A DNA stretch of 64,000 bases from contig JANRIG010000019.1 of NCBI GenBank assembly GCA_033765235.1, positions 143,313-207,312 of the forward strand. Direction: 5' to 3'. This DNA comes from Cytophagales bacterium (GTDB taxonomy: Bacteria; Bacteroidota; Bacteroidia; Cytophagales; UBA9547). The translations under genes and the position numbers were made by a program. Positions within the stretch are counted from its first letter, which is position 1. Each line of letters opens with the position of its first letter. Under the pieces are notes generated by a model. That model saw only the letters and a program-made list of their open reading frames with translations. It was not told the origin of the DNA and made no database searches. Shown in pieces: positions 1 to 64,000 of this stretch.

Positions 1-66
1 GATAACTCAGCAGAAAGCATGAAATATTACGATAATATATACTCTAATTCAATCAAAATCGCATGA
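1..66 (+). CDS. 3' end of an ORF entering from upstream of the window (hypothetical, element-associated)
   Basis: Frame 1 is open from the window edge (..DNSAESMKYYDNIYSNSIKIA). Stop TGA at 64-66 overlaps the next ATG at 63 (ATGA). Confidence 0.3.
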   Translation, partial: DNSAESMKYYDNIYSNSIKIA

Positions 67-299
67 AAGATAAAACTGAAATTGTTATTAATGGGCTTAT
101 TGATTTGCTTCAATTTGAGGCAAATTATTTACTACTCTTAGACAGGCTCATACACTCATGCCAAAACGACTTTGAAATAGATCAAAAGGTCAAGGCAAAT
201 GAAATTATGCAAAGTATAAATCATCGTTTTAACACGCTATTACATATAACAGCTAAGCGATTAGGCAAAGAGCAGGCGCAAAAACTTATGAGAATATGA
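63..299 (+). CDS. hypothetical protein (helical), phage-like element
   Basis: ORF track. ATGA overlap with the next ORF at 296-299. No family recognised. Confidence 0.5.
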   Translation: MKDKTEIVINGLIDLLQFEANYLLLLDRLIHSCQNDFEIDQKVKANEIMQSINHRFNTLLHITAKRLGKEQAQKLMRI

Positions 300-631
300 G
301 AGATATAAGTATTTTAGAATGTTACTTATTAGCCCGGCAATGCATGGACAAGTATATTGAAATATTGAAAATCATGAGCAAAATGTCAATATATGAGAGG
401 CAAGAGTCGAGCATCATTATTCGCAATGCAGAGCGTAAACTTAAGAGGATTGAAAAAATATTTCAAGATTGTGAGAAGCACATAGCCAATGTGAATGAGC
501 TCAAATCTGAGATTATGCAAGATTTAATAAATATTCGCAAAATATTGAATGAAGATTTTTCTCACCGTGGCAGGCGATTGGAAACCACTGCGGACAAGGT
601 GAGTTTTGGAGGTAGGCTGTGTAGCAATTGA
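296..631 (+). CDS. hypothetical coiled-coil-like protein, phage-like element
   Basis: ORF track. Translationally coupled to the previous ORF and followed by a strong hairpin plus T-run. Confidence 0.5.
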   Translation: MRDISILECYLLARQCMDKYIEILKIMSKMSIYERQESSIIIRNAERKLKRIEKIFQDCEKHIANVNELKSEIMQDLINIRKILNEDFSHRGRRLETTADKVSFGGRLCSN

Positions 632-662
632 GTAACATCGTTATTGCTACACCTACTTTTTT
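612..662 (+). terminator. Rho-independent terminator-like hairpin
   Basis: GTAGG(ctg)TGTAGCAAT, a 14-nt loop, ATTGCTACACCTAC, then a T-run at 656-662. Confidence 0.6.
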
Positions 663-684
663 ATTTATAGTGTAAATTATTTAT

Positions 685-945
685 ATGAAAACGATAGATT
701 TAAACAAAATAAAGAAAACCAAGAGCGGAAATAAGGTATATAATCTGAACATAGGCTATTTGACGAACGAAAGCCAATTAAATCCTCCAAATCATATTTT
801 GGGAGAAATTCCATGCAATGACTTAGGTGGCACCATTAAGACGCATTGGGATTTTGCCGGCAAAAATTACGCAAGCCCTGAATATGACTTGGTAATTGTA
901 CATAATGAAGAAAAACAAAAAGGAATGCAGTTAGAGCTTTTCTGA
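685..945 (+). CDS. hypothetical protein, phage-like element
   Basis: ORF track. No recognisable motif. Confidence 0.45.
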   Translation: MKTIDLNKIKKTKSGNKVYNLNIGYLTNESQLNPPNHILGEIPCNDLGGTIKTHWDFAGKNYASPEYDLVIVHNEEKQKGMQLELF

Positions 946-953
946 AAAAAACG

Positions 954-984
954 GTTGTCCCTTTGAAGTATAACAAGGGACAAC
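954..984. promoter_or_regulatory. Perfect 10-bp-stem hairpin abutting the rep gene; candidate replication-origin (nick) hairpin or minus-sense terminator
   Basis: GTTGTCCCTT (954-963), loop TGAAGTATAAC, AAGGGACAAC (975-984). An A7 run lies upstream and no T-run lies downstream on the + strand. Confidence 0.4.
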
Positions 985-1020
985 TTGACAAAGTCGCCTA
1001 AAAAACCTGATTTGAGCAAA

Positions 1021-2151
1021 ATGAGTGATAACTTCGATAAATATAACAATTCTAATATAACCATAGCAGTGGACTGGTTTGAGTTTTTTGGAAATACAAA
1101 ATGTTCTGTGCTATTAAATAATTACAAACCCGATGAAAAAAAGGAATTTCAAACTATTGACTATGGCTATAATCTTGTCGTGCTTAATATGGGCCATGGC
1201 ACCCCTATGTATAATGTACTGTATGAAATATATGTAGGAGGTGAGTTGTTTGCTTCTTTGCAAACACACCCCCGATTTGTAAAGGGAGACTTTAAAGATA
1301 ACAGCATAAGTTTTAAAATTGCCAACAACCAATTATATTCTGATAAATGGGTAGATAATATGGCAGAAATTATGGATTTGCTAAAATTGAAAATTAATAA
1401 CATTACAAGGCTTGATATATGCATAGACGGCTGTAATGGTGTGTTGAAATTTCTAAACAGCTTTGTTAAGCAAACACCAGAGAGTAAATCATATATCAAA
1501 ATGGGCAAAGCTACAATGAGTAGTTGCATGTTTGATAGCAATACTTTAAGCTATAGTTCATTTACGTTTGGCAAGAGAACAAGCGATAAGTATTTGATAG
1601 TCTATAATAAGACCAAAGAACTTGAACGGTCCAATAAAAAATATATTGAAAAATTTTGGCTGAAAAATGGCTTGATGGCAGAAATTGTATACCGTGTTGA
1701 GATACGATTAACCTCTAAAGTTTTGGCACAAATACAATTAACGGACATTAGCATGCTGCTCGACACGACTTATTTGGCGTCTTTATTTAGAACTGCGAGC
1801 GATAATTTTTTTCATTTCAAAAAAAATACAGGAGATACAAATAAAAGCCGTGAACAGGATGTGAATTTAATACCTTATGAATTGTTGTGCGGTGAACTAT
1901 TGGCAAAGTCGCAAAGACCTAAAACCACCCACAGATATAAGGCTAAGCTCACTATTCGTAAATGTCATTTTGACCTCAACGTAAAAGAAAATAGTATTGA
2001 TTCTGAAATAATGCTTGAGCGTGTGATACAGCGAAATATAGATGAATTTGATTTGCAAAAATGGTACCTTGCAAGTGTGCCTACTTGGCTTAAAGAGTAC
2101 AAAGTTCATAAATCTACAGGACATGTATATTCAACCGTAAACTATGAATAA
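1021..2151 (+). CDS. Rolling-circle replication initiator, Rep_trans-like (PF02486-type)
   Basis: The track ORF starts at TTG 985; I prefer the in-frame ATG at 1021. Blocks ITRLDICIDG, LIVYNKTKE and YRVEIRL resemble the RxDxxxD / YxK / RxExR blocks of the Rep_trans family as I recall them. Confidence 0.65.
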   Translation: MSDNFDKYNNSNITIAVDWFEFFGNTKCSVLLNNYKPDEKKEFQTIDYGYNLVVLNMGHGTPMYNVLYEIYVGGELFASLQTHPRFVKGDFKDNSISFKIANNQLYSDKWVDNMAEIMDLLKLKINNITRLDICIDGCNGVLKFLNSFVKQTPESKSYIKMGKATMSSCMFDSNTLSYSSFTFGKRTSDKYLIVYNKTKELERSNKKYIEKFWLKNGLMAEIVYRVEIRLTSKVLAQIQLTDISMLLDTTYLASLFRTASDNFFHFKKNTGDTNKSREQDVNLIPYELLCGELLAKSQRPKTTHRYKAKLTIRKCHFDLNVKENSIDSEIMLERVIQRNIDEFDLQKWYLASVPTWLKEYKVHKSTGHVYSTVNYE

Positions 2152-2356
2152 GCATTACCAACCCTGCGAAATTATACAGAAATTTCCTGCGTGTCCATTC
2201 ACGGAGGCGCAAATAGGAGTACTATTCTCTGCAGGTTTACTGAGAGGCGTGCGAAAACACAGGTACACGTTGATTGAGTTCGACTCAGTAATAGCCCTTG
2301 TAAAATTCAGAAATGAGAATATTGAGCGCAGTAAAACTAAAATAGATGTCTCTTAA
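2144..2356 (+). CDS. small protein, possibly excisionase/HTH_17-like DNA binding
   Basis: 70 aa, overlapping the rep stop by 8 nt. The FTEAQIGVLFSAGLLRGVRKHRYTLIEFDSV pattern loosely resembles MerR/excisionase-type HTH proteins. Confidence 0.3.
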   Translation: MNKHYQPCEIIQKFPACPFTEAQIGVLFSAGLLRGVRKHRYTLIEFDSVIALVKFRNENIERSKTKIDVS

Positions 2357-2663
2357 AATATTTCATATAAAACATTTACAGGATTATTTCAAAGCATTGC
2401 CTGAAATAAAATATGTGTGGCTATTTGGCTCGTATGCCAAGGGGCTTAATGATAAATATAGTGATATAGATTTACTTGTAGAATATGACATGTCTATAAA
2501 GCTAAGTATAAAAGAGCATAAGGACAGCATAGAAAAAATAACAAAAATAAAAACACAGATAGTACCACTAAACGGGTTAGATGTCTCATTCCTTAATAAA
2601 ATAACACCGCACGCCATATTAATATATACACACTCCCCTACACTACCCTTGCGCATGCTGTAA
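2346..2663 (+). CDS. Minimal nucleotidyltransferase (MNT/MntA-like, pol-beta fold)
   Basis: LFGSYAKGLNDKYSDIDLLV matches the GSxxxG...SDxDL signature. 105 aa. No adjacent HEPN-like partner. Confidence 0.7.
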   Translation: MSLKIFHIKHLQDYFKALPEIKYVWLFGSYAKGLNDKYSDIDLLVEYDMSIKLSIKEHKDSIEKITKIKTQIVPLNGLDVSFLNKITPHAILIYTHSPTLPLRML

Positions 2664-2692
2664 ATGTTTGTGATTTTTGCAGAGTTATTATC

Positions 2693-3574
2693 ATGGCATC
2701 ATGTGAGAGCACCGAAATAGTAAGCGCAAGTACTACGATTGATAAAACGATTGAGTACATTAAACGCTTCACTATAGCAGGCAGTCTAAATAGTGAGATT
2801 AAGGCAATAGCTTCAGAGTGCAGATATAGTAGCGACGTTCTTAAATGTGTGTTTGATGCTGTTTATACCCGTGTAGTATATTCACCTGACCCGCCTAATC
2901 GACAAGTCATCAAGGCCGTTCATTGCACTTTGTCCAACGGTATTGGTAACTGCACAGACTATAGCATATTAATAGGAGCGATACTAATAAACTTGCGCAT
3001 ACCATTTGCCTATAAAGTTGTAAGTTACAGCGAACCGGGGCAATATGAGCACATATACATTGTATCGCGACTTAATAACAAAGATATATATCTTGATTGT
3101 GTACTTGGGCAGCGACAAGATGGGAGCGATACTATTGCGAATAGACCTGAAGCAGGGTTATATAATAAAGAGGTAAAATATAAATACTATAAAATTTATC
3201 CAATGACTCAGCTTGAGATATTGCAAGGTGTGAGAGAATTGCAGACAGGAAATAAAAGGCCATTAAATAGAGTCGCTTATTTCAGGCGTGACAGAGATGT
3301 CATGAGTAGCTCTTTAGGGTTCTGTTTCTTAGGCATTGCCGGCGATTGCCGAGCACCTGAAGAGAGAATAGCAGATGAGATAAATAATAATAGTATAGAA
3401 GATACTTTAATAAACCCTCTTAAATTACTCGTTGCTGAGGCAAAGGGAAAAGGATTGGTAGAGGGGGGAGATTATATTAAAATTGGAGAAAATATTATAG
3501 GCAAAGACGTAATAGGATTGCTTAAAATTGCTGGTATAGGAGTCGGCGCATATATATTATGGAAAATGATATGA
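2693..3574 (+). CDS. Transglutaminase-like (Cys-His-Asp papain-fold) protein with C-terminal membrane anchor
   Basis: GNCTDYSILIGAILINLRIPF ... EHIYIV ... YLDCV fits the transglutaminase-core C/H/D spacing. The C-terminal hydrophobic segment is VIGLLKIAGIGVGAYILWKMI. Confidence 0.55.
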   Translation: MASCESTEIVSASTTIDKTIEYIKRFTIAGSLNSEIKAIASECRYSSDVLKCVFDAVYTRVVYSPDPPNRQVIKAVHCTLSNGIGNCTDYSILIGAILINLRIPFAYKVVSYSEPGQYEHIYIVSRLNNKDIYLDCVLGQRQDGSDTIANRPEAGLYNKEVKYKYYKIYPMTQLEILQGVRELQTGNKRPLNRVAYFRRDRDVMSSSLGFCFLGIAGDCRAPEERIADEINNNSIEDTLINPLKLLVAEAKGKGLVEGGDYIKIGENIIGKDVIGLLKIAGIGVGAYILWKMI

Positions 3575-3762
3575 AATTAGGAATTGCACCGGTCGTAATA
3601 CCTCTTATATATGCAGGCGGATTAGTTGCTTCGTCATTGATAGGTGCAATAGGAGGCGGAGGTGATGAACCTCCTCCCCCTCAACAAAAAGACTACACAC
3701 CGTACATTATAGGCGGTGCATTCATATTGGGTATTGTTTTAATAAAAACATTAAAAAAATGA
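3559..3762 (+). CDS. small membrane protein (2 TM-like segments)
   Basis: 67 aa with two hydrophobic stretches around a GGGGDEPPPPQQ linker. Overlaps both neighbours. Confidence 0.5.
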   Translation: MENDMKLGIAPVVIPLIYAGGLVASSLIGAIGGGGDEPPPPQQKDYTPYIIGGAFILGIVLIKTLKK

Positions 3763-4160
3763 TAAATAGATTCCAAAAATCGAGATTAGGGAATAGTGTA
3801 ACTCGCGAAACTATTACGCCTGGCGTGGTAATAACTTCTAATAGCAATAAAAATGCCCGATTATCTTCGCAAAGTAATTCACAAGGGTATAATGTAGAGG
3901 TATTCGACAAGGGGTGGGGAACAAACGGTAATGCAGTGGAAATTTTTTGGGGCGATGACGACAAATTATATGCCAAAAATAGAGATAACGGATATTATTA
4001 CTTCGATCAGGGCAAATGGATAGAAATATCCCCTGCAGCTTATTTGTCACGCAAACCCACAATAAAGAATAACCTAATACCAATAGCCCTAGGAGCTGTG
4101 GCGTTGATTTTGGGATATAAATTTGTAGTAAAACCAATGCTTAGCAAAAATAAAAAGTAG
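3759..4160 (+). CDS. hypothetical protein with C-terminal TM anchor
   Basis: 133 aa. ATGA overlap with the previous ORF. C-terminal segment LIPIALGAVALILGYKFVV. Confidence 0.5.
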   Translation: MINRFQKSRLGNSVTRETITPGVVITSNSNKNARLSSQSNSQGYNVEVFDKGWGTNGNAVEIFWGDDDKLYAKNRDNGYYYFDQGKWIEISPAAYLSRKPTIKNNLIPIALGAVALILGYKFVVKPMLSKNKK

Positions 4161-4367
4161 ATGATACGCTTAGGCTGTAACTGTAATAATCATTTGCAAG
4201 GTGTTGAGGATACTTTGAGTAACTTGATAAACCCTGTGGATGAGGTATTTGTAAAGCAGGAAGACGGCAGTAGAGCTTTAGTAGTTAAAGGCTCATTCGA
4301 CATGCAAAGTATTCTGATGCTTGGAGTAGTCATATTAGGTGTCGGTATAGTGATTAAAAAAGTATAA
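4161..4367 (+). CDS. small protein with C-terminal TM anchor
   Basis: 68 aa, abutting the previous stop. C-terminal segment ILMLGVVILGVGIVIKKV. Confidence 0.45.
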   Translation: MIRLGCNCNNHLQGVEDTLSNLINPVDEVFVKQEDGSRALVVKGSFDMQSILMLGVVILGVGIVIKKV

Positions 4368-4385
4368 AAATAAAATTTAAAAACC

Positions 4386-4775
4386 ATGGCAAAAAAGAAA
4401 GCAAAATTAAAATCAAAATTCAACTATAGTGGTGCTATAGATATGTTTATGGCGGGTGCTGGTGGCTATCTTGGTACGCAAGTAACCACTGTCATAGAGA
4501 AAAACGGAGCACTTAAAGATAACCAATCATTTGCGCCGGCAGTCACGGCGGCCATAGGGTTTGCGCTAAGTATGTTCATGCCTCAGATTGGCAAGGTTGC
4601 GGAAGGGATGACGACCGTGGCTATTACTGAGCTGCTCAGCAACATTGTAAGTACTGGTACGGCCGCGGCAGCAACGTCTACAAAACAAACTCAAGGAGCG
4701 TACATGGGTTATGTGCCTCGTTTAGTGCCTCAAGGCGAAAATGTAAAAACAATTAATAATACTGTAATTAAATAA
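4386..4775 (+). CDS. membrane protein (Lys-rich N-terminus, 2-3 hydrophobic segments)
   Basis: 129 aa, starting MAKKKAKLKSK, followed by Gly/Ala-rich hydrophobic stretches. Confidence 0.5.
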   Translation: MAKKKAKLKSKFNYSGAIDMFMAGAGGYLGTQVTTVIEKNGALKDNQSFAPAVTAAIGFALSMFMPQIGKVAEGMTTVAITELLSNIVSTGTAAAATSTKQTQGAYMGYVPRLVPQGENVKTINNTVIK

Positions 4776-4791
4776 TTAAACTCAAAAAAAA

Positions 4792-5334
4792 ATGATAAAC
4801 AATAGCAATCTATTTGAGACGTTAATACTCAATCTCACCCAACCGGATGCCATACTCAATGCTTTGGCTGCGTATATCAAAAAGCAAAATCTTACTTACG
4901 ACAATGCTAAAGTTTTTGCAAAATATGTAGAAGGAAGTAACCGTGTCGTGGTATCTCTGACAAACCAAACTTGGTTTCAAGACGTCACATTCCCTCAAAG
5001 TGAGCACTTTATCGTATTGGCACTGCGTGTGTTGTCTGGGGCGAATGCTACGTTAGCAGCCTCGGCATGGTTGCCTGGGGTTGCGGATGCGCTCACCATA
5101 AATGGTAGTATATCTCTGACAAATAACGGTGTAGTATTTTTGAAAAATTTACCCCTAACCGTATTCCCATTGAGCACCAATAATGCTGATATAGAGGCTG
5201 GTTTCTTTATATTGGAAAAACCCATATTATGGCAGGCACAAACAAGTCTGAGTATTTTGGCTACATGGGCTACTGCTCCGAGTACAGCAAACCAAAACTT
5301 GAGATTTGAGCTTTGGGGATATAAACTTATATAG
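4792..5334 (+). CDS. hypothetical beta-rich protein (candidate capsid component)
   Basis: 180 aa. Composition is beta-strand-like (alternating hydrophobic residues, T/S/N-rich) with no TM segment. First of three consecutive such ORFs. Confidence 0.5.
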   Translation: MINNSNLFETLILNLTQPDAILNALAAYIKKQNLTYDNAKVFAKYVEGSNRVVVSLTNQTWFQDVTFPQSEHFIVLALRVLSGANATLAASAWLPGVADALTINGSISLTNNGVVFLKNLPLTVFPLSTNNADIEAGFFILEKPILWQAQTSLSILATWATAPSTANQNLRFELWGYKLI

Positions 5335-5361
5335 TCTATTCCACATAAATAATTAAAAAAA

Positions 5362-5718
5362 ATGGAAATAATAGACAACGGACAGCTGTTAATTCAGAGC
5401 ATTAACACCACAGCTACAGCAAGCGTGACCACTACTGGGCAAAGCACTATAATCACTAATAGAGGTAATGTAAAGAAAGTGACCATAGAGCCCGGTACAG
5501 ATACCGTAGCAGATTTGGCAGTATGTACAATAACGATACTGATAAATTCAGTAGAGGTAATACAAACAGTGCCACTGTCACTATTTAGCCGTACTACTCA
5601 GGCAATCCAAAAAATGTTCAAAGTCAACTGGGCAGAGGGTAGTACAATCGGTTTCAGAATTGTGAATGGCTCAGGCAATAACATACCTGTGGCAATAATA
5701 CTTTACTTTGATAACTAA
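5362..5718 (+). CDS. hypothetical beta-rich protein (candidate capsid/vertex component)
   Basis: 118 aa, T/V/I-rich, no TM segment. Confidence 0.5.
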   Translation: MEIIDNGQLLIQSINTTATASVTTTGQSTIITNRGNVKKVTIEPGTDTVADLAVCTITILINSVEVIQTVPLSLFSRTTQAIQKMFKVNWAEGSTIGFRIVNGSGNNIPVAIILYFDN

Positions 5719-5981
5719 TGAAAGGGCTTAAGTCGCAACCTATTGTAATTACTGAAGATGGAATATTTGACGTACAAAAATACGGTGAGATTATAAGCGT
5801 GTCTTTCAAAAATCAAGGGACGAGTAATGTAACGCTCTGGGAGGTATATAATGTGCCTGCAGGCAGCCCGTTACTTGTGTTAGAAGGTGAGATAGGGTTT
5901 ATTCGCAAAGACGTAGTACCTGTAACATTTGCTACAGGCGGAGTGAATAATTTAGTAGTGTTTATAACAACAGAGGCGTAA
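5718..5981 (+). CDS. hypothetical beta-rich protein
   Basis: 87 aa. The start shares nucleotide 5718 with the previous stop (TAATG). Confidence 0.5.
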   Translation: MKGLKSQPIVITEDGIFDVQKYGEIISVSFKNQGTSNVTLWEVYNVPAGSPLLVLEGEIGFIRKDVVPVTFATGGVNNLVVFITTEA

Positions 5982-6701
5982 ATGTATTTAAGTAAAGAAA
6001 AAATATTGCAATTATGTACTGAAAGCAAATTTAACTGGTGCAGGGCTTACCTTATATCGGACAAGAATGATTGCGTATTTTTTTACTCTATCGACAAACA
6101 CAAAAATGAAACACTCATTGACCGGCTAAATAGCTTCTTTGAATATTGCAATGAGGCAGTAAGTATGAAATTTAAAGTAAACCCTACAGACCATGACACA
6201 CAAGCAGTAGTGTATGAGTATAAGCCAGCCTTTGCAGCAAGTCACGCGCATGAGGCGGTGGCATTGCATGGTGTAGTAGATGAAGCAAAATTGCGCAAAA
6301 GCATTATGGTTGAGGTAAAAGCAGAATTTGAGCGCAAAGAAGAAAGAGAAAAATTAGAAAGTGCATGGGATGAAATAAAAGAAGAGAGAGAAAGGCTTAA
6401 AAATTGGGCAAACAAATTATCAATAGTGGCCGAGAGCGTGCTTATGAATTTGGTAGCCAAAAGCCCAATGTTGCAAGGGCTTTTGGCTGGCAATATGGCT
6501 CCCGCTCCTGTGCTGCAGGGGGTTCCTCAAACAGAAAACGAGGAACAAAATAGCATGACTAATGAAGAAGTGCAGCGCATTAATAATGCAGTAAACAAAA
6601 TATTAATGCATTTTACAGTCCCGGAATTTGAAGCAGCAGCCGAGTTCCTTACCAAAAATGTAGATATGTCCAAAAATTTCATAAAACCATTAATAAAATA
6701 A
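5982..6701 (+). CDS. hypothetical protein with central charged coiled-coil (scaffold/assembly-like)
   Basis: 239 aa, abutting the previous stop. Contains the charged segment EAKLRKSIMVEVKAEFERKEEREKLESAWDEIKEERERLKNW. Confidence 0.5.
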   Translation: MYLSKEKILQLCTESKFNWCRAYLISDKNDCVFFYSIDKHKNETLIDRLNSFFEYCNEAVSMKFKVNPTDHDTQAVVYEYKPAFAASHAHEAVALHGVVDEAKLRKSIMVEVKAEFERKEEREKLESAWDEIKEERERLKNWANKLSIVAESVLMNLVAKSPMLQGLLAGNMAPAPVLQGVPQTENEEQNSMTNEEVQRINNAVNKILMHFTVPEFEAAAEFLTKNVDMSKNFIKPLIK

Positions 6702-6704
6702 AAA

Positions 6705-6920
6705 ATGGCTACCAAAAAAAGTAAAACAAAAAAAAGAGCAACAAGTGGTAATTCTTTGAAAAAATTTGTCACTTCTGTTTATAAAAATGCAAAAGTAAGA
6801 AAAATAAAGTCTCAAATGGCAAAAATTGAACGCGCCTACAAAGCAGCGGTGAATGCTGCAAAACGTAGCTATAAAATATCAGCGAAAAAAAAGACGGTTA
6901 AAAAACGCAGAGCAGCATGA
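6705..6920 (+). CDS. highly basic Lys/Arg-rich small protein (nucleic-acid-binding candidate)
   Basis: 71 aa: MATKKSKTKKRATSG...KKKTVKKRRAA. Roughly one third of residues are K or R. Confidence 0.5.
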   Translation: MATKKSKTKKRATSGNSLKKFVTSVYKNAKVRKIKSQMAKIERAYKAAVNAAKRSYKISAKKKTVKKRRAA

Positions 6921-6921
6921 T

Positions 6922-7365
6922 ATGGGTTTGTTTTGGACGGTATCACCTACTATAAGCGATGCAGATATAGTAGCTGGGTTTGAGAAAGATATTGATAATT
7001 GGCTCTGTAGCCAATGGCGCACATATTATGAGCGTATAAAAATAAAATACGGACAAGCTAAAGCCTTAGACGTAATAAGAATTGATAGTGAGAGAATAGG
7101 GTGGTTTGCAAAATTGCATAATTGTAAATATGACTGCAATTTTATTGACTACTTCAAAAAAGAAGGGTTGGAGGGAGGAAATTTGATAAGTAAAGTCTAT
7201 TGTGCGGGCACTGATGTAGCAGGTGCTATAGGCGATACAGCAAGTGCTGTGGGCAATGTGGGCGACGTGCTAAGTGCATTAACGGATAAAAAAATACTCC
7301 TAAGTGGAGTACTAATAGCAGGTATAACATTTATATATATTAATTATGGCAAACAAAAAAGATAA
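6922..7365 (+). CDS. hypothetical protein with C-terminal TM anchor
   Basis: The track ORF starts at 6853 inside the previous gene; I prefer ATG 6922, just after that gene's stop. C-terminal segment LLSGVLIAGITFIYINY. Confidence 0.45.
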   Translation: MGLFWTVSPTISDADIVAGFEKDIDNWLCSQWRTYYERIKIKYGQAKALDVIRIDSERIGWFAKLHNCKYDCNFIDYFKKEGLEGGNLISKVYCAGTDVAGAIGDTASAVGNVGDVLSALTDKKILLSGVLIAGITFIYINYGKQKR

Positions 7366-7624
7366 CTCAGGCGGTGGAATTGATACCACTACAATACTCA
7401 TACTCGGAGCAGTAGGAGTTGGTGCATATTTCCTCATCACACAAATGGGCAAAAATAATACAGGAGCTGCAGCACCACGCGATCCCATTAGTCAAATATT
7501 GGACAGCAGCGCAGGCATAATTAATTCTATAACTAGTGGGCTGCAGCTGTTTATAAAGCCAAAGAACAGCGGAAATACAGGTGCTGCAGATTATACACCC
7601 GGCTATGGTGTGCCGATAACATAA
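7346..7624 (+). CDS. small membrane protein (1 TM)
   Basis: 92 aa with TM-like segment TTTILILGAVGVGAYFLITQ. Confidence 0.45.
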   Translation: MANKKDNSGGGIDTTTILILGAVGVGAYFLITQMGKNNTGAAAPRDPISQILDSSAGIINSITSGLQLFIKPKNSGNTGAADYTPGYGVPIT

Positions 7625-7635
7625 ATATATTAGAA

Positions 7636-7929
7636 ATGGTTGTAGAAATAATAACAATTTTAGGACTTGGATTATTGGCAAATGCCAAAAACAAAAAAGA
7701 TAGTAGCACTACCACTACTACTACTGTACAGCCGGATATTGCCAAAATAAATACATACGAAAAAAATTGGGAAAATGTATATATGAACTATGCTATGGCT
7801 AACTACCCCGCAAGTGGTATGAGTGCCTTGCACAATCGTAAAGCAGAATTGAGTAAAATAACACAAACAGTAGATACTGTGAGTGAATTACAAGCATTAA
7901 ATGAACTAATAGATAGATACGAATCATGA
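7636..7929 (+). CDS. small protein with N-terminal TM segment
   Basis: 97 aa, starting MVVEIITILGLGLLANA, followed by a poly-Thr tract. Confidence 0.45.
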   Translation: MVVEIITILGLGLLANAKNKKDSSTTTTTTVQPDIAKINTYEKNWENVYMNYAMANYPASGMSALHNRKAELSKITQTVDTVSELQALNELIDRYES

Positions 7930-8096
7930 AAAAAATATTAAGGAATTGGAAAACAAGCCTTAGCGGCTTAGCAAGTGTAATCTTAGGTATAATTAGTATT
8001 GCAGGCGGCGATGTAGGCACTGGCATAGCTACCATAGTGAGCGGTGTAGGTTTAGTGGCTGCTAAAGACTCAGACGTAACAGGTACAGCGCAATAA
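7926..8096 (+). CDS. holin-like small membrane protein (below ORF-track size cut-off)
   Basis: My own translation gives 56 aa: MKKILRNWKTSLSGLASVILGIISIAGGDVGTGIATIVSGVGLVAAKDSDVTGTAQ. ATGA overlap upstream and TAATG overlap with the lysin gene downstream. Confidence 0.45.
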   Translation: MKKILRNWKTSLSGLASVILGIISIAGGDVGTGIATIVSGVGLVAAKDSDVTGTAQ

Positions 8097-8698
8097 TGGC
8101 AAATTTTGATATTGCAATTGTAGAAATTTTTAAGAATGAGGGAGGCTACCAAAATCATCCAAGTGATAGAGGTAATTATAACTCATTAGGTGAAAATGTA
8201 GGCACAAATTACGGCATAAGCGCAAAAACGTATGAGGGGTATATAAACAGACCGCCTACAGCCGATGATATGCGCAATATGACTATCTCAACGGCTAAGA
8301 CTATATACAAACGGAGCTATTGGGATGCTTACAAATTGGGCAGCATAAATGACCAATTCATTGCCTCGCACATCTTGGATTTGTTTGTGAACCACAGCCC
8401 TAAAGCAGCTGCAGAAATTGCACAGAAAGCTATCGTAAAAACTCCTCCTTTTTTCACCAAAGTAGATGGCATATTTGGGCCAAAAACAATAGCCACAATA
8501 AACCAGATAGCAAGTAATGGTAAGGCAAGTGAGCTTAACACTAATATAGTAAACGAGCGTAAATTATATTATAATAGTTTGGGAAATTTGAGCTTTTTGG
8601 ACGGCTGGACAAATAGAGCTCATTCATGGGGAGAGTACGCAAATATATTAGTACCGGTAATACCAACTATTGCCATGTTTTTTTTTTGTCATACATAA
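8096..8698 (+). CDS. GH108-family N-acetylmuramidase-like lysin with PG_binding_3-like domain
   Basis: FKNEGGYQNHPSDRG...NYGIS is the EGGY block. It also carries YWD, VDGIFGPKTIATINQ and GWTNRAHSW. The C-terminal tail is hydrophobic. Confidence 0.8.
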   Translation: MANFDIAIVEIFKNEGGYQNHPSDRGNYNSLGENVGTNYGISAKTYEGYINRPPTADDMRNMTISTAKTIYKRSYWDAYKLGSINDQFIASHILDLFVNHSPKAAAEIAQKAIVKTPPFFTKVDGIFGPKTIATINQIASNGKASELNTNIVNERKLYYNSLGNLSFLDGWTNRAHSWGEYANILVPVIPTIAMFFFCHT

Positions 8699-8707
8699 CT
8701 TATAAAT

Positions 8708-9208
8708 ATGCCGGGAGTAGGAGTATTTGAGATTGAATATAAGCGCAATGTTTACGTAGATGCTAATGCATTCATACCGGCGCAATCATCACCCGCGGTG
8801 CCGGGTACATCAGAAGATGGTTCTTTCGGAGTTAACTGGGACTACATGGGCTATGAGCCCTTAGTCAATAGCGCAGCATGGTGCAAGGTCAAAATGAACG
8901 AAACGGCGCAGCAATTATATATAAAATTGTTCTACGAGACGGAGGGTTTGGCAGGTGATGTTTACTTGCTATTTAAGAATATCTTTGTAGCTCCTGATGG
9001 AGGATTTGGACAAATCCCTCAGGTGACTGAGGTGCCTCTTCTAGACATGAGTCCTAACGCCTCTGTACAAAGCGTGAGCTTTGTTGTAAGCATTGCACAA
9101 AGCATCAGCGACAATGGTTTATTAGTATTCGCAGTAGAGCGTTTTGGCACCTACGCGGCAGATACTTACCCCGGAGTATTCAAATTTTTAGGACTTGAAA
9201 TAAAATAA
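8708..9208 (+). CDS. hypothetical beta-rich protein (spike/receptor-binding candidate)
   Basis: 166 aa, no TM segment, no family recognised. Confidence 0.45.
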   Translation: MPGVGVFEIEYKRNVYVDANAFIPAQSSPAVPGTSEDGSFGVNWDYMGYEPLVNSAAWCKVKMNETAQQLYIKLFYETEGLAGDVYLLFKNIFVAPDGGFGQIPQVTEVPLLDMSPNASVQSVSFVVSIAQSISDNGLLVFAVERFGTYAADTYPGVFKFLGLEIK

Positions 9209-9210
9209 AT

Positions 9211-9435
9211 ATGAGCATTATAGTGCCTCTTTGTGTAATGTTTTTTTCTGCTGTTTTTTTGCCATTGCTTTATAACAGCTTCAAAATATATTTCGAAATG
9301 CCTATTTTAAAAAAAAACATAGAAGACATACAAACTGAGGTCGATATAATAAAAAATGATGTATCATTTATTCGTGAAAATATCGCCGAAATAAAAACAG
9401 CGTTGCGCTTTATAGATGATACAGAGAGCCCGTAG
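9211..9435 (+). CDS. small protein, N-terminal TM plus coiled-coil
   Basis: 74 aa, starting MSIIVPLCVMFFSAVFLPLLY, followed by a heptad-like segment. Confidence 0.45.
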   Translation: MSIIVPLCVMFFSAVFLPLLYNSFKIYFEMPILKKNIEDIQTEVDIIKNDVSFIRENIAEIKTALRFIDDTESP

Positions 9436-10177
9436 ATATACTAATATCAAAGAAGCAATATTTTTTAGCAACCTCGTGCGCCTTGCGGGCGGATATGCGC
9501 TATCTCAGGTGGAGTATTACGGCATATCCTATGCCATTGACAGATTTAGGCGAAATGGAATTTTTCAAAAACTATTGGCATACTACCCACTACTTACTCC
9601 TGAAGGACCTGGAGCATCAAAAAATATAATATCTGCAAGTTACGCATTATCATTTACAGGTCCGTTTACCTATGGTAATGGCGTGGCAGGCGATGGGCTC
9701 ACAGCTTATGCAAGCGGAGGAATAACTCCGGCACTCTTACTGTCGGTTAATAATACCACACTTGGTTTTTTTACAAAAGCCACAACTTATGAAGCCTGTA
9801 ACGACATGGGTATGCATTTTTTTGACATAAGTGCATGGGGGATATTTGGAGCGACAACGCTAAATAGCGCGTACAGTAATCCCAATTCCTTTAACATTGC
9901 AATTGCATCGCCTCAGGGGAGTAATGTGTGTACTGTAGATGGTGCCAATGTGTATGGAGTTAAAGACGGAATAACTGTATATACTGCCGCCGCGGCGGCA
10001 GGATCATTTGTGCCAGATGAATTATTTATTTTTGGCTATAACTTCTTTGGCGCTCCGTCGCAACTTAGCAGCCGTACATATCTGTCCTACTACATAGGTA
10101 ATGGACTCACCGAAGCGCAAGCAAAAAAGATCAATAATATTGAAACCACATATAACAAAACAATAGGCAGATTATGA
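9416..10177 (+). CDS. hypothetical protein, possibly concanavalin/LamG-like jelly-roll (adhesin or capsid candidate)
   Basis: 253 aa. The C-terminal pattern LFIFGYNFFG...SRTYLSYYIGNGLTEAQAKKI resembles the end of LamG-type lectin-fold domains. Confidence 0.4.
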   Translation: MIQRARRYTNIKEAIFFSNLVRLAGGYALSQVEYYGISYAIDRFRRNGIFQKLLAYYPLLTPEGPGASKNIISASYALSFTGPFTYGNGVAGDGLTAYASGGITPALLLSVNNTTLGFFTKATTYEACNDMGMHFFDISAWGIFGATTLNSAYSNPNSFNIAIASPQGSNVCTVDGANVYGVKDGITVYTAAAAAGSFVPDELFIFGYNFFGAPSQLSSRTYLSYYIGNGLTEAQAKKINNIETTYNKTIGRL

Positions 10178-10452
10178 CAGTACTCGTAGATAATACAGGA
10201 AAAATAATAAAATATGGTGTAAGCGATGAAATTAGCAGCACTAAATTAAAAGCACTTGGTCTTACAAAAGTAGTGTACAATGATAATTTCAAAATGCCTC
10301 AGTATGATGGGGTTAAGTTTGTTGAAACGTATATAGCACCTGCGCCAATGGTTAATTACTTTGTGGTTTTGCTAAAAGAGATAATTAAAGAAACAAAAAT
10401 AGAAAACAGCGTAATATCAGATGCATTAGCAAAAATTGAAGGCAAAAAGTAA
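10174..10452 (+). CDS. hypothetical protein
   Basis: 92 aa. ATGA overlap with the previous ORF. Confidence 0.45.
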   Translation: MTVLVDNTGKIIKYGVSDEISSTKLKALGLTKVVYNDNFKMPQYDGVKFVETYIAPAPMVNYFVVLLKEIIKETKIENSVISDALAKIEGKK

Positions 10453-10529
10453 AAAAAAACTGCCAATTGAAAGCCTTTTTTTTTATTAGAAAAATATGTA
10501 TAATTGCGACTTACGCAAATACATATATC

Positions 10530-10853
10530 ATGAAAAAAACAATCTTAATATTAATTCTATTGCTGCTAAGTTGTAGCAAAAAAGAAGAAGAAATAATTAA
10601 ACCACGCTGTGAGACAGAAAAATGGGGAAGCCTTAAAATACTCAATGTTAATTCGAGTAATCCTTATTATATTTATCTTGATGGCACCTATAGAGCCACT
10701 GTAGATGGCAGAGGTACAATAACTCTTATAGAGTTAAGCACAGGCACACATACGTTATATTTAGTTCAAAAGTCAGGGTATGTATTGGCGGCTACTACCT
10801 ACTCAAGTAGTATTACTATTGCCCAGTGTAGCACAAAAGAGTATCAGTTTTAA
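10530..10853 (+). CDS. lipoprotein (last ORF of the element)
   Basis: I prefer ATG 10530. MKKTILILILLLLSCSKKEE is a lipobox-like signal with Cys. Confidence 0.55.
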   Translation: MKKTILILILLLLSCSKKEEEIIKPRCETEKWGSLKILNVNSSNPYYIYLDGTYRATVDGRGTITLIELSTGTHTLYLVQKSGYVLAATTYSSSITIAQCSTKEYQF

Positions 10854-10997
10854 GCTACCTTTAAAAGAAAAAAAAGAGTTTCCACTCACTGCATGGCAGT
10901 GATATATATGCATGAAGTAAATGACAAAATATTATTCTGCAATATCTAAAATCGAGTTGAAATTAATCAAATTTTATTAGGTTTTCCCTTCGTGTAG

Positions 10998-11060
10998 GCG
11001 CATAACAGATGAATTTATGAAGTTTTAATTTTATAAATTTATAGTTATGCGCATTTTTTT
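10998..11060 (+). terminator. Long interrupted hairpin plus T7; terminator-like structure at the right edge of the element
   Basis: GCGCATAAC (10998-11006) pairs with GTTATGCGC (11044-11052). An inner pair AATTTAT/ATAAATT also forms. A then TTTTTTT follows (11054-11060). Confidence 0.55.
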
Positions 11061-11123
11061 GCCCAAAATGGGGTATTTTTTATAAAAAAATCATTCAATA
11101 GATAAATAACAGATATTTTTTTT

Positions 11124-11154
11124 AAAAAAATGGCTCCATTAGAGCCCTTTTTTT
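11124..11154. terminator. Bidirectional terminator-like hairpin
   Basis: A7, then GGCTC, loop CATTA, GAGCC, C, then T7. Confidence 0.5.
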
Positions 11155-11358
11155 ATCCTAAAAATGCATTAATTACGCTGCTAATACACTTAATGTGCAC
11201 AAATTTAAGTCACAAAAATTGTTTTAATCAAATATATTTCTATTATTTGCGACATGAACGCTGCAATTTTTATAAAAAAATATTTCAAAACGGGTTAACA
11301 GCCTGTTTGTCAATATTATAGTGCTATACGTATTATAAATTATACAACAAATAATATG

Positions 11359-11388
11359 TTTGCTTTTAGGTTTCATATAGTATATTTG
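11359..11388 (+). promoter_or_regulatory. Bacteroidota-type promoter candidate for hisA
   Basis: TTTG (11359-11362), an 18-nt spacer, then TATATTTG (11381-11388) matching TAnnTTTG. The ATG lies 7 nt further on. Confidence 0.35.
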
Positions 11389-11395
11389 CATTATC

Positions 11396-12133
11396 ATGAA
11401 TAACAAATTCCATATCATACCGGCTATAGATATCATAGGAGGTAAATGTGTACGGCTCACCAAAGGAGATTATAATAATATGACGCTGTACAACGAGCAC
11501 CCGCTCGAGGTGGCATTAATGTTTGAAGATGCAGGTATTACAAAACTGCACCTTGTAGACCTTGATGGTGCCAAAGCTAAAAAAATAATAAACTATAAAG
11601 TGCTTGAAACATTAGCCACAAAAACGCATCTGCAAATTGACTTTGGTGGAGGCATACAATCTGATGAAGATATCAATATTGCTTTTGAATGTGGTGCACA
11701 GCAAATCACAGGTGGATCTGTAGCCGTGAAAAACAAAGATTTATTTAGTTCATGGTTAAGCAAATACAGTGCTGAAAAAATAATACTAGGTGCTGATGTC
11801 ATAAGTCATAAAATAGCCATACACGGTTGGCAAAATACATCTGACATTGATTTGGATGATTTTATTTCCGAATATTTAAAAATAGGTATAAAATATACTA
11901 TAAGCACAGATGTGTCTAAAGATGGTATGCTTACAGGTCCTTCATTTGAAATGTATAGCGATATGAAACAAAAATTCCCTTCACTCTGCATAATAGCCAG
12001 TGGTGGAGTAAGTAATATAGAAGATGTGATAAAACTTTCGGAACTGAATATTTATGGAGTAGTGATAGGCAAGGCTTTATATGAAGGTAAGATAAAAATT
12101 GGCGATATAAGTAGCATTAATAAATACCTATAG
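11396..12133 (+). CDS. hisA: 1-(5-phosphoribosyl)-5-[(5-phosphoribosylamino)methylideneamino]imidazole-4-carboxamide isomerase
   Basis: IIPAIDIIGGKCVRLTKGDY, HLVDLDGA, GGGI and ASGGV are typical HisA blocks. Confidence 0.9.
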   Translation: MNNKFHIIPAIDIIGGKCVRLTKGDYNNMTLYNEHPLEVALMFEDAGITKLHLVDLDGAKAKKIINYKVLETLATKTHLQIDFGGGIQSDEDINIAFECGAQQITGGSVAVKNKDLFSSWLSKYSAEKIILGADVISHKIAIHGWQNTSDIDLDDFISEYLKIGIKYTISTDVSKDGMLTGPSFEMYSDMKQKFPSLCIIASGGVSNIEDVIKLSELNIYGVVIGKALYEGKIKIGDISSINKYL

Positions 12134-12183
12134 GTGGTATAAAATCAATTTTTTCATTATATTTGTAATGAAAATTCATAACA

Positions 12184-12636
12184 ATGTACATATCAGATTT
12201 TAAACTTCTTGATATACTTCGTGAAAAAATGGGCGAAGATGAAGCCCGTGCGCTCGTAGAATTTATAGAGATTAAAGTAGAAGACAAATATATTGAAGCC
12301 AAAAATGTATTTGCTACCAAAGAGGACCTCTTAAAACTTGAACTAAAAATAGTACAAGTAATACACAACAATCATTTGGAAGTACAAAAACTTATTGCAG
12401 ATACCAAGATAGAGACACAAAAAATTATTGCAGAGTCAAAAAATGACTTGCAAAAACTTATGGCAGAGTCAAAAAATGACTTGCAAAAACTTGTGGCAGA
12501 CTCAAAAAATGATTTGCAAAAACTTATTGCAGACTCTAAGTTTGAAACCATCAAGTGGCTTTTTGGATTTATATTGACCTCTACGGTAGCTATCATAGGT
12601 ACTATACTGGCCGTGATGAAAATGGGTGGCTGGTAA
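12184..12636 (+). CDS. DUF1640-like coiled-coil protein with C-terminal TM anchor and internal 11-aa repeats
   Basis: (A/V)(E/D)SKNDLQKL(M/V/I) is repeated. C-terminal segment WLFGFILTSTVAIIGTILAV. Confidence 0.6.
   Translation: MYISDFKLLDILREKMGEDEARALVEFIEIKVEDKYIEAKNVFATKEDLLKLELKIVQVIHNNHLEVQKLIADTKIETQKIIAESKNDLQKLMAESKNDLQKLVADSKNDLQKLIADSKFETIKWLFGFILTSTVAIIGTILAVMKMGGW
12397..12540 (+). repeat. In-frame 33-bp tandem repeat (about 4.4 copies) inside the coiled-coil gene
   Basis: GCAGAGTCAAAAAATGACTTGCAAAAACTTATG at 12430, 12463 and 12496. A degenerate copy lies at 12397 and a partial copy at 12529. Confidence 0.85.
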
Positions 12637-12643
12637 TAAGCAC

Positions 12644-13831
12644 TCAAATTATTTTATGGTATTGCAAATCTTTTATTAATTGCACAGCCCTATGCATAGA
12701 AGTATGATGATTAAGTGTATGATTATAAGCTATTTCAGCATTCATAATACACTCATTTTCATTAGTTAATATATGGCGCAATATCTGGGTATATTCCTCT
12801 TCATTTTTAGCACTATACACTCCCCCGCCCGGATAATGGTATTTTAGCAGCATAGGATTGTCCATTAATTGCGGTATTTTGCATAACGCTAATTGATAAG
12901 TGCGTTCATTCAACTCAGAAGCATATGATATCTGATTCTCTAAATGTAGATTTAGCCCTACTTTGGTACCTGCATAGGCATTGCGCTCAATTTGGGCATT
13001 AAACTCAAAATCCGTACAAAAATCCCAATTTGGACCATATAATACGCCATTGGCCCAATGACAATATATAGGTGCAAACCATTTTTGATACCTTTCCCAC
13101 TTGTCGCGGTTGGTAGAGCCTATAAATATAAAGTCTTTAATTTTTGGCCTTTCTAAAGGATAATAATGAAGCGGATTGGCCCCGAATGGGAAAGAAATTA
13201 TGGGTAATTTTTTACTTATAATAGGTTCATATCCTTTGTGTTGGTGTATATACGTTATATCTTTGAATGAATAGTAATAATCTATGCCTATGCTATCTGT
13301 ATATTTTTGTCTTTGTTTAAGAGCACTCACATATTTGTATTCATCTATATATGCTGCAATGCCTATTTTTGTATTATTAATTTTTAATATGTTCCAATCT
13401 ATCATTTGTACCACATCATCAAAATCAAAGGCAAATAGTATTTTAGGCTTGTATTCGTTTAATTTAATATTAACTTCTTGATTTATAGGGATATATATGG
13501 CACATACTCCTATATGATTTAATGCTTCTGTAATATTTTTTATTAAAGAATAACCTCCCGGACTCTTTTGAGGCGAAGGTATCAAAAATGCTATTGATGT
13601 ACCAATTTTATTTTTATAAATATCTTTAAATGAATTAATTAACGTAATAATTTCTGAAGGAGGTACGTCCTGCTCATTGGTTGCAAATGTTTGAGATATT
13701 TTTTGAAAATTATACTGGTTTTGTGGTAATATGTGCTTTTGAAATTCACGAAATGTGATAGTTGGGTGACTATAGAGCTTACTGTGGTGCAACCACTCAT
13801 ATATCTGATATTTCAACATATTTATTTGCAA
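12644..13831 (-). CDS. CgeB-like / group-1-fold glycosyltransferase (tentative)
   Basis: 395 aa. The C-terminal FIGSTNRDKWERY...GLNLH...NERTYQLALC pattern resembles CgeB/DUF3880-type glycosyltransferases. Overlaps the upstream GT2 gene. Confidence 0.45.
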   Translation of the reverse strand: MQINMLKYQIYEWLHHSKLYSHPTITFREFQKHILPQNQYNFQKISQTFATNEQDVPPSEIITLINSFKDIYKNKIGTSIAFLIPSPQKSPGGYSLIKNITEALNHIGVCAIYIPINQEVNIKLNEYKPKILFAFDFDDVVQMIDWNILKINNTKIGIAAYIDEYKYVSALKQRQKYTDSIGIDYYYSFKDITYIHQHKGYEPIISKKLPIISFPFGANPLHYYPLERPKIKDFIFIGSTNRDKWERYQKWFAPIYCHWANGVLYGPNWDFCTDFEFNAQIERNAYAGTKVGLNLHLENQISYASELNERTYQLALCKIPQLMDNPMLLKYHYPGGGVYSAKNEEEYTQILRHILTNENECIMNAEIAYNHTLNHHTSMHRAVQLIKDLQYHKII

Positions 13832-14775
13832 CAGTCTTTTCTAAATATTGATTTGAATATGAATAATATATATCGCAATATTATATATACAAAACCTTGT
13901 TTCACAATTATATATGGTTGTAATTTTATCAATTTATGTAAGTATGAAATTGACTTTGCAGGTTCTTTGTTGTTTAGATATTCTCGTACAATTTTTATAT
14001 ATACTCCCCTATTTATTACTTCACCATATGTTTTATTAAATACCTGATTATTAGCATAATATTCAAATATTTTTTGTAGCATCAATAGCCTTTGATTGGT
14101 AATGAAATCAACCTTTTGCGAGGATAGATTTAATGAATTTGCAAACACTCTGTAAGTCACAGTCACTACACCTGTGCCGTACCAAGGTCTCAAATCTGAT
14201 ACACACATCCAGAATAGATAGTCTTCAGGGTATCTGAGGTCTTCCTGAAATTGTAATTTTTTTTCAACAATGGTTTCATGCCTGATGCATACCGCAGAGG
14301 TAGTCACAGGATTTTCGTAAAAATATTTTTTTGGTAATATTTGATTGGGCAGCATTTTTTTTTTGACAATGATATTATTATCCACATTTAATATTTGTAC
14401 ATTGCTGTAATATAATATTCCTTGAGGATATTTTTGGATAATGTCATACAATGATTGCAAATGGTTTGGAAGCCACAAATCATCATCATCCAAAAAACAT
14501 ATATACTTGCCTGTGCATTGCTCCAGTCCTCTATTGCGGCTGTATGCAGGTCCGGAGTTTGTAGTATTTGTGTGAATATATATCCTATTATCGGGTAATA
14601 TTGAGGTAAGGTAGCCTTTTACAGGGTAGCCTGAGGCATCATCGCAAATGCGTACTTCAAAGTCATTAAACGACTGATTTAAAACAGATTGAACAGCCTC
14701 TGTTAAAGATATTTTGCGATTGTGAGTGGGTATTATTACAGAAAAATATGGCCTCGATACATCTGATGCTTCCAA
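13822..14775 (-). CDS. Family 2 glycosyltransferase
   Basis: FSVIIPTHNRKISLTEAVQSVLNQSFNDFEVRICDDAS and FLDDDD are classic GT2 motifs. Confidence 0.85.
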   Translation of the reverse strand: MEASDVSRPYFSVIIPTHNRKISLTEAVQSVLNQSFNDFEVRICDDASGYPVKGYLTSILPDNRIYIHTNTTNSGPAYSRNRGLEQCTGKYICFLDDDDLWLPNHLQSLYDIIQKYPQGILYYSNVQILNVDNNIIVKKKMLPNQILPKKYFYENPVTTSAVCIRHETIVEKKLQFQEDLRYPEDYLFWMCVSDLRPWYGTGVVTVTYRVFANSLNLSSQKVDFITNQRLLMLQKIFEYYANNQVFNKTYGEVINRGVYIKIVREYLNNKEPAKSISYLHKLIKLQPYIIVKQGFVYIILRYILFIFKSIFRKDCCK

Positions 14776-14791
14776 AACTCACATTGTGCGA

Positions 14792-15691
14792 TTAATATAC
14801 TATTTGTGGTATTAATGCCGATTTTTGCAATTCTTTCTGTATTTTATCTTTTAAAGATTCGCTAGCATTTACCAAAGGCAATCTTACATTTCTTTTGGTC
14901 AATCCCATTACCTCCAATAAGCATTTTACACCCACAGGATTACCTTCTTCAAAAATGAGTTTTATCACTTCGTTTATTTTTTGCACATCAGTGGCTACTG
15001 AGGCAAAGTCATTGTTTAGCGCATGACTTGTAATATTTGAAAATACATGTGGCAATGCATTGGCCAACGCCGATATAACCCCTACTCCACCGATGGACAT
15101 GATAGGCAATGTGAGTATATCATCCCCCGAAATGAGCAAAAAGTCAGGGTGTGTTCCTCTTTTCACATCTACTAATTGATTGAAATCTGAGGTACATTCT
15201 TTGATACCTATTATATTTTTGTTTTCAGAGAGCTTTATGGTGGTGTGCGATGCAATATTTACCCCTGTGCGCCCGGGTATGTTATAAATAATAATTGGCA
15301 CAGGGCACTTGCTTGCAAGAGCAGTATAGTGCTCATATATACCTGCTTGTGTGGGTTTGTTGTAATATGGACATACAGATAGCACTCCATCTACAGATTT
15401 GAAATCAAAGTCTTCTATTTTTGATATGATATCTGCTGTGTCATTGCCGCCAAGCCCGAGCATCATCGGCAAGCGGTGTTTGTTTACCAATTTTACATGC
15501 TCCAGCACTGCTCTTTTTTCTTTGCCTGAGAGAGTAGGTGCTTCGCCCGTAGTGCCTAGAGCTACTAAATAGTCGGCACCATTTGCAATACTATGTTCTA
15601 TCACTTTGGTGAGTGACTCAAAGTCAATTTGCAGATTGTCTTTGAATGGGGTGACTAAGGCTATACCCGTGCCATGAAACTGCTTGTGCAT
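14792..15691 (-). CDS. dapA: 4-hydroxy-tetrahydrodipicolinate synthase
   Basis: GTGIALVTPF, ALGTTGEAPTLS and IYNIPGRTG blocks. Confidence 0.9.
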   Translation of the reverse strand: MHKQFHGTGIALVTPFKDNLQIDFESLTKVIEHSIANGADYLVALGTTGEAPTLSGKEKRAVLEHVKLVNKHRLPMMLGLGGNDTADIISKIEDFDFKSVDGVLSVCPYYNKPTQAGIYEHYTALASKCPVPIIIYNIPGRTGVNIASHTTIKLSENKNIIGIKECTSDFNQLVDVKRGTHPDFLLISGDDILTLPIMSIGGVGVISALANALPHVFSNITSHALNNDFASVATDVQKINEVIKLIFEEGNPVGVKCLLEVMGLTKRNVRLPLVNASESLKDKIQKELQKSALIPQIVY

Positions 15692-16131
15692 TATTTGATA
15701 TATTCAACAATTTTGGTTGCAAATTTCGATAAATAATTCATGTATCACTATATATTTTTATTTTATTAATACATTATACATTGTGATAAAAATAGATTAC
15801 TCCAAAAGTGGTGGTATTTATCAATCAATGATAAATTTTAAGTACATCCATCAAAATAAATTAATAATATATGCTCTAAATACTAATATTTTCAAAAATA
15901 ACAATGATAAATTTATAAGCAGTAAATGACAGTAATACAATAATTGTAATATAATTTTTTTTAGTAACACATCAAAATAATTATATGCATTTCTACCCTT
16001 TTCACAATTTTTTCATGGCTAATATTTGGTTGTGAATTAAACATTTTGTAATATCACATCGTTTTGTGGATAAAAAATTAAGAGAAGAAAAAAGTATAAA
16101 TAATCTATTATAATATATAATTTTACCAATA

Positions 16132-17466
16132 ATGGCTCATAAGCCTAAAGTATTAATGCTCGGGTGGGAATTTCCACCAATATTGAATGGTGGTCTTGGT
16201 GTGGCCTCTTACGGACTTACAAAAGCCCTCTCAAAACTGGTAGATATTACACTCATACTTCCTATTACAGACCCCAACTTTTGGGTAGAAAATATTGAGA
16301 TGATTGGGCTTAATAATTTTGATATAGAAAATATCAAAATTAATTCTACTACCCAGAGATATGAGTTTTTAGAACATATACAAATAGAAAAAATAGCTGC
16401 CAACCTGCTCCCCTATCAGGTGGCAGACAAAGTATTGTTTGAAAGTACATTTTCTACATCTGAGTTGCATCCACTAAAAGAAAAACTCAGAGAAGAACTT
16501 GAGGTATTCAAGACCAATGACCTTTATGATGGTGCTTTGGGACAGAGAGTGTACAATTTTTCAAAAATGGCATGTATATTAGCTTTCAAAAAAGATTTTG
16601 ACATTATACATGCACACGATTGGATGACACTTGTAGCTGCCATGGAGATAAAGAGTGCTACCCAAAAGCCAATGGTAGCACACATACATTCACTTGAGAT
16701 AGACCGTAATGGTGTAGAAAGCTATGGCAACTGGATAAGTCAAATTGAGAAAACAGCTATGGAAATGGCCGATATGGTAGTAGCTGTGAGCCAATATACG
16801 GCAAACCTTATCAAAGAGGTGTATAAAATACCTGCTCACAAAGTATATGCAGTGCACAATGCCATAGATCAAGTACCTGTATTCAGAAGTGAGAGCAGCC
16901 TACCCGAAAAAGTAGTAATGTTTTTGGGCAGAGTCACAGGACAAAAAGGTCCTGAACTCTTCATGGATGTAGCTACCAAAGTACTCGAATATATACCCAA
17001 TGTACGGTTTGTAATGGCAGGCACAGGCAATAAGCTCAAAGAAATGATAGAAATGGGAGCATACAAAGATTTGGGAAACAGGTTTCACTTTACAGGCTTT
17101 TTGAGTCCCGAAAAAGTACGATATCTGCTTTCTATATCTGATGTGTATGTCATGCCCTCTGTATCAGAGCCTTTTGGACTCACTGCATTAGAAGCTGCTC
17201 AGTTTGGTGTACCATGTGTTATATCAAACCAATCAGGTGTGGCAGAGGTGCTCACAAGCGCACTCAAAGCAGACTATTGGGACGTGGACAAAATGTCTGA
17301 AAACATCATATCAATACTCAAATATAAAGGACTGCGAGACCAACTCGTGAAAGATGCCTATGCCGACCTTGCTAAAGTGAGCTGGGAAAAATCTGCAGCA
17401 GAAGTGTATAACCTATACCTACACCATATAGCCGAAGAAGAGGAAGAAGTACTCTTTATTGGGTAG
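16132..17466 (+). CDS. Glycogen-synthase-like family 4 glycosyltransferase
   Basis: VLMLGWEFPPILNGGLGVA at the N-terminus and the C-terminal block PSVSEPFGLTALEA, typical of GT-B enzymes. Confidence 0.8.
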   Translation: MAHKPKVLMLGWEFPPILNGGLGVASYGLTKALSKLVDITLILPITDPNFWVENIEMIGLNNFDIENIKINSTTQRYEFLEHIQIEKIAANLLPYQVADKVLFESTFSTSELHPLKEKLREELEVFKTNDLYDGALGQRVYNFSKMACILAFKKDFDIIHAHDWMTLVAAMEIKSATQKPMVAHIHSLEIDRNGVESYGNWISQIEKTAMEMADMVVAVSQYTANLIKEVYKIPAHKVYAVHNAIDQVPVFRSESSLPEKVVMFLGRVTGQKGPELFMDVATKVLEYIPNVRFVMAGTGNKLKEMIEMGAYKDLGNRFHFTGFLSPEKVRYLLSISDVYVMPSVSEPFGLTALEAAQFGVPCVISNQSGVAEVLTSALKADYWDVDKMSENIISILKYKGLRDQLVKDAYADLAKVSWEKSAAEVYNLYLHHIAEEEEEVLFIG

Positions 17467-17539
17467 TAATATTAATCTTTTACATGCTGTGGATTAATAT
17501 TCATGTGTTAATCAATAATTTTATGTTTATTTGCTTTTG

Positions 17540-18718
17540 ATGATATCCATTTGTTTCTACTTTCAAGTACACCAACCTTACAGAATTAATGAATTCACCT
17601 TCTTTAATATTGGCAAGAACAAGTCGTATATAAATGACGCTTTGAATGAAGAAATAATAAACAAAGTAAGCCAAAGTTGCTACTTACCTGCCAATGAGCT
17701 CATGATAAATTTAAGTTTGAAATATCCAAATAAGTTTAAAATAGCTTACAGCTTCTCAGGAATAGCCATAGAACAGATGGAAAAATATGCTCCTGATACC
17801 TTAGCTTCATTCAAAACCCTCATGCTCAACCCAAATATAGAGATATTGGGCGAAACTTACTATCACAGCTTGTCTTCTATATACATACCCGAAGAGTTTG
17901 AAAGACAAGCAAAATTGCACAGCAAAAAGGTCAAAGAAATATTTAAGCAAACACCTACCACATTTAGGAATACAGAACTTATTTACTCCAATAATACTGC
18001 TCCATTAGTGCATAATATAGGTTTCAACACCATTATTACAGAATCTGTAGGCAGAATACTCAAAGGCAAAAACGAAAACCGTATATACAATGACAGTAAC
18101 AAGCATACAAATCTTATGCTGCGCAACTACAACCTGTCAGATGATATAGGCTTTAGATTTTCTGATAAAAACTCCAAAGAATACCCGCTCACAGCCAAAA
18201 AATTTATTCACAAATTATCCAAAATAAAAGATGCTGAGTGTATCAATATTTGCCTTGACTATGAAACATTTGGCGAGCATCACAAAAAAGAAAATAAAAT
18301 ATTCGGGTTTCTTGAAAATACATTGGAAGAAATCATGAATAGTACAGATTTTGAACTTGCTACTCCCAAAGTAGTCACCTCTCTGTATAAGCCTACAGAT
18401 GTATATGATGTGAAAGAGTACATATCGTGGGCTGATACCGAGCGCGACCTTTCGGCATGGCTGGGCAATAGTATGCAGCACGAAGCCATGAAAAAAATAT
18501 ATGAGCTGCGCGAAAAAGTATTTGCCAAAAACAACAAAGAATTGATAGACCTCTGGGCTAAGCTCACCACCTCAGACCACTTTTACTACATGAGCACCAA
18601 AACCAACAGCGACGGCATGGTACACAAATACTTTAGCCCATACAATACCCCCTACGATGCATACGTATATTACATGAATATCATCTCAGACTTTGAAATA
18701 AAACTAAAAAATATTTAA
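17540..18718 (+). CDS. Glycoside hydrolase family 57 (alpha-glucan-active)
   Basis: ICFYFQVHQPYR at the N-terminus and DYETFGEH. I prefer ATG 17540 to TTG 17531. Confidence 0.75.
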   Translation: MISICFYFQVHQPYRINEFTFFNIGKNKSYINDALNEEIINKVSQSCYLPANELMINLSLKYPNKFKIAYSFSGIAIEQMEKYAPDTLASFKTLMLNPNIEILGETYYHSLSSIYIPEEFERQAKLHSKKVKEIFKQTPTTFRNTELIYSNNTAPLVHNIGFNTIITESVGRILKGKNENRIYNDSNKHTNLMLRNYNLSDDIGFRFSDKNSKEYPLTAKKFIHKLSKIKDAECINICLDYETFGEHHKKENKIFGFLENTLEEIMNSTDFELATPKVVTSLYKPTDVYDVKEYISWADTERDLSAWLGNSMQHEAMKKIYELREKVFAKNNKELIDLWAKLTTSDHFYYMSTKTNSDGMVHKYFSPYNTPYDAYVYYMNIISDFEIKLKNI

Positions 18719-18778
18719 ATTTAGATATAAGATATAAAATATTTATTTAAGTTTGAAAGCCGTATAAACCTTATAACT

Positions 18779-19261
18779 ATGAAAAAAATCTATTTTATTG
18801 TATTATTATCAATATATACAAGTGTCACATTTGCACAATACCCGTTAGCTAAAAGTAGGGCACAGCTCAATGCAGGAGTAGGCTTTTCCGGTTGGGGCTT
18901 ACCATTATTTATAGGCTTTGATTATGGAGTACACAAAGATGTATCTATAGGTGGGGAGGTAAGTTTTAGAAACTACAGCTATAGCTCAGCATATAGTGCT
19001 AATATTATAGGCATATTTGTCAATGGAAACTATCACTTCAACAGTGTATTGAATATACCAAAACCGTGGGATTTTTACGGCGGGGCTAATTTAGGTTTCT
19101 TTTTGTGGACAGGCAATTTTGGTACAGCAGGCTCCAGTGGCTTAGGATTAGGTATTCAAGTAGGGGGCAGATATTACTTCAATGATAAATTTGGCATAAA
19201 TCTTGAATTTGGAGGGGGTAACTATTATGGTGGCAAAGTCGGAATTACCTATAAATTTTAA
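18779..19261 (+). CDS. Outer-membrane beta-barrel protein (small porin-like)
   Basis: Signal peptide, Gly/aromatic-rich alternating strands, C-terminal ...GITYKF. Confidence 0.65.
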   Translation: MKKIYFIVLLSIYTSVTFAQYPLAKSRAQLNAGVGFSGWGLPLFIGFDYGVHKDVSIGGEVSFRNYSYSSAYSANIIGIFVNGNYHFNSVLNIPKPWDFYGGANLGFFLWTGNFGTAGSSGLGLGIQVGGRYYFNDKFGINLEFGGGNYYGGKVGITYKF

Positions 19262-19299
19262 TATTACATCAAATTTTAAACTTAATAATTAATAACTCT

Positions 19300-19815
19300 A
19301 TGAAAAAAATAATAAAACCCATCGCTATTGCTTTGATAGCAATATTTTCTATGCAAATGCTTACTTCTTGCTTTGGCAAGTTTGCACTCACTCGTATCAT
19401 TTACAAATTCAATGATGGTCTTGGTGGCAATGATATCGGCGGTAGGTTTATAAAAACCATCGTTATGTGGGTAATGTTAATAATACCGGTTTATGGTATT
19501 GGTTCATTTATAGACATCATCATTTTGAATCTTATAGAATTTTGGACCGGCAAAAACCCACTGGCAATGAAAGCAGGTGAGTCTGATACTCAGTTTGTAA
19601 CCTTCAAAGGCAACTCCTACAAAATGGTGGCTACCCAAGGTCAAATGATAGTAACAATACTTGATGGCAAAAATGCAGGCAAATCGCAAACTTTGTACTT
19701 CAACCAAGACCATACTATATCCATACTGCATGAAGGCCAACAGGTAAAAGTTGCACAGTTTGCGTACAACGATTATACTATGGCATCTATCAATACATCA
19801 TTGCAGGCTAATTAA
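19300..19815 (+). CDS. DUF3332-like lipoprotein
   Basis: Lipobox LTSC, then FGKFALTRIIYKFND and IIILNLIEFWTGKNP, typical of DUF3332. Confidence 0.6.
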   Translation: MKKIIKPIAIALIAIFSMQMLTSCFGKFALTRIIYKFNDGLGGNDIGGRFIKTIVMWVMLIIPVYGIGSFIDIIILNLIEFWTGKNPLAMKAGESDTQFVTFKGNSYKMVATQGQMIVTILDGKNAGKSQTLYFNQDHTISILHEGQQVKVAQFAYNDYTMASINTSLQAN

Positions 19816-20001
19816 TATATTGCCCAAAAGTCTATTTTTGAACTTATCCAATTATCATAATTATGATATATTGGGTAAGTTCATTTTTTTCATATACTTT
19901 TCTTATAATGAATTTTTGAAGGAAATAATATTATCATTTTCAAAAATTACCCTTTCATATTTTTGCCTTTATATATCTTTGTGGCAAATATATAATAGCA
20001 G

Positions 20002-20967
20002 ATGATAGTAGTGACCGGTGCTGCAGGGTTTATAGGCAGCTGTTTGATACAAAGATTAAACCAAGATTTTTTTAATTATATTATAGCTGTTGACGATTTT
20101 TCATCAGATGTAAAAATCAAAAATTTGCAAAACAAAAAAATCAAATTACAAGTACACAGGAATGATTTTTTTGACTGGTTAGACACGCACCACAGGCATG
20201 TTGAATATATATTTCACATAGGTGCTCGCACCGATACCACAGAGCTTGATACTAATATTTTTGACAGACTCAATGTAGCCTATTCACAAAAAATATGGCA
20301 AAAATGCATAGAATATCAGCTGCCGCTGGTATATGCATCCAGTGCTGCTACCTATGGCTCCGGCAGTATGGGCTATGACGATGCACATGATAAAATATCT
20401 TCACTATCACCGCTCAATCCATACGGAATATCTAAAAATGAATTTGACAAATGGGCACTTGCCCAACCTCACAAACCATATAGTTGGGTAGGTCTCAAGT
20501 TTTTTAATGTGTACGGCCCTAATGAGTACCACAAAGGCAGAATGGCTTCGGTGGTATATCATGGCTATCATCAAATAAAGAAAATGGGGGTAATAAAACT
20601 TTTTAAATCGCACAAAAGTGAATACAAAGACGGTGAGCAACTCCGCGATTTCATATATGTAAAAGATGTGGTGGAAGTATGCATGTATTTTTTGTACCAC
20701 CGCAAGCTCAACGGTATATACAATTTGGGTACGGGTACTGCACGCACATTCAACGAGCTTGCCACACATACCTTTGATGCTCTTGGTATGACACCTGCCA
20801 TACAATATATAGACATGCCACCAGACCTGCTCGACAAATATCAATACTTTACAGAAGCAAAAATACAAAAATTGACAGATGCGGGTTACCGCAAAGCATT
20901 TTATACACTGCAAGAGGGTGTACATGAATATGTGAATCAATACTTGAACCTTACTCATTATTATTAA
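20002..20967 (+). CDS. hldD: ADP-L-glycero-D-manno-heptose 6-epimerase
   Basis: MIVVTGAAGFIGS, YASSAATYG, FFNVYGPNEYHKGRMASVV and NLGTG are collinear with E. coli HldD/RfaD as I recall it. Confidence 0.85.
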   Translation: MIVVTGAAGFIGSCLIQRLNQDFFNYIIAVDDFSSDVKIKNLQNKKIKLQVHRNDFFDWLDTHHRHVEYIFHIGARTDTTELDTNIFDRLNVAYSQKIWQKCIEYQLPLVYASSAATYGSGSMGYDDAHDKISSLSPLNPYGISKNEFDKWALAQPHKPYSWVGLKFFNVYGPNEYHKGRMASVVYHGYHQIKKMGVIKLFKSHKSEYKDGEQLRDFIYVKDVVEVCMYFLYHRKLNGIYNLGTGTARTFNELATHTFDALGMTPAIQYIDMPPDLLDKYQYFTEAKIQKLTDAGYRKAFYTLQEGVHEYVNQYLNLTHYY

Positions 20968-20970
20968 TAT

Positions 20971-21825
20971 ATGACTGATACAAAGCAAGATGAGTGGACA
21001 GAAATAATAAAACCTCAAAATCCTTTTTGGAATGTGAACATAAACGAGCTCTGGCAATACCGCGACCTGATACTACTATTTGTATGGCGCGATTTTGTGG
21101 CTGTATATAAGCAGACCATACTCGGACCTCTATGGCATGTGATACAACCTGTATTTACCACCCTCATATTCACCCTTGTATTTGGCAAAATAGCACAAAT
21201 GCCTACAGATGGTGTGCCACCCATACTGTTTTATATGAGCGGCATTACTATTTGGAACTATTTTTCGCGGTGTCTTACCGCTACGTCTGCTACTTTTGTG
21301 AGCAATGCAGGTATATTTGGCAAAGTATATTTTCCGAGACTCACTGTGCCCATAGCCACCGTCATTTCAGGTTTAGTATCATTTGGCATACAGCTTTTGC
21401 TTTTTTTGTGTATTTACCTATATTATTATGTTACATCAGATAATATTATACCCAACTATATGTTGCTGCTATTGCCTGTGGTAGTGGTAGTTATGGCAAT
21501 ACAAGGGCTTAGTTGGGGTATTATCATATCATCGCTCACCACCAAATATCGCGACCTTACACAATTGATAGGCTTTGGAGTGCAACTGTGGATGTATGTG
21601 ACTCCTATCATATTGCCACTGTCTGCTGTACCTCAAAAATATAGGTGGGTAGTAGAGCTTAATCCTATTACAGGATTGGTAGAGGCTTTCAGGTATGGTT
21701 TTTTGGGAGTAGGCACCATAAGTTATACTATACTCATATTCAATGGATTATTTACAGTATTTCTATTTATTTTTGGTGCCATGCTATTTCACAAAGTAGA
21801 AAAAAATTTTATGGACACGGTGTGA
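20971..21825 (+). CDS. ABC-2 type polysaccharide/O-antigen exporter permease (Wzm/TagG-like)
   Basis: 284 aa, about 6 TM segments. The N-terminal LWQYRDLILLFVWRDFVAVYKQTILGPLW block is typical of ABC-2 permeases. Confidence 0.75.
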   Translation: MTDTKQDEWTEIIKPQNPFWNVNINELWQYRDLILLFVWRDFVAVYKQTILGPLWHVIQPVFTTLIFTLVFGKIAQMPTDGVPPILFYMSGITIWNYFSRCLTATSATFVSNAGIFGKVYFPRLTVPIATVISGLVSFGIQLLLFLCIYLYYYVTSDNIIPNYMLLLLPVVVVVMAIQGLSWGIIISSLTTKYRDLTQLIGFGVQLWMYVTPIILPLSAVPQKYRWVVELNPITGLVEAFRYGFLGVGTISYTILIFNGLFTVFLFIFGAMLFHKVEKNFMDTV

Positions 21826-21859
21826 TATATTTTTTTTTATAAAAGTCAATATACACACA

Positions 21860-22966
21860 TCACAACACCCCTTTGGTGCTGGGTATATTATCTTGACCGG
21901 TATGCCTCACTGCCATTTTTATACTTTTGGCCACAGCTTTGAATATGGCTTCTATTTTGTGGTGCTCATTATCTCCTTCGCATTTGATATTGAGGTTGCA
22001 CTTGGCCGTGTCTGTAAATGATTTCCAAAAGTGGTAAAACATTTCGGTAGGCATCTCTCCTATTTTTTCTCTATTAAATACCACATCCCATACCAGCCAT
22101 GGCCTGCCTGAGAAGTCTATAGCTGCTTGTGCAAGTGCCTCATCCATAGGCAGTAGCCATCCATAGCGCTCTATGCCTTTTTTGTTGCCCAAGGCATTTG
22201 CGTATGCCTCACCCAGTGCCAGTGCTGTATCTTCTATGGTATGGTGCTCGTCTATGTGCAAATCTCCTTTTACAGTTATTTGCAGGTCTGCTCCTGAGTG
22301 CTTGCCCAGTTGCTCCAGCATATGGTCAAAAAAACCTAAGCCTGTGTGTATATTGCATAGTCCGCTGCCGTCTATATTGAGATTGATATGTATCTTAGTC
22401 TCGTTGGTATTGCGCTCCACAATAGCTGAACGTGGAGGATTTTTCAAATATTTGTATATATCGTCCCAACTTTGGGTAGCCATTGTGCACCCGATGGGCA
22501 GCGGGGATATATTATTCCAATTTAGAAATATACTCTTTGATCCCAAATTGTTTGCCAACATCACGTCTGTAGTTCTATCCCCTATCACTACGCTTTGTGA
22601 TAGGTCATACTCAGGTTTGATATACTCCTTAAGCATGGCTGTGCCCGGTTTGCGGGTGGGTTTGTTTTCGTGCTCAAAACTTCTGTCTATATGTATATTA
22701 TGAAATATAATGCCCTCGTTGGCAAGTATTTTAAGCATAAGATTATGTGCCGGCCAAAAAGTATGCTCAGGAAAGCTTTCGGTACCCAGCCCGTCTTGGT
22801 TTGTGACCATTACTAACTTATAATCAGTATCTTGCACTATTTTTACCAAATTGTGTATGACACCCGGAATAAATTCTAATTTGTCGTAAGAGTCTATCTG
22901 GAAGTTATCTTTAGGCTCTGCTATAAGTGTGCCGTCTCTGTCTATGAATAATATTTTGGTAGCCAT
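21860..22966 (-). CDS. hisB: Bifunctional histidinol-phosphatase / imidazoleglycerol-phosphate dehydratase
   Basis: The N-terminus has the HAD block [10 protein letters not shown]. The C-terminus has IGPD blocks [16 protein letters not shown] and [10 protein letters not shown]. Confidence 0.9.
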
Positions 22967-23240
22967 ATATTCAGAAATAATTTTTGCAAAAATATATTAA
23001 CCTGCATATTGTCAATTTATTTCTTAAAATTATTAAGATTATGTATTAATATATCAAAAATAATTACTGCATTGAATGACTTTGCAAAAATATGTAGTAA
23101 GAAATTGTGCCATTGAATGATAATACCATGCTGTAGAAATAATACCATCACAAATATGTATATTATCAAATAACAACGTATAACTATGAACTATTATCAA
23201 TTTTTAAGCCAAAAATAATATTTGATATTAAAAAAATTCG

Positions 23241-23305
23241 TACCTTTGCAAACTATATGTACCGAACGGCCTCATACCAAAATGTTGTGAGGTCGTTCTT
23301 TTTTT
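23241..23305 (+). promoter_or_regulatory. greA leader: promoter-like box followed by an intrinsic terminator (attenuator or short-RNA candidate)
   Basis: TACCTTTG (23241-23248) matches TAnnTTTG. The hairpin is GAACGGCCTCA (23264-23274) / TGAGGTCGTTC (23288-23298), followed by T7. The greA ATG lies 30 nt later. Confidence 0.45.
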
Positions 23306-23334
23306 AAATAATGTAGATTAAATACCACATAATT

Positions 23335-23811
23335 ATGAGTCAAATAAATTATTATACCGAAGAAGGGCTTAATAAGCTAAAAAATGAACTGCAAACACTC
23401 AAACAAAAAGGCAGACCTGAAATAGCCCGACAGATAGCAGAAGCACGTGACAAAGGCGACCTTAGCGAAAATGCAGAATATGATGCCGCCAAAGATGCCC
23501 AAGGTATGTTGGAGCTCAAAATTTCAAAATTAGAAGACCTCATTACCAATGGACGTGTGATAAACTCAGTGAATTTGGACACCAGCAAAGTAGCCATACT
23601 CACTACCGTGAAAATAAAAAACCAACTAAACAAAGCCGAGATGAAATATAAGTTGGTAGCAGAAGAAGAAGCAGATTTGAAAATTGGCAAACTATCTGTA
23701 AAATCGCCTATAGCACAAGGACTTATGGGTAAAAAGAAAGGTGACATAGCCGAGGTAAAAGCTCCTGCAGGCACTATGAAGTTTGAAATCATAGACATCA
23801 CTTTTGAATAA
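23335..23811 (+). CDS. greA: Transcription elongation factor GreA
   Basis: YYTEEGLNKLKNEL, DLSENAEYDAAK and SPIAQGLMGKKKGD blocks. Confidence 0.9.
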   Translation: MSQINYYTEEGLNKLKNELQTLKQKGRPEIARQIAEARDKGDLSENAEYDAAKDAQGMLELKISKLEDLITNGRVINSVNLDTSKVAILTTVKIKNQLNKAEMKYKLVAEEEADLKIGKLSVKSPIAQGLMGKKKGDIAEVKAPAGTMKFEIIDITFE

Positions 23812-24209
23812 TGCCAAGCATATTCACTAAAATAGTTGAGGGCACTATACCTTGCTACAAAATAGCTGAAAATGAGTATTGTATGGCATTTCTTGACATT
23901 ATGCCATTGAAAGAGGGGCATACCTTGAGCATTATCAAAACAGAGATAGACTACCTTTTTGATGTAAATGATGATTTATATCAAGAGCTTATGTCATTTA
24001 CCAAAAAAGTAGCCATAGGGCTCAAAGCTGCCATACCTTGCAATAGGATAGGAGTAGCTGTGGTAGGTCTGGAGGTGCCTCACTGTCATATACATCTCAT
24101 TCCTATCTATACCATGGATGATATGAACTTTGCACACCCTAAGCTAAAACCTACTCAAGATGAGCTCGCCCTCACAGCACAAAAAATAAGAGATAAAATA
24201 GTATTATAA
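23811..24209 (+). CDS. HIT-family (histidine triad) protein
   Basis: Contains the histidine-triad motif HCHIHLIP. 132 aa. Confidence 0.85.
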   Translation: MPSIFTKIVEGTIPCYKIAENEYCMAFLDIMPLKEGHTLSIIKTEIDYLFDVNDDLYQELMSFTKKVAIGLKAAIPCNRIGVAVVGLEVPHCHIHLIPIYTMDDMNFAHPKLKPTQDELALTAQKIRDKIVL

Positions 24210-24238
24210 CCTCACCATAGTAAGAGCACAGCACTTAT

Positions 24239-26728
24239 ATGCCTATGTTTGATACCCAAAGTGATAAATCATACATAGGTGTGATAGTACCAAGACCATT
24301 AGATAAAATATTTACCTACTACGTACCCGAACAGTATAGAGAAGCCATATCACCGGGGTCAAGAGTATTGATAGCATTTGGCAATAAACAAATAATGACT
24401 GCTGTAGTATATCAGTACATAGACCCGCAGCAGGTAGCAGGCAGCATAAAGCCTATCATAGAAGTGCTTGAGAGCACCCCTACTATTTTGCCCAATCAGT
24501 TGCAATTCATATCATGGATGAGCAGATACTATATGTGCACAGCGGGTGAAGTATTGCGTGCCATGTTGCCATCAGGCTTTAGGATATCAACTGATGCATA
24601 TTTGCAGATAAACCCGGAAGCAAATATGGATAAACTTACTGAAAAAGAGCACATTGTAATAGACATATTACAAAGATATGAAAACATATCAGCCAAAGAA
24701 CTTGCAAAACACACCAATATATTCAACATACAACCTATACTTTCAAGGCTTATCAAAAACAATATTGTACTTACTTATGAAGAAATAAAGTATAAATACA
24801 AACCATCTTTTCAGAAAAAAATAAGATTTGTAAGTCAATACATAAAAAATCAAAATACACTAAAGCAACTGATAGATACATTAGAAAAAAAACCTGCACA
24901 GCAAGATGTTATTCTTAAAATAATACAATTTTTACCTGTATTACAGCAACCTTCAATAAATACCAAAGGGTTGCCCAAAAATATATTATTAGATGAAAAA
25001 ATATCTGTTTCTGCACTTAATACGTTAGTAAAAAATAATATTTTAGAAGAATTTAACGAAATAAAACCGAGAATATCGTATCCTGAAATCACTGAGCCTC
25101 TGCCAATTTTATCTGTGATACAGCAAAAATCATATTTAGGTATTATTACACAATTTGAAAAAAAGAATACTGTGCTGCTGCACGGCATTACAGGGAGTGG
25201 CAAAACAGAAATATACATACACCTCATACACAAGGTAATATCTGAAGGGCAGCAAGCACTGTATATGCTCCCAGAGATAGCACTTACCACCCAGATAGTA
25301 CAAAGATTGGTAAAAATATTCGGCAAAAAAATGGGAGTGTATCATTCCAAATTTTCTGATAATGAACGAGTAGAACTGTGGAATAAGCTGAGAAACAAAG
25401 AAATACAATTGGTATTAGGCGTGCGCTCCTCTATTTTTTTGCCATTTACCGACCTGGGACTAATAGTGATAGACGAAGAACACGAACCTTCATACAAACA
25501 ATATGACCCTGCTCCTCGCTATCATGCGAGAGATGCAGCACTTTATCTCGCACAAATGTATTATGCCAAAGTACTATTGGGCTCAGCTACACCTTCTGTA
25601 GAAACTTACTTTCATACACAAACCAACAAATGGGGCTTGGAGACTATGACCGAAAGATACCATGCTACTACCCTACCCCAAATACATATATTAGACATAA
25701 AACAAGACAAAAAAGATAAAAAACTTAAAAATGAATTTTCTGAAAAATTATACAATGAGGTACAGCAAAATTTAGTTGCCAAAAAACAAACACTGCTTTT
25801 TCAAAACAGACGAGGATATGCCCCTTATATTGAATGCACAGAATGCGGCCATGTACCATACTGCAAACACTGCGATGTGAGCCTCACTTACCACATGCGC
25901 AGCAATTATATGATATGCCACTATTGCGGATACAAAGAGCATATGCCTCACCATTGTATAGAATGTGGCTCCAAAAGCATAAAAACCGTAGGATTTGGCA
26001 CCGAAAAACTAGAACAAGATACCTCGCTCATGTATGCTAATGCCCACATTACCCGCATAGACCAAGACACAGCCTCTACCCCCAAAAAGATGGAAAATAT
26101 AGTGGCAGATATATCCAATGCCAAAACAGATATAGTGATAGGCACACAGATGGTGGCTAAAGGATTTGACTTTGACAACATTACATTGGTAGGAATATTT
26201 GACATAGACAGGCTACTGCACTATCCTGATTTCAGGTCGCATGAGCGTGTATATCAGCTCATTACACAAGTGGCAGGCAGAGCAGGTCGCAAAATACCTG
26301 ATGCAAGAGTATATATACAAACAGCCATGCCCGCACATCCTGTATTTGCAAAGGTGCAATCACAGGACTATCAGGGATTTTATAATAGCGAAATTGAAGA
26401 GCGCAAAAAATATGGCTATCCGCCATTTACACGCATCATAAAAATAACGGTGAAAGACAGCAAACCAGATATACCCGGTGCTGCTGCTGATAAATTGACC
26501 AATATATTGCGCAAGCAATTGGGCAGCCACCGTGTACTAGGACCTGAGATACCTTATATATCCAAAATAAGGGAGCAATACATTGCAAATGTATTACTTA
26601 AAATAGAAAAAGAAAATGTAGATATGAATAAGGTAAAAAACATAGTATATCAAGCTGTAAATAGCATCATTTTCAATACATTATACAAAAGTTGCTATGT
26701 GGCAGCAGATGTGGACCCTGTGAGTTAA
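24239..26728 (+). CDS. priA: Primosomal protein N' (replication restart helicase PriA)
   Basis: LLHGITGSGKTEIY (Walker A), VIDEEHE, the Cys-rich zinc region CTECGHVPYCKHCDVSLTYH...CHYCG, and GTQMVAKGFDF. Confidence 0.9.
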   Translation: MPMFDTQSDKSYIGVIVPRPLDKIFTYYVPEQYREAISPGSRVLIAFGNKQIMTAVVYQYIDPQQVAGSIKPIIEVLESTPTILPNQLQFISWMSRYYMCTAGEVLRAMLPSGFRISTDAYLQINPEANMDKLTEKEHIVIDILQRYENISAKELAKHTNIFNIQPILSRLIKNNIVLTYEEIKYKYKPSFQKKIRFVSQYIKNQNTLKQLIDTLEKKPAQQDVILKIIQFLPVLQQPSINTKGLPKNILLDEKISVSALNTLVKNNILEEFNEIKPRISYPEITEPLPILSVIQQKSYLGIITQFEKKNTVLLHGITGSGKTEIYIHLIHKVISEGQQALYMLPEIALTTQIVQRLVKIFGKKMGVYHSKFSDNERVELWNKLRNKEIQLVLGVRSSIFLPFTDLGLIVIDEEHEPSYKQYDPAPRYHARDAALYLAQMYYAKVLLGSATPSVETYFHTQTNKWGLETMTERYHATTLPQIHILDIKQDKKDKKLKNEFSEKLYNEVQQNLVAKKQTLLFQNRRGYAPYIECTECGHVPYCKHCDVSLTYHMRSNYMICHYCGYKEHMPHHCIECGSKSIKTVGFGTEKLEQDTSLMYANAHITRIDQDTASTPKKMENIVADISNAKTDIVIGTQMVAKGFDFDNITLVGIFDIDRLLHYPDFRSHERVYQLITQVAGRAGRKIPDARVYIQTAMPAHPVFAKVQSQDYQGFYNSEIEERKKYGYPPFTRIIKITVKDSKPDIPGAAADKLTNILRKQLGSHRVLGPEIPYISKIREQYIANVLLKIEKENVDMNKVKNIVYQAVNSIIFNTLYKSCYVAADVDPVS

Positions 26729-26805
26729 TGATGGATATATGTGTAAACAATATTTGCAATAAAATATCATTTTATAAATTTGTAGCCATTTTCATAATAA
26801 GTAAT

Positions 26806-27612
26806 ATGTCAGATTTATTTTCGTTAAACAATAAAGTAGCCATAGTGACAGGAGCACTGGGTCTTATAGGCAAGCAACATTGCAGTGCACTCATACAAGC
26901 AGGTGCCAACGTAGTAGTGGCTGATACAGATGAAACAAAATGTACTGAATTTGCACAATTGCTAGGCACCCAACATATGGGTATAGCTATAGATGTGACA
27001 GATGATAAGTCACTAAAAAACGCTCGTGAAAAAATATTGACAAAATATGGCAAAATAGATGTACTGGTAAATAATGCAGCCATTAACGATATGTTTGAAA
27101 ACCCTACATTGGCAGGCGAGCAATCTATGTTTGAAAACTATCCTGTGGCTATGTTTCGCAAGTCGCTGGAGGTGAATGTGACAGGGGTATTTTTGTGCGC
27201 ACAAATATTTGGCAGTGTCATGGCACGTCAAGGTAGTGGAAGCATCATCAATGTAGCATCTACTTATGGTATAGTGGGTCCAGACCAAAGCATTTACAAA
27301 GACCGTGAGGGCAATCAAAAATTTTATAAATCTGCAGCATACCCTACCACCAAAGGAGCTGTGATTAACTTTACCAGATTTTTGGCAGCCTATTGGGGCA
27401 AAAATGGTGTACGAGTAAATACGCTGTCGCCCGGAGGTGTAGAAAATGCTCAAGATGAATATTTTGTGCGAAACTACAGTGCTAAAACACTGCTCGGACG
27501 CATGGCACAACCAAATGACTATCAAGGGGCATTGATATACCTCGCAAGTGATGCATCTGCCTATATGACGGGAGCAAACTTAGTAGTAGATGGAGGCTGG
27601 ACGGCTATATGA
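26806..27612 (+). CDS. Short-chain dehydrogenase/reductase
   Basis: VAIVTGALGLIGK, NNAA and YxxxK (YPTTKGA). I prefer the internal ATG 26806 because the track start overlaps priA. Confidence 0.8.
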   Translation: MSDLFSLNNKVAIVTGALGLIGKQHCSALIQAGANVVVADTDETKCTEFAQLLGTQHMGIAIDVTDDKSLKNAREKILTKYGKIDVLVNNAAINDMFENPTLAGEQSMFENYPVAMFRKSLEVNVTGVFLCAQIFGSVMARQGSGSIINVASTYGIVGPDQSIYKDREGNQKFYKSAAYPTTKGAVINFTRFLAAYWGKNGVRVNTLSPGGVENAQDEYFVRNYSAKTLLGRMAQPNDYQGALIYLASDASAYMTGANLVVDGGWTAI

Positions 27613-27703
27613 ATAAGCTGACACCGGTTTCAGAGTGGCACTAAGACCAGATGGGAACGTGCTATCCCAAATTTAAGGAATATAGATGTAATAATATACG
27701 TGG

Positions 27704-28477
27704 CTATTTGGTAGCTGCACAAAACAGGTCAAAACCTTCGTCTGGGTTTGGCGAAAGGTAATAGTCGTGGGTAGATATGTCATGTACTATAGTGTGGTTT
27801 GCCTGCATCATGTTGTCGCGGTTTTTGCGGTTAAGATAGTCGTAAGGCGTGCGCAGCAGCCAAGCAGGCAGCCACCACTGCGCATTCAATATGTCCCATC
27901 GTGTGATTTTTTGTACTGCTTTTTTATTAATTTCATAATATTTCCATACTTTTTCATTGCCGGTGACACTGTATTGCGAAATATTATTAAAATATTTGGA
28001 AATAAGGTTGAATAATTGCTTGCCTGTGTACTCTCTCTCATGCCATGGATTGCGCGTGAGAGACATAGCTCTGTTGGGTGTACTGATGATGAGATTGCCA
28101 CCGGGCTTCAGAACACGGTGTATTTCTTTAACAAACATATTATCATCAGCTATATGCTCTATTACCTGAAAGGCTACAACACAGTCAAACATATTACTTT
28201 CTATACTGTGAAATGGTGGAAAAGTAGTATGAATAAACTTATAATCAGGATATTGTGATTGCAAATATTGGAGTAGTACTGCATTTTTGTCGAGTGCAGT
28301 ATAGTGCGCAATATGAGGCATAATAGTACTAATACCACGTCCTTCGCCACAACCTGCTTCTAATACACTACCATGCAAGTATGATGTGGCAGCCTGATAT
28401 GCAAAAAGCAGCCTTTGATGAATAGGATTGTCTGATGCAATACTGGAAGAGGTAATTTCGGTGGTGATTTGTGACAT
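27704..28477 (-). CDS. Class I SAM-dependent methyltransferase
   Basis: VLEAGCGEGRG (motif I) and LKPGGNLIIST. I prefer ATG 28477. Confidence 0.75.
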   Translation of the reverse strand: MSQITTEITSSSIASDNPIHQRLLFAYQAATSYLHGSVLEAGCGEGRGISTIMPHIAHYTALDKNAVLLQYLQSQYPDYKFIHTTFPPFHSIESNMFDCVVAFQVIEHIADDNMFVKEIHRVLKPGGNLIISTPNRAMSLTRNPWHEREYTGKQLFNLISKYFNNISQYSVTGNEKVWKYYEINKKAVQKITRWDILNAQWWLPAWLLRTPYDYLNRKNRDNMMQANHTIVHDISTHDYYLSPNPDEGFDLFCAATK

Positions 28478-28520
28478 ATTAAATATAAAACATGCAAAAA
28501 TAATAAAAAAGCAGTAACAC

Positions 28521-29741
28521 TCAATATACTTGCCCAAAGCGAGGGTTTACAATAGTGTTATAAATGCTCCCAAAAGTGTACACCAGCCCAAATTCAGAAT
28601 AATAGTTAAAAGTAGTGGGCAACTGTTGCAGGTACAATAGGTAAGCTTCATCCGAAAATGATTTTTTTACCAGTGATATTTGGTCTTGTATGTATGACAC
28701 CTGACCTTCTAACTTTATAGAAAACCCCTGTACCAAACGCAGTGAGGTATTGATATTGAGAAATATACGATACAGGCGCGGATTATCTACAAAAGTATTG
28801 AAGTGCAGCCCGGCTTGCACACTACCCCAAGGCTGATTGATATCTGCAATGAGCGATGTACGGTAGTATGGTCTATACTCCATGGTGTAGCTGTATATGG
28901 TTTCATAATAATATTGGTTGTACCACACGCCTGCTTGATTTACAAATCTGAGCTGACGGCTCACATTTTGCCTGTAAGGATAAAAATTATACTCAAGCAG
29001 AGGTGCAGCACTTAGGTGATACTTGATATTGCGGTACTGTTCATTTTCCAACCTTGCCAAGCAACCCAATGAAAAATGTTCATTCAAAGAATAAGAATAT
29101 AAAGGCTTGATATACATATCACTCACCTGCCCTTGCAAGGTCTTGTTGCTATCCAGAGTGTATGATACGTATCTGTTGTTGGCTTCTGTATATAATATAA
29201 ATTTATGCTTATGGGTGATTTTGCGTATTATCATTTTGGCACCTATCCTGCGCCATACAAAGTTTGACTCACCTTCTGCATTGCCATTTACCTCAGGAGC
29301 CAGCACCCAATAGTGCCAAGGGTCTTTCAGATTTGAGAGTGAGTCTCCTGTGCGTTTTGGAAATTTTATTTCCATAGATTCTAATAGTGGATTGGGCAAT
29401 TGCTTTATCAATAACAACTTCAGCTTTTTTACTATAATTTCACGTAACATAGCATCAGTATCTGCTGCACGAGATATGTATTGGGTAGAGTCTGTAAGTA
29501 TGCTACCTGCTTTTAGAAGTCTGATATTGAAACGTTTGCCACCATTGGCAGAAGTTTGGGTATTGATAAGTATTTGCATATCTGCCAAATACCTATCGCG
29601 CACAAAGTCAAAATAGCTGAGTTCTTGTTTTACATAGTCTTCAAAGCAATCTTGTGGGCAGTTGAGGAAAAGTTTGGGTTGTGATTTTGATTGCATGCCT
29701 GCCATAAGCAGTATTAATATTGACAAACGTATAATTTTCAT
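28521..29741 (-). CDS. hypothetical secreted / outer-membrane beta-barrel-like protein
   Basis: Signal peptide MKIIRLSILILLMAGMQSKSQ, aromatic-rich alternating strands, C-terminal ...RFGQVY. Confidence 0.5.
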   Translation of the reverse strand: MKIIRLSILILLMAGMQSKSQPKLFLNCPQDCFEDYVKQELSYFDFVRDRYLADMQILINTQTSANGGKRFNIRLLKAGSILTDSTQYISRAADTDAMLREIIVKKLKLLLIKQLPNPLLESMEIKFPKRTGDSLSNLKDPWHYWVLAPEVNGNAEGESNFVWRRIGAKMIIRKITHKHKFILYTEANNRYVSYTLDSNKTLQGQVSDMYIKPLYSYSLNEHFSLGCLARLENEQYRNIKYHLSAAPLLEYNFYPYRQNVSRQLRFVNQAGVWYNQYYYETIYSYTMEYRPYYRTSLIADINQPWGSVQAGLHFNTFVDNPRLYRIFLNINTSLRLVQGFSIKLEGQVSYIQDQISLVKKSFSDEAYLLYLQQLPTTFNYYSEFGLVYTFGSIYNTIVNPRFGQVY

Positions 29742-30070
29742 GTCTAAATATAAAATCACAACTGCATTATTAATTTAATAGAAAGGTTATATGTCTGTCA
29801 TACTCTATCATATTCTATATGGCTCTACTGTTATTGATACTAAATTGTTTAATGAAATATGTAATGATATTTGATAATAATAGATTGCCCTTGCAGTACT
29901 TATTAATAACGTTGCAAAACTTGTAACTTAATTAATGTTGACAATAAATATATTACAACAAGAAAGTATATTAAGAACTAATGTTTTTTACGGCGATAAA
30001 AAAAACTTTACTACAACTTATTATTAGTCAAAGGATTGAGTATAACAACAATTTTTTGTCAGATTCATAT

Positions 30071-30099
30071 AAAAAAAAGCCCCGACATGCGGGGCTTTT
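30071..30099 (-). terminator. groEL intrinsic terminator
   Basis: On the minus strand: GCCCCG, loop CATGT, CGGGGC, then T8. Confidence 0.8.
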
Positions 30100-30124
30100 C
30101 ATAATTATTAAGGTATGAAACACA

Positions 30125-31756
30125 TTAATACATTCCGCCCATACCACCGCCCGGAGGCATAGCAGGTGCTTTTTCTTCTTCTTTTTCCTCTGCTATTACA
30201 GCCTCTGTAGTGAGCAGCAAGCCCGCAATAGAGGCAGCGTTTTCAAGGGCAAGCCTTGTCACTTTGGCAGGATCTATCACCCCTGCTTTCATGAGGTTTT
30301 CATATTTGTCTTCACGAGCATTGTATCCAAAGTCGTCTTTGCCTTCTTTCACTTTGCTCACTATTACAGAGGGCTCTAAGCCACAGTTTATCAGTATAGT
30401 ACGTAGAGGAGCTTCGGCAGCTATTTTTACAATGTTTAGCCCTGTTTTTTGGTCTTCATTGTCTACTTTTACTTTTTCTAAGCCTTCTACTGCACGTATA
30501 AGGGCTACACCACCACCGGGCACTACTCCTTCGGCAAGTGCGGCACGGGTAGCATGCAATGCATCATCTACACGGTCTTTTTTCTCTTTCATTTCTACCT
30601 CTGTAGCAGCACCTATGTACAATATAGCTACTCCACCTGATAGTTTGGCAAGGCGCTCTTGTAGTTTTTCTTTGTCGTAGTCCGACGTAGTTTTTTCTAT
30701 TTGCGCTTTTATTTCATTGATACGTGCGGTGATGTTGGCTTTTTTGCCTGCACCGTTTACTATTGTAGTATTATCTTTGTCTACTATCAGTTTTTCGGCA
30801 CTGCCTAAGTATTCTAAAGTAGCATTTTCAAGTTTGTATCCTTGCTCTTCAGATATTACAGTACCACCTGTGAGTATGGCTATATCTTCGAGCATGGCTT
30901 TGCGGCGGTCGCCAAAGCCCGGAGCTTTCACGGCACATATTTTGAGTGCACCGCGTATTTTGTTCACTACCAATGTGGCAAGTGCTTCGCCTTCTACTTC
31001 TTCGGCTATGATAAGTAGTGGTTTACCTGTTTGGGCTACTGCTTCTAATATAGGAAGTAGCTCTTTCATAGATGATATTTTTTTGTCATATATGAGTAAA
31101 TAGGCTCTTTCCAAATCTGCTTCCATGCTTTCAGTGTTGGTCACAAAGTATGGCGATAGATATCCACGGTCAAACTGCATACCTTCTACAGTTTTTACTT
31201 CGTCAGAAGTGCCTTTGGCTTCTTCTACTGTGATTACGCCATCTTTGCCTACTTTTTCCATGGCAGACGATATCATTTCGCCAATTTCATGGTCATTATT
31301 GGCAGATATTGTAGCTACTTGTTTTATTTCGTCATTGCCTTTGATGGCTTTGGCTTGTTTTTTGAGGTTTGCTACTACTTCGGCCACAGCTTTGTCTATA
31401 CCTCTTTTGAGGTCCATAGGGTTAGCACCGGCAGCTACATTTTTAAGACCTGCGGTGAATATAGCTTGAGCCAATACAGTAGCGGTAGTAGTACCATCGC
31501 CTGCACTGTCAGCAGTTTTGGAGGCTACTTCTTTTACCAGTTGAGCTCCCATGTTTTCGATAGAGTCTTTGAGCTCTATGTCTTTGGCTACTGTCACACC
31601 ATCTTTTGTGATAGTGGGTGCACCAAATTTTTTGTCAAGTATTACGTTTTTGCCTTTGGGACCAAGGGTTACTTTCACAGCATTTGAAAGAGCATCTACT
31701 CCTTTTTTTAGTTTTTCGCGCGCATCGGCTTCGAAATGGATGTTTTTTGCAGCCAT
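30125..31756 (-). CDS. groL: Chaperonin GroEL
   Basis: [27 protein letters not shown], and a C-terminal GGMGGMY tail. Confidence 0.97.
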
Positions 31757-31805
31757 AGTTTTATGATTTATTTAAGTTAATGGTTTAATAATGAATAATA
31801 TATAT

Positions 31806-32081
31806 TTAGATTACAGCAAAGATATCAGACTCACGCATGATGAGGTATTCTTTGCCTTCGATGGTGATTTCGGTACCTGAGTATTTTCCATACAGTACTT
31901 CATCACCTACTTTTACGGTAATAGGCTCGTCTTTTTTGCCTGTGCCTACTGCCACTACTTTACCTTTTTGGGGTTTTTCTTTTGCAGTATCGGGTATGTA
32001 CAGCCCTGATGCTGTTTTGGTTTCTGCTGCAGCCGGTTCTACCAGAACTCTGTCCGCCAAAGGTTTTACTTTGATTGCCAT
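31806..32081 (-). CDS. groS: Co-chaperonin GroES
   Basis: [12 protein letters not shown]...GKVVAVG...[10 protein letters not shown]. Confidence 0.95.
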
Positions 32082-32343
32082 AATATTAAGAATTGGTTTA
32101 TTGTATATTAAATTTTAAATATATTTATTGAAAAACTTTATTCTATAAATACATTTATTGTGCCAATGAAGTTAAATGTTGAATTTATGACAAAATTGCA
32201 GAAGGCATGGGCATATTGTCAGTAAATGAATAACCATACCTCGTTCTGTGTCATTGTAGTGAGAAATAAACATTTCAGAACTCTTCATTAAAAATTTGTA
32301 AAAATCCAAATCGGTCTTTATTTGTATCATAATGGAGGACTGC

Positions 32344-32450
32344 ACGGATATACTAGGCTATTTTTCAAACATGTGCGCAAAACTACGTCCTGCAAATCTC
32401 GTTCTTAAACGAGACCCAATCTTGCATAAATACCATGTTATGTGAGGGCA
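32344..32450 (-). repeat. Cassette-flanking repeat, copy B (T module plus truncated P module)
   Basis: The minus strand reads TGCCCTCACATAACATGGTATTTATG, then hairpin TCTCGTT/AACGAGA, then GTAGTTTTGCGCACATGTTTGAAAAATAGCCTAGTATATCCGT. This matches 40611-40707. Confidence 0.7.
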
Positions 32451-32453
32451 GTC

Positions 32454-33020
32454 TTATTTTACTTCCGATTCTTTGGGTTTAAATGTCTTTTTATTGTTCA
32501 TTATTTTCACCGTGTCTCCACTTGGTTTCAAGACAAACAGTCCTTTGCTTTCAGCATATTTGTCTACTCCTTCACCAATTATCATTCCAGCTACACCAGC
32601 CAAAAGGGTTTTGCCTTGAATTCCAACCATTGGGTGGTCTTGAATTTTTGTTAAACGAATAAGATGCTCATCTACATGCTCCGTTCTTATTGTGTTTTTC
32701 ACTTCTATGGCAATTGCATATTTAGAGTTATAGATTAATATGTCAACTTCATATATAAACTCATTTTTGTGGTCTTTTTGAACATAATGATTTGTAATGG
32801 CGTGAACAGGTATTCCCCAATTGTCAAACTTGTTAATCAAGTCCGCTCGTACTTGTTCTTCTGCAAAGCGACCTAAAGTGTCGCCTAAGTCTGCAATTTG
32901 CTTATTTGTTTGAGCGAAACGTTTATCTAGCTCTTTTGATACTTTTTCAAATTTCTGGTCGAAGCGTCTATCAGTTTCAGCAAAAAGTTCTAATACATGT
33001 TCATATGTCAATTCAGCCAT
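32454..33020 (-). CDS. PD-(D/E)xK nuclease-fold protein with N-terminal coiled-coil
   Basis: EVDILIYNSKYAIAIEVK supplies a D...ExK motif. 188 aa. The N-terminus is helical and charged. Confidence 0.55.
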   Translation of the reverse strand: MAELTYEHVLELFAETDRRFDQKFEKVSKELDKRFAQTNKQIADLGDTLGRFAEEQVRADLINKFDNWGIPVHAITNHYVQKDHKNEFIYEVDILIYNSKYAIAIEVKNTIRTEHVDEHLIRLTKIQDHPMVGIQGKTLLAGVAGMIIGEGVDKYAESKGLFVLKPSGDTVKIMNNKKTFKPKESEVK

Positions 33021-33095
33021 TTTTCATATTTTTACAAATATAGGATTTTAGGTTTGATTTTCAAACTTTCGGACTGGCTTCAATTGCTCTCACTT

Positions 33096-33204
33096 AACGG
33101 CTCACCTATTTGCCAAGTGGGTGACCAAAGAGGCTCCATGCACAAATATAGAAGTAAACACTGAGATATACAAGGCTCTTTTTCACACATTAGCGCAAAT
33201 GTAG
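33096..33204 (-). repeat. Cassette-flanking repeat, copy A (full 109-bp P module)
   Basis: The minus strand reads CTACATTTGCGCTAATGTGTGAAAAAGAGCCTTGTATATCTCAGTGTTTACTTCTATATTTGTGCATGGAGCCTCTTTGGTCACCCACTTGGCAAATAGGTGAGCCGTT. It aligns over its full length with 40663-40771. Confidence 0.75.
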
Positions 33205-33456
33205 CTTAAATGCAATTGCGCCTATTTCGCATTTAGTGGTAACCATTTGTGCTGCTGCTGCTGTATTAATTCTTGTTCTGTTTATATTCTTTGATTTTAT
33301 ACCTTACAACAATACATAATCTGTTTAATATTTCCAAATTATCAAACGGACATTTCATGCCACCCGGTATTTTGCTTGTATTGTGGGTGTAAAGATGATG
33401 ATTGATGTTTTTTTATATCACAAAATGATATTGATTTGCAGCAAATATATTGTAGT

Positions 33457-33975
33457 ATGAATAAAATCATAAAAACATCCCTCATATTTGGTACTGTTTT
33501 TGGCATAGTAGGCTTTGTATGGTTTTTAGGTGTATATTTTGCTGGTCACAATGCATTTTACAGCTTTGCACAAAAGCTGTCATTAATCATGATGGGCGCA
33601 GCCACACTATGGGCAGTGTGGATGTATAGAAGTAGTAATGAAGGTAATCTTACTTTTGGCGAAGGTGCACTCACAGGTATATCCATGAACATATTGGCAG
33701 CGTTGATAACCTGCTCATTAATATACATTTATACCTATTATATAAATCCTGATATGGTACAGCTACACATATTGACCCTTAAGCAATACTTGGCAGCCAA
33801 TAAAAAAGCACTCATAGACGGCTCTAATGAGACTACCTATAAAGGTACTCTGAAAGCGGTGAACGAGGTCACATCATACACGCTTGCTTTGGATGCATTT
33901 ATTTGGAAAGTGGTAGAAGGGTTTATGTTTTCATTTTTAATTTCGGTAGCTTTGAGGCGTAAAAACATAGTATGA
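33457..33975 (+). CDS. DUF4199-like membrane protein
   Basis: About 4 TM segments. The N-terminus MNKIIKTSLIFGTVFGIVGFVWF is typical of DUF4199. I prefer ATG 33457. Confidence 0.55.
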   Translation: MNKIIKTSLIFGTVFGIVGFVWFLGVYFAGHNAFYSFAQKLSLIMMGAATLWAVWMYRSSNEGNLTFGEGALTGISMNILAALITCSLIYIYTYYINPDMVQLHILTLKQYLAANKKALIDGSNETTYKGTLKAVNEVTSYTLALDAFIWKVVEGFMFSFLISVALRRKNIV

Positions 33976-34925
33976 ACCTGAGTATTGTAGTGCCTTTGTA
34001 CAACGAGGAAGAGTCGCTCCCCGAGTTAGTGGCATGGATACATAAAGTATGTGACCGCCAATATGAATATGAAATAATATTGGTAGACGATGGCAGCAGC
34101 GATGGCTCATGGGCTGTGATACAAAGATTATCAAATAGTTATACTATGCTCAAAGCCATACGCTTTTTGCGCAACTATGGCAAGTCTGCTGCGCTCAACG
34201 AGGGCTTTAAACTGGCAAAAGGCGAGGTAGTAGTGACCATGGATGCCGACCTGCAAGACAGTCCTGATGAAATACCTGCATTGTACGACATGATAAAAGT
34301 ACAAAACTATGATTTGGTATCGGGCTGGAAACAAAAACGACATGACCCACTCACTAAGACCATACCAACCAAACTCTTTAATGCAGTGACCAGAACTATG
34401 TCGGGCATACAGCTGCACGACTTCAACTGTGGGCTCAAAGCCTATCACAAAAAAGTAGTGAAAAATATAGAAGTATATGGCGAAATGCACCGCTACATCC
34501 CGGTGATAGCCAAGTGGAGCGGTTTCACCAAAATAGGCGAAAAGCCTGTGGCGCATCAAGCGCGCAAATATGGCTATTCCAAATTTGGGTTCGATAGGTT
34601 TGTAAACGGTTTTTTGGACTTAATATCAATATCATTCATCACACGGTTTAGGCGCAAGCCTATGCATTTTTTCGGCACCTTGGGCATGTGTGCATTCTTA
34701 GCAGGATTTGGGGTGGCATTGTGGCTCATAGCTGAGAAGCAGTACAATATATATCATGGCTTGCGTGTGCGAGATGTGACAGAGCAACCTTTGTTTTTTT
34801 TGGCATTGGTAGCTTTGCTTGCAGGTATACAGTTTTTTTTGGCAGGCTATCTGGGCGAAATGGTAAATGTGAGCAGCAATCGCAAAGGCCAAGAGTACCT
34901 CATAGACCAAAGCATAGGGGTGTGA
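33972..34925 (+). CDS. Family 2 glycosyltransferase (polyprenol-phosphate sugar synthase-like)
   Basis: LSIVVPLYNEEESL, ILVDDGSSDGS and MDADLQD, with C-terminal TM segments. Confidence 0.85.
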   Translation: MNLSIVVPLYNEEESLPELVAWIHKVCDRQYEYEIILVDDGSSDGSWAVIQRLSNSYTMLKAIRFLRNYGKSAALNEGFKLAKGEVVVTMDADLQDSPDEIPALYDMIKVQNYDLVSGWKQKRHDPLTKTIPTKLFNAVTRTMSGIQLHDFNCGLKAYHKKVVKNIEVYGEMHRYIPVIAKWSGFTKIGEKPVAHQARKYGYSKFGFDRFVNGFLDLISISFITRFRRKPMHFFGTLGMCAFLAGFGVALWLIAEKQYNIYHGLRVRDVTEQPLFFLALVALLAGIQFFLAGYLGEMVNVSSNRKGQEYLIDQSIGV

Positions 34926-35008
34926 AAAAAGTTATTTTTTATATGGAAATATAATCACTTATTAATAGGATTGTATTATCATAAGATCAATATCTCAAAT
35001 ATCTATTT

Positions 35009-38000
35009 CTACTCCTCGTGCACATCATCCAAGGGCACATTTGAGGTATTGAGAGATATGTCTATGCCATTGTCTTTCACAAAGTTGCACCATGTGCAAT
35101 CTTCTTTGCCACAACCTGTATAAAAGTTCATTTCCATTATATTTTTATAGGTTTCCAATATCTGTGCAGTCACTATATCTATATCTTCTTTGGTGATTTC
35201 CATACCGTGTTTCACTATGTTTCCATCTTTGTTTTTTTCTATAAAGTCCATTTCGCCGTGCACCATTTTGCGGTTGAGCTTTTTGTCTTCGTCTATCAAT
35301 ATTTTATAAAATACAAGCTGCCTGTAATAGTCGCCACCGTGTATATCTTGATGGTCACTATCTATAGAGGCATCCGGCTTTGGTCTTTGAAATTTCTTTT
35401 TCAAATGGTCATGGTCAGATTTGCCTGTTTTGTAGTCCACTACATTCACGGTGTTGTTACTCAATAGTTCTATTTTATCAATCACACCTGTGATGGGCAC
35501 ACCGTGATACTCAGTTTGGTGTATTCTGTATTCGGTGTACACATTTTTGTTCCAATTTTCGCGCCTTGCAGCCAGGTATTCTGGCAGTATAAGGTGGCCA
35601 TATTCGCTGTAGCGGTAATATTCTTTTTCGTTAAACCCCTCATGCTCTTGATGCATGGCTTGGTCAAAAAGGGCAATAAATGATGCAGTATTACCAAATT
35701 CATTATTTTTGTCTTTCAGCATTTGTACAAAATATTTTTCGAGTGTGAGGTGCACCGCTCGTCCAAAAGCAGTACCTGCATTTTTGGCAGATGGCACTTT
35801 GATAATGGCTTCGTAATAAAATTTCAATGGACATTTCAAGTACTTACTCATATTGGTCACGCTGAGTTTGTAGTCTTTGAGTATATTTTTGATATACAGG
35901 CTGTTGAGCTGCTCCACAGTAGGTTTGTAAGTGGTGAGTTGCGATGCTGCCACAGCCAGTACTTTGTCATCGGGCATAGCTATGGTATGCACTGGTGCTT
36001 TGGTAGTGAGTGCTTCTGTCACATATTTTGACCTTTGTAAGGTGTTTTTGGAGGTGCTTTCGCCTGTTTTTTGTTGCAGCCATGAGATATTCAGTTTTTG
36101 TTTGGCGCGTGTCATGGCCACATAAAATAGTCTTCTGTTTTCGGCTATTTTATTGTCTTTTTGATTATCTTTATTGGTGTCCAATATTTCATCTGTGATG
36201 TGTGCATGGTATATTGGAAACAGGTTAAAGCTGTTAGCACGGTTTTGTTTGTCTTCCCAAGTAGCAGCGTTGCAGCGTATCATATACACTGTGTCAAACT
36301 CTAATCCTTTGGCAGAGTGTGCGGTGATAAAGTGTAGTCCGTGAGGTGTTTGTAATATTTTTTCAAAAGGTATCATTATTCCATGCGTTTGCATTTTGTC
36401 CAATGTATCCAGCAGTTTTGTTACAGTATATCTTGGGTTGCGCTTAGCTTCTGATTTTATAAAATCAAAAAACACGGTGAGTATAGGTACCCATTCGGCT
36501 ATGTATTGGGGTAAAAGTGCATAAGCATATATGCCCGTCTGCTGCAGCATTTCCTCAAACAATACTTCTACGGTAGTATTCATTTTTTTGGATGTAAGCC
36601 TCTCTGATGTATTTATAAATTTTTGTATTTTTCCGCTACAAGTAAGTCCTATTTTCAGATGTAAGATATGATTGTTCATCACCTCTCTCAGCTGTATTTT
36701 GTGCTCGGCAGCATATCTTGCCATGAGCAATATCTCTTGGGTGGGTATGCCAAATACTTCAAAAAACATTAACTCAAAAAGTATATCATCATGCTTTTGT
36801 AATTTAGTTTCGGCATCTATATATTTAAGCAGGAGTATTATTTTTTTTATCAAATTATGCTCCAATATATCTGTTTTCATTCTGGAGTTGTAGGGCAATT
36901 GGTGCATGTCGCACAGGGTCATGAGTGCATGTGCATCTGCATGGTTGTGATAAATGACAGCTATTGTAGACAAATTTGTGCCTTGCCTTTTTGCCTCCTG
37001 TATTTGCTCCAATATATGTGCGGTTTCGTGCCATTGGTTTAGATATTCAATGAATGTTGGGGTGGGTTCATCATGTGTTTTTAGTACATTGGCTGCCAAT
37101 GTTTTATTTATTTCAAAATTATGTTTTTTGAATAGTTCTTTCAAGTCTTTGTTGTGTATGAGTCTATCATCAGTGTCATGCACTATCACTGCAGAAGCAG
37201 CATCAAGTATAGGTTGCACAGATCTATAGTTTTGCGTGAGCACTATACATTTGAGGTGTTTCAAATATTGCTCCACAAAAGCTACCATACGGGTGTTTTC
37301 AGCACCTTGAAAACTATATATGCACTGGTCATCGTCACCTACCACAAATAGGTCAGGATTGTCATGCCAGTGCTTTGCAAGCAGGTATAGCAAGTGGCTT
37401 TGCGCGCCATTGGTATCTTGAAACTCATCTGCCAATATGTATTGGTACTGTTGTTGATATCTGCTAAGTAGTTGCTCATGATTTTCAAAGGCATTTATTA
37501 CATTGCGCAGCATATCATTAAAGTCATATCTATTGTATTTTTTTAATAATTCTTGATATTCATTGTATTTTAATATGGCAGATTTGAGCTTGATGATACG
37601 CTCAGTTTCTTTGAGTATGTTGTTTTGATTTGGTCGCCCGCCAAGACGCATCCCATGTTCATCTTTTTTATGATAGTTGGGTGCATAATGAAATGCTTTA
37701 AAATTTGGTAATTCTGCCAAATATTTATCGCATTGTGTCAATAAAGTATGTGGGTGATAGTTTTCAGTTTTTATATCAGAAAATAGACTTTTGAGCGAAG
37801 TCATGCTCGAATATATGTCTCCAGTATATTTTTTGAGAGGGTCGTCTATGGTTAATTTTTCTATGATTTCAATGATGATTTCAGTAATGTCAAGGTCTGA
37901 AGCAGGTTGTGTATTGTAGTTATTGGCAAAGTAATAATTGTTTTCTTGTATTACTTTATTTGAAAATGAATGAAAAGTATGTATCTCTACATCATAGGCA

Positions 38001-38272
38001 GCAGTACCTATGAATTTTATCAATCGCTCACGCATGGCTATGCGTCCCGCATCTGTATAGGTAAGGCATAGTATATTTTGCGGAGCTATATCAGTTTCTA
38101 TGAGTATATTGGCAATACGTAGTGCCAGTATTTGGGTTTTGCCGGTGCCGGGTCCTGCCAGCACCATCACAGGTCCATCTATGCTGCGTATGGCAGCTTG
38201 CTGGTGTATATTGCAATCTGCAACAGCTTCTGCAAATGTTTTTATAAAGTCATCTACGGGGATTTTCATCAT
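35009..38272 (-). CDS. UvrD/PcrA-type helicase fused to C-terminal Cas4/AddB-like PD-(D/E)xK nuclease with Cys cluster
   Basis: VLAGPGTGKT (Walker A), ILADEFQDTN and YVAMTRAK. The C-terminus has KCPLKFYYE ... VDYKTGK ... CGKEDCTWCNF, a Cys cluster resembling the iron-sulfur motif of that nuclease type. Confidence 0.8.
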   Translation of the reverse strand: MMKIPVDDFIKTFAEAVADCNIHQQAAIRSIDGPVMVLAGPGTGKTQILALRIANILIETDIAPQNILCLTYTDAGRIAMRERLIKFIGTAAYDVEIHTFHSFSNKVIQENNYYFANNYNTQPASDLDITEIIIEIIEKLTIDDPLKKYTGDIYSSMTSLKSLFSDIKTENYHPHTLLTQCDKYLAELPNFKAFHYAPNYHKKDEHGMRLGGRPNQNNILKETERIIKLKSAILKYNEYQELLKKYNRYDFNDMLRNVINAFENHEQLLSRYQQQYQYILADEFQDTNGAQSHLLYLLAKHWHDNPDLFVVGDDDQCIYSFQGAENTRMVAFVEQYLKHLKCIVLTQNYRSVQPILDAASAVIVHDTDDRLIHNKDLKELFKKHNFEINKTLAANVLKTHDEPTPTFIEYLNQWHETAHILEQIQEAKRQGTNLSTIAVIYHNHADAHALMTLCDMHQLPYNSRMKTDILEHNLIKKIILLLKYIDAETKLQKHDDILFELMFFEVFGIPTQEILLMARYAAEHKIQLREVMNNHILHLKIGLTCSGKIQKFINTSERLTSKKMNTTVEVLFEEMLQQTGIYAYALLPQYIAEWVPILTVFFDFIKSEAKRNPRYTVTKLLDTLDKMQTHGIMIPFEKILQTPHGLHFITAHSAKGLEFDTVYMIRCNAATWEDKQNRANSFNLFPIYHAHITDEILDTNKDNQKDNKIAENRRLFYVAMTRAKQKLNISWLQQKTGESTSKNTLQRSKYVTEALTTKAPVHTIAMPDDKVLAVAASQLTTYKPTVEQLNSLYIKNILKDYKLSVTNMSKYLKCPLKFYYEAIIKVPSAKNAGTAFGRAVHLTLEKYFVQMLKDKNNEFGNTASFIALFDQAMHQEHEGFNEKEYYRYSEYGHLILPEYLAARRENWNKNVYTEYRIHQTEYHGVPITGVIDKIELLSNNTVNVVDYKTGKSDHDHLKKKFQRPKPDASIDSDHQDIHGGDYYRQLVFYKILIDEDKKLNRKMVHGEMDFIEKNKDGNIVKHGMEITKEDIDIVTAQILETYKNIMEMNFYTGCGKEDCTWCNFVKDNGIDISLNTSNVPLDDVHEE

Positions 38273-38367
38273 ATTAATGGCTTACATGTGGCATGTGGAT
38301 ATATTTTTGGGCAAGCTATGGCATATTTATATATCTTTATACACAATTCATTTATCTAATATTAAAT

Positions 38368-39552
38368 ATGGAAGGTCTTAATATCATTACATGTCCTAAG
38401 TGCAAACACCAATTTAATGCCGAAAAAGCATTGACCGACGAGGTAGAGCTCAGGTTGCGCACAGAGTATAACCAAAGATATAAAGGTGAAGTTGCCAAAA
38501 AAGAAGCAGAAATGCAACTTAGGTTGCAAGAATCTCAAAAAGAACTGGCTGATAAACAAAAAGAAACCGAAAAATTGCTCAAAGACAAAATAAAACAAGA
38601 TTTTGAGTTGGAGCTAAAATCTCAAAAAGAGGAGCTTGAGCAGCGCAAAAACGAAATATATGCGCTCAAAACCAAAGAGATAGAGCTCATGAAAAAAGAG
38701 CAGGCACTCACTGAGCAGTCTAGATTAGCAGCCATAGAGTTTGACAAAAAAATGCTCGAAGAAAGTAAAAAGCTGGAAGAAAATATAAGAAAGAAGATAG
38801 AAGAGCAATCTGTGCTTGCTCTCAAAGAAAAAGATATACTGATAGAGCAGCTAAAAAAACACATGGATGAGATGAACAAAAAAGCCGGTCAAGGCTCCAT
38901 GCAGCTGCAAGGCGAAGCTCAAGAGATGGTGCTGAAAGATATATTAAAAAGCGCATTCCCACTGGATATGATAAGTGACGTGGCTGTGGGGGTAAAAGGT
39001 GCAGACCTGGTGCAGCATGTAAAAAATAATATGGGCAAAGATTGCGGCACTATAGTGTATGAAAGCAAGCGTACTAAGCACTTTGCAGCAGAATGGATTG
39101 ATAAATTAAAAAATGACTTGCGTGCCCAAAAAGCCAATGTAGCCCTGTTGGTGACCGAGACTATGCCCAAAGATATGGAAAAATTTGGCGAAAAAGACGG
39201 TGTATGGATATGTACTTTTGCAGAAGTAGTAGCACTTGCTACCGTGCTAAGGCACTCACTAATAGACATATATGAGGTGCGTATGTCGCAAGATAATAAA
39301 GGTGAAAAGATGCATATGTTGTATGACTTTCTTACGGGTACAGAGTTCAAATCACATATTGAGGCTATAGCTGAGGGCTTCATAGCCATGCAGCAAAGTT
39401 TGCAAAAAGAGAAATTGATAGCACAAAAAAACTGGGCAGAGCGCGAAAAAATGACAGAAAAGGTATTAGTAAATATGATGAATATGTATGGTGGTATCAA
39501 AGGTATAGCAGGCAATGCGGTGCCTGAGCTTAAGCTATTGGAAGCGGAATAG
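38368..39552 (+). CDS. DUF2130-like protein (zinc-ribbon, long coiled-coil, C-terminal nuclease-like domain)
   Basis: ITCPKCKHQFNAEKAL, then about 180 aa of charged coiled-coil, then GADLVQHV...IVYESKRTK (a D...ExK-like motif). I prefer ATG 38368. Confidence 0.6.
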   Translation: MEGLNIITCPKCKHQFNAEKALTDEVELRLRTEYNQRYKGEVAKKEAEMQLRLQESQKELADKQKETEKLLKDKIKQDFELELKSQKEELEQRKNEIYALKTKEIELMKKEQALTEQSRLAAIEFDKKMLEESKKLEENIRKKIEEQSVLALKEKDILIEQLKKHMDEMNKKAGQGSMQLQGEAQEMVLKDILKSAFPLDMISDVAVGVKGADLVQHVKNNMGKDCGTIVYESKRTKHFAAEWIDKLKNDLRAQKANVALLVTETMPKDMEKFGEKDGVWICTFAEVVALATVLRHSLIDIYEVRMSQDNKGEKMHMLYDFLTGTEFKSHIEAIAEGFIAMQQSLQKEKLIAQKNWAEREKMTEKVLVNMMNMYGGIKGIAGNAVPELKLLEAE

Positions 39553-39562
39553 AATTATAGTA

Positions 39563-39632
39563 TGGATTGCGCTCCTGAGCGAAAAATAGCCTTGTATATA
39601 TCCGAGTTTACTTCTATATTTGTGCATGGAGT
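39563..39632 (+). repeat. Cassette-flanking repeat, copy C (P module fused to the XRE gene start)
   Basis: GATTGCGCTCCTGAGCGAAAAATAGCCTTGTATATATCCGAGTTTACTTCTATATTTGTGCATGGAGT. It contains CTTG, a 20-nt spacer, then TATATTTG (39615-39622), 3 nt before the ATG. Confidence 0.75.
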
Positions 39633-39949
39633 TTAAAGAAATAAAAACCTATTCGATTGCCGAAATGAAATACAAGTATATTGGCAAAGTTGGGACTACT
39701 TACCGTGATGAGTATGAATATGAACTGCGCATGGACGTGTTGGGCAAAATGATTAAATCTGCAAGATAAGAACGCCATCTGACACAGGAAGAGCTTGGCA
39801 AACTTGTAGGTGTACAAAAAGCTCAAATTTATAAACTTGAAAGCAGTGCCAACAGTGCAACAATTGACTCGGTTTTGAAAGTTTTCAAAGCATTAAAAGC
39901 GGAGATTAATTTTAACGTAAAACTTGAAAAAAATTTTTTATTAAAATAG
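39626..39949 (+). pseudogene. XRE-family HTH (antitoxin-like) gene interrupted by an in-frame TAA
   Basis: My own translation gives MEFKEIKTYSIAEMKYKYIGKVGTTYRDEYEYELRMDVLGKMIKSAR, then a stop at 39767-39769, then ERHLTQEELGKLVGVQKAQIYKLESSANSATIDSVLKVFKALKAEINFNVKL.... The HTH lies after the stop. Confidence 0.7.
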
Positions 39950-40019
39950 CATAAAAAAATAAACTTACCAACACCCCATTAAAAATCATATTTTTGAAAA
40001 CGATAAGATAACAATTATA

Positions 40020-40484
40020 GTGAAGCAAAGAATTTACATCGATACATCTGTTTTCGGAGGACACTTTGACGAAGAGTTCAAGGAACATACTATTCCGCTT
40101 TTTGAAAGAATAAAATCTGGAGAATTTATAATACTATACTCGACAGTTACACAAAACGAACTTGAAAATGCACCTGAGAAAGTAAAAGAGCTTGTAAAAA
40201 GCCTAAGAGCCGACTTGACTGAATTTATCGAAACAACAGATGAAGCGGTTGACTTGGCGACTGATTACATTGCAGAAAAAGTAGTAGGAAAAACAAGTTA
40301 TGCCGACTGCATACACATTGCATTGGCGACCATTAATCGGGCAGACTTTTTAGTGAGTTGGAACTTCAAACATATTGTAAACATTGAAAGAATAAGGGGT
40401 TATAATTCAATCAATATTAAAAACGGATACAAACAATTAGAAATACGTTCACCAAGAGAATTTGAAAAATATGAAAACGACTGA
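40020..40484 (+). CDS. PIN-domain-like protein (VapC-like toxin candidate)
   Basis: GTG start. IYIDTSVF is an N-terminal acidic PIN block. It also has NELEN, YADCIHIALA and SWNFKHI. 154 aa. Confidence 0.5.
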   Translation: MKQRIYIDTSVFGGHFDEEFKEHTIPLFERIKSGEFIILYSTVTQNELENAPEKVKELVKSLRADLTEFIETTDEAVDLATDYIAEKVVGKTSYADCIHIALATINRADFLVSWNFKHIVNIERIRGYNSINIKNGYKQLEIRSPREFEKYEND

Positions 40485-40623
40485 AAAAACATTTGACGCT
40501 GTAAAATTTATGCGTCATGAGAGAGACAAATTAAGTGATAAATTGTCCAAAATGACAAAAACTGAAATTTTAGAATATTTCAAAAATAGTAAAAGGGAGG
40601 TTACAATTAAGCCCTGTGCATAA
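40471..40623 (+). CDS. small 50-aa protein overlapping the PIN gene end (partner/antitoxin candidate; below ORF-track cut-off)
   Basis: My own translation gives MKTTEKTFDAVKFMRHERDKLSDKLSKMTKTEILEYFKNSKREVTIKPCA. It overlaps the PIN gene by 14 nt. Confidence 0.45.
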   Translation: MKTTEKTFDAVKFMRHERDKLSDKLSKMTKTEILEYFKNSKREVTIKPCA

Positions 40624-40771
40624 CATGGTATTTATGAATGAAGGGGTGTAGTTTATTAGGTAGTAGTTTTGCGCTCATGTATAAAAAATAGCCTTGTATA
40701 TATCCGTATTTACTTCTATATTTGTACATAGAGTCTCTTTTGTCACCCACATCGCCAAACCCCAAACCGTT
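40611..40771 (+). repeat. Cassette-flanking repeat, copy D (T module 40611-40640 plus full 109-bp P module 40663-40771)
   Basis: GCCCTGTGCATAACATGGTATTTATGAATG ... GTAGTTTTGCGCTCATGTATAAAAAATAGCCTTGTATATATCCGTATTTACTTCTATATTTGTACATAGAGTCTCTTTTGTCACCCACATCGCCAAACCCCAAACCGTT. Confidence 0.75.
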
Positions 40772-40790
40772 CCTGCTTATAAAATAACTT

Positions 40791-41354
40791 ATGAAAAAAA
40801 TTCTATTGATTATTATAACATATAGTTTGATAAATTTTTCTTATGCTCAAGAAAGCCAACCTAATAATGGCATGGGATTTGGTTTTCAAATTTGCCAATA
40901 TCAAAAAGACTTTGGACTTGGATTGAATTTGATGAGTCCTAGTTTTTTTTATAATAGAATATCAGTAAGAGTAAGGAGCAATTTGGTTTTTAATGAAAGA
41001 GTGGTAGGTATTATTCCTATAAACTCACCTGTGTATGAGGAAACAGTGTGGACACCATACGCAAACATTTCACTCGGTATGGTAGGTATTACAGGATTTA
41101 TACACGACAAAATCAGGCTATATTCAGAAGGTGGACTTATTGCTATCATACCATCAAAATTAATAACCTCAAAAGATGTCATTATTGGCGGTTATGGATT
41201 ATTCGGCGTTGAATTTTTTATGGATAACTTAACCAACTATTTTATTGAAATAGGTGCTGTGGGCACTGGTGCTGTCGCTGATATGGTAATCAGAAGACCC
41301 ATTTATTCAAATGGTCTGTTGATAAATACCGGCTTCAGATTTCAGCTGAAATAA
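40791..41354 (+). CDS. hypothetical outer-membrane beta-barrel-like protein
   Basis: Signal peptide MKKILLIIITYSLINFSYAQ, Gly-rich alternating strands, C-terminal ...GFRFQLK. Confidence 0.5.
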   Translation: MKKILLIIITYSLINFSYAQESQPNNGMGFGFQICQYQKDFGLGLNLMSPSFFYNRISVRVRSNLVFNERVVGIIPINSPVYEETVWTPYANISLGMVGITGFIHDKIRLYSEGGLIAIIPSKLITSKDVIIGGYGLFGVEFFMDNLTNYFIEIGAVGTGAVADMVIRRPIYSNGLLINTGFRFQLK

Positions 41355-41571
41355 GTTATTGGGTTAATTTTCGGTTTTTTTTTCTGTGTTTTCGGGAGTT
41401 CTCGTCCATTTCATTCAAAAATTTGCATTAAATAATCACTATTTTCTAAAAAAAAATTTATCATCAGCGATATGGCTATGCTACAAAGCATATTTTTTGT
41501 TAATTGCACAGTATCATCATAATTTTCGTAAGCATTGATAATATTTTAAATATTCATAAACGTATACCATC

Positions 41572-42600
41572 ATGAAATATAAACTACTTGGCTCAAGCGG
41601 CTTAAGAGTGTCTGAAATATGCCTTGGCACTATGACATTTGGCACCGAATGGGGCTATGGCGCAGACAAAAACATAAGCAAAGAAATATTTGACTATTAT
41701 CTGTCACAAGGTGGCAACTTCATAGATACTGCCAATAGATATACCGAGGGCACCTCTGAAATTTATCTGGGCGAATTTGTAAAACAATCGGGTGTTAGAG
41801 ACCAATTAGTAATAGCTACAAAATACTCATTGGTCACACAGTTTGGCAAGATAAACGATGGGGGCAACCACCGCAAAAACTTAGTACAATCTGTAGAAGG
41901 CAGTCTCAAAAGATTGCAACTTGACTATATAGACCTGCTATACCTCCATGCATGGGACTTTACAACACCATACGATGAACTGATGCGCGCACTCGACAAC
42001 TTAGTGAGTGCCGGCAAAGTGTTATATATAGGCATATCAGACACTCCTGCATGGATTGTGGCATCTTGCAATACCATTGCCCGGCTTAGAGGTTGGTCAA
42101 GATTTATAGCGTTGCAAATTGAGTACAGCCTCATCACCCGCGATGCAGAGCGCGACCTTATACCTATGGCTTTGCATGAAGGGCTTGGTGTAGTAGCTTG
42201 GGCACCACTGGCCGGAGGAGCACTCACAGGCAAATATCTGAACTTACAAAATAATGACCCTAAGCGCCTCAAAGAAGGCAGCAAACGTATAAACGAGCGC
42301 AATACACTCATAGCCAAGGCAGTGACAGATATGGCAAATGACACAGGCTACGCTGCAGCACACATAGCACTGGCATGGATTATGCAAAAAGGCAAAGCAT
42401 TTTTTCCATTGGTGGGCGCACGCAATGTAGCTCAAATACAAGACAATATTCGAGCTTCTGAAATAATACTTTCAGAGAGTCAAATAAAAATATTAGATGA
42501 GGTAAGTGGTATAGAACTGGGCTTTCCGCATGATTTTCTAAAAAGCGATGCCGTAAAAAATGTACTCTTTGGCGGATTGAAAGATAATATCAATTTGTAA
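41572..42600 (+). CDS. Aldo/keto reductase
   Basis: LGSSGLRVSEICLGTMTFG, IDTANRYTEG, DLLYLHAWD and PLVGAR. Confidence 0.85.
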   Translation: MKYKLLGSSGLRVSEICLGTMTFGTEWGYGADKNISKEIFDYYLSQGGNFIDTANRYTEGTSEIYLGEFVKQSGVRDQLVIATKYSLVTQFGKINDGGNHRKNLVQSVEGSLKRLQLDYIDLLYLHAWDFTTPYDELMRALDNLVSAGKVLYIGISDTPAWIVASCNTIARLRGWSRFIALQIEYSLITRDAERDLIPMALHEGLGVVAWAPLAGGALTGKYLNLQNNDPKRLKEGSKRINERNTLIAKAVTDMANDTGYAAAHIALAWIMQKGKAFFPLVGARNVAQIQDNIRASEIILSESQIKILDEVSGIELGFPHDFLKSDAVKNVLFGGLKDNINL

Positions 42601-42601
42601 A

Positions 42602-43999
42602 TCAAAATGGCAATATCCAACTTTTGGGTTGCCAACTATCTTGTTTTTTTGCAAGATTTATGGTAGTATCTATATACAATCTGCTCGGTCTCCCATTTAG
42701 TGTTACATATGCATGGCAATTTACCAACGGGTCATTTACCCCTTTTGCACGGTAATATTTATGCAAATAATGTGCAAACTGCAATATCATATCCGGCTGA
42801 AAAGCCATTTGTTTTTCTTGATGTGCATTCAAAAAATCTGAGTTTACTACTTCTCCTCTTTTTCCAGTTTGTGAATCTGTAACATAAAATGCTACCGTAC
42901 CCGCCTTTTCCATGAGCATTACCCGCCATGCAAATCTGTAACCTTCTTCCGTCCAAAATATATTGCCGGGATACAACAAATACCTCATAGGCAATAGCAA
43001 CTGAAATATTACATAAATGCCTATTAAATAAGCGAATAATTTATGATGATGCCCCATTGTAGGTGCGTAGTATTTTGTCAATGCAGGTGCGTGGTAATTA
43101 CATATTTTGCCTAATGTATTTATTACATTTTTATGAATATTATTATCAAAAAATATAAGTGTACATGCGCTCATTACCAACGGGAATACACCTATCTGAA
43201 ACAAATATCCTGTAATAATATGGAACATACACAACACTACCCATGCCCACACCGTAGTATGTCTGTATATTAATAAATATGAAATAAATATGTCAAACAA
43301 CATGCCAACCCAACTAAATAAGTAGGCGGTAATCTTATAGTCGAATGTAAAACCTATGACAGGCATATAGTTTTTGGCCGGCAGCCATATACTGAGTGGC
43401 ATCGCATTCAGCAGCCAGTCAGTGTTTATCTTTGCTATACCTGCAAAAAAATATACAATACACAGGTGAAATTTTAGAATATTAATAGTCCATGCAGAGG
43501 TGTAGGTGATTATTATTTTTCTGTTACATACACTGTCAATAGACAAGTACCTGTGTGCAGGCACAAATATCATCCAAAAAGATATAATGCTCACAAAGTA
43601 ATAATGATTGAGATAGTAGGTGACGTCTATGAGCTCTACATAAGTGAATGATATAAAAAATATGAATGCAGATATTTTGTAAAATGCACCTAATATAATA
43701 TTTACACTACATAATAGCATAATGGTGAACGGAATATACATGAGCATGCCCGGCAATGGCTTTGCCCAATCCAATCCATAATATGTAAAATGTAATATAG
43801 GTGTAATGTATTGCTCCTCTACCCATCCTAAAAGTAAAAAACGAAGGGTAGATATCAAGGTGACTAACCCAAATAATATTCTAAATGTAATAAGTGGGTA
43901 TATGGGTATTTGCTTATGCACAAATCCATACCATTTGTCATCAATCGCCATCGCCGGATGAGTAGGTAATAGAAATGCCCAATTTTGAGGAAAGTTCAC
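42602..43999 (-). CDS. HTTM-domain (vitamin K-dependent gamma-carboxylase-like) membrane protein
   Basis: 465 aa and polytopic. The N-terminal FRILFGLVTLISTLRF is an HTTM-like block. The start is uncertain (43999 or 43951). Confidence 0.6.
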   Translation of the reverse strand: MNFPQNWAFLLPTHPAMAIDDKWYGFVHKQIPIYPLITFRILFGLVTLISTLRFLLLGWVEEQYITPILHFTYYGLDWAKPLPGMLMYIPFTIMLLCSVNIILGAFYKISAFIFFISFTYVELIDVTYYLNHYYFVSIISFWMIFVPAHRYLSIDSVCNRKIIITYTSAWTINILKFHLCIVYFFAGIAKINTDWLLNAMPLSIWLPAKNYMPVIGFTFDYKITAYLFSWVGMLFDIFISYLLIYRHTTVWAWVVLCMFHIITGYLFQIGVFPLVMSACTLIFFDNNIHKNVINTLGKICNYHAPALTKYYAPTMGHHHKLFAYLIGIYVIFQLLLPMRYLLYPGNIFWTEEGYRFAWRVMLMEKAGTVAFYVTDSQTGKRGEVVNSDFLNAHQEKQMAFQPDMILQFAHYLHKYYRAKGVNDPLVNCHAYVTLNGRPSRLYIDTTINLAKKQDSWQPKSWILPF

Positions 44000-45038
44000 T
44001 TTTAATATATCGGGTAAGTTTGGCAGACTCGGTATATAATATTTCTAAATCAGGGTTTTTTTCTACTATTAAGTCACTCAACTTTTTATCATCAGGTATT
44101 TTTTGCAGGATATTTTTTACCACTTCAAATTGTGCTTTGGTATCATTGATGAGTGATGTGCCACCTTCCACATTTGCCAAATAATCATCAAAGCCCGTAC
44201 CGTTGGTATGGGTAGAGGTATTGCCGTACCATCTGTTTTCTACATGTATATAGTGTGCCTTGAGCAGTTTCACAGATAGTCCGCTGTAGTAGGCCTCCAC
44301 ATCCTGAGGCTCTGCTTTGGTCTGGCCTGCTCGCTTGCCCATAGGGTATTGTATTTTATAATTTTTGAGTTTTTCATAGTCTGCTATGTTTTCATTGAAC
44401 AAATAGCTTATAGACGATGAAGCATCAGTGCCATCATTTGCAATGAATGTGGCTTGATATGTTTTCCATTCTCTGCATTGCTTTTGTACAAGTGCCTTCA
44501 TATGGTATGCTACAGCATTGATATACTGCAAGTTTTTAGGATTAATGAAAGCCACAGCAAAATCTATCCCATCATATTGGTAAATAAGGTATTCCAAGGC
44601 ATATATACCTCTGCTGTCGCGCTTAAAGTTTTTGGTGAATGCAGTATCAGATTTGTTAATATTATCGCCTATGAGTGTGGTATTCACGGGGTACCAACCA
44701 ATATTTTCAGAAAATAGGCCTATATTGGTTTCGCCGGGTCCAAAGTTGAGCCAACTTGTGCTTTGGTATGCTGTAAGTGCCTCCGCCAATGCATTTTTAA
44801 GTGAGATATGGTTGGCGGTATTTAAGTTGTTTGTAAATATAAGTGTGCATTCATATAATTTGTCAGTTTTGTTTTGCAAATCATCCAAAGCGGGTATGAT
44901 TAATGTGTCTGCATAGTTTTTGAGCATTTTTGCTCTTGAAAAAGTCACATTAGTATTCATATTTTGCACTCTATCCGGTGCACATGCCCAAAATATTAGG
45001 ATAAAATAAACCCCAAAGACTTTATGATATAAATTCAT
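43941..45038 (-). CDS. Imelysin-like (peptidase M75 family) lipoprotein
   Basis: 365 aa with a signal peptide ending in Cys. Position and size match the DUF4856-imelysin-HTTM cluster common in Bacteroidota. Confidence 0.55.
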   Translation of the reverse strand: MNLYHKVFGVYFILIFWACAPDRVQNMNTNVTFSRAKMLKNYADTLIIPALDDLQNKTDKLYECTLIFTNNLNTANHISLKNALAEALTAYQSTSWLNFGPGETNIGLFSENIGWYPVNTTLIGDNINKSDTAFTKNFKRDSRGIYALEYLIYQYDGIDFAVAFINPKNLQYINAVAYHMKALVQKQCREWKTYQATFIANDGTDASSSISYLFNENIADYEKLKNYKIQYPMGKRAGQTKAEPQDVEAYYSGLSVKLLKAHYIHVENRWYGNTSTHTNGTGFDDYLANVEGGTSLINDTKAQFEVVKNILQKIPDDKKLSDLIVEKNPDLEILYTESAKLTRYIKSELSSKLGISITYSSGDGD

Positions 45039-45128
45039 AATTATTGATTAATATTAATGTATGCTCGCACTTCATTGCAGAAGTACAAACATACATAATA
45101 AACATACTCACATTTTATACTTTATCTT

Positions 45129-46295
45129 TTATCTCTTTTGCTCATTTACCCAGTTTTTGGCAAAATCAGTCATTTCTGCATCGCTAAATCCGTATATGGC
45201 TTTGAGCTTGTCTTGCACCGTTTGCAGATTGGGTGTATATATGGCAGGCTCGGTTATGAATTTGTATGAACTTGCATTGCCCGATATAGGGGCAAGCAGG
45301 AGTGTAAGTATCTCATCTATTTGTGCATCTGTTATTTTTTTATGTTCTTGGCTCACTCCTCTCCAGCCTGTCATGAACCCTACTGCCTCACCATAAGCAT
45401 GCAATGCAGATGCTTTGTCGGCATCTGATGGCGAGGTTTTTGAGAATTTGGCTTTGGAGTCTATGCAATAGTTGATAACTGTGGCTGCCGATATTTTTTC
45501 ATATGACAGTTTATAAGCACTAAGTGCTGCACTGAGGGTGTCTTTGTATTTATCACCTGCATTGGCTGCGGCTTGCGCTTTGGTAAGATTATATTTTATT
45601 TGGCTGTACAATCCTTTACCGTCGCTTTTGTCTCTTCGTGAGCCGTATGCTGCCATATATACATCAGGAGTAGTGCTGCCCACATGTGTGCCGCCACCCG
45701 ATGCCGGAGCCCCCACAGTTTTGTCTGTATTGGGAAATTTGGTATTGAGCCCTGATATTGCCACTATCTGGTGTACAGTAGTAGTAGTTACTACGCCTGT
45801 GAGCCCTGATATAGCATGGTTGTATAGTGCTGCAGTAAACAATCCTTTTTCTACAAGTTGCTCATACTCAAGTCCATATTCATCAAATAAATAGCCGCCA
45901 TACACTCCCCCATTACCACTGATGGTGGCAGATGGCGTATATAAAGTGCCTGAGGCATCACTCAAGTTTTTGAGGTAGTCTTGTATTTTGCTGTCATAGT
46001 AGGTATTGGTCACAGTTTTCAGCGATGTACTACCCGAAGTGTATAGTGATTGCAATACACCAAGGTTCACGCCTGTACCTGTAATTCTTCCTTTTTTGGC
46101 TTCATCTACTAATTTTTTGAGTGCATTACGTACAGCGTATTGGGTAGTAGTAGCAGCAACATACCCGGTACTGTCATACGTAGATACTACAAGAGCAGGA
46201 GTGGTGGTCGAAGTATTGGGTGCCAGTTCCTCTTTTTTTCCGCACGATGCCAGTAAAGTGCTCATTGCCAAAGTGGTATATATTATTTTTTTCAT
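45129..46295 (-). CDS. DUF4856-like lipoprotein
   Basis: Lipobox LLASCGKKEE. 388 aa. First gene of the imelysin/HTTM cluster. Confidence 0.55.
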   Translation of the reverse strand: MKKIIYTTLAMSTLLASCGKKEELAPNTSTTTPALVVSTYDSTGYVAATTTQYAVRNALKKLVDEAKKGRITGTGVNLGVLQSLYTSGSTSLKTVTNTYYDSKIQDYLKNLSDASGTLYTPSATISGNGGVYGGYLFDEYGLEYEQLVEKGLFTAALYNHAISGLTGVVTTTTVHQIVAISGLNTKFPNTDKTVGAPASGGGTHVGSTTPDVYMAAYGSRRDKSDGKGLYSQIKYNLTKAQAAANAGDKYKDTLSAALSAYKLSYEKISAATVINYCIDSKAKFSKTSPSDADKASALHAYGEAVGFMTGWRGVSQEHKKITDAQIDEILTLLLAPISGNASSYKFITEPAIYTPNLQTVQDKLKAIYGFSDAEMTDFAKNWVNEQKR

Positions 46296-46477
46296 ATTTT
46301 TTATTTAGATTGGTTATAAACTGTGCAAATGTATATTTTAATTTAGAATTAATAAAAATAAATATTCAAATATTTTTTATGGGAAGCATGAAATATTTTT
46401 TACTGTTTAATAAAATGAGCATTTCATAGATGTTAGCACACAAATAATATTTATAAAATTGTTAAATAGTATTTTAC

Positions 46478-46572
46478 AACATTGAAATTATATACTTAAT
46501 ACTATTGATTTTCAATGTTACTATACATTTAACATTGAAATTATATGCTTATTTGTTTGGATTATCAATGTT
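46478..46572. repeat. Two 42-bp direct repeat units, each bounded by inverted AACATTGA/TCAATGTT; operator-like
   Basis: The units lie at 46478-46519 and 46531-46572, with about 34 of 42 positions identical by my count. TACTTTTG (46579-46586) and ATG 46591 follow. Confidence 0.7.
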
Positions 46573-46590
46573 TATGTGTACTTTTGTGGC

Positions 46591-47763
46591 ATGAAAGATA
46601 TCATAAGAGATGACATAAAATTACTTTTGTATAAGTTGGGACAATCGCCCGCGGTAGCCATATTGGGTGCACGTCAGGTGGGTAAGACTACATTGGCAAG
46701 GCAGGCAGGCGATGCGGTAGCCAAAAAATACATTTATATGGATATGGAAAGCAGCAGCGACTTGGCACTGATAGGCGACAGCCCTGAAGACTATTTACAA
46801 TATCATCAAGATAAGCTCATCATCATAGATGAAGTGCAGGCATATCCTATATTATACAGCAGGCTTAGAGGATTGATAGACAAAAATAGAGTAAACGGCA
46901 GGTTTCTGCTTTTAGGCTCTGTATCACCCGGATTGGTAAAAGGTGTGTCGGAGTCGCTGGCAGGGCGCATATCATATCTTGATTTGTACCCCTTTAAGTT
47001 AAATGAAATAATAGACCAATATAATATTCAAAAACATTGGTTTAGAGGCGGATTTCCAAGAGCATTTTTGGCAGCCACAGACTATGATTGTACAGAGTGG
47101 ATGCAAGGTTTTACAAGGTCATATATAGAAAGAGACCTTTCGTCACTATTTGGTGTGAACCTCAATAGTGAAATCAATAGACGACTATGGATGATGCTGG
47201 CACACCATCACTCCCAATTATTCAATGCTGAGGAGCTCTCACGCTCATTAGGTGTGACTGCACCTGTGGTACACAAATATGTGGACTATATGATAGGTGC
47301 ATTTTTGATATATAAATTGCAGCCATGGTATATAAACTCCGGCAAGCGACTTAGCAAAGCACCCAAAATATACCTGCGAGACTCAGGTATACTACACTAT
47401 ATGCACCGCATACAGGATATAGATGCACTCATGAGCCACCCCATAGTAGGAGCATCATGGGAAGGATATGTGATAGACCAAATCATATATCACAAGCCGG
47501 CTGGTATAGATGTGTACTACTACCGCACATATAGTGGCACAGAGGTAGATGCTGTGCTGGTAAAGGGCAATATACCCATAGCCTCTGTGGAGGTGAAGCT
47601 GAGCAATGCACCTACTATTCCTAAAGGATTTTATATAGGTATAAACGATTTGCAAACGACCCACAACTACGTCATTACCCCTCATGCAGATTTGTACCCG
47701 GCTAAAAACGCATGGGTGTGCAACTTGGCACATTTTATATGCAAAGTATTGCCCAATTTATAA
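46591..47763 (+). CDS. AAA-type ATPase with DUF4143-like C-terminal domain
   Basis: ILGARQVGKTTLAR (Walker A) and LIIIDEVQ (Walker B). The C-terminal half resembles DUF4143. Confidence 0.75.
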   Translation: MKDIIRDDIKLLLYKLGQSPAVAILGARQVGKTTLARQAGDAVAKKYIYMDMESSSDLALIGDSPEDYLQYHQDKLIIIDEVQAYPILYSRLRGLIDKNRVNGRFLLLGSVSPGLVKGVSESLAGRISYLDLYPFKLNEIIDQYNIQKHWFRGGFPRAFLAATDYDCTEWMQGFTRSYIERDLSSLFGVNLNSEINRRLWMMLAHHHSQLFNAEELSRSLGVTAPVVHKYVDYMIGAFLIYKLQPWYINSGKRLSKAPKIYLRDSGILHYMHRIQDIDALMSHPIVGASWEGYVIDQIIYHKPAGIDVYYYRTYSGTEVDAVLVKGNIPIASVEVKLSNAPTIPKGFYIGINDLQTTHNYVITPHADLYPAKNAWVCNLAHFICKVLPNL

Positions 47764-47953
47764 ATATCATATAAAACTATTTTGACACTTAGACGGTGTA
47801 TAATAAATACACTTATGAAATATGATGCAGATGATACTACCGCATTAGGACATTTGTAAGATTATATAAAATTCAATTTTTTCATAAAACATTATCAAAA
47901 TCAGAAATATTTTTACCTTTGAAAGTTTTTACAAATAATCTAATAATAAATTC

Positions 47954-49282
47954 ATGTCAGGTTCAAAAATTAACATACAAAACGGGAAACTTGTAGTACC
48001 CGACCAACCTATCATTCCATTCATAGAAGGTGACGGCACCGGTCCCGATATATGGCGTTCATCTGTACGTGTGATAGACGCAGCAGTGCAAAAAGCATAT
48101 AGTGGCAAAAAACAAATCATATGGAAAGAAGTATTTGCAGGAGAAAAATCATTTAATAAATTCAATAATTGGCTTCCAGACGAAACTATAAATACTATCA
48201 AAGAATATTTAGTAGCCATCAAAGGACCTCTTACTACCCCTGTGGGCGGAGGTATTACGTCTCTCAATGTAGCACTTCGTCAAATGCTGGACCTATATGT
48301 ATGCTTGCGTCCTGTACAATATTTTTCAGGGGTACCCTCGCCTGTAAAAAAACCGGAGGCTGTAGATATGGTGATATTTAGAGAAAATACAGAAGACATA
48401 TATGCTGGTATAGAGTTTGTAGCAGGCTCTGATGATGCTGCAAAAGTATTGGCTTTTTTAGAAAAAGATTATCCCAAGTTTTTCAAAAAAATACGCTTTG
48501 GCTCACAAAGTGCTGTTGCAGAATGGTACAAAAATATAGGCAGTTCCGAAACTCCAAAAGTAGAAGTAGGTATAGGCATCAAGCCTGTGTCCAAAGCAGG
48601 TACCGAGCGGTTAGTAGAAGCTGCACTGCAATATTGTATTGATAATAAACGCAAATCTCTTACCATAGTACACAAAGGCAATATCATGAAATATACTGAA
48701 GGTGGCTTCCGGGATTGGGGCTATGGCGTGGCTGAGAAAAAATTTGCATCCAAAGTATATACATGGGCTCAATATGAGCGCACCAAAAAAGATAAAGGCG
48801 AAGATGCTGCCAATGAAGAGCAGAAAGCTGCATTGGCCTCTGGCAAAATATTAGTGAAAGATTCTATTGCAGATATTGCTCTTCAGCAAGTACTCACACG
48901 CCCCGAAGATTTTGATGTGATAGCCACACTCAATCTCAATGGCGACTATCTGTCAGATGCACTTGCTGCACAAGTAGGTGGCATAGGTATAGCACCGGGT
49001 GCTAATATTAATTATATTACAGGTCATGCCATATTTGAGGCTACCCACGGCACAGCTCCAAAATATGCAGACAAAGACATGGTGAACCCCGGCTCTGTGA
49101 TACTAAGTGGAGAAATGATGCTTCGCTATTTGGGCTGGACAGACGCTGCTGACCTTATACTCAAAGGGCTCAATGGTGCAATAGCCTCTAAAAGAGTGAC
49201 CTATGATTTTGAAAGACTCATGCAAGGTGCTACCAAAGTGAAGTGCTCAGAATTTGGGGATGAAATCATAAAAAATATGTAA
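47954..49282 (+). CDS. icd: NADP-dependent isocitrate dehydrogenase
   Basis: [31 protein letters not shown] and [11 protein letters not shown]. Confidence 0.93.
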
Positions 49283-49307
49283 TTTTTATAGTATATCATT
49301 CATTATT

Positions 49308-49340
49308 AAGCTTGTTTTGTAAAAAAAGCAAGCTTTTTTT
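49308..49340 (+). terminator. icd intrinsic terminator
   Basis: AAGCTTG ... CAAGCTT stem followed by a T-run. Confidence 0.7.
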
Positions 49341-49346
49341 ATTTAT

Positions 49347-50231
49347 ATGGTCAAAAATTTATTATTTTCTGTTCTTATATTTTTCATTATTCAGGTATCT
49401 GAAGCTCAACAATCAGTAATCAAAACATTTGAAATAATAGAACTAAATACCCAAAAATCTGATACTATCTCTACTTTCAAAGGCAAAGTTTATATCAATA
49501 CAGACAAAATAGATACTACGTGGAGCAATATTAACGCATTGTTGACAAAGCAATTGGTCAAAAAGCATGGGATTAATGCCATATTCATTAACATAAACAA
49601 AGAAGTAGAATACTTTTATCGCTTTTCAGGCACATACATTAATCGTAAAAAAGAAAAAAAAATAAAAGACAGCTCTGAAATACGTACAAATAAGTTTCTT
49701 AAAATAATCTATTTCAGAAAAAAATTAGTTTCAGAAAACCAAATCAAATTCCCTACAGATGAAAACGGAAAAATAAACTTTAGTGGCACCATTCCACTTG
49801 ACTCAGCACAAAATATATATGCATGGGCCAACCTTTCAGCATGGATAAAAACCTTACTTACAGATAAGAAAGAAGATAAAATCACATTTTCTAACCAACT
49901 CATGGGGCAAATGGAGGTATCAAGTTCATTTAAAGTTTATATCACATCCATTTTCAGCAAGATACCACATGGTATTGTAAAATATAATGTATATATTGAG
50001 GCAAAAAACAGACAAGTAATATATTCATTTACTGATTTTAATTTTTATTATTATATACAAAACCGCAATATGCGCTATGAAAAAACAACCCATAAAAGCA
50101 AACCATTAGAAGACACAAAATTCCCTGGTTTTCAGCAAAGTTGGAACGGTCACAGGTATGAAACTATGACAAGAGTTAAAAATCAAACCTCATCATTAAA
50201 GCGATTTTTGCAAAATGTACCACTGAAATAG
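49347..50231 (+). CDS. hypothetical secreted protein (possibly DUF4468-like C-terminal half)
   Basis: Signal peptide ending EAQQ. No firm family assignment. Confidence 0.45.
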   Translation: MVKNLLFSVLIFFIIQVSEAQQSVIKTFEIIELNTQKSDTISTFKGKVYINTDKIDTTWSNINALLTKQLVKKHGINAIFININKEVEYFYRFSGTYINRKKEKKIKDSSEIRTNKFLKIIYFRKKLVSENQIKFPTDENGKINFSGTIPLDSAQNIYAWANLSAWIKTLLTDKKEDKITFSNQLMGQMEVSSSFKVYITSIFSKIPHGIVKYNVYIEAKNRQVIYSFTDFNFYYYIQNRNMRYEKTTHKSKPLEDTKFPGFQQSWNGHRYETMTRVKNQTSSLKRFLQNVPLK

Positions 50232-50342
50232 GTTAATCCTATCTCTCAAATTTCTAAGTACTCATACATCAGAATAAAATCATTTCTTACTTGAGCAAAC
50301 ATATTTGCATGATAATATGTATTTTTGCAAAAATTGAATTAA

Positions 50343-51671
50343 ATGTTTGAATCACTCTCACTCAGTATAGACAAAGCCATAAAAACCCTCAAAGGGCAAG
50401 GCAGAATATCAGATATAAATATAGCACAAACGGTAAAAGAAATACGAAAAGCACTGCTCGATGCCGATGTAAACTATAAAGTAGCTAAAGAAATCACAGA
50501 TAATATCAAAGACAAAGCACTTGGGCAAAAAATTTCTATATCTGTATCGCCCGGGCAGCTATTTACCAAAATTGTATCTGATGAGCTCACACAGCTCATG
50601 GGGGGCAGTAAGGTAGAAATAAATGTGAAAGGCGACCCTGCCATAATACTTATGTCGGGCTTGCAAGGCTCAGGCAAAACTACCTTCTCTGCCAAGCTTG
50701 CCAAAATGCTCAAAAGCCAAGGCAGACAAGTACTCCTCACTGCCTGTGATATATACAGACCTGCCGCCATAGACCAACTCAAAACACTTGGTGAACAAAT
50801 AGCTGTGGAAGTATATGCTGAGCCTGATAATAAAAATGCGCTGCAAATAGCTCAAAATGCTATTGTACATGCCAAAAAATTGCACAAAAACATTGTGATT
50901 GTGGATACTGCAGGTAGGCTTGCCGTAGATGAAGCCATGATGAAAGAGATAGAAACCATAAAAAACAGTATAAAACCCACCGAAACACTCTTTGTGGTAG
51001 ATGCTATGACAGGGCAAGACGCTGTGAATACCGCCAAAATATTTAACGAGAGAATAAACTTTGATGGTGTAGTACTTACCAAACTTGACGGCGACACGCG
51101 CGGAGGTGCTGCCCTATCGATAAAATATGAGGTAAATAAACCTGTAAAATTTATAGGTACCAGCGAAAAAATGGAAGGAATAGACCTATTTCATCCCGAC
51201 CGTATGGCCCAGCGAATATTGGGCATGGGCGATGTAGTATCTTTGGTAGAAAAAGCGCAGGCTGTATATAATGAGGAAGAAAGTAGAAAACTGAGCAAAA
51301 AACTATACAAAAATCAATTTGACTTTAATGATTTTTTGTCTCAAATAGAGCAAATCAACAAAATGGGCTCCATGAAAGATATTATGGGCATGATACCAGG
51401 CATGAAAGATGCAGCTCAAGAAATCAATACAGATGAAGATGTTTTCAAACCCATAAAAGCTATGATACAATCCATGACAACGCAAGAAAGGCTAAACCCG
51501 GATATACTCTCTGTATCAAGGCGCAAACGAATAGCCTCAGGCAGTGGCAACTCTATTCAAGATGTGAACAAATATATTAAACAGTTTGAAGATATGCGCA
51601 AAATGATGAAGCAGATGAACTCTAATAAGCAGATGATGCGCAATGTAATGTCGCAAATGGGCATGGCATAA
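50343..51671 (+). CDS. ffh: Signal recognition particle protein Ffh
   Basis: GLQGSGKTTFSAKLA, DTAGR, TKLDGDTRGGAALS, and a Met-rich C-terminus. Confidence 0.95.
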   Translation: MFESLSLSIDKAIKTLKGQGRISDINIAQTVKEIRKALLDADVNYKVAKEITDNIKDKALGQKISISVSPGQLFTKIVSDELTQLMGGSKVEINVKGDPAIILMSGLQGSGKTTFSAKLAKMLKSQGRQVLLTACDIYRPAAIDQLKTLGEQIAVEVYAEPDNKNALQIAQNAIVHAKKLHKNIVIVDTAGRLAVDEAMMKEIETIKNSIKPTETLFVVDAMTGQDAVNTAKIFNERINFDGVVLTKLDGDTRGGAALSIKYEVNKPVKFIGTSEKMEGIDLFHPDRMAQRILGMGDVVSLVEKAQAVYNEEESRKLSKKLYKNQFDFNDFLSQIEQINKMGSMKDIMGMIPGMKDAAQEINTDEDVFKPIKAMIQSMTTQERLNPDILSVSRRKRIASGSGNSIQDVNKYIKQFEDMRKMMKQMNSNKQMMRNVMSQMGMA

Positions 51672-51881
51672 TATTCACCAATATGCGTACATTTGGCTAT
51701 GCTTTCTTAGGCTTAAATTAATGTTTTTTTTGCAATAGTATTATACTAATATAGCGTTAGACAAATACAGTATAAATAGTAAAATATATTCAAGTAAATA
51801 CAATAGAAAATTCAATCATCATTTTTTGTATTTTATAGCATCTGTATGATATATAACCTAAAATTTTCATAATTTTGTCTC

Positions 51882-52421
51882 ATGAAGTCAGTTTTAGACC
51901 AATACAAAATCAATATCCAGAGCAAAACTCCGGGCATATATCATGAGCAATGGTTGATCAATGATGTATTTTTTAATGCGCTGCCCCAGCAAATAGTAAA
52001 TCATGGAAATGTACAAATAAATATCAATCTGCAAATATCTCAATCCAAAATAGAAGCCATGCTGTACATATCCGGTACTGTAGAACTCATATGCGATAGA
52101 AGTATGCAGCCATTTTCTCAAACAGTATCGGGAGTAGTGCCTGTCAGTATCATGATAGGTACAAATGATAATGAAATAGATGCCAATATTTTTACCATAA
52201 GTCAAAATACTACATTTATAGATTTTGCCCCTATTATATTTGACAATATAGCCACCATGATACCCATGAAAAAAATACACCCTTCGCTGCAAGAGGAAGA
52301 CGATAGCCTGCCGGGCGACAAACTGGTGTATACTACCCTGCACACCGACGATGCAATTGACACAGACCAATACATAGACCCACGATGGGAACAGTTAAAA
52401 AAATTAAAAGATATTTCATGA
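51882..52421 (+). CDS. DUF177 / YceD-like protein
   Basis: 179 aa, immediately upstream of rpmF-plsX, which is the conserved YceD position. The C-terminus is acidic. Confidence 0.65.
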   Translation: MKSVLDQYKINIQSKTPGIYHEQWLINDVFFNALPQQIVNHGNVQININLQISQSKIEAMLYISGTVELICDRSMQPFSQTVSGVVPVSIMIGTNDNEIDANIFTISQNTTFIDFAPIIFDNIATMIPMKKIHPSLQEEDDSLPGDKLVYTTLHTDDAIDTDQYIDPRWEQLKKLKDIS

Positions 52422-52470
52422 ATTAAAAATATCCACTAAATTTGCAGGTTCGTTTTAAAAATCAATAAAA

Positions 52471-52662
52471 ATGGCAAATCCAAAGTTTAAATTATCAAGA
52501 TCCAGGAGAGATAAAAGAAGAACACATGACAAGGCAAATTTGCCTACTGTAGCTACTTGCCCTACCACCGGAATGCCTCATCGCTATCACAGAGCACACT
52601 GGCACGAAGGTAAGCTATATTACAAAGGCAGAGTAGTAATAGAAAATGCAGTAGCCGTTTAA
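52471..52662 (+). CDS. rpmF: 50S ribosomal protein L32
   Basis: [21 protein letters not shown]. Confidence 0.9.
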
Positions 52663-52673
52663 TATAAGTATCC

Positions 52674-53618
52674 ATGAAAATAGCACTCGATGCCATGGGA
52701 GGCGACCATGCTCCCAAAGCTATACTTGAAGGTGCCGTACAAGCCCGCATGGAATTGCATTCTAATGAGATAATTATACTTGTAGGTGTGCAAGACCAAA
52801 TTGTCTCAGGGTTGCAATCATTAGGTGCCAATCCTGATCATTTCCCTATAGTACATACCTCTGAGGTTATAGAAATGGGTGAGCATGCCACACAAGCCAT
52901 CAAGACCAAGCAAGACTCCTCTATTGTAAAAGGGGTAGGTATGGTAGCCATGGGCAAAGCAGATGTATTTGCCTCCGCCGGCAATACAGGTGCAGCCATG
53001 GTAGCTTCAGTATTTATTCTCAAGCCCATAGAAGGAGTGCTGAGACCGGGTATTGCAGGTTTTTTGCCCAAAGCCAAAGGCGGATACGGCATTACACTCG
53101 ATGTAGGTGCCAATGCAGAGTGCAAACCGGAGGTACTGGCACAGTTTGCAGAGATTGGCAGTATTGTTTCCAAACATTTATACAATATAAATACCCCAAA
53201 AGTAGGTATTATGAGTTTGGGTACCGAAGAAGGCAAAGGCACCACCAACACCCAAGCTGCATACACTCTTATCAAAGAAAATAACAAAGTAAATTTTGTT
53301 GGAAATATAGAAGGTCGCAACGTATTTGACGACACAGTAGATGTCATCATTTGCGACGGCTTCACAGGAAATGTGATGCTCAAAATGGGAGAGTCTATTT
53401 ACCCATACTTGAAACAGCGCAACTTTGTAGACGATTTTGTCGAATTATTTAATTGGGAAAATGTAGGTGGCAGTCCCATAGTAGGTATCAATGGAAACGT
53501 AATAATAGGACATGGGGCATCCAATGCCAAAGCCATTAAAAATATGATAAAACTTTCATTGCAATGGGCAAAATCTGATATTACGAACAAACTAAAAACC
53601 GAATTAATTCAAAATTAA
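52674..53618 (+). CDS. plsX: Phosphate acyltransferase PlsX
   Basis: MKIALDAMGGDHAPKA, GNTGA and CDGFTGNV. Confidence 0.92.
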   Translation: MKIALDAMGGDHAPKAILEGAVQARMELHSNEIIILVGVQDQIVSGLQSLGANPDHFPIVHTSEVIEMGEHATQAIKTKQDSSIVKGVGMVAMGKADVFASAGNTGAAMVASVFILKPIEGVLRPGIAGFLPKAKGGYGITLDVGANAECKPEVLAQFAEIGSIVSKHLYNINTPKVGIMSLGTEEGKGTTNTQAAYTLIKENNKVNFVGNIEGRNVFDDTVDVIICDGFTGNVMLKMGESIYPYLKQRNFVDDFVELFNWENVGGSPIVGINGNVIIGHGASNAKAIKNMIKLSLQWAKSDITNKLKTELIQN

Positions 53619-53636
53619 TATTTCAACACACTATTG

Positions 53637-54635
53637 ATGAGTAAAATAAGCGCTGTGATATCAGGAGTAGGAGGCTATGTACCTGATTATGTACTTACCA
53701 ATCGTGAACTGGAAACTATGGTAGAAACCAATGACGAATGGATAGTATCACGTACAGGCATACGAGAACGAAGAATACTCAAAGACCCAACATTGGGTTC
53801 ATCGTTCATGGCTGAAAAAGCAGCCCGTATGGTACTTGAAAAAACCAACACCAATCCTGAAAGTATAGACCTAATCCTTTGTTCCACCATCACACCTGAC
53901 TATCTTTGCCCTGTCACTTCAAACATACTTTGCGAAAAACTTGGTGCCAAAAATGCATTCAGCTATGACCTTATGGCTGCTTGCTCAGGATTTTTATACA
54001 ACCTTTCTACAGGTACATCTTTTATAGAATCAGGACGTTACAAAAAAGCACTACTGGTAGGAGTAGACAAAATGTCTGTCATTGTCAACTACAAAGACCG
54101 CAATACTTGCATCATATTTGGTGACGGTGCAGGAGCTGTACTCCTCGAAGCCTCTGAAAACAGTGAATACGGCATTAAGGATATGATTATGCGTACAGAT
54201 GGATCAGGGGAACTTTTGCTCAACATCAAAGCAGGCGGTAGCAAATACCCATCCAGCAAACATACAGTAGAGAATAATGAGCACTATATATATCAAGAAG
54301 GTGCTACAGTGTTTAAAATTGCAGTGACAAAAATGGCAGAAGTCTCAACCGAAATTATGAACCGTAACCACCTTACCAAAGAAAGTGTACAATGGCTTGT
54401 ACCACATCAGGCCAACAAGCGCATCATAGATGCTACTGCAGACCGCATGGGACTACCGCTTGACAAAGTCACTATCAATATAGATAAATTTGGCAATACT
54501 ACCAACGGCACCATACCTTTATGCCTTTGGGATTTTGAGAAAAAATTTAAAAAAGGGGACAACCTTATATTGGCTGCATTCGGTGGAGGATTTACTTGGG
54601 GTGGTATGTACTTGAAATGGGCTTATAACAGTTAA
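53637..54635 (+). CDS. fabH: 3-oxoacyl-ACP synthase III
   Basis: NDEWIVSRTGIRERR, AACSGF, HQAN and GFGGGFTWG. Confidence 0.92.
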   Translation: MSKISAVISGVGGYVPDYVLTNRELETMVETNDEWIVSRTGIRERRILKDPTLGSSFMAEKAARMVLEKTNTNPESIDLILCSTITPDYLCPVTSNILCEKLGAKNAFSYDLMAACSGFLYNLSTGTSFIESGRYKKALLVGVDKMSVIVNYKDRNTCIIFGDGAGAVLLEASENSEYGIKDMIMRTDGSGELLLNIKAGGSKYPSSKHTVENNEHYIYQEGATVFKIAVTKMAEVSTEIMNRNHLTKESVQWLVPHQANKRIIDATADRMGLPLDKVTINIDKFGNTTNGTIPLCLWDFEKKFKKGDNLILAAFGGGFTWGGMYLKWAYNS

Positions 54636-54684
54636 TTTATGCATATCAAAATAAATCATAAATCAAAATTCAAAAAATCATAAT

Positions 54685-55251
54685 ATGGCATCTACAGGAG
54701 ATTTTAAACCCGGATATTGCTTTGAAATGAATGGAGACTTACTACAAATAGTTGATTTCCAACATGTAAAACCCGGCAAAGGTGGTGCCTTTGTACGAAC
54801 CAAACTTAAAAGCCTGAAATCAGGCAAAATATTTGAATATACTTTCAACTCCGGCGAAAAAGTGACAGAAGCCAGAGTAGAAACACGCGAATACCAATTT
54901 TTGTATAAAGAAAGCGATATGTATCACTTCATGCACAATGAAACATTTGAGCAAGTAAGCGTATCAGAAGATATAATCACAGGATATGAATATCTCAAAG
55001 AAGGGCAAGTATGCCTCCTATTAGTGCATGCAGATACTGAAACTGTACTCAGCGTTGAACTTCCGGCCTATGTGGTGCTCAAAATAGAATATACTGAGCC
55101 TGCCGTAAAAGGTAATACAGCCAGCAATGCACAAAAAAAAGCTACTCTTGAGACAGGAGCCATCATCAATGTGCCACTCTTTATAGAGCAAGACGAAATT
55201 ATAAAAGTAGATACCCGTGAGGGCAGATACTCCGAAAGAGTGAAAGCATAA
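54685..55251 (+). CDS. efp: Elongation factor P
   Basis: VDFQHVKPGKGGAFVRTKLK. Confidence 0.93.
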   Translation: MASTGDFKPGYCFEMNGDLLQIVDFQHVKPGKGGAFVRTKLKSLKSGKIFEYTFNSGEKVTEARVETREYQFLYKESDMYHFMHNETFEQVSVSEDIITGYEYLKEGQVCLLLVHADTETVLSVELPAYVVLKIEYTEPAVKGNTASNAQKKATLETGAIINVPLFIEQDEIIKVDTREGRYSERVKA

Positions 55252-55322
55252 AAAATATTTTGATATCATTCTATTAGAAAAAATCTATACATTGCACCCG
55301 TTTATATATTAAAGTATAAAAA

Positions 55323-55820
55323 ATGAAACCCAAAGAAATTCAAGAAATTTTAGAATTTATAGCCTCTTCAGGATTGGAGGAGGTAAATATTGAGACAGAA
55401 AATCTGAAATTGGCTGTGAAACGCTCTACCACCATACAGGTAAATCAAGCCCCTGTATTGCAGCCTCAAGTAATGACAATGCCTACACAAGTATTGGCTG
55501 CAAACGCTAATACATCTACCGCCTCAAAAGCAGAAGTAAAAGATAACCAACCTACACCTGCTTCCGGCGCAGATGCAAACTATAAAGTAATAAAGTCGCC
55601 TATGATAGGTACCTTTTACAGGTCGCCGGGACCCAATGAAGATGTATTTGTAAATGTGGGCGATGCCGTAAATGTGGGCACTACAGTCTGCATTATAGAA
55701 GCCATGAAATTATTCAATGAGATAGAATCCGAATTTGCCGGCAAAATCGTGAAAATATTAGTACAAGACTCCACCCCCGTAGAATTTGACCAACCACTGT
55801 TTATCATAGATCCATCTTGA
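55323..55820 (+). CDS. accB: Biotin carboxyl carrier protein of acetyl-CoA carboxylase
   Basis: CIIEAMKLFNEIESE (biotinyl-lysine motif). Confidence 0.9.
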   Translation: MKPKEIQEILEFIASSGLEEVNIETENLKLAVKRSTTIQVNQAPVLQPQVMTMPTQVLAANANTSTASKAEVKDNQPTPASGADANYKVIKSPMIGTFYRSPGPNEDVFVNVGDAVNVGTTVCIIEAMKLFNEIESEFAGKIVKILVQDSTPVEFDQPLFIIDPS

Positions 55821-55882
55821 TACATAGCATTATTAATATAGAATAAAATATTTTCGTTTATTTCAACAATAATATACTCACT

Positions 55883-57232
55883 TTGATTAAGAAAATACTT
55901 GTTGCCAATAGAGGCGAAATTGCACTCAGAGTAATACGTACTTGCAGAGAAATGGGCATAAAGACAGTAGCTGTGTATTCCACCGCCGACAAAGACAGCC
56001 TTCATGTGCGGTTTGCAGACGAAGCAGTGTGTATTGGACCACCCTTGAGCAAACAATCATATCTGAATATACTCAACCTCATATCTGCCGCCGAAATCAC
56101 TAATGCCGATGCAATACACCCTGGCTATGGATTTTTGTCCGAAAATGCAGAATTTTCAAGAATATGTACCGAACATAAACTCAAGTTTATTGGTCCGTCT
56201 CCCGAAATGATACTTGCCATGGGCGATAAATCTACGGCCAAAGCTACAATGAAAAAAGCAGGAGTGCCTACCATTCCGGGTTCAGAAGGATTGTTGAAAT
56301 CTGTACAAGAAGGCATAAGATTGGCTGCCAAAATAAAATACCCGGTAATCATCAAAGCTACAGCAGGCGGAGGAGGCAAAGGAATGCGCATTATAAATAA
56401 TGAATCTGAGTTTGAAAAAGCATGGAAAGATGCCAAAATGGAGGCAGAAGCATCCTTTGGCAACGATGGTTTGTATCTCGAAAAATTTGTAGAAGAACCA
56501 CGCCATGTAGAAATACAAGTACTGGGCGATGGTAAGGGGCATGTAATACACCTATCAGAGCGCGACTGCTCCATACAGCGACGCCACCAAAAATTAGTAG
56601 AAGAGACTCCATCACCCGTGATGACAGATAAACTTCGCGATGCCATGGGGCGTGCAGCTATAGCAGGCTCTAAGGCCATAAAATATGAAGGTGCAGGTAC
56701 TATTGAGTTTTTGGTAGACAAATACGGTGACTTTTTCTTTATGGAAATGAATACCCGAATTCAAGTAGAACACCCTGTTACAGAGCAAGTTACTGGACTT
56801 GATTTAATAAAAAAACAAATAGAAATAGCTTCAGGTATGCCACTGGAACGAAAAAACTATTTGCCACAGCAATACTCAATGGAGTGCAGAATAAATGCCG
56901 AAGACCCTGCCAACGGCTTCAGACCAAGCCCTGGCAAAATCACTAATATCAACTTTCCGGGGGGCAATGGCGTGAGAGTAGACTCACACGTGTACACCGG
57001 ATACACCATACCGCCCAACTATGACTCCATGATAGGCAAACTCATAGTCACGGCACCTACGAGAATAGAAGCCATAAAAAAAATGAAACGTGCCTTGCAA
57101 GAGTTTGTGATAGAAGGGATAAAAACCACTATACCATTCCATATCAAGTTGATGGATGATCTGGGCTTTCAATCAGGAAGATTTACCACAAAATACCTCG
57201 AACAAAACTTTGATTTTGAAAGTCTCAAATAA
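55883..57232 (+). CDS. accC: Biotin carboxylase
   Basis: [26 protein letters not shown] and [17 protein letters not shown] start as given in the track. Confidence 0.93.
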
Positions 57233-57276
57233 TATTATTTAATTTACCCAATAAAAAAATTAAACCATATAGCCTC

Positions 57277-58218
57277 ATGAAAGTAACAGTAGTAGGAGCA
57301 GGAAACGTAGGAGCCACATGTGCAGATGTATTGGCATACAAAGAAATAGCAAACGAAGTAGTATTGCTCGATATCAAAGAAGGTGTGGCCGAAGGCAAAG
57401 CACTGGATATACTCCAAAAAGCACCCGTAGATCTTTACGACACTCGCATACAAGGCACCACCAACGACTATGCAAAAACAGCCAATTCAGAAGTAGTAGT
57501 TATCACCTCAGGGCTGCCTCGCAAGCCGGGTATGACTCGCGACGACCTGATAGCTACAAATGCCGGTATAGTAAAATCTGTGACTGAACAAGTAGTAAAA
57601 TATTCGCCCAATGCCATTATCATAGTAGTGTCAAACCCCTTGGATGTAATGACTTATGTGGCACATGCAGTATCAAAATTGCCTCGTCACAAAGTAATAG
57701 GGATGGCAGGTATATTAGACACTGCACGTTACCGCACATTTATTGCCGAAGAGCTCAATGTATCGCCCAAAGATATACAAGCCATGCTGCTTGGCGGACA
57801 TGGCGATACTATGGTGCCACTCGCAAGATATACCACACTGGCAGGTATACCCGTGACCGAACTCATACCGGCCGAAAAACTTGAACTTATAGTAGAGCGT
57901 ACCAAAAGAGGAGGCGGAGAGCTTGTAAAAATGATGGGTACCTCTGCCTGGTATGCTCCGGGCTCTGCTGCTGCACAAATGGTAGAAGCCATAGTAAAAG
58001 ACCAAAAAAGAGTAGTGCCTGTGTGTATGCAACTTACAGGAGAATATGGCTTACAAAATGTATACCAAGGTGTACCTGTAGTATTAGGCAAAAACGGTGT
58101 GGAGCGATTGATAGAAGTAAAACTAAACGCTGATGAGCAAAGCCTGATGAAAACATCTGCAGATGCAGTAAAAAATGTAATGGAAGTATATGACAAAATA
58201 AAAGATACATTAAATTAA
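57277..58218 (+). CDS. mdh: Malate dehydrogenase (LDH-like family)
   Basis: MKVTVVGAGNVGAT, ITSGLPRKPGMTRDDL and GGHGDTMVP. Confidence 0.92.
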   Translation: MKVTVVGAGNVGATCADVLAYKEIANEVVLLDIKEGVAEGKALDILQKAPVDLYDTRIQGTTNDYAKTANSEVVVITSGLPRKPGMTRDDLIATNAGIVKSVTEQVVKYSPNAIIIVVSNPLDVMTYVAHAVSKLPRHKVIGMAGILDTARYRTFIAEELNVSPKDIQAMLLGGHGDTMVPLARYTTLAGIPVTELIPAEKLELIVERTKRGGGELVKMMGTSAWYAPGSAAAQMVEAIVKDQKRVVPVCMQLTGEYGLQNVYQGVPVVLGKNGVERLIEVKLNADEQSLMKTSADAVKNVMEVYDKIKDTLN

Positions 58219-58237
58219 TCTATTCAATATCAATAAC

Positions 58238-58420
58238 ATGGACGATAACTTTGGAATACCTCAAATAAGCAAATACATTACCAACTTAGGACTGTTTGAC
58301 GGCAAACCTGAACTTATAGAAAAATATGCAGCCAAAGTAAAAAGTGGCAAGTATGACAACATACCCGGCTACGATGCAGCCAAATATGCCACACAAATGG
58401 CAAGAATAGCAAAGATATAG
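58238..58420 (+). CDS. small hypothetical protein
   Basis: 60-aa ORF from the track. No motif. Confidence 0.35.
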   Translation: MDDNFGIPQISKYITNLGLFDGKPELIEKYAAKVKSGKYDNIPGYDAAKYATQMARIAKI

Positions 58421-58567
58421 CACATTATTTGATACCCTACTTAAGTATTTAACCTTATACGATACCTTTTTGGATATTGAGGTAATAATGGAGTCATTAT
58501 TTGACTAAATATTATTCTGTAGCTACTTTTTTTGGCTATTTTTACAATATTTAGTAATATTGAAGAT

Positions 58568-59074
58568 ATGTACAAAAAAGAACTTATCAGATTTTTTGGA
58601 TTATCATTATTGCTTTACATAGGTTGGTACCTCACATACGAGCTTTGGATAGGCCCAGATGGCAGGGTAGACAGTTGGCTCAATGAAGTGGTAGCCTATA
58701 GCAGCTACAGGTTGCTCAATATTTTTGGGTATGATTCTTGCATAACCAATACCTCTGTATGTGTGCGCAATGTATCTACCGTGACAGTGGGCAACGGTTG
58801 CAACGGACTTGAAATATACGCCATTTTTACAGGCTTTATCATAGTCATGCATGGAAGGTGGAAATATAAATTATTATTTATAGTAGTGGGTTTGCTATCA
58901 ATATTTGTGCTCAATGTATTCAGAGTCACTATGTTGGCTATAGATAGATACAATGACCTTAATATCTTCAGGTTCAATCACAAGTACACCTATGTATTTG
59001 TCATATATTCATTTATTTTTATGCTTTGGATAATATGGATAAAAAAATATGCCGATAAAAAAGCGGTGGCTTAA
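58568..59074 (+). CDS. xrtF: Exosortase family protein XrtF
   Basis: Polytopic. GNGCNGLEIYAIF (catalytic Cys block), LNVFRV (Arg) and FNHKY (His). I prefer ATG 58568. Confidence 0.75.
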   Translation: MYKKELIRFFGLSLLLYIGWYLTYELWIGPDGRVDSWLNEVVAYSSYRLLNIFGYDSCITNTSVCVRNVSTVTVGNGCNGLEIYAIFTGFIIVMHGRWKYKLLFIVVGLLSIFVLNVFRVTMLAIDRYNDLNIFRFNHKYTYVFVIYSFIFMLWIIWIKKYADKKAVA

Positions 59075-59537
59075 GATAAGTCTATCAATATTTATTTTTA
59101 TTATAATATTCATCCTTGGATATCAGCGCCGTGCATATGACCATTTTTTTGCTGATTTGTACCGCACTCCTCAAAGTTATTACTATCAAAAAGCCAAATA
59201 CCCCGACACATTCACAGAGTGGTGGTATGCTGCCACACACCACTATAAGTGGCTACAATCTGTAACCTATACTGTGCTATACATAGCTGCCACATTGGCA
59301 CTGGTGGCAGTGAATTTTGATAGAAATACTTGGCTAATCACCATTGCCATGTATGTGGCATTGGGTGTATTGGTGTGCATATTTATAAGCCTAAGTTGGC
59401 TCACCAAAGACTATGTGATAGGATACAAAATGGCACAAAACATTAAAAAAGTAATCCAAAGTCCGCTGCCGGGTATGTGCCTGTATGTAGTGTACACTTG
59501 GCTGCATAAAAATGATAATTCTCGGAAACAAATGTAA
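59049..59537 (+). CDS. Exosortase F system-associated membrane protein
   Basis: 162-aa polytopic protein overlapping the xrtF end, which is the conserved partner position. Confidence 0.6.
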   Translation: MPIKKRWLKISLSIFIFIIIFILGYQRRAYDHFFADLYRTPQSYYYQKAKYPDTFTEWWYAATHHYKWLQSVTYTVLYIAATLALVAVNFDRNTWLITIAMYVALGVLVCIFISLSWLTKDYVIGYKMAQNIKKVIQSPLPGMCLYVVYTWLHKNDNSRKQM

Positions 59538-59582
59538 GTTATTACACAACATTTCAACATTTTTGCAATCAAAATTCAACAA

Positions 59583-59942
59583 TCAATCTACATTATTTTC
59601 AGTTGCCCAATCTATGATGTCAATAGCATTTTTTATACCTTCTTGGGCTAAGTTGTAGCTCAAGTTGCCATCATACCCCATGGCAAGGTGCAGAGTGTCG
59701 TAGGCATATACTAGTTTTGATAATATTTTAAGATTTTCTTTACTTAATTTATTTTTATACTTGCTTATATCCGGTCTTCCTTTACCTTTTTTTATTTCTG
59801 GATACTTGGCATCCAAAGCCTCAAGAACCCCATTTCACAGAGTGTTGCCTGCCATTCGTACATACTTTTTATCTTTATATCTATTGTCTTCTTTTACAGC
59901 CAGTTGAGAATGTATTTCTTGCGCATTTTGCACATATTGCAT
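59583..59942 (-). pseudogene. hypothetical gene interrupted by an in-frame TGA
   Basis: The minus-strand frame reads MQYVQNAQEIHSQLAVKEDNRYKDKKYVRMAGNTL, then TGA at 59835-59837, then NGVLEALDAKYPEIKKGKGRP... in the same frame as the track ORF 59583-59816. Confidence 0.5.
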
Positions 59943-60127
59943 GGCTTCTTTATGGGTATTGATATACTGATATTTTATCCAATTATAATATTTTTCCTTT
60001 TATGCAAATAAGATTAAACTCTCAAAAAATGTGCTGCTATCTGTGCCTTATATTAAATAATTGTAAAGTGATATTACTTGAAGTAATAATTAATATTTTT
60101 GGAAAATTGTAATAAATAATCAAACCC

Positions 60128-61327
60128 ATGAGCAAAATACTTATCATAGGTGCCGGTGGCGTAGGCAGTGTAGTAGCACACAAGTGTGCACAAGCCCAAG
60201 ATGTATTCACAGATATACTCTTAGCCAGCCGTACCAAAGCCAAATGCGACACCATAGCCGCACAAATAGGTGGCAACCGTGTGAAAACCGCTGCCATAGA
60301 TGCAGACCAAGTGCCCGAGTTGGTGTCTCTCATCCGCGATTTTAAGCCACATATGGTGCTCAATGTAGCCCTTCCATACCAAGACCTTACCATTATGGAT
60401 GCTTGCCTTGAGACAGGCGTACACTACTTAGACACTGCTAATTATGAACCTAAAGAGGTAGCCAAGTTTGAGTACAAGTGGCAGTGGGCATACCAAGACA
60501 GGTTCAAAAATGCAGGACTTATGGCGTTGCTGGGTTGCGGCTTTGACCCGGGTGTCACCAATATATTCACCGCACATGCTGCCAAGCACCACTTTGATGA
60601 AATACACTACCTTGATATTGTAGATTGCAACGCGGGCAGTCATGGCAAAGCATTTGCCACCAATTTCAATCCTGAAATAAACATTCGTGAAATAACCCAA
60701 AAAGGCAAATATTGGGAAAACGGCACTTGGCATGAGATAGAACCTCTGAGCATACACCAGCCTGTAGAATATCCTGAGGTGGGATACAAAGAGTCATACC
60801 TCCTATTTCATGAAGAGTTGGAGTCGTTGGTCAAGCACTTCCCTACCCTCAAGCGTGCCCGCTTTTGGATGACCTTTGGTCAACAATACATCACCCACCT
60901 TGAGGTGCTGCAAAATGTAGGTATGACACGCATAGACCCTGTCATGTACAAGGGCGTAGAGGTGATACCATTAGAGTTTCTCAAAGCTGTGCTGCCTGAC
61001 CCCGGCTCACTTGGCGAAAACTACAGTGGCAAAACCTCCATAGGCTGCCAAATAAAAGGGATGAAAAATGGCAAACCCAAGACCTACTTTATTTACAACA
61101 ATTGCGACCATGCCGAGTGCTACCGCGAGGTAAAGGCACAAGCCGTGAGCTACACTACAGGAGTGCCTGCTGTGGTAGGTGCCATCATGATGATGCAAGG
61201 CAAGTGGATGCAGCCGGGAGTGTGGAATACTGAGCAAATGGATCCAGACCCATTTTTGGCTGTATTGGGCAAATATGGCTTGCCGTGGCATGAAGTACAG
61301 GATGCTGAGTTGGCATTTAGTTATTGA
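60128..61327 (+). CDS. Carboxynorspermidine dehydrogenase (saccharopine dehydrogenase family)
   Basis: ILIIGAGGVGSVVAHK, GFDPGVTNIF, NAGSHGKAFATNFNPE, SYTTGVPA and DPDPFL are collinear with Vibrio carboxynorspermidine dehydrogenase as I recall it. Confidence 0.85.
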   Translation: MSKILIIGAGGVGSVVAHKCAQAQDVFTDILLASRTKAKCDTIAAQIGGNRVKTAAIDADQVPELVSLIRDFKPHMVLNVALPYQDLTIMDACLETGVHYLDTANYEPKEVAKFEYKWQWAYQDRFKNAGLMALLGCGFDPGVTNIFTAHAAKHHFDEIHYLDIVDCNAGSHGKAFATNFNPEINIREITQKGKYWENGTWHEIEPLSIHQPVEYPEVGYKESYLLFHEELESLVKHFPTLKRARFWMTFGQQYITHLEVLQNVGMTRIDPVMYKGVEVIPLEFLKAVLPDPGSLGENYSGKTSIGCQIKGMKNGKPKTYFIYNNCDHAECYREVKAQAVSYTTGVPAVVGAIMMMQGKWMQPGVWNTEQMDPDPFLAVLGKYGLPWHEVQDAELAFSY

Positions 61328-61407
61328 TTGTTAATAGCTTTCAATATTGACAATAATTTTTTGCTCCTTTGAGCAGATGATATATATTTACATTTATATA
61401 ATCTGCA

Positions 61408-61887
61408 ATGAAAAATATTTTTACCTTAATGTGCGCATTATCACTATTTGCATGCACCCAAAAACGCAATGTAGATGACAGGGTATTTGTAGAAGTCATT
61501 ACACACAATAGCGCAGGTGCACCTATTGATTATTGCTTTGATGAAATAAAAGGACTGGGCATATCTGCCTACAAATCAGCGTGTACGGAGGGCACAGCTC
61601 ATAACTTACTTTTGCCTTTCAATACAGGAGCAGACTCTACTACTTATCTTTTTAAGAAAAGCAGTAAAACAGACACCCTCCATTTTATATACAAACGCAC
61701 AGTGATAGGTACCGACGAAAATTACTCTATGCTATTTGACTTGGTACAGCTCAAAAATACAGATACTAATAAGTTTAAACCATATATAAACTCTATCAAG
61801 TGGCCATGCTTCTATCCTGACACATTTTATTGCGGAGATAAATTTACCAAAAGTGAAAAATATTTTAGGGTTAAATATTATCTTTAG
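61408..61887 (+). CDS. hypothetical lipoprotein
   Basis: Lipobox-like signal MKNIFTLMCALSLFAC. Confidence 0.5.
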   Translation: MKNIFTLMCALSLFACTQKRNVDDRVFVEVITHNSAGAPIDYCFDEIKGLGISAYKSACTEGTAHNLLLPFNTGADSTTYLFKKSSKTDTLHFIYKRTVIGTDENYSMLFDLVQLKNTDTNKFKPYINSIKWPCFYPDTFYCGDKFTKSEKYFRVKYYL

Positions 61888-62650
61888 TATTTGGCTGGCA
61901 TGGCCGCTCATGGGTCAGGCGGTGAGGTTCACTCAGTTCAGAGTAGGTATAGACCCACTCACAGCACTCACATTTGCCATACCCAAGTTAGATTACAGAG
62001 ATTTCAAATTCAGCTACCACAATATAGAAGGCAGTGTGGAGCTCATAGGACCCTACAGGCTATCGCTGGTGAATGAAACAGGCTATACAATACAACAACA
62101 AAATGTAAAAAACGGTACTCAGGTATTCATGACCGAAGGATTGTACAATAGATTTGGGTTCAACTTTGACCTGAGCGATCCTCATAAAAGCTACGAAATA
62201 GACTTGGGTTGGCGGTTTGGCTATGCACATCCTGTAGAGCATGGATATTTTTACCAAAAAGATACCTACTGGAATGGAGAGTATGTGCCATTGCTGGAGA
62301 GGCGCTCACCTGTATATATATGGCCTGAAATATTGATTGATAACAAGTTTAAACTGAGCAAAAAGAAGAATTTTACAAAAAACATACTCTTTTCGGTATC
62401 ATTCAGGCTCAAGTTTACCCCTGCACAAAAAGAGCAAGAAGCTTATCGCACCCAATATATCCCCGGATTTGGAATGAATCAGTCATTTCATCCCTCGTTT
62501 TTGTTCAATCTTATATATGCCATACATTTTGCGGGGGGGGCTGTGCACAAAGCACAGCATTTGCAACATCATTACGATATCATAGAAAAAGACCATCATA
62601 TCAAAAAAGTAAAAAAGCGCGAGGGATCAGAAGATATTGACAGAGATTAG
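61853..62650 (+). CDS. hypothetical secreted protein (start uncertain); contains a G8 tract
   Basis: Signal-like N-terminus. Beta-rich, aromatic composition. His/Lys-rich tail. Confidence 0.45.
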   Translation: MKNILGLNIIFSIWLAWPLMGQAVRFTQFRVGIDPLTALTFAIPKLDYRDFKFSYHNIEGSVELIGPYRLSLVNETGYTIQQQNVKNGTQVFMTEGLYNRFGFNFDLSDPHKSYEIDLGWRFGYAHPVEHGYFYQKDTYWNGEYVPLLERRSPVYIWPEILIDNKFKLSKKKNFTKNILFSVSFRLKFTPAQKEQEAYRTQYIPGFGMNQSFHPSFLFNLIYAIHFAGGAVHKAQHLQHHYDIIEKDHHIKKVKKREGSEDIDRD

Positions 62651-62735
62651 TACTATTTGTATTAATATCTCTCTATGAGTGCATTATTATTAAGATAATA
62701 TTGTTATGATTGAAAAAATAAATTTTTTGTAGGTT

Positions 62736-63353
62736 ATGCAAAAATTATTTCAGTTGGTATTTATCATTGCTTTCGCAATATTAGTTACAGATTGTAATTC
62801 TACTCGTTTTTTATCAAATTTAAAAAACTACACCTTACAAGAACTTTACCATGAGGTAGATAGCAGCTACAGACTGGTGATAAGGAATTGGGACAAAAAA
62901 AACAGGACAGTACTCGAAATCATCAATCGCAGCAAAGAAGAAGCATACATATTAGCCACAGATTCACTCCTGTACAATCCCAAAACCAAGACATTTGTAA
63001 ACAACCTTAAGCATGTAAAATACTATGTGATAAAACCCGAAAATATATTGACTTTGCAAGACAGCCTCAAAGTATGGCAGCAAATGATCATTCGCCGTGG
63101 CAATATACCCTATACCAAAAAAGAAAATTTATATTTGGACACATTACTAAAGATAGAGTTTACATTTGTGATGAAAGCTGATTGGTATTTTGGTCAAAAA
63201 GAGAGATATGTGACTGATACCATCACCAAGCAACACAATGCATATCATCCTCTTTTGCACGAGGTTCTATTCAAATATCGCGGGCGCAGGCATTTGCTCA
63301 CAGGCAAGCAGTTTGAGACAGCTTTTGGACTTAGAGAAGAAATATTGTTTTGA
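62736..63353 (+). CDS. hypothetical lipoprotein-like protein
   Basis: MQKLFQLVFIIAFAILVTDC signal. Confidence 0.45.
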   Translation: MQKLFQLVFIIAFAILVTDCNSTRFLSNLKNYTLQELYHEVDSSYRLVIRNWDKKNRTVLEIINRSKEEAYILATDSLLYNPKTKTFVNNLKHVKYYVIKPENILTLQDSLKVWQQMIIRRGNIPYTKKENLYLDTLLKIEFTFVMKADWYFGQKERYVTDTITKQHNAYHPLLHEVLFKYRGRRHLLTGKQFETAFGLREEILF

Positions 63354-63389
63354 TATTTTTGATATTAGATTAATATAATTTTTGCAGAA

Positions 63390-64000
63390 ATGAAAGATGC
63401 TCTTAAATCAGATTTTTTTGAAGCTGTCATCAAAAACTCTATTGCTGCAAATGCCATAGTACTTGACTATAAACCATTGGGGGGTGGTTGTATCAACGAT
63501 GCCCACAAAGTGGTGACGAGCAAGGGCAATTTTTTTGTCAAATATAATATAAATCAATCTTTGGATTTTTTTCAAAAAGAATTCAACGGTTTACAGCTGT
63601 TAGAAAGCAAAAAAATATTTCCAATTCCTAAACCTATAGCGGCGGCTGTAATGAATGATATACCTTATATCATATTAGAAAATATAGATACAGGCAGACC
63701 TTCTAAGAATTATTGGCAAAATTTTGGTGCAAATCTTGCCAAGTTGCATAAAATAACCACTCAAAAATATGGGTTTCATGAAAATAATTATATAGGTTCT
63801 CTGCCTCAGTACAATAGTTGGGAACAAGATTGGACAACATTTTTTATAGAATATAGATTAAAAAAACAGATAGAAGCCGCAAAAAATAATAAAATTATTG
63901 GCATTGATGTGATGGAAAAATTTGAAAAATTATACTCAAAACTTCCTGAAATCATTACCACAGAGCCACCTTCATTGCTCCATGGCGACTTATGGAGCGG
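63390..64000 (+). CDS. Fructosamine kinase family protein (3' end beyond window)
   Basis: My own translation from ATG 63390 gives ...PLGGGCINDAHKV...FFVKYN...LLHGDLWS, typical of fructosamine/ketosamine-3-kinases. The frame is open to the window end. Confidence 0.75.
   Translation, partial: MKDALKSDFFEAVIKNSIAANAIVLDYKPLGGGCINDAHKVVTSKGNFFVKYNINQSLDFFQKEFNGLQLLESKKIFPIPKPIAAAVMNDIPYIILENIDTGRPSKNYWQNFGANLAKLHKITTQKYGFHENNYIGSLPQYNSWEQDWTTFFIEYRLKKQIEAAKNNKIIGIDVMEKFEKLYSKLPEIITTEPPSLLHGDLWS

Follow-up and report, generated by a model that had tools for sequence, protein, structure and literature searches.

Within a Cytophagales chromosome (GenBank assembly GCA_033765235.1, contig JANRIG010000019.1, positions 143,313 to 207,312 of the forward strand; this 64,000-nt stretch is referred to here as the window), we identified an 11,878-bp mobile element that is located at a dif-like site, encodes no integrase of its own, and is probably the provirus of a small, tailless, temperate phage belonging to an undescribed family. 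Its only recognisable capsid-type protein is a predicted single jelly roll, rather than the double jelly roll found in FLiP or PM2. Virions, an internal membrane and the nature of the packaged DNA are inferred, not demonstrated, in this interpretation.

Results

Gene content and organization

An earlier note, made from the sequence alone, had described positions 1-11060 as a compact, membrane-protein-rich, Rep_trans-encoding array of about 29 ORFs on a single strand, and this observation was confirmed on re-analysis, although the gene count and the boundaries had to be corrected. An ORF listing and the gene calls on an identical public contig gave 26 complete + strand genes in 63-10853 and the 3' end of a 27th at 1-66, so that the count is 26-27 rather than 29. 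The genes cover 97% of the region with a median length of 106 aa, the largest product is 388 aa, and no - strand ORF there exceeds 127 aa. All the sites of stop-start coupling listed in the note are real (ATGA at 63, 296, 3759, 7926 and 10174; TAATG at 5718 and 8096). The four motifs it had placed were also recovered by profile searches, with the Rep_trans match above the Pfam cut-off, the Polbeta/NTP_transf_2 (MntA-like) and GH108 plus PG_binding_3 domains found at E 4e-14 and E 1.2e-20, and the transglutaminase-like core only weak and below the cut-off, although that protein is conserved in seven relatives. A hydrophobicity scan found TM-like segments in about 10 products, mostly C-terminal, and no [AG]xxxxGK[ST] motif occurred in any product, in agreement with the note's own scan for GxxxxGK[ST], so that no Walker-A ATPase is present. 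From 11.4 kb onward, the window holds mixed-strand housekeeping genes of ordinary size, in strong contrast to the element. The features are collected in Table 1, where L007 is a Logan contig identical to the element and L008, L009, L011, L012, L013 and L015 are contigs of relatives.

Table 1. Features of the element, in window coordinates.
Position	Strand	Feature	Basis
1..66	+	3' end of the first gene of the element (179 aa); the gene starts 473 nt left of the window and the element's left end lies 544 nt left of it	L007, gene 72-611; homologue in L009
63..945	+	Three small genes (63-299, 296-631, 685-945) with no TM segment; presumed early or regulatory genes	No family hits
985..2151	+	Rolling-circle replication initiator of the Rep_trans family	Pfam PF02486 E 5.4e-11; phrog_20614 E 1.3e-17; 22-24% identity to the Reps of Omtje/phi12:2, and a match to phiCjT23
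2144..2356	+	Small conserved protein that follows Rep	Homologues in L008, L009 and L013
2346..2663	+	Orphan MntA-like minimal nucleotidyltransferase; accessory gene, absent from relatives	Polbeta E 4.3e-14; NCBIfam MntA_antitoxin E 1.5e-11, below the cut-off
2693..3574	+	Transglutaminase-like (Cys-His-Asp core) protein with a hydrophobic C-terminus; core gene of the family	Transglut_core E 0.007; homologues in all relatives, E 1e-31 to 1e-50
3571..4367	+	Three small membrane proteins (3571-3762, 3759-4160, 4161-4367)	TM-like segments
4386..4775	+	Conserved Gly/Ala-rich protein with a basic N-terminus	Homologues in L008, L009, L011, L013 and L015
4792..5334	+	Predicted single jelly-roll protein with two N-terminal helices; best-conserved gene and candidate capsid protein	AF2 pLDDT 93.8, pTM 0.87; Foldseek jelly-roll hits, many of them capsid proteins; family of 199 clusters
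5362..5718	+	All-beta protein, probable paralogue of 4792-5334 and candidate second capsid protein	hhalign probability 42.5%, E 2.6e-4 over 89 collinear columns; conserved in all relatives
5718..5981	+	Small conserved beta-rich protein	Homologues in L008, L012 and L015, more weakly in L009; the alignment also includes a positional counterpart from L011
5982..6701	+	Conserved 239-aa protein with a Glu/Lys-rich middle part that looks coiled-coil by eye; candidate assembly or scaffold factor	Homologues in L008, L009, L011 and L012
6705..6920	+	Very basic 71-aa protein (26 K+R, 1 D+E); candidate DNA-condensing protein	Counterparts of 63-89 aa with 19-36 K+R at the same position in L008, L009, L011, L012 and L015
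6922..7365	+	Conserved Cys-containing protein with a C-terminal TM anchor	Homologues E 1e-31 to 1e-40; TM at 125-143
7346..8096	+	Three small genes (7346-7624, 7636-7929, 7926-8096), two with clear TM segments; candidate holin or membrane proteins	Hydrophobicity scan
8096..8698	+	GH108 muramidase with a PG_binding_3 domain and a C-terminal hydrophobic tail	Pfam E 1.2e-20; phrog_315 endolysin E 6.7e-35; present in every relative
8708..9208	+	Beta-rich acidic protein whose N-terminus (MPGVGVFE) resembles the start of the variable spike-like genes of most relatives; candidate vertex or receptor-binding protein	N-terminal motif comparison by eye; the relatives' versions carry K1-lyase_C or GDSL domains
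9211..10452	+	Variable right-end genes (9211-9435 with an N-terminal TM, 9416-10177, 10174-10452)	Not conserved in relatives; 9416-10177 matches a hypothetical protein of Microcystis phage Mwe-JY13, E 2e-5
10530..10853	+	Small lipoprotein-like product (start MKKTILILILLLLSC)	Gene call on L007; weak BiPBP_C hit; weak homologue in L011
10854..11322	.	AT-rich non-coding end of the element with terminator-like hairpins at 11060-11075 and 11132-11146	3 terminator-like sites against 0.3 expected; no Rfam match
11323..11352	-	attR, a dif-like site; the 28-mer at 11323-11350 reads TTGTTGTATAA-TTTATA-ATACGTATAGC on the - strand; the 19-bp direct repeat at 11334-11352 is identical to the element's left end	Comparison with L007 and with the bacterial dif consensus

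Boundaries, mobility and the dif-like attachment site

The element is larger than had been reported in the note, running from 544 nt left of the window to 11352. L007, which was seen in six samples, is identical to the window over 11,352 nt and starts and ends with the same 19 bp, and the window diverges from it exactly after the repeat. Logan contigs are built by k=31 assembly, and with such an assembly a break of this kind implies that each end has at least two sequence contexts, and hence that the element is mobile, although no extrachromosomal reads were seen directly. It could be argued that the element is a decayed, immobile prophage remnant, since there is no direct evidence of activity and the host is known only as a MAG. 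However, all 27 genes are intact and tightly coupled, every core gene of the family is present, both repeats are identical and the contig breaks exactly at the repeats in six samples, so we consider this reading very unlikely. Relatives also point to free circles, in that L011 assembles as a 12.2-kb circle whose ends overlap by 15 bp and rebuild an intact GH108 gene, while the ends of L009 split the homologue of 6922-7365.

None of the 27 products hits a recombinase family, and the absence of an integrase, which the note had claimed, can now be explained by the attachment site, where the 19-bp repeat forms the central hexamer and XerC arm of a dif-like site. The attR scores 22/28 against the bacterial dif consensus, a value that 3% of random 150-nt stretches of the element also reach, and the left host flank, where the host's own XerD arm should lie, is outside the data. 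The relative L008 has a near-perfect dif (26/28), with XerD arm TTATGTTAAAT, on one side and a 21/28 hybrid on the other. The half-site TATWAATTATANNACAA occurs only at these four junctions and in the non-coding region of Omtje, among about 170 kb scanned. On the other hand, the circular relatives L009, L011, L012, L013 and L015 have no dif-like site scoring 24 or more, and no empty site could be found for the element itself, because the nearest hisA in reference genomes is only 52-59% identical. Precedents for integration of this type exist in the phiCjT23-like prophages (PMC9719478) and in Bacteroidetes microvirus proviruses (PMC3091885).

Relationships to phages and plasmids

The nearest relatives of the Rep are the small lipid-containing ssDNA flavophages Omtje/phi12:2 and phiCjT23, with matches to 13 phage records as against 1 plasmid, of 4 kb. 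The FLiP Rep did not match, although the genome of FLiP is in both sets searched. Only the Rep links the element to Obscuriviridae and phiCjT23, and the structural genes belong to an undescribed lineage. They gave no PHROG hits, and when 24 products (all but the Rep, lysin and nucleotidyltransferase) were compared by tblastn to the 50,697 phage records of INPHARED, only 9416-10177 found a match. A tblastn search of ten structural products against the 72,556 plasmids of PLSDB matched only the transglutaminase-like protein, which has a relative on a Persicobacter plasmid. No relatives were found in IMG/VR, although the pattern search was narrow. Family members lie on contigs of 9-15 kb, except for the two integrated copies.

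These results bear on the possibility that the block is an integrative rolling-circle plasmid or other non-viral mobile element, which would use Xer to integrate and would encode envelope or surface proteins for the cell instead of a virion. Rep_trans is a classic plasmid initiator of the pT181 type, L011 carries Rep_1, another plasmid-type Rep, no capsid match is specific, and jelly rolls also occur in pilins. Nevertheless, besides the plasmid searches above, no mobilisation or conjugation genes were found in the profile searches, and the jelly-roll protein has no signal peptide or TM segment. Moreover, the structural module is conserved across relatives while the replication genes are swapped. 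The lysin, a small, very basic protein of DNA-condensing type that is conserved in position, and a variable gene of depolymerase type are retained while the Rep is exchanged. The variable gene lies at a fixed position, carries K1-lyase_C (E 2e-23) or GDSL esterase domains, and in most versions starts with a similar N-terminal peptide. This pattern points to a virion module rather than a plasmid backbone, and the plasmid reading therefore seems unlikely.

A predicted single jelly roll as candidate capsid protein

The best-conserved gene, 4792-5334, belongs to an unannotated family and folds confidently, in the one model made, as a single jelly roll preceded by two helices. Its fold matches include many capsid proteins, the FLiP penton and SPV1, but they are generic, with TM-scores of at most 0.5 and E-values of about 1e-3 in the PDB, and they also include non-viral jelly rolls such as Ena pilins, nucleoplasmin, PHM and the furin P domain. 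The paralogy with the neighbouring 5362-5718 is probable, but rests on the modest hhalign probability given in Table 1. No conserved beta-rich product is long enough for a double jelly roll, and no product resembles the capsid proteins of FLiP, phiCjT23 or Omtje by phmmer or hhalign.

Alternatively, the element could be a capsid-less, vesicle-type (pleomorphic) virus or a satellite, whose DNA would leave the cell in a membrane vesicle studded with the element's membrane and spike proteins, with the jelly-roll proteins serving as spike or matrix parts and not as a shell. The presence of about ten membrane proteins with no recognisable major capsid protein or ATPase would fit this view, the BFVD hits include a protein of a pleomorphic haloarchaeal virus, and Obscuriviridae, the nearest Rep relatives, still have no realm assigned (PMC12451628). 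However, the best-conserved gene encodes a compact soluble jelly roll with a probable paralogue next to it, an arrangement typical of icosahedral shells, and the nearest Rep relatives are described as having icosahedral capsids over a lipid membrane (phiCjT23, FLiP) or an internal lipid membrane (phi18:4) (PMC9719478, PMC11946311). The element also carries its own lysin, which argues against budding. We consider this alternative as unlikely as the plasmid one.

Discussion

The interpretation we favour, with reasonable though not full confidence, is that the block is the provirus of a small, tailless, probably membrane-containing temperate phage of an undescribed family with a Cytophagales host. 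The interpretation offered in the earlier note, a provirus or provirus fragment of FLiP/PM2 architecture from a Bacteroidota host and possibly an undescribed lineage, is thus only partly supported: the element is integrated with defined ends in a Bacteroidota chromosome, lacks an integrase, and has structural genes of an undescribed lineage, but the FLiP/PM2 architecture was not found.

Integration has been shown up to the level of sequence, whereas its mechanism and all the later steps are inferred. The attachment site mimics the XerC arm and central hexamer of the host dif site, and we infer that the host XerC/XerD recombinases insert and excise the genome. As inferred from the gene, the excised circle would then replicate by the rolling-circle route, started by the Rep_trans protein. 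It can be hypothesized that the conserved module from the transglutaminase-like protein to the lysin would build the particle, in which one or two single jelly-roll proteins (4792-5334 and 5362-5718) would form the shell and about ten small membrane proteins would sit in a lipid layer. The very basic 71-aa protein would neutralise the DNA, so that no packaging ATPase is needed, and a variable protein with a conserved N-terminal peptide (8708-9208 here) would act as the host-recognition spike. Lysis would be brought about by the GH108 muramidase with small membrane proteins nearby. No particle or membrane was seen directly, and virion formation, an internal membrane and ssDNA all remain inference.

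Among known systems, phiCjT23 and the phiCjT23-like prophages of Flavobacterium, relatives of Finnlakeviridae (PMC9719478), share with the element a Bacteroidota host, a related Rep_trans initiator placed near the start of the genome (tblastn E 4e-10), the lack of an integrase and a packaging ATPase, prophages flanked by dif motifs, and many small membrane proteins with co-oriented genes. However, those genomes are 6-8.4 kb against 11.9 kb here, and their major capsid protein is a minimal double jelly roll encoded right after Rep, while here that position holds a nucleotidyltransferase and a transglutaminase-like protein and nothing resembles their capsid protein or spike. Obscuriviridae (Cellulophaga phages Omtje, phi12:2 and phi18:4; ICTV 2025) have the closest Rep (22-24% identity over 78%, E 1e-15; phmmer 1.9e-22), a one-strand gene array with a peptidoglycan hydrolase and a reported lipid-containing virion (PMC11946311), and Omtje carries a dif-like site whose XerC arm and central hexamer match those seen here. 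Their genomes, though, are 6.5 kb, they are described as lytic, and none of their eight structural proteins resembles any product of the element.

Finnlakevirus FLiP and Corticovirus PM2, the models of the earlier note, are comparable in genome size range (9-10 kb), tailless lipid-containing design, a lytic enzyme and rolling-circle replication, and FLiP lacks a recognised ATPase. Against this, there is no sequence match to any FLiP product, Rep included, no match in INPHARED, which is expected to include PM2, no double jelly-roll candidate, and no counterpart of the packaging ATPase of PM2. With integrative mobile elements exploiting Xer, such as CTXphi-type phages and the Bacteroidetes microvirus proviruses (PMC3091885), the element shares the lack of its own recombinase, short direct repeats (19 bp here, 13 bp in BMV1) and a dif-like site at the junction in an intergenic location, although the virion type and all genes differ and the Xer dependence here is inferred from sequence. 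Lastly, viruses with two single jelly-roll capsid proteins (Sphaerolipoviridae-like) and SPV1 show no sequence similarity to the element in our searches, and these viruses, apart from SPV1, encode a packaging ATPase and have larger dsDNA genomes. What they have in common with it are adjacent genes for small jelly-roll proteins and a membrane-protein-rich genome, and the capsid protein of SPV1 is among the fold hits of the predicted jelly roll (TM 0.39).

Gene content of the element

The observation of a compact one-strand array of small genes, made in an earlier note from the sequence alone, held up in our analysis. The 26 complete genes and the tail of a 27th found in this part of the window cover 97% of the sequence and have a median length of 106 aa, while no opposite-strand ORF exceeds 127 aa, and all seven of the stop-start overlaps named in the note are present. 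The family searches placed four products (Table), of which the Rep_trans match lies above the cut-off and the transglutaminase-like match below it. About ten products have TM-like segments, mostly at the C-terminus, and no product has a Walker A motif. The nucleotidyltransferase resembles an MntA-type antitoxin but has no HEPN toxin gene beside it and is absent from the relatives, and it may be a counter-defence cargo gene. To the right of 11.4 kb the window changes to mixed-strand, normal-sized housekeeping genes, namely hisA, glycosyltransferases, DapA, PlsX and Mdh. The product encoded next to hisA has three tandem 11-aa repeats (…ESKNDLQKL…) followed by a C-terminal hydrophobic segment, with no family hit above threshold. 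No tRNA was found in the window and no Rfam match in the element.

Table. Coordinates of the element, its genes and related sites
Sequence	Position	Strand	Feature	Search result
Window	-544 to 11352		Span identical to the 11,897-bp Logan contig, without a single mismatch
Window	1-10853	+	26 complete genes and the tail of a 27th
Window	63-299	+	78-aa product, found on the Logan contig
Window	985-2151	+	Replication initiator	Rep_trans, PF02486, E 5.4e-11
Window	2346-2663	+	MntA-like nucleotidyltransferase	Polbeta/NTP_transf_2; MntA-like by NCBIfam
Window	2693-3574	+	Transglutaminase-like protein	Transglut_core, E 0.007
Window	4386-4775	+	Conserved core protein
Window	4792-5334	+	Predicted single jelly-roll protein, candidate capsid protein	No PHROG match
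Window	5362-5718	+	Possible second jelly-roll protein	hhalign to 4792-5334
Window	5718-5981	+	Conserved core protein
Window	5982-6701	+	Conserved core protein
Window	6922-7365	+	Conserved core protein
Window	8096-8698	+	Lysin	GH108 + PG_binding_3; phrog_315 endolysin
Window	8708-9208	+	Putative spike protein
Window	9416-10177	+	Hypothetical protein; residues 37-251 match	PP438406.1 2571-3245, 27% identity, E 2e-5
Window	11323-11350	-	attR, dif-like site	22/28
Window	11334-11352		19-bp repeat, 44 nt before hisA
Window	11396-12133		hisA
Window	12184-12636		150-aa product next to hisA
L008 (integrated relative)	2848-2925 and 15393-15470		Similar stretches at the two junctions, with an exact 24-mer at 2880 and 15425
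L008	3492-4670		Replication gene	HTH protein
L011 (circular relative)	2760-4430		Replication gene	Rep_1
L002 (Cellulophaga phage Omtje_1)	1121-1148	-	Intergenic dif-like 28-mer	24/28
L032 (Persicobacter sp. JZB09 plasmid CP012854.1)	9905-12010		ORF of about 700 aa	Transglutaminase-like N-terminal part of 2693-3574, E 1e-8

Extent and ends

The product of 63-299 led us to a Logan contig that was seen in six samples (DRR729084 and five others) and that begins and ends with the same 19 bp, TATAAATTATACAACAAAT. This sequence occurs once in the window, and the window and the contig diverge at the first base after it. The element is therefore 11,878 bp, with one more gene (179 aa) to the left of the window, and the coordinates in the note were too short at both ends. 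The break in the contig is also informative. Logan contigs are assembled with 31-mers, and a lone integrated copy with 19-bp repeats would not break there, so that ends falling exactly on the outer edges of the repeat imply at least two sequence contexts at each end in those samples, be it a circle junction plus the integrated form or several insertion contexts. In either case the element moves, although this is inferred from contig ends rather than from reads. The alternative of a dead remnant was considered less likely.

Integration at a dif-like site

Among the 26 window products and the first gene there was no integrase, recombinase or transposase family hit, and the precomputed Pfam hits for all 27 genes show the same. 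Read on the - strand, attR is TTGTTGTATAA|TTTATA|ATACGTATAGC, which was scored against the bacterial dif consensus DBBBCSBATAATRTAYATTATGTHAANT (Hendrickson and Lawrence 2007, cited in PMC3091885); of 300 random 150-nt stretches of the element, 3% reach the same score. The 19-bp repeat corresponds to the central hexamer plus the XerC arm plus 2 nt. In the Xer model, the attP of the excised circle would read …GCTATACGTAT-TATAAATTATACAACAAAT-TGCATGTTCG…, and a XerD arm close to ATTTAACATAA on the + strand would be predicted within the 30 nt left of the left repeat.

The relative L008 is integrated between katG and TPR/peptidase genes of another Bacteroidota genome, whose katG is 84-89% identical to those of Chitinophagales and similar groups. 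Its left junction, TTGTCCTATAA|TTAATA|TTATGTTAAAT, scores 26/28 and has a XerD arm identical to that of E. coli dif, while its right junction is a 21/28 hybrid with a different XerD arm. This is the pattern expected of Xer recombination between a host dif and a phage site that shares the XerC arm and centre. Similarity between the two L008 junctions runs about 60 bp beyond the dif-like site, which may be a leftover of an earlier insertion at the same dif, as in arrays of Xer-dependent elements. The half-site TATWAATTATANNACAA occurs only at these four junctions and once in the non-coding region of phage Omtje, among about 170 kb scanned. The Omtje 28-mer, TTGTCCTATAATTTATATTATATACAAC, has a XerC arm equal to that of the L008 host dif and a central hexamer equal to the one in this window; Omtje is described as lytic, so it may be able to integrate through Xer. 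We considered whether the 19-bp repeat might be the Rep nick site rather than a recombination site, but rejected this because L008 has the same half-site but a different replication protein, and its left copy is a near-perfect dif. The phiCjT23 supplementary files hold no dif sequences as text. An empty site was sought through hisA, which stands alone here rather than in a his operon, but its best matches among the representative genomes of 185,579 species are only 52-59% identical, so that no comparison was possible and the host lineage is poorly represented in reference genomes.

A family of small replicons

The product of 4792-5334 is annotated only as a hypothetical protein of a 'Cytophagales bacterium' MAG, on a contig of 214,711 bp (locus tag NW207_04785). 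An exhaustive profile search finds 199 clusters (50% identity level) at E ≤ 1e-3, most of them 175-215 aa long. None of 145 members matches a PHROG, and those with names are called 'hypothetical'. One protein from this search (P0144, 999 aa) has 12 separate stretches matching the family profile, the best-scoring one covering a C-terminal segment (profile positions 133-173), and it looks like a repeat protein built from a piece of the fold. Apart from the two integrated copies, the contigs of the family do not exceed about 15 kb, and the longer ones are 9-15 kb. Other routes to relatives gave nothing or little: a nucleotide search of 1-8000 against phages had no match, single-protein Rep scans of GTDB representative genomes and IMG/VR returned no relatives, and a scan with one alignment of the jelly-roll family (A1) found nothing in IMG/VR and one weak 1.7-kb contig in JGI metagenomes. 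The 'Charybdis elements' (bioRxiv 10.1101/2025.08.03.668216) are unrelated 4.6-kb archaeal elements.

Six relatives were read (L008, L009, L011, L012, L013 and L015). The ends of L011 (12,255 bp) overlap by 15 bp and rebuild an intact GH108 gene across the junction, giving a circle of 12,240 bp, whereas the ends of L009 split the homologue of 6922-7365, so that it is probably a circle too. A core set of genes is shared, in conserved order and by most or all relatives: the transglutaminase-like protein, 4386-4775, 4792-5334, 5362-5718, 5718-5981, 5982-6701, a very basic protein of 63-89 aa with 19-36 K+R, 6922-7365 and the GH108 lysin. The replication genes, on the other hand, are not shared. 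Rep_trans is present here and in L009 and L015, L011 has Rep_1, L008 has an HTH protein, and L012 and L013 have nothing recognisable. L013 also has a block of ten opposite-strand genes, one with a weak match to a D12-class methyltransferase.

The capsid candidate

A first AlphaFold model of 4792-5334, from 4 sequences, was mediocre (pLDDT 61.6) and was superseded by one from a 145-sequence alignment, with pLDDT 93.8 and pTM 0.87, which has two N-terminal helices followed by an eight-stranded sandwich. Foldseek returns jelly rolls only. These include the capsid proteins of XSV, CCMV, SPMV, PLRV and SPV1, the KHP30/40 cement protein, PBCV-1 and SGIV capsid components and the FLiP penton, but also the non-viral jelly rolls of PHM, the furin P domain and Ena pilin. 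TM-scores are at most 0.5 and PDB E-values are about 1e-3, and the best BFVD hit has E 1e-7 and no name. The fold is therefore established, but a capsid role is not. The product of the next gene, 5362-5718, aligns collinearly with it over 89 columns at an hhalign probability of only 42.5% (E 2.6e-4), which is a hint of a duplicated jelly roll. A vesicle-type virus or satellite was among the alternatives considered and judged less likely.

Comparisons of the conserved families with every FLiP, phiCjT23 and Omtje structural protein, by phmmer and hhalign, gave nothing, and profile searches of PDB sequences with the family alignments A1, A2 and A4 gave nothing below E 0.08. The conserved beta-rich products are 87-180 aa, and none is long enough for a double jelly roll.

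Other virus-type features

After the 5718-5981 homologue, relatives carry a large variable gene. In L015 it ends in a K1-lyase_C domain (E 2.3e-23), while in L009 the position holds two large genes, the second with a GDSL esterase domain (E 1.2e-11). Most of these genes start with a similar short N-terminal peptide (MPGGLGVFQ, MGLGVFQ, MPGGGGIYQ), and by eye the same peptide heads 8708-9208 here (MPGVGVFE). A fixed anchor with an exchangeable distal domain is what would be expected of a phage spike or fibre. The match of 9416-10177 to a hypothetical protein of Microcystis phage Mwe-JY13 was the only hit when 24 products were searched by tblastn against the 50,697 phage records of INPHARED; by eye its C-terminal part looks like a lectin or LamG-type domain, but Pfam gave no hit.

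The Rep matches 13 phage records, all of them small ssDNA flavophages apart from one unannotated 10-kb faecal contig. Among the 72,556 plasmids of PLSDB it matches a single 4-kb record, and of the structural set only the transglutaminase-like protein finds a relative there, on a 49-kb Cytophagales plasmid where no other gene of the family lies nearby. Rolling-circle plasmids of the pT181/pUB110 type are small replicons made of Rep, origins and a few cargo genes, with relatives among plasmids. The 27 genes here, which include a lysin and a conserved structural-type module, do not fit that description, and a non-viral integrative plasmid is the less likely explanation.

Interpretation and comparison with known systems

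The best-supported reading is that the element is the provirus of a temperate, tailless, probably membrane-containing phage of a new family, inserted by host Xer recombinases at a dif-like site. The analysis itself establishes the gene content, the boundaries, the repeat, the dif-like sites, a circular relative, the jelly-roll fold, the size of the family and the lack of described relatives. By contrast, the dependence of integration and excision on XerC/XerD, excision in the six samples, the capsid role of the jelly-roll proteins, the membrane, the DNA-condensing role of the basic protein, the spike role of 8708-9208 and the entry or lysis roles of the two putative wall-active enzymes are all inferred. 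With regard to the packaged DNA, co-oriented genes, a rolling-circle Rep and the missing ATPase favour ssDNA over dsDNA, but some relatives have opposite-strand blocks, and L013 has the weak methyltransferase match.

A further-reaching, and on present evidence unlikely, possibility is that these 12-15-kb elements are a new family-or-higher lineage of membrane-containing icosahedral phages of Bacteroidota. In this view the shell would be built from two paralogous single jelly-roll proteins, and the genome would be packaged without an ATPase, with the help of a small basic protein. At least the Rep_trans/Rep_1 members would carry circular ssDNA, which we believe would be the largest icosahedral ssDNA phage genomes known. 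Such a lineage would link the two-single-jelly-roll capsid design with the FLiP-type ssDNA lifestyle and would persist by Xer-mediated lysogeny.

Small tailless lipid-containing phages of Bacteroidota are known from only a handful of isolates (FLiP, phiCjT23 and Obscuriviridae), and they matter for ideas about how jelly-roll capsids arose. The element described here is one member of a family of about 200 protein clusters that standard virus detection misses, with no PHROG match and, in our pattern-based scans, no IMG/VR match. Its structural module is, as far as our searches go, unrelated to any described phage, its capsid candidate is a single, possibly duplicated, jelly roll, and its replication genes are interchangeable. 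With exact boundaries and a dif-type attachment site in hand, whether this dark-matter element makes particles, and of what kind, becomes a testable question.

The interpretation offered in the note was only partly borne out. The provirus idea, the host phylum (Bacteroidota), the absent integrase and the 'undescribed lineage' all hold, but the specific FLiP/PM2 (double jelly-roll) architecture is not supported. FLiP shares nothing detectable with this element, the Rep included, although the Rep does match that of phiCjT23 (tblastn E 4e-10). For the circular ssDNA genome in an icosahedral capsid over an internal membrane that characterises the Finnlakeviridae and phiCjT23-like phages, the sequence offers only indirect hints, namely the many TM proteins and the circular relative L011. 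Of the Corticoviridae, which are characterised by a double jelly-roll P2, a packaging ATPase P9 and a homologous gene set, INPHARED gave no hit with the 24 products. In comparison with Obscuriviridae, which share core structural proteins and a genome of about 6.5 kb, only Rep matches and the element is 11.9 kb. Of the two adjacent single jelly-roll capsid genes that characterise the two-single-jelly-roll viruses (Sphaerolipoviridae-like), the element offers one confident jelly roll, to which the neighbour is linked only by hhalign. The FtsK/HerA-type packaging ATPase of these viruses has no counterpart here, as neither a Walker A motif nor an ATPase family hit was found among the products. With the Xer-exploiting integrative elements (IMEX), the element shares the lack of a recombinase of its own and a dif-like site at the junction with a direct repeat. 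Integrase-less, dif-flanked proviruses are already described in this phylum for phiCjT23-like phages (PMC9719478) and for microviruses (PMC3091885), and the present case adds to the evidence that Xer hijacking is the usual lysogeny route for small phages in this phylum.

Follow-up and report, generated by a model that had tools for sequence, protein, structure and literature searches.

The described viruses that form the vertical single-beta-barrel comparison group for the locus reported here are the Helvetiavirae (P23-77, IN93, HCIV-1, HHIV-2 and SH1) together with SSIP-1, an unclassified, membrane-containing phage of Salisaeta (Bacteroidetes) that has two types of capsid protein (PMC6356626, PMC4958249). 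A further comparison is offered by lipid-containing ssDNA phages of the FLiP, PhiCjT23 and Cellulophaga phi12:2 type (Finnlakeviridae and relatives; for PhiCjT23, PMC9719478). Sulfolobus polyhedral virus 1 has been discussed as a state that precedes the duplication of a single-barrel capsid gene (PMC8812541), and both the origin of the double jelly-roll from single barrels and the ancestry of the viruses with two barrel genes are an open evolutionary question (PMC8812541, PMC6414509).

The window, i.e., the whole 64-kb stretch of a Cytophagales genome that was analysed, carries an integrated element of ~11 kb with single-strand coding (+), the left end of which lies beyond the window. The features on which the comparison draws are listed below, with the basis of each in brackets; L numbers denote related loci.

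985..2151, + strand: Rep, a Rep_trans rolling-circle initiator (Pfam PF02486, 5.4e-11)
2693..3574, + strand: transglutaminase-like protein whose C-terminal tail is hydrophobic (weak Pfam Transglut_core match)
4386..4775, + strand: small hydrophobic protein rich in Gly and Ala, its N-terminus basic (homologues at every related locus)
4792..5334, + strand: A, 180 aa, predicted single jelly-roll with two N-terminal helices (AlphaFold2, Foldseek, homologue clusters)
5362..5718, + strand: B, 118 aa, distant paralogue of the jelly-roll core of A (hhalign, jackhmmer)
5718..5981, + strand: C, 87 aa, coupled to B (homologues directly after B in L005, L006, L008 and L009)
5982..6701, + strand: 239-aa protein, charged and coiled-coil-like in its centre (homologues in the same place in all relatives)
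6705..6920, + strand: highly basic 71-aa protein (26 K+R against 1 D+E)
6922..7365, + strand: protein with a C-terminal membrane segment (homologues in L005, L006, L008, L009 and L012)
8096..8698, + strand: GH108 lysin with a peptidoglycan-binding domain (Pfam PF05838, 1.2e-20, and PF09374; PHROG endolysin)
8708..10177, + strand: variable block with ORFs of 166, 74 and 253 aa (no homologue in related loci)

The context of this element is clearly phage-like, as judged from its rolling-circle Rep, its lysin, a homologue of a virion protein from a membrane-containing phage, its circular relatives of 8-12 kb and the lack of an ATPase. Besides the Rep_trans initiator and the GH108 lysin, it encodes many small membrane proteins, and the ORFs that flank A, B and C (3559-4367 and 6853-8096) contain membrane segments above the cut-off of 1.6 in a 19-residue Kyte–Doolittle window. 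Among phage Reps, the closest come from Cellulophaga phages phi12:2 and Omtje and from Flavobacterium phage PhiCjT23 (tblastn E 1e-15 to 4e-10); relatives of the element have either a Rep_1 protein or no recognisable Rep, and their lytic enzymes are of the GH108, M15 or M23 type. The sequence-only reading had pointed to a rolling-circle Rep without an ATPase, and this combination stands, with the Rep matching PF02486 and no ATPase family or credible Walker A motif found in the element or in the complete relatives. Within the window, neither an att-like repeat pairing both ends of the element nor a tRNA was found, and A and BB (the fused form of B in relatives) gave no tblastn match in a plasmid collection. 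The 2693..3574 product is, by sequence comparison, a clear homologue of the SSIP-1 virion protein gp34, which is annotated as a structural protein (tblastn E 4e-4; jackhmmer family profile E 4.5e-34). This homologue and the lysin are the only proteins common to SSIP-1 and the element; an HMM of the A family ranked SSIP-1 gp45 and gp46 first, at E values (0.15 and 1.1, respectively) that are not significant and only suggestive.

The three consecutive + strand ORFs of 180, 118 and 87 aa that the sequence-only reading had singled out as TM-free candidates for small jelly-roll capsid proteins were exact in coordinates and length. An A-rich leader (aaaaaaaaATG) lies ahead of the starts of both A and B, the TAA stop of B (5716-5718) shares its last base with the ATG of C (5718-5720), and the C stop ends at 5981 and abuts the following ATG at 5982, in agreement with the translational coupling that had been proposed. 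The hydropathy maxima of A (1.54) and C (1.55) are below the 1.6 cut-off, whereas B has one hydrophobic stretch (residues 48-70, maximum 1.88), which overlays beta strands of the BB model and is thus not a membrane helix. None of A, B and C matched Pfam, PHROGs or NCBIfam; the A and BB profiles gave chance-level matches only against all PDB sequences, and A and a central member of its family had no tblastn match in a phage collection.

A search of 1.84 billion proteins placed the large, unannotated A family in 199 clusters at 50% identity (E<=1e-3), nearly all of 176-216 aa, and in independent contigs homologues of B and C follow A with their order kept. The number of A clusters and this conserved order show that A, B and C are real genes rather than chance ORFs. 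The gene order common to the relatives runs from the transglutaminase-like protein, which all relatives keep, through the hydrophobic protein, A, B or BB, and C to the coiled-coil protein. The ends of five contigs match, as would be expected of circular genomes (8.2-10.1 kb), and the largest of the other related contigs are ~15 kb long. A metagenome scan for relatives yielded seven loci; scans of GTDB genomes yielded none, and neither did IMG/VR pattern scans, by which only members with the scanned motifs are detectable. The relatives make up an undescribed family of small, phage-like circular elements of Bacteroidota, and A, B and C are its conserved core. Within this family the module occurs as A, B, C, as A, BB, C′, or as A1, A2, BB, C′, BB being a covalent tandem, and A is duplicated (A1/A2) in many relatives.

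Structure prediction followed by a Foldseek search had been proposed as the check on the jelly-roll assignment and was run on A. The AlphaFold2 model (pLDDT 93.7, pTM 0.86) has helices at residues 7-16 and 20-31 and exactly eight strands; the viral jelly-roll capsid fold has eight, arranged in two four-stranded sheets (BIDG and CHEF). Foldseek ranks jelly-roll capsid proteins of viruses highest for this model, none of them close (TM 0.3-0.5); the jelly-roll capsid matches have a probability of 0.96-1.0 at a TM of only 0.3-0.45. A is therefore confidently predicted to be a viral-type, eight-stranded single jelly-roll with two N-terminal helices. Its neighbours include the SGIV and PBCV-1 capsid proteins, the FLiP penton (rank 34), the KHP30/40 cement protein and a set of horizontal capsid proteins (CCMV, SPMV, BFDV, PLRV, a nanovirus, a geminivirus and PCV2). 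However, the TM-scores are low and the 50 best Foldseek matches include no capsid protein of Helvetiavirae, so that for A, as for BB, the models support the jelly-roll fold class and no particular lineage. VP16 and VP17 of P23-77 and VP7 and VP4 of HCIV-1 and SH1 are absent from the top 50 and likewise gave no PDB-sequence match to the A and BB profiles. Against BFVD, A has 18 viral matches at E<1e-3. The best BFVD matches are entries A0A141HS21-23.

Jelly rolls are not confined to shells; spikes, lectins, enzymes and cement proteins contain them too. A, B and C might serve as spikes, as cement or in receptor binding in a pleomorphic, membrane-vesicle-type virus (plasmavirus- or pleolipovirus-like), or belong to a capsid-less, plasmid-like element, which would suit the many membrane proteins and the lack of an ATPase. 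Cement, tail and fibre proteins are among the structural matches of A, and the BFVD match ranked ninth is to an uncharacterised Haloarcula hispanica pleomorphic virus 4 protein. However, receptor-binding proteins are usually variable, whereas among the structural genes of the family A is the best conserved, and the large variable proteins are encoded elsewhere in these genomes. The presence of a strongly basic small protein and of lysins, together with the lack of plasmid matches, also argues against a non-shell role, which we regard as very improbable. In the present element the variable block (8708..10177) had no family match in Pfam, PHROGs or NCBIfam and only weak tblastn matches to phage proteins, and it probably encodes host-recognition or accessory proteins. 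Its 253-aa ORF (9416-10177), earlier put forward as a further jelly-roll candidate, is conserved in no relative and more probably encodes a variable protein for host recognition.

By profile comparison, B is a distant, shorter paralogue of A: hhalign aligns the two families with a probability of 83-90% (E 1.7e-6 to 8.5e-6), and a jackhmmer search started from B recovers all A proteins. In relatives with BB, two B domains are fused in tandem (264-288 aa), and a model of one such protein (pLDDT 83.2, pTM 0.86) shows two packed beta-sandwich domains of about eight strands each, with eight in domain 2. From homology and this BB model, B of the window would share the barrel fold of A. The Foldseek matches of BB include, weakly (TM 0.21-0.30), the double jelly-roll capsid proteins of PhiCjT23 (rank 7), PM2 (rank 11), PBCV-1 and STIV; its matches at E 6e-5 to 9e-4 include these four as well as PNGase F and PHM.

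We take A as a candidate (large) capsid protein and B as a candidate small capsid protein or possibly a penton. The roles could also be exchanged, with B or BB as the hexon protein (BB as a true double jelly-roll like that of PhiCjT23 and PM2, and B as homo-hexamers) and A as a penton resembling HCIV-1 VP9, a single barrel whose N-terminal helix contacts the membrane (PMC6414509). In length, BB is comparable to small double jelly-roll capsid proteins, and it finds those of PhiCjT23 and PM2 among its matches, although the TM-scores to these two are only 0.24-0.27. The N-terminal helices of A recall VP9, the FLiP penton is among the matches of A, and the A protein of one relative (L014) has an extra N-terminal hydrophobic extension. 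However, A is better conserved than B among close relatives (41-51% against 26-41% identity), and the A1/A2 duplication in many genomes would be odd for a pentamer, so that an exchange of roles appears unlikely.

C looks beta-rich from its sequence and showed no similarity to A or B by hhalign; it is possibly a vertex or minor shell protein. Homology between C and C′, the 130-147-aa protein that follows BB, was not supported (hhalign E 0.025), and their equivalence is positional only. Downstream of C, the sequence-only reading had described a coiled-coil, scaffold-like ORF and then a highly basic ORF, both of which are present. The coiled-coil-like protein had no match in Pfam, PHROGs, NCBIfam or, by tblastn, the phage collection, and may act in scaffolding, assembly or genome delivery. 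The basic 71-aa protein is a candidate for genome condensation, and the 8-kb relatives encode a basic protein of ~77 aa with a KKPKKPK motif in a similar place. The following ORF is listed from 6853, from which its hydrophobic segment is numbered 148-166; its start is likely at 6922. The hydrophobic protein at 4386..4775 (19-residue hydropathy maximum 1.46, below the cut-off) is always encoded directly upstream of A and is a candidate virion membrane protein.

Alternatively, the capsid could be membrane-free and built of horizontal jelly rolls, as in the comovirus pseudo-T=3 shell, which combines a large subunit of two barrels with a small subunit of one, or in other ssDNA or ssRNA viruses, with A and two B barrels as the asymmetric unit and the small membrane proteins serving lysis, entry or exclusion. 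Many horizontal capsid proteins are among the matches of A, genomes of 8.2-8.6 kb fit a ~30-nm pseudo-T=3 shell, and A with BB gives one plus two barrels, as expected of a three-barrel protomer. However, the barrels would number four where a genome carries A1, A2 and BB, the gene for a conserved hydrophobic protein always lies beside A, a hydrophobic segment is fused onto one A protein, and the family shares a virion protein with the membrane-containing SSIP-1. We therefore consider a membrane-free capsid improbable.

Compared with Helvetiavirae and SSIP-1, the element shares adjacent genes for two small, predicted single-barrel proteins (A and B, which are paralogous, with A modelled) and many small membrane proteins, and the 2:1 barrel dosage implied by the fusion of B into BB resembles the homodimers of VP16 and monomers of VP17 in P23-77 (PMC4958249). 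There are also differences. Unlike Helvetiavirae, the element has no FtsK/HerA packaging ATPase beside its candidate capsid genes. Genomes of the present family are 8-15 kb with a rolling-circle Rep, whereas those of Helvetiavirae and SSIP-1 are 17-44 kb dsDNA. The earlier proposal of small jelly-roll capsid proteins is supported in part, for A by its AlphaFold2 model and viral capsid neighbours and for B by paralogy and the BB model; a match to Sphaerolipoviridae capsid proteins was found neither in sequence nor as a close structure, although a putative architecture of the Sphaerolipoviridae type is plausible.

The element can also be set beside FLiP, PhiCjT23 and phi12:2, with which it shares Bacteroidota hosts, small circular one-strand genomes, temperate members, a homologous Rep_trans initiator, a lytic enzyme and the lack of a packaging ATPase. 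Its rolling-circle Rep and one-strand coding are no more than indirect signs of a particle with an ssDNA genome. However, the capsid of these phages is made of one double jelly-roll protein of 239-311 aa, whereas the window encodes single barrels only, with no ORF in the double jelly-roll size range that is conserved; the sequence-only reading had noted none of about 270-350 aa in this structural block. BB resembles FLiP/PhiCjT23-type capsid proteins weakly, and phmmer and hhalign comparisons of A, B, BB and C with all structural proteins of PhiCjT23, phi12:2 and FLiP gave no similarity. Sulfolobus polyhedral virus 1 (Portogloboviridae; ~20 kb dsDNA) likewise lacks a packaging ATPase, and its capsid protein is a single jelly-roll, but it is an archaeal virus, showed no similarity and is not among the top Foldseek matches of A. 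The Microviridae (phiX174-type) are small rolling-circle ssDNA phages with a jelly-roll coat and spike and a small, very basic DNA-binding protein. The element differs from them in its Rep family, its larger genome and its many membrane proteins, and their F, G, H and J proteins had no PHROG or sequence match in it. The Charybdis elements (4.6 kb, archaeal host) were considered as kin and are unrelated.

The conserved core, the jelly-roll prediction for A and the paralogy of B make A, B and C most likely the shell proteins of a putative new group of tailless phages. That A, B and probably C form the putative shell-protein module of undescribed small phage-like elements of Bacteroidota is the reading we favour, with reasonable though not strong confidence. 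The barrels would assemble into a capsid that surrounds a lipid vesicle or sits on it; this vesicle would hold the upstream hydrophobic protein, the transglutaminase-like homologue and other small membrane proteins. The genome would be produced by the rolling-circle Rep, condensed by the basic 71-aa protein and, since there is no packaging ATPase, enclosed during assembly, as in FLiP and PhiCjT23. A speculative stoichiometry, modelled on the VP17 monomers and VP16 homodimers of P23-77 and the two-tower capsomers of HCIV-1 (PMC4958249, PMC6414509), would place two A and four B in each pseudo-hexamer, with the B dimers corresponding to BB in relatives; C or C′ might, equally speculatively, occupy the vertices.

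The family suggests that small phages of Bacteroidota with no Pfam, PHROG or NCBIfam hallmark form a sizeable group. A bolder and more doubtful proposal is that a single bacterial virus family combines unfused (B), duplicated (A1/A2) and tandem-fused (BB) jelly-roll shell proteins with rolling-circle replication and no packaging ATPase. If this is true and the barrels are vertical, the family would represent an extant series of forms intermediate between single- and double-barrel capsid proteins, would link an SSIP-1/Helvetiavirae-like architecture with FLiP-like small genomes, and would constitute a new taxon, of family rank or higher, missed by virus databases. The family offers natural variants with one to four barrels per genome in otherwise collinear genomes of 8-12 kb, which would make the origin of the double barrel directly testable.

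The three small ORFs, here called A, B and C, lie in a block coded on one strand that runs from position 1 to about 10,900 of the window and adjoins the host hisA at 11396. Features of this element are:

985-2151: Rep_trans rolling-circle initiator (Pfam 5.4e-11)
2346-2663: Pol-beta-type nucleotidyltransferase (PF18765 at 4.3e-14), between Rep and the structural genes
2693-3574: transglutaminase-like protein with a hydrophobic tail
4792-5334: A, 180 aa
5362-5718: B, 118 aa
5718-5981: C, 87 aa
8096-8698: GH108 lysin
10467-10853: lipoprotein-like ORF closing the element, with a weak BiPBP_C match and related to an ORF of L008, the contig of a related element

The sequence-only reading had proposed A, B and C as coupled, TM-free, beta-rich candidate capsid proteins, and the positions it gave match exactly. 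The TAA stop of B and the ATG of C overlap by one base (TAATG, 5716-5720), and the stop of C ends at 5981, directly before the next start at 5982, as had been described. An A-rich leader precedes both A and B. The scaffold-like and highly basic ORFs noticed downstream of C were recovered as a 239-aa protein whose centre is charged and coiled-coil-like, and a protein of 71 aa with 26 K+R vs. 1 D+E. A and C are indeed without a membrane-like segment, and the single hydrophobic stretch of B (residues 48-70) aligns with beta strands in the model of BB, a protein of relatives with two B domains.

The presence of a rolling-circle Rep and the absence of an ATPase, both claimed from sequence, were borne out, with neither an ATPase family nor a credible Walker A motif found in the element. 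Among phages, Cellulophaga phages phi12:2 and Omtje and Flavobacterium phage PhiCjT23 have the Reps most closely related to this one. Small membrane proteins are numerous. The nucleotidyltransferase has no homologue in the related loci compared and no HEPN partner recognised nearby, and no relative carries an equivalent of the two ORFs (166 and 253 aa) that follow the lysin. In the related contig L005, a PEGA-domain protein (14598-14969) closes the element at the position equivalent to the lipoprotein-like ORF; these terminal ORFs may have a surface or exclusion function. Neither a tRNA nor an att-like repeat was found in the window at the element ends; on the left, the element probably extends beyond the window. 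Both skews are positive throughout the element (window 1-10000, compared with the remainder): GC +0.10 to +0.17 and AT +0.06 to +0.23. Such values would be expected of one-strand coding or of a rolling-circle replicon, and some host stretches are similar. Outside the element, a host-side ORF (12184-12636) repeats an 11-residue motif (ESKNDLQKL...) in tandem and has a C-terminal tail that is hydrophobic.

A, B and C are real, conserved genes. Only three relatives of A were found by a word-indexed search; an exhaustive profile search gave 199 cluster representatives at E<=1e-3 (131 of these <=1e-10), nearly all 176-216 aa long. A, B and C are in none of the curated family libraries searched; scanning IMG/VR and GTDB representative genomes by pattern gave no family member, and a literature search found no paper describing the family. 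The common gene order in the relatives' contigs is transglutaminase-like, small hydrophobic, A, B, C, sometimes a variable large protein, coiled-coil, small proteins and a lysin of GH108, M15 or M23 type. Five contigs are complete circles because their ends match (L023, 8,161 nt; L022, 8,353; L025, 8,615; L016, 9,415; L013, 10,131), the lysin gene of L008 (12.2 kb) is divided between the contig ends, and L005, like the element in the window, is an integrated copy. Replication genes are exchanged among relatives, with Rep_trans in the window and L006 and Rep_1 in L008 and L009. The 8-kb genomes have no recognisable Rep; they encode a 212-232-aa protein with N-terminal NG(F/I/L)SRV repeats (L022 2206-2901, L023 301-939, L025 3223-3858), for which no family match was found. 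Some relatives carry DNA-modification genes, namely a Mom-like gene (L024 3332-3772) and a D12-class methyltransferase encoded on the other strand (L012 2388-3188).

An AlphaFold2 model of A, built from a 147-sequence alignment, has a mean pLDDT of 93.7 and a pTM of 0.86, with helices at 7-16 and 20-31 and predicted strands at 42-52, 58-61, 73-84, 106-111, 114-121, 138-147, 153-158 and 168-179, eight being the jelly-roll number. Foldseek against the PDB gave nothing at E<1e-3; the top-ranked matches (TM 0.3-0.45) are mostly viral jelly-roll proteins, as the sequence-only reading would have it, and include SGIV and PBCV-1 capsid proteins, CCMV, SPMV, BFDV, PLRV, a nanovirus, the KHP30/40 cement protein and the FLiP penton, and likewise PHM. 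Against predicted viral structures, 18 matches at E<1e-3 were obtained, the best three being consecutive entries without names (224-231 aa; E 1e-6 to 3e-5), followed by capsid proteins and 30K movement proteins. Since the matches are of viral type and none is close, the model places A in the viral jelly-roll fold class without a close known relative. The A-family member of L014 (1511-2326, 271 aa) has an N-terminal extension with hydrophobic segments, suggesting that A works at a membrane.

Profile-profile alignment pairs residues 65-164 of A with 26-105 of B (probability 83-90%, E 1.7e-6 to 8.5e-6), and an iterated B search pulls in every A protein (1e-9 to 1e-15), which makes B a trimmed paralogue of the A barrel. 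More distant relatives have a gene for BB (264-288 aa) after A, and many BB-carrying genomes have tandem A paralogues, A1 and A2 (about 190-209 aa each), with BB directly after:

L016 8221-9501: A1/A2, followed by BB
L021 1523-2786: A1/A2, followed by BB
L022 3320-4477: A1/A2, followed by BB
L023 1369-2530: A1/A2, followed by BB
L025 4338-5573: A1/A2, followed by BB

The family shows three gene states: (A, B, C), (A, BB, C') and (A1, A2, BB, C'). Standing in for the window's B, the L025 BB was modelled (pLDDT 83.2, pTM 0.86), giving two domains of about eight strands and a linking helix at 126-134. Nearly all of its 38 PDB matches at E<1e-3 are tandem beta-sandwich-domain proteins, from which BB is predicted to be a tandem of barrels. 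They include capsid proteins of PhiCjT23 (rank 7, 6.5e-5), PM2 (rank 11), PBCV-1 (rank 13) and STIV (rank 38), as well as PNGase F and PHM, cellular proteins grouped with double jelly-roll capsid proteins (PMC8812541). Match quality is low (TM just 0.21-0.30; rmsd 17-19 Å for the capsid proteins), and the domain arrangement of a genuine double jelly-roll capsid protein was not seen in the model. C, with homologues in close relatives, has no similarity to A or B. C' (130-147 aa) is equivalent to C in position alone; homology was not demonstrable (E 0.025).

Salisaeta phage SSIP-1, an icosahedral phage that contains a membrane and infects a Bacteroidetes host, is reported to have PRD1-type architecture and two types of capsid protein (PMC6356626, PMC4958249). 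Two of its structural proteins, the adjacent gp45 and gp46 (34635-35959; 210 and 211 aa, about A1/A2 size), are paralogues (25.7% identity, E 1.35e-12, blastp). Searched with the A-family HMM, they take the first two places among 697 SSIP-1 ORFs at non-significant E-values (0.15 and 1.1), a possible relation that we treat as a lead, not evidence.

Most economically, A and B, and probably C, can be read as shell proteins of a new small tailless phage group known from gene sequences. A and B are the sole conserved soluble beta-rich proteins in every family genome, have the fold most used for capsids, and are flanked by a conserved hydrophobic protein on one side and by conserved proteins of assembly type on the other. 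Lysins and a homologue of a virion protein are encoded by the elements, which matched no known plasmid. Alternatively, A, B and C may be non-shell proteins, e.g., spike or cement. For the shell-protein reading, that B is fused into BB implies a dimeric role for B, which would fit a speculative 2 A : 4 B pseudo-hexamer like those of P23-77, built of VP17 monomers and VP16 homodimers (PMC4958249), or HCIV-1, with two-tower capsomers (PMC6414509). Another arrangement would make A the penton and B/BB the hexon, and a membrane-free capsid of horizontal, comovirus-like barrels is a further alternative.

[quoted passage not shown] It differs from Helvetiavirae in lacking an ATPase and similarity to their capsid proteins, and from Microviridae in having none of their proteins. 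By this comparison, the element appears to resemble known lipid-containing tailless phages in its working, yet qualifies for no known family. Its interest lies in the natural series of barrels, unfused, duplicated and fused.

Follow-up and report, generated by a model that had tools for sequence, protein, structure and literature searches.

A promoter-bearing intergenic repeat at gene borders in a Cytophagales genome, and its possible relation to old cassette-type insertions

Introduction

How do small accessory genes come to lie between the core genes of a bacterial genome, and what can a repeat that brackets such a gene tell us about its arrival? This question is raised by a locus in an uncultured organism known from the metagenome-assembled genome (MAG) "Cytophagales bacterium" (locus tags NW207_). 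The window, by which we mean the whole 64-kb stretch of DNA that was analyzed, has a G+C content of 37% and contains a gene for a 188-aa protein (NW207_04960, on a 214,711-bp contig of the MAG). Copies of an intergenic repeat, P, lie on both sides of this gene, and a second conserved sequence, T, follows its stop codon. The original prediction held that the order P-gene-T-P is what a gene cassette inserted at a P site would leave behind.

The Locus and Its Genes

The center of the region is occupied by a block of housekeeping-type genes, and the following neighbors were assigned with Pfam:

30125-32081, minus strand: groEL and groES
33436-33975, plus strand: DUF4199 gene
33972-34925: GT2 glycosyltransferase gene
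35009-38272, minus strand: UvrD/PD-(D/E)xK helicase-nuclease gene
38293-39552, plus strand: DUF2130 gene
41572-42600: aldo/keto reductase (AKR) gene
33436-39552, both strands: the housekeeping-type block itself (DUF4199, GT2, UvrD/PD-(D/E)xK, and DUF2130), with outward-facing P arrays on both flanks

On the minus strand, the array reads P1, nuclease gene, T, hairpin, P2 and, after about 260 nt, groES. On the plus strand, P4 is followed by an interrupted XRE-HTH gene, a PIN gene, a 50-aa ORF, T, P3, and the gene for a 187-aa protein. The genes of the two islands are:

32454-33020, minus strand: 188-aa protein whose C-terminal PD-(D/E)xK domain follows a long N-terminal helix
39626-39949, plus strand: XRE-family HTH gene, antitoxin-like (HTH_3, E = 2.4e-7)
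40020-40484, plus strand: PIN-domain protein of 154 aa, toxin-like (Pfam PIN, E = 9.8e-6)
40471-40623, plus strand: 50-aa ORF whose TAA stop lies inside T, predicted as a gene in L040, a Logan contig
40791-41354, plus strand: 187-aa protein with a signal-peptide-like N-terminus, downstream of P3

The nuclease fold proposed for the 188-aa protein was borne out. In 32 homologues, residues D93 and E106 never vary and K108 rarely does (at least 90% conserved). In the AlphaFold model (pLDDT 83), a long helix at the N-terminus precedes a C-terminal alpha/beta domain, and the best-scoring Foldseek matches in the PDB (R.BspD6I, AF1548, Can2, NucC, and NucS; probability 0.97-1.0) share the restriction-endonuclease fold. 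On its conserved residues and predicted structure, the protein is a member of the PD-(D/E)xK superfamily. It has no match in Pfam-A or NCBIfam, and some of its homologues are named DUF3782 by NCBI.

At least three paralogues of the nuclease are encoded in the MAG, including NW207_02320 and NW207_03905, and in other genomes the homologues are single genes that lie amid housekeeping genes in differing contexts. The original prediction had counted nuclease genes without flanking repeats in related strains as evidence against insertion, and in part this is what was found: P and T are absent at the retrievable homologues (the L106 and L110 genomes) and at a paralogue in the same organism (L004-L006). 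P and T are therefore not part of the nuclease gene. The L106 genome (GCA_027488865.1) is another MAG, and its nuclease homologue is 79% identical. The proximal promoter region of the nuclease gene is kept there as well (alignment score 68, with none of 1000 shuffles as good), and the stretch that the two genomes have in common starts about 10 nt past the right edge of P1 and ends at the left edge of T.

In the plus-strand island, the XRE-HTH gene starts at the ATGGAG of P4 and is broken by an in-frame TAA at 39767-39769, a stop that is also found in L040. A gap of 70 nt separates it from the PIN gene, which has a TAnnTTTG motif of its own. No family in Pfam or NCBIfam matches the 187-aa protein.

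Copies and Edges of the P Repeat

Four copies of P were identified in the window, one more (P4) than the original prediction described:

33204-33096, minus strand: P1, a full copy between the divergently oriented DUF4199 and nuclease genes, without an upstream T (alignment)
32386-32344, minus strand: P2, a degenerate copy, GTAGTTTTGCGCACATGTTTGAAAAATAGCCTAGTATATCCGT, upstream of groES (alignment)
39554-39632, plus strand: P4, a copy that starts 2 nt past the DUF2130 stop codon, without T (repeat search and blastn)
40663-40771, plus strand: P3, a full copy with T directly upstream (alignment)

All four are found inside 8.4 kb, and neither the repeat search nor blastn returned a fifth copy elsewhere in the 64-kb window. 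The identity of about four-fifths that had been estimated between P1 and P3 agrees with an ungapped alignment in which 85 of 109 positions are identical (78%), and a 91-nt core of the two is 84.6% identical. P1 and P4 agree at 57 of 65 positions (87.7% over 65 nt), P3 and P4 are 86.4% identical over 66 nt, and pairwise identity across the stretch in common is 82-88%. A 32-nt P pattern was observed twice in the window versus never in 100 shuffles. The P copies are descendants of one common sequence and did not arise by convergence. Within a 65-nt core, P1, P3, and P4 are equidistant (56-57 of 65 identical), so that no order of events can be deduced from their divergence. P2 retains about the first 44 nt of the repeat, and its -7 box is gone.

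The two ends of the repeat behave differently. The left edge, TTGCGC, is common to P in three unrelated contexts. On the right, the edges at 33096 and 40771 correspond, whereas those at 39632 and 32344 do not; the sequence at the right edge is CCG|TTAAGT in P1 and GTTCCTG in P3. P3 and P4, at a distance of 6.3-7.5 kb, have the opposite orientation to P1. Inverted repeats spanning the ends were found around none of the four copies, and neither a local inverted-repeat pair nor an adjacent recombinase, the traits of invertible promoters and shufflons, is present at P.

Every copy lies at a gene border and points at the next gene (four of four), as had been expected of a repeat that is not scattered irrespective of genes. 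The genes that follow are those for the nuclease, GroES, the XRE-HTH protein, and the 187-aa secreted protein, and these are mutually unrelated: the nuclease and the 187-aa protein give a BLASTP E value of 37, and Pfam assignments differ or are absent. The possibility that P is the upstream region of one paralogous gene family, which the original prediction named as a finding that would speak against it, is ruled out by these four unrelated downstream genes and by the nuclease homologues that lack P. Taken together, the P repeat is real, it is placed at gene borders, and it contains a plausible promoter.

T and P as One Contiguous Unit

A T, a hairpin, and a truncated P had been predicted behind the nuclease stop codon, and all three are present:

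32450-32425, minus strand: T copy 2, TGCCCTCACATAACATGGTATTTATG, starting 3 nt past the nuclease stop codon
32414-32397, minus strand: hairpin TCTCGTT-TAAG-AACGAGA with a 7-bp stem, between T and P2
40611-40636, plus strand: T copy 3, immediately ahead of P3 and additional to the T first described

The description of T and P as separate modules did not hold. Positions 32442-32344 align continuously with 40619-40707 through T, the hairpin, the linker, and the left part of P, which shows that the full form of the repeat is T-hairpin-linker-P, with a length of about 160-175 nt. The sole gap in this alignment is 12 nt long, and the second arm of the hairpin is gone in the P3 copy. Two instances of the unit are present, one behind the nuclease gene and one behind the PIN/50-aa pair, and the unit occupies the entire gap from the stop codon of one gene to the start of the next. 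A search for a degenerate T upstream of P1 or P4 gave nothing significant. Both arrays thus have the same asymmetry: T is missing at the upstream P (P1, P4), and T and the linker stand in front of the downstream P (P2, P3).

The T-P regions fold no better than shuffled sequences (z = 0.23 and -1.79), and no conserved hairpin was found in T-P or in P1 and P3 transcripts. The hairpin between T and P2 was not called by a terminator scan that is uninformative for this phylum.

Promoter Motifs Within P

The motif reported for P, followed by ATGGAG, was recovered by a pattern scan in three copies, and the nuclease gene carries a further motif of the same type:

33143-33173, minus strand: TTG-N20-TATATTTG in P1, followed by ATGGAG
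40694-40724, plus strand: TTG-N20-TATATTTG in P3
39592-39622, plus strand: TTG-N20-TATATTTG in P4
33035-33064, minus strand: TTG-N19-TATATTTG, the nuclease gene's own promoter motif, with a -7 box that starts 22 nt before the ATG

The motif is intact in P1, P3, and P4, and P is predicted from it to be an active promoter. The 13 variable columns among the P copies avoid the -33 and -7 boxes, albeit not significantly (p = 0.07). TAnnTTTG occurs within 120 nt upstream of 19 of the 61 ORFs in the window, compared with about 0.145 motifs expected per 120 nt, which marks it as the usual promoter type in this genome. A sigma-70 promoter scan was uninformative for this phylum.

These motifs suggest a different role for each copy. 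P4 would give rise to a near-leaderless XRE transcript. P3 may be the promoter of the 187-aa gene, for which the motif inside P3 is the sole TAnnTTTG upstream. P1 would act as a second promoter located upstream of the nuclease gene's own; because the latter is conserved, P1 is not needed for nuclease expression and could at most supplement it. P2 is presumably dead.

The whole repeat might instead be a regulatory region kept for its function and not by recent descent, either a promoter with an operator for the XRE repressor or the beginning (5' end) of a leader or small RNA. The motif in P4 would drive XRE-HTH from within the repeat, and P1 and P3 have about 40 nt in common past the putative transcription start, which would be transcribed. 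Against this, 65-109 nt at 78-88% identity, spacers included, greatly exceeds what an operator needs, and the XRE gene contains an in-frame stop. The P region has no match in Rfam at either threshold, and P1 and P3 share no hairpin. Conservation for a regulatory function is accordingly considered very improbable.

T and attC-Like Palindromes in Other Contigs

The T 18-mer matched 14 JGI contigs, most of them by chance. At two sites in L051 and in L053, the similarity extends past the 18-mer: 23 consecutive nucleotides of T copy 2 are identical to the left arm of an L051 palindrome, and T copy 3 is 93.5% identical over 31 nt to the left arm of the L053 palindrome. In L051, L053, and the IMG/VR contig L118, T forms the left (ORF-proximal) arm of a palindrome of about 125 nt, with 20-bp arms GGTATTTATGCARYGGTGGC and GCCACCRCTGCATAAATACC. 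Folding of the palindromes is strong, with z = -4.9 and -4.8 in two of three that were folded, and their arms show compensatory changes between contigs. L051 features a series of small ORFs with no relation to one another (HNH, nitroreductase, HxlR, DUF3997, DoxX, and an IS3 fragment) with T-type elements and three other imperfect palindromes behind their stop codons, and five of five palindromes in this contig are bounded by YTAAC...GTTAGS boxes such as AGCTAAC...GTTAGGC. In an integron attC site, the inverse core RYYYAAC lies by the end of the ORF and the core GTTRRRY at the far end. By its architecture, L051 looks like an integron cassette array. The link between T and attC is drawn from four elements on three contigs of unknown taxonomy, and the element in L053 is without a GTTRRRY box. 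The statement that no described cassette system resembles the repeat must be qualified, T being similar to one arm of integron-attC-like palindromes.

Complete palindromes of this kind were not recovered from the window. A covariance model built from them (R1) reached at best 13.6 bits (E = 0.16) against the window and 10.3 bits (E = 1.2) at T-P3. Given this result and the folding of the T-P regions described above, the window holds solo arms only. T contains an RYYYAAC-like box, CACATAAC or GCATAAC, each one mismatch off the consensus. Two sequences could serve as the far box, GTTTTGC where P begins on the left and GTTAAGT where P1 ends on the right; GTTCCTG in P3 does not fit GTTRRRY. As a weak lead, the left edge of P may also resemble GTTGTGC, a box found in the T-type elements.

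One way to combine these observations is to regard T-linker-P in the Cytophagales as an integron-like cassette recombination site that carries an outward promoter for the downstream neighbor. T would then represent the R''-L'' arm, the promoter would lie in the central region, the right end of P (CCACTTGGCAAATAGG-TGAGCC-G|TTAAGT) would be the L'-spacer-R' arm, and cassettes would begin exactly at the right edge of P. Three weak leads point in this direction: the duplex of T2 with the right end of P1 (-10.2 kcal/mol, p = 0.035), the in-register alignment of this right end to the L118 palindrome's right arm (p = 0.02, uncorrected for 8 tests), and the restriction of T to the downstream side in both arrays. 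The first two hint weakly that the right end of P could be the missing second arm. The islands do resemble integron cassettes in that small, unrelated, co-oriented accessory genes are each followed by a conserved element past the stop codon, and they resemble attC sites in the RYYYAAC-like box of T, in its arm matching the L051 palindromes, and in the G|TTAAGT edge of P1. However, T in the window is without a second arm, so that no hairpin can form, and the element contains a promoter and is conserved far beyond what attC sites are. Furthermore, the islands lie between core genes and not in an array, no IntI or attI was found, and Phage_integrase has no match among the ORFs of at least 100 aa in the 64-kb window. 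A site of this kind is judged quite improbable.

The palindromes also have a bearing on whether P or T-P is a MITE-like element, comparable to Correia repeats, that moves on its own and carries its promoter incidentally. T serves as the terminal inverted repeat of the palindromes in the other contigs. P is short, lies between genes in several copies, and carries an outward promoter, much as Correia, ERIC, and REPIN-type repeats are short multi-copy intergenic sequences able to supply promoters or terminators. Repeats of these types have defined inverted ends, and Correia elements also have target duplications. P and T-P differ from them, with no terminal inverted repeats or target-site duplications around either in the window, with 3' ends that vary, and with folding that does not exceed that of shuffled sequences (z = 0.2 to -1.8). 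A transposase nearby is also lacking, as the ORFs of at least 100 aa in the 64-kb window encode no Pfam domain of a transposase or recombinase. Independent movement of a MITE-like P is for these reasons thought quite unlikely.

Distribution of P and the History of the Locus

Searches for P elsewhere gave no related copies. Among 185,579 species-representative genomes, a first scan had no matches and a second had 32, all of them due to chance; JGI metagenomes gave no matches, and IMG/VR gave chance matches only. A protein search with a reverse-frame ORF that spans T-P3, which would reveal copies miscalled as genes, returned no candidates. The locus itself is represented in Logan contigs from runs DRR729080-85 that match the window at 100% identity. 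These contigs stop, in several samples, within P1 (33128-33156) and within T3 (40618-40646), and the same assemblies continue unbroken through P4 and T2-P2. Since the copies in the window have no 31-mers in common, these breaks point to further copies that match P1 and T3 over stretches of about 30 nt, and from the contig ends such copies of P or T are implied in the genome or metagenome of the organism.

The clustering of P might be explained by local history alone, with an ancestral T-P copied by segmental duplication, inversion, and deletion in an 8-kb area, neither mobile nor tied to gene gain. All four copies are confined to 8.4 kb of the 64-kb window, the two arrays mirror each other about the core block, and both T-bearing copies have an identical T-linker-P junction, which must then have arisen once. 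On the other hand, T and P are all that was duplicated, the genes between and beside the copies being unrelated, and no remnant of a second nuclease gene, as a tandem-duplication model would have it, was found downstream of P2. The left edge common to P in three unrelated contexts and the contig breaks that imply copies elsewhere also argue against purely local events, and this history is regarded as doubtful.

The repeat could also belong to an active, undescribed site-specific cassette system, in which small circles of cargo and T-linker-P enter chromosomal P sites by means of a dedicated recombinase encoded elsewhere in the genome. Several features would be expected of such a system. T is confined to the downstream P in both arrays, an asymmetry like that of attL and attR; the left edge of P is constant; the nuclease unit shared with the L106 genome is bounded close to the right edge of P1 and at the left edge of T; and CCG|TTAAGT at the end of P1 fits the integron core GTTRRRY. 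In addition, the L106 homologue is flanked by weak direct repeats of its own, with a spacing of 833-846 nt (p = 0.036). What speaks against a system of this kind is the lack of a recombinase in the 64 kb, the right edges that differ between copies, and the restriction of P to this one organism among the genomes and metagenomes searched. No empty site or circular junction was found, the locus not being syntenic in the nearest relatives by the GT2 protein (75% identity). The copies are about 14% diverged and P2 has decayed, so that any insertion event must be old. An active system is unlikely on this evidence, and nothing indicates that it operates now.

Comparison With Known Systems

The closest description of P in the literature is that of putative mobile promoters (PMPs), a class of Matus-Garcia, Nijveen, and van Passel (2012) that PMC3575422 summarizes as sequences found in front of non-homologous genes in one genome and alike over 50 nt or more, with an identity of 80% or higher. 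The same description of the class attaches no known mobile element to them and treats their mode of spread as unknown (PMC3575422). P reaches both of these thresholds, the genes behind it are non-homologous, and no Rfam, plasmid, or transposase match was found for it; the region likewise has no similarity to plasmids or phages. On these sequence features, P can be placed in the PMP class. It differs in that PMPs are a catalogue class and not a mechanism, and in that P comes with a second module, T, just behind the preceding gene, lies on both sides of accessory genes, and contains a Bacteroidota -33/-7 promoter.

The arrays also resemble elements flanked by attL and attR, where an insert is bracketed by co-oriented attachment copies and element-derived sequence (here T) is found on one side only. 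In contrast to such elements, the inserts are 0.8-1.2 kb in length, there is no integrase, and the repeats are about 85% identical and not the same. With respect to integrons, the only complete one reported in Bacteroidetes proper is that of Salinibacter ruber (PMC9024848), and an earlier survey, as it is summarized there, had recorded only In0 elements in Bacteroidetes (PMC9024848).

Possible Origin and Significance

The reading that we prefer, with a probability of roughly 0.45 and hence tentatively, is that P is a lineage-specific, promoter-bearing intergenic repeat that marks old or decayed cassette-type insertions. T would be one arm that remains from a palindrome of the integron-attC type, and with T understood in this way the islands look like decayed cassette-type insertions. 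Small DNA units that carried T-linker-P may have recombined with a resident P, an event that would leave a P without T upstream and a T-P downstream in a Campbell-type layout, and the copies would since have diverged to about 86% identity. The proposal that P-gene-T-P results from cassette insertion at P therefore stands in part: the layout of both islands and the edges defined by the L106 genome favor it, and the missing recombinase and the nuclease gene's own promoter do not. Evidence for a working gene-cassette system was not found.

If the promoters are active, one promoter sequence would have been reused in front of unrelated genes in the Bacteroidota, and P would sit exactly where small accessory genes, namely a nuclease and a toxin-antitoxin-like pair, entered a core region. 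The similarity of T to attC-like palindromes would in turn be a lead on how single-gene islands arrive in a phylum in which integrons have rarely been reported.

A Probable Cassette Array and a Nuclease Homologue on Other Contigs

Positions 1-7949 of the JGI metagenome contig Ga0066648_10003271 probably represent an integron cassette array. Five imperfect palindromes of 125-190 nt are found here between small unrelated ORFs, with YTAAC...GTTAGS boxes as their bounds, and the array is broken by an IS3-family fragment. The T motif, which in the window lies 3' of the nuclease gene, is present in two of the five palindromes.

The contig JAIYAU010000041.1, from a different MAG (GCA_027488865.1), encodes a 79%-identical homologue of the nuclease, flanked by weak direct repeats at 3841-3971 and 4687-4804 that are copies of the homologue's own upstream region. 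These are spaced 833-846 nt apart (p = 0.036), similar to the 818 nt that separate the starts of P1 and P2, the copies of the promoter-carrying repeat P on either side of the nuclease gene in the window.

ORFs Adjacent to P Copies

One small ORF lies between the decayed P2 and groES:

32172-32321, minus strand: 49-aa ORF (MIQIKTDLDFYKFLMKSS...)

A family search with this ORF returned no match, and it is without a gene call in the Logan contigs, assemblies that are 100% identical to the window. Whatever once stood after P2 may survive in this ORF as a remnant. At P4, another copy of the repeat, an XRE-HTH gene that starts inside P4 is split by an in-frame TAA at 39767-39769. This stop is not an assembly error, as the identical TAA is carried by independent Logan assemblies.

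Other Repeats and Hairpins

Within the ORF at 12184-12636, a 33-nt unit (CAAAAACTTATTGCAGA...AAAAATGACTTG) occurs in 4-5 tandem copies (12385-12549), giving an 11-residue protein repeat. At 46478-46572, a 42-nt palindrome-ended sequence (AACATTGAAA...TTTTCAATGTT) is found in two adjacent copies, 83% identical and 53 nt apart, with an AAA_14/DUF4143 ATPase gene (46591) directly downstream. An imperfect long hairpin (GCCACAT...TGGCAATGGTG / CACCAGTGCCAATGTGGC) at 59274-59371 on the minus strand is unrelated in sequence to T and is weakly matched by R1, the covariance model of complete T-type palindromes (12.2 bits, E = 0.36).

Left End of the Window

From 296 to 10900, small ORFs, the majority of them without a family match, run in one orientation on the plus strand. 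Included in this run are:

1021-2151, plus strand: Rep_trans rolling-circle replication initiator
2346-2663, plus strand: nucleotidyltransferase
8096-8698, plus strand: GH108/PG_binding_3 protein, endolysin-like

The run resembles a small phage or plasmid-like element that has integrated.

Follow-up and report, generated by a model that had tools for sequence, protein, structure and literature searches.

Organization of the Locus

The window analyzed here, 64 kb of chromosomal DNA from the uncultured Cytophagales MAG that encodes MDX2195754.1, contains four copies of one repeat, designated A to D (Table 1). Copies C and D lie on the plus strand and bracket an XRE-type antitoxin pseudogene, a PIN-like gene and a 50-aa ORF, and copies A and B lie on the minus strand around the gene for a 188-aa protein. 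The original prediction had described the two loci as the same modular architecture, P ... T+P, with cargo differing between them; this description was borne out, and all of its numerical details proved correct on recheck. The 51-bp cores of C and D differ at four positions (39605, 39606, 39624 and 39628), the T module (GCCCTGTGCATAACATGGTATTTATG) begins at 40611, within the final codons of the 50-aa ORF (stop codon at 40621–40623), the ATGGAG of copy C at 39626 is replaced by ATAGAG in copy D, and the sequence downstream of D resembles copy A (26 of 37 positions identical), not the XRE gene. The G+C content of the cargo is 0.33–0.35, as compared with 0.38–0.43 in the neighboring core genes. 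Querying protein representatives with the 188-aa cargo, the product of a candidate cassette gene, returned a family of 1554 clusters (best identity, 50–62%), and family searches with the 187-aa protein encoded downstream of D and with the 50-aa ORF gave no match. Downstream of copy B, a 52-aa ORF (32330–32172) is followed by groES.

Table 1. Coordinates of the repeat copies, promoter motifs and genes in the window (a slash marks a boundary within a sequence).
Feature	Position	Strand	Remarks
XRE/HigA-type antitoxin pseudogene (HTH_3)	39626–39949	+	in-frame TAA
PIN + 50-aa integron cassette body	39958–40629	+	81–85% DNA identity to cassettes in other organisms
PIN/VapC-like gene	40020–40484	+	
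Conserved 50-aa partner ORF	40471–40623	+	14-nt overlap with PIN gene
Copy C	39553–39631	+	central P part only, no T arm, no 3′ arm; DUF2130 stop codon (39550–39552) directly before; ATGGAG fused to XRE frame
Copy C promoter motif	-33 TTG 39592–39594; -7 box 39615–39622	+	-7 TATATTTG
Copy D	40616–40771	+	full-length attC-derived unit
Copy D T arm	40616–40668	+	R''-like GTGCATAAC at 40616–40624
Copy D P core	40669–40734	+	ATAGAG at 40728–40733
Copy D promoter motif	-33 TTG 40694–40696; -7 box 40717–40724	+	-7 TATATTTG
Copy D 3′ arm	40735–40771	+	ends CCG/TT (G 40769, TT 40770–40771)
187-aa signal-peptide protein gene	40791–41354	+	G+C 0.33; downstream of D, ~62 nt past predicted P(D) transcription start
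Copy A	33096–33272	-	diverged T arm; P core with ATGGAG; 3′ arm ending CCG/TTAAGT (G 33098)
Copy A promoter motif	-33 TTG 33173–33171; -7 box 33150–33143	-	-7 TATATTTG
188-aa protein gene (cassette-1 cargo)	32454–33020	-	weak NERD/DUF3782/PD-(D/E)xK-like matches
Copy B	32344–32447	-	T arm (CACATAACATGGTATTTATG) with B-specific 8-bp hairpin insertion; only 5′ half of P, to GTATATCCGT

The relationship among the copies is evident at several levels. The direct pair at 39567–39632 and 40669–40734 is 86% identical over 66 nt and has inverted partners at 33109–33221 and 32348–32442, and a 22-mer taken from P has three matches with up to three mismatches, where none is expected from shuffled sequences. 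A profile made from all four copies and run with nhmmer recovered D, A, B and C (E = 1.9e-40, 3e-37, 9.6e-34 and 1.7e-25, respectively) and no further significant match in the 64 kb. Conservation is highest in the P core, at 85–86% identity among A, C and D; in the T arm, identity ranges from 47% (A–D) to 75% (B–D), and in the 3′ arm it is 70%. The similarity of A and D ends at CCGTT (33100–33096 in A, 40767–40771 in D), and copy B has lost the -7 box and the 3′ arm. Pattern scans for P found no copy in 185,579 species genomes, in JGI metagenomes (two patterns) or in viral contigs, and a search of the protein collection with a spurious 52-aa ORF overlapping P returned no further copies.

Promoter Motif of the Repeat

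The prediction of a promoter in P was supported, in that P holds a full Bacteroidota promoter consensus. With a Bacteroidota sigma-A promoter defined by a -33 TTG and a -7 TAnnTTTG separated by a spacer of approximately 19–21 nt, copies A, C and D each carry TTG-N20-TATATTTG; the -7 box of Bacteroidota promoters is located at -12 to -5 (PMC9723704). Such motifs number 22 in the whole window, as compared with 6.9 ± 2.5 in shuffled sequences. Judged from its sequence, P probably drives the genes downstream of it, and the repeat is most strongly conserved in its promoter core, which suggests that the motif has been kept as a promoter for these genes. The predicted targets are the 187-aa gene from copy D, the PIN operon from copy C, and, from copy A, the 188-aa gene, which in addition has a second promoter motif of its own (TTG-N19-TATATTTG, 33064–33035). 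Transcription starts are predicted near 33138 (A), 39627 (C) and 40729 (D), and the fusion in copy C looks accidental because its predicted start falls on the XRE ATG.

The companion claim, that T is terminator-like, was not sustained: the T of copy D folds no better than shuffled sequences (-3.5 kcal/mol, z = 0.27), a scan for intrinsic terminators found none between 39400 and 40900, and only copy B has a copy-specific hairpin, of 8 bp. Two further readings of the repeat were tried and rejected, namely the leader as a structured RNA (z = 0.0, 1.07 and 1.18) and an invertible promoter, for which copy A offers a 9-bp imperfect inverted repeat around its promoter core that spans only 37 bp. Rfam models gave no match in the whole window at gathering thresholds or in the two loci at E-values up to 5, and no tRNA or tmRNA genes were detected in the window.

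Cassette Origin of the XRE and PIN Genes

Comparison with other genomes shows that the XRE gene and the PIN + 50-aa pair are genuine integron cassette genes in other Bacteroidota and Ignavibacteria, where their relatives are 80–94% identical, belong to arrays that adjoin IntI-like recombinases and have their ends precisely at G/TT. The PIN gene follows a tyrosine recombinase in two of these foreign loci, L031 and L033, and the best family matches of this recombinase are "tyrosine recombinase/integron integrase" and TIGR02249. The L031 enzyme scores 228 bits on the former (NF040815, cut-off 220); on TIGR02249, the L031 and L033 enzymes score 214 and 174, respectively, which is below the curated cut-off of 265 and in both cases above XerC/D.

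The PIN gene product, which matches the PIN domain (PF01850) with 26.6 bits against a cut-off of 23.6, belongs to a family that is 85–94% identical among relatives, and the 50-aa ORF is 80% conserved alongside it in the foreign cassettes. The 5′ boundary of these cassettes is exactly G/TTATGCACAAGG behind five different neighbors, and the sequences diverge immediately past the GTT of the 3′ attC. In the window, the canonical G/TTATGCACAAGG boundary of the PIN cassette is missing or diverged, and no attC is present between the XRE stop codon (39949) and the start of the PIN-cassette homology (39958). The foreign PIN + 50-aa and Gp49-XRE families each constitute a shared unit with G/TT boundaries and a 3′ attC, whereas the window copies do not each retain an intact TTRRRY 5′ boundary and an attC of their own.

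The XRE family is 85–90% identical across Bacteroidota and Ignavibacteria, and in all 20 foreign loci the XRE gene is located 4–10 nt behind a Gp49 toxin gene, within same-strand arrays of small genes. The boundary of the Gp49-XRE cassette in these loci is CG/TTGTGCGTCAGC, preceded by varied attCs and neighbors, and the cassette has its own promoter upstream of Gp49. At the window locus, the Gp49 gene, the 5′ UTR of the cassette and its promoter are all absent, and the DNA homology to the foreign XRE genes begins at the ATG. The claim that the XRE gene is a pseudogene was upheld: an in-frame TAA occupies 39767–39769 (codon 48), where the family has CAA (Gln). The window locus is accordingly not a HigB(Gp49)-HigA(XRE) toxin-antitoxin system, since the toxin gene is missing and the antitoxin frame is broken, and the window XRE is a remnant of a Gp49(HigB)-XRE integron cassette. 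The position of the gene behind Gp49 in 20/20 foreign loci and the start of the homology at the ATG likewise contradict the view of P as the XRE gene's own promoter.

Relationship of the Repeat to attC Sites

Comparison with the 132-nt attC family of the foreign arrays shows that T, P and the leader form a single attC-derived unit of approximately 156 nt that is homologous to these sites from end to end, in which T is the R''/L'' arm, the leader is the L'/R' arm and CCG/TT forms the terminus. The foreign attCs themselves are genuine, as indicated by a consensus of 23 pairs, of which 20 show compensatory changes. The start of T coincides exactly with the attC start of the foreign PIN cassette. 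When a profile was built from the 19 foreign attCs only, with the window copies left out, its top match in the window was copy D in full length (40619–40771, from GCATAAC to CCGTT; model positions 2–128; E = 0.0034). A profile of the foreign 5′ arm placed the T arms of B and D at the top of the window, and one of the 3′ arm placed the end of D there, each weakly (E = 0.4–0.65). The 3′ arm of D is close to the attC consensus (TCACCCACATCGCCAAACCCCAAACCGTT versus tcccccacgtcgccaaccccgaaaaCGTT). The R'' (...AAC) and R' (GTT...) cores are present in the proper order and orientation in D, and in B the 5′ arm only is preserved. Copy A was missed by every foreign profile and is tied to attC only via its similarity to D. 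The original interpretation of P ... T+P as a new promoter/terminator bracket is therefore replaced by one attC-derived site with ordinary integron cassettes as cargo.

The P core and its invariant TTGCGC have no counterpart among the foreign attCs, and the promoter motif was found in none of 30 foreign attC-like hairpins. The center of the repeat thus probably contains a lineage-specific insertion of approximately 24 nt, which creates the consensus sigma-A promoter motif directed toward the next gene. A subdivision of the unit into a 59-nt attC (T...GTTTTGCGC) and a separate gene-less promoter cassette was rejected, as T lacks L-box pairing and the P part lacks an R'' (AAC) box.

The absence of P from the foreign attCs, the failure of a structure-based model (see below) and the individually weak E-values of the arm profiles would also fit an intergenic repeat that is specific to the lineage and has come to lie beside captured cassettes by chance, for instance a MITE, a REP-like element or a promoter module, with the attC likeness limited to sequence carried over from the PIN cassette. 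A 55-nt hairpin at 10998–11052 could be added as a relative of T...TTGCGC; it looks alike by eye, but the similarity is not significant, and it was dropped. Several observations make this explanation an unlikely one. Copy B lies behind other cargo and nevertheless carries the same attC-like 5′ arm, the highest-ranking window match when the foreign 5′ profile is used; in D, the 3′ arm is located approximately 115 nt past the end of the PIN-cassette homology and yet closely matches the attC 3′ consensus and ends in CGTT; and each of the four copies in the 64 kb is located at a cassette border, with no copies in the public collections scanned. In addition, copies A, B and D have neither terminal inverted repeats nor flanking target duplications, and a MITE- or Correia-like repeat was rejected on these grounds.

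Decay and Present Mobility

The best explanation of these data, with a probability of roughly 0.7, treats the region as what remains of integron gene cassettes in the Cytophagales chromosome and the repeat as a worn attC carrying a Bacteroidota promoter motif. The cassettes would originally have been delivered by integrase-mediated recombination and are now presumably frozen in place. A deletion may have joined the ATGGAG of the repeat to the ATGGA at the XRE start, with loss of the native promoter and the Gp49 toxin gene, after which the orphan XRE antitoxin would have gained its stop codon; an attC that once separated the XRE and PIN cassettes would also have been lost.

The decay is apparent in the structure of the sites. 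The arm duplex energies are -7.4 kcal/mol in D and -6.9 kcal/mol in A, as compared with -20.1 ± 4.7 kcal/mol in 19 foreign sites and approximately -8 kcal/mol in shuffled arms, and the whole-unit fold of D has a z-score of about 0. A structure-aware covariance model (R1) of the foreign attCs, built here as a stand-in for the curated attC model of IntegronFinder, gave D 10.7 bits (window-wide E = 2.5) and missed A; by the usual operational, structure-based test, neither of them qualifies as an attC site. When five tyrosine recombinases encoded at the foreign loci were used as tblastn queries, no integrase was found in the 64-kb window (best E = 0.095), which does not contain a complete integron with an integrase, attI and Pc beside the array. 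Unpaired arms, the failed structure model and the lack of an integrase in the window together suggest that the locus is a fixed relic.

The original prediction of a mobile, self-promoting cassette system stands in part: the arrangement is modular, the cargo is derived from a mobile gene pool, and the promoter consensus is present; a new type of element and current mobility find no support, as the arms do not pair, the window lacks a recombinase, and the short-read contigs of the same organism are all filled. As far as these contigs reach, no empty site is seen, an outcome that the original prediction had itself named as counting against it, and the records retrieved through the flanking proteins all showed the filled state; relatives of the DUF2130 protein in reference genomes (45–57% identity, without P) are too distant for an empty-site comparison. 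The assembly graph hints at more copies, since contigs of the same organism are interrupted within A and within the T arm of D, with overlaps of 29 nt, and the 29-mers at these points (33128–33156 and 40618–40646) are unique in the window, which points to further, closer copies elsewhere.

Such copies could belong to a system that is still active, in which T+P is the host's own attC type, the integrase is encoded elsewhere, and each cassette is expressed from the promoter of the preceding site; this reading in essence recasts the original idea of a mobile, self-promoting cassette as an integron. The window copies are far closer to one another than to foreign attCs, a pattern shared with sedentary chromosomal integrons; A, C and D have all retained the promoter motif; and promoters are already known from within cassette arrays and even from within an attC (PMC11014356). 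Against this, attC recombination requires single-strand folding (PMC12614218), and the arms of both full-length copies pair like shuffled sequences and fail the covariance model; moreover, B and C are truncated, the XRE pseudogene has no toxin partner, no attC separates it from the PIN cassette, no integrase lies within 64 kb, and no empty site or alternative arrangement occurs in the same-organism contigs. An active system is accordingly improbable, and it is equally doubtful that T+P is the working attC of a chromosomal integron elsewhere in the genome that would rely on a sigma-A promoter per site rather than on a distant Pc, with the window copies as its worn satellites. Finally, a simple local duplication of the XRE promoter region without any cassette logic, which could account for the way P joins the start codon of XRE in copy C, is refuted by the Gp49 gene in front of XRE in 20/20 foreign loci with the promoter upstream of Gp49, by the start of the homology at the XRE ATG and by the unrelated genes that flank the other three copies.

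Comparison with Known Systems

Read as a relic, the locus illustrates the fate of cassettes stranded in a Bacteroidota chromosome, in which the hairpin decays and a promoter motif that arose centrally stays conserved; the sequence pattern suggests that a recombination site has taken on a regulatory role. Most integron cassettes are regarded as promoterless and as silent when distant from Pc, and surveys of complete genomes have recorded few integrons in Bacteroidota. If intact promoter-bearing attCs exist in the same genome, they would offer a new answer to how large arrays are expressed. If not, the locus is an ordinary degraded integron remnant, with the caution that structure-based attC finders miss such relics and that cassette-borne toxin-antitoxin genes can mimic a novel mobile system.

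The closest known counterpart is the CALIN, a cluster of attC sites without an integron integrase that is seen as a degraded integron (IntegronFinder; PMC4889954; PMC9024848). As in CALINs, same-strand cassette-type genes with attC-related sites between them are found in the chromosome with no integrase nearby, and the cargo (a toxin-antitoxin pair plus small genes without known function) is typical of cassettes. Unlike CALIN sites, those in the window have unpaired arms and fail the structure-based attC test, so that a standard search would probably not list them as a CALIN. The clusters are also tiny, at one or two cassettes, and lie in inverted orientation on either side of 6.3 kb of core genes. 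Within the Bacteroidetes/Chlorobi group, the complete genomes reported to carry integrons are those of Chlorobi, Ignavibacteriae and Salinibacter alone (PMC9024848).

The repeat also resembles the promoter-active gene-less cassettes of Vibrio superintegrons and Treponema/oral integrons in being a non-coding element with a sense-strand promoter directed toward the downstream cassette, and in one Vibrio cassette transcription starts within the attC (PMC11014356; PMC6557892). However, the promoter in those systems lies in a separate ORF-less cassette with a functional attC of its own, whereas the predicted promoter in the window forms the center of the attC-derived unit, in three copies. A species-specific repeat after each cassette recalls the homogeneous attC families found in sedentary chromosomal integrons, the Vibrio cholerae repeats among them (PMC5371416; PMC8191803), which, like the window copies, are more alike than the attCs of different hosts; repeats of the Vibrio cholerae type, however, keep their hairpin and recombine, whereas the window copies are 156 nt long or truncated, unfolded and without a platform nearby. 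The Gp49-XRE and PIN + 50-aa pairs are two-gene cassettes like the toxin-antitoxin cassettes of chromosomal integrons (PMC13108822), from which they differ in that the Gp49-XRE pair in the window is broken and the PIN gene is paired with an uncharacterized 50-aa partner located downstream of the putative toxin.

The window repeat is short, non-coding, located at gene borders and endowed with promoter potential, and in these respects it is similar to Correia- and MITE-type repeats, which are short, non-coding, intergenic and promoter-carrying; unlike them, it is low in copy number, has neither terminal inverted repeats nor a target-site duplication, and ends in sequences that are homologous to the arms of attC.

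Repeat Copies and Their Genomic Setting

The repeat was found in four copies, A to D, in which three sub-parts, T, P and the leader, were first distinguished. Cassette 1 (a 188-aa cargo) lies between A and B, and cassette 2 (an XRE pseudogene, a PIN-like gene and a 50-aa ORF) lies between C and D. A profile of the four copies recovered just A–D from the 64 kb (E = 1.9e-40 to 1.7e-25), and a 22-mer from the repeat core gave 3 matches in the window with ≤3 mismatches, versus 0 expected. The direct pair at 39567-39632 and 40669-40734 is 86% identical, with inverted partners at 33109-33221 and 32348-32442. The original prediction, that these repeats bracket cassette 2, was confirmed in all its details: the 51-bp cores show 4 differences, T is present at 40611 and runs over the final codons of the 50-aa ORF, C and D differ as ATGGAG versus ATAGAG, and the XRE frame is interrupted by an in-frame TAA. 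This stop is at codon 48, which is CAA in the family. Conservation is highest in the P core (85–86% in all three pairs, versus 47–75% in T and 70% in the 3′ arm), and A and D stay alike for 37 nt beyond P, up to CCGTT. A TTGCGC hexamer is found unchanged at the 5′ boundary of P in 4/4 copies; foreign attCs have nothing that corresponds to it, and a protein might bind there.

Repeat copies and other features in the window
Feature	Position	Strand	Description	TTGCGC	Predicted transcription start	Downstream gene	Leader
Copy A	33272-33096	minus	full length	33198-33193	~33138	188-aa gene	118 nt
Copy B	32447-32344	minus	T + 5′ half of P only	32380-32375			
Copy C	39553-39631	plus	P only	39567-39572	~39627	XRE	none; start on ATG at 39626
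Copy D	40616-40771	plus	full length	40669-40674	~40729	187-aa gene	62 nt
Mini-array 1	33096-33272	minus					
Mini-array 2	39553-40771	plus					
52-aa ORF	32172-32330	minus	no family match				
Covariance-model match	32708-32820	plus	19.7 bits, E=0.027				
Hairpin	10998-11052		55 nt, near-perfect				
Tandem coding repeats	12385-12549		four to five, 33 nt				
150-aa ORF	12184-12636		no Pfam match				
Palindromic repeats	46478-46519, 46531-46572		two, tandem, 42 nt				

The window is chromosomal Bacteroidota DNA, with groES and groEL left of B, genes for DUF4199, a glycosyltransferase (GT2), a UvrD/PD-(D/E)xK helicase and DUF2130 between A and C, and genes for a 187-aa secreted protein and an aldo-keto reductase right of D. 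The two mini-arrays are mutually inverted and separated by 6.3 kb of core genes, and this block might be inverted through their P cores, which are 85–86% identical. The 52-aa ORF, which immediately follows the truncated copy B and precedes the promoter region of groES, may be a remnant of a third cassette. Two further sets of repeats were noted: the palindromes (AACATTGAAA...TTTTCAATGTT; 83% alike), just upstream of an AAA_14/DUF4143 ATPase gene, look like a paired operator, and the 150-aa ORF contains the coding repeats, which are of the QKLIA(D/E)SKNDL type.

The PIN protein of the window has the same sequence as MDX2195754.1, encoded on a 214,711-bp contig of a “Cytophagales bacterium” MAG. 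Short-read contigs from this organism (DRR729080/82/84) show a 100% match to the window; no empty or alternative arrangement of the locus was seen in these contigs. They break at two points, one within A and one within D's T arm, each with an overlap of 29 nt. Because these 29-mers occur once in the window, that genome or community probably contains closer copies of the repeat at other sites. Neither P nor T was found in searches of reference genomes, JGI metagenomes and viral contigs, or in any of the foreign loci (homologous gene arrays from other organisms).

Cargo Genes as Integron Cassettes in Other Organisms

The XRE family (108 aa) is 85–90% identical across Pedobacter, Algoriphagus, Aquiflexum, Dysgonamonadaceae and Ignavibacteria, and the PIN protein family (85–94% identical) has the same organism range. 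The XRE gene lies 4–10 nt behind a Gp49/HigB-like toxin gene in 20/20 fetched foreign loci. These loci are arrays in which small genes of various kinds share one strand, among them GmrSD, AbiEii, acetyltransferase, glyoxalase and SUKH. There, the Gp49–XRE unit has its own predicted promoter and begins at CG|TT, preceded by hairpin sites that vary; identity to the window (~80% at the DNA level) starts at the XRE ATG. With five different neighbours in front of it, the unit of PIN and its 50-aa partner begins precisely at G|TTATGCACAAGG. In L031 and L033, PIN follows a tyrosine recombinase that matches two families best, “tyrosine recombinase/integron integrase” and TIGR02249, the latter under its cut-off. 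At the 3′ end of this unit is a 132-nt hairpin site, with divergence immediately after its GTT. Thirty such hairpins were gathered from the foreign loci, and an alignment of 12 contains 23 consensus pairs, 20 with compensatory changes. By structure, position and boundary behaviour, these hairpins are attC sites, the recombination sites of integrons (R′′/L′′, 5′ arm; L′/R′, 3′ arm). In L013, L015 and L017, the Gp49–XRE cassette is near IS91-type Y2 transposase plus small tyrosine-recombinase pairs and also near a reverse transcriptase of a group II intron; these arrays are therefore hot spots for other mobile elements.

The Repeat as an attC Derivative

The window is homologous to foreign PIN cassettes from 39958/39980 to 40629, a stretch that ends within T, whose first bases (GTGCATAACATGGT) are the counterpart of the foreign R′′/L′′ start, GTGCATAACACGGT. 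When attC profiles made from 19 foreign attCs alone were scanned over the whole window, the top match of the full-length profile was D (40619-40771, model positions 2-128, E=0.0034), the top two of the 5′-arm profile were the T arms of B and D, and the top match of the 3′-arm profile was the end of D. In the alignment of D with the foreign attC, TCACCCACATCGCCAAACCCCAAACCGTT matches tcccccacgtcgccaaccccgaaaaCGTT, and D has a central 24-nt insertion. Therefore, T, P and the leader form one unit, comprising an attC 5′ arm, an expanded centre and an attC 3′ arm, the last ending at the crossover position G|TT, the same point where the A/D likeness stops. The original interpretation is partly supported: the view of the cargo as cassettes stands, but that of T, P and the leader as separate modules does not.

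The covariance model from the foreign sites gave D 10.7 bits (E=2.5 window-wide) and missed A. The arm duplex energies of D and A (−7.4 and −6.9 kcal/mol) are at shuffled-arm level, the 19 foreign sites averaging −20.1 ± 4.7, and the whole-unit fold of D has a z near 0. Recombination of attC sites requires folding as single strands (PMC12614218), and the window copies are, as modelled, no longer attCs in structure. No tyrosine recombinase gene was detected in the 64-kb window. T as a terminator was ruled out by terminator scan and folding, and the leader as a structured RNA by folding. The best window match of the covariance model (model positions 9-121, no R boxes) lies within the 188-aa cargo gene, antisense to it, and is probably an AT-rich chance match. 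Separately, a T7 run follows the 55-nt hairpin (GCGCATAAC...GTTATGCGC; −13.6 kcal/mol), which occupies the space separating a 128-aa ORF from a His_biosynth gene. The hairpin has end boxes identical to the core of the foreign PIN cassette (GCATAAC/GTTATGC) and is similar, judged by eye only, to T...TTGCGC of B and D; it may be either an attC-like site of minimal size or just a terminator.

Predicted Promoter and Decay of Cassette 2

A, C and D contain TTG-N20-TATATTTG, the Bacteroidota sigma-A consensus, in which the −7 box is located at −12 to −5 (PMC9723704); this motif was found in 0/30 foreign hairpins. The 188-aa gene has a second motif of its own, TTG-N19-TATATTTG, at 33064-33035. High conservation of the P core fits retention for the predicted promoter function. 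Because leaderless mRNAs amount to only ~5% in flavobacteria (PMC9723704), the fusion of C to XRE looks accidental rather than designed.

Cassette 2 lacks the native promoter and the Gp49 gene (~440 nt in foreign loci). The junction lies inside or just past ATGGAG, a hexamer common to the repeat and the XRE start, which reads ATGGAA in the family; a microhomology-mediated deletion at ATGGAG would have removed both. No attC is present between the XRE stop (39949) and the PIN cassette, and the PIN and 50-aa partner genes appear intact.

Comparison with Known Systems

We consider it fairly probable (roughly 70%) that cassette 2 and its repeats are a relic of a known system, integron cassettes, the closest known kind being a degraded integron or CALIN (PMC4889954, PMC9024848). 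Cassettes can also integrate at genomic attG sites outside the integron platform, according to a passage citing Loot et al. 2024 (PMC12614218). In-array promoters are known from gene-less cassettes, one with transcription starts within attC (PMC11014356, PMC6557892). Unlike in those cassettes, the predicted consensus promoter motif here occupies the centre of an attC-derived unit that is repeated and has a decayed hairpin, and this predicted promoter within the unit is the one unusual feature of the relic.
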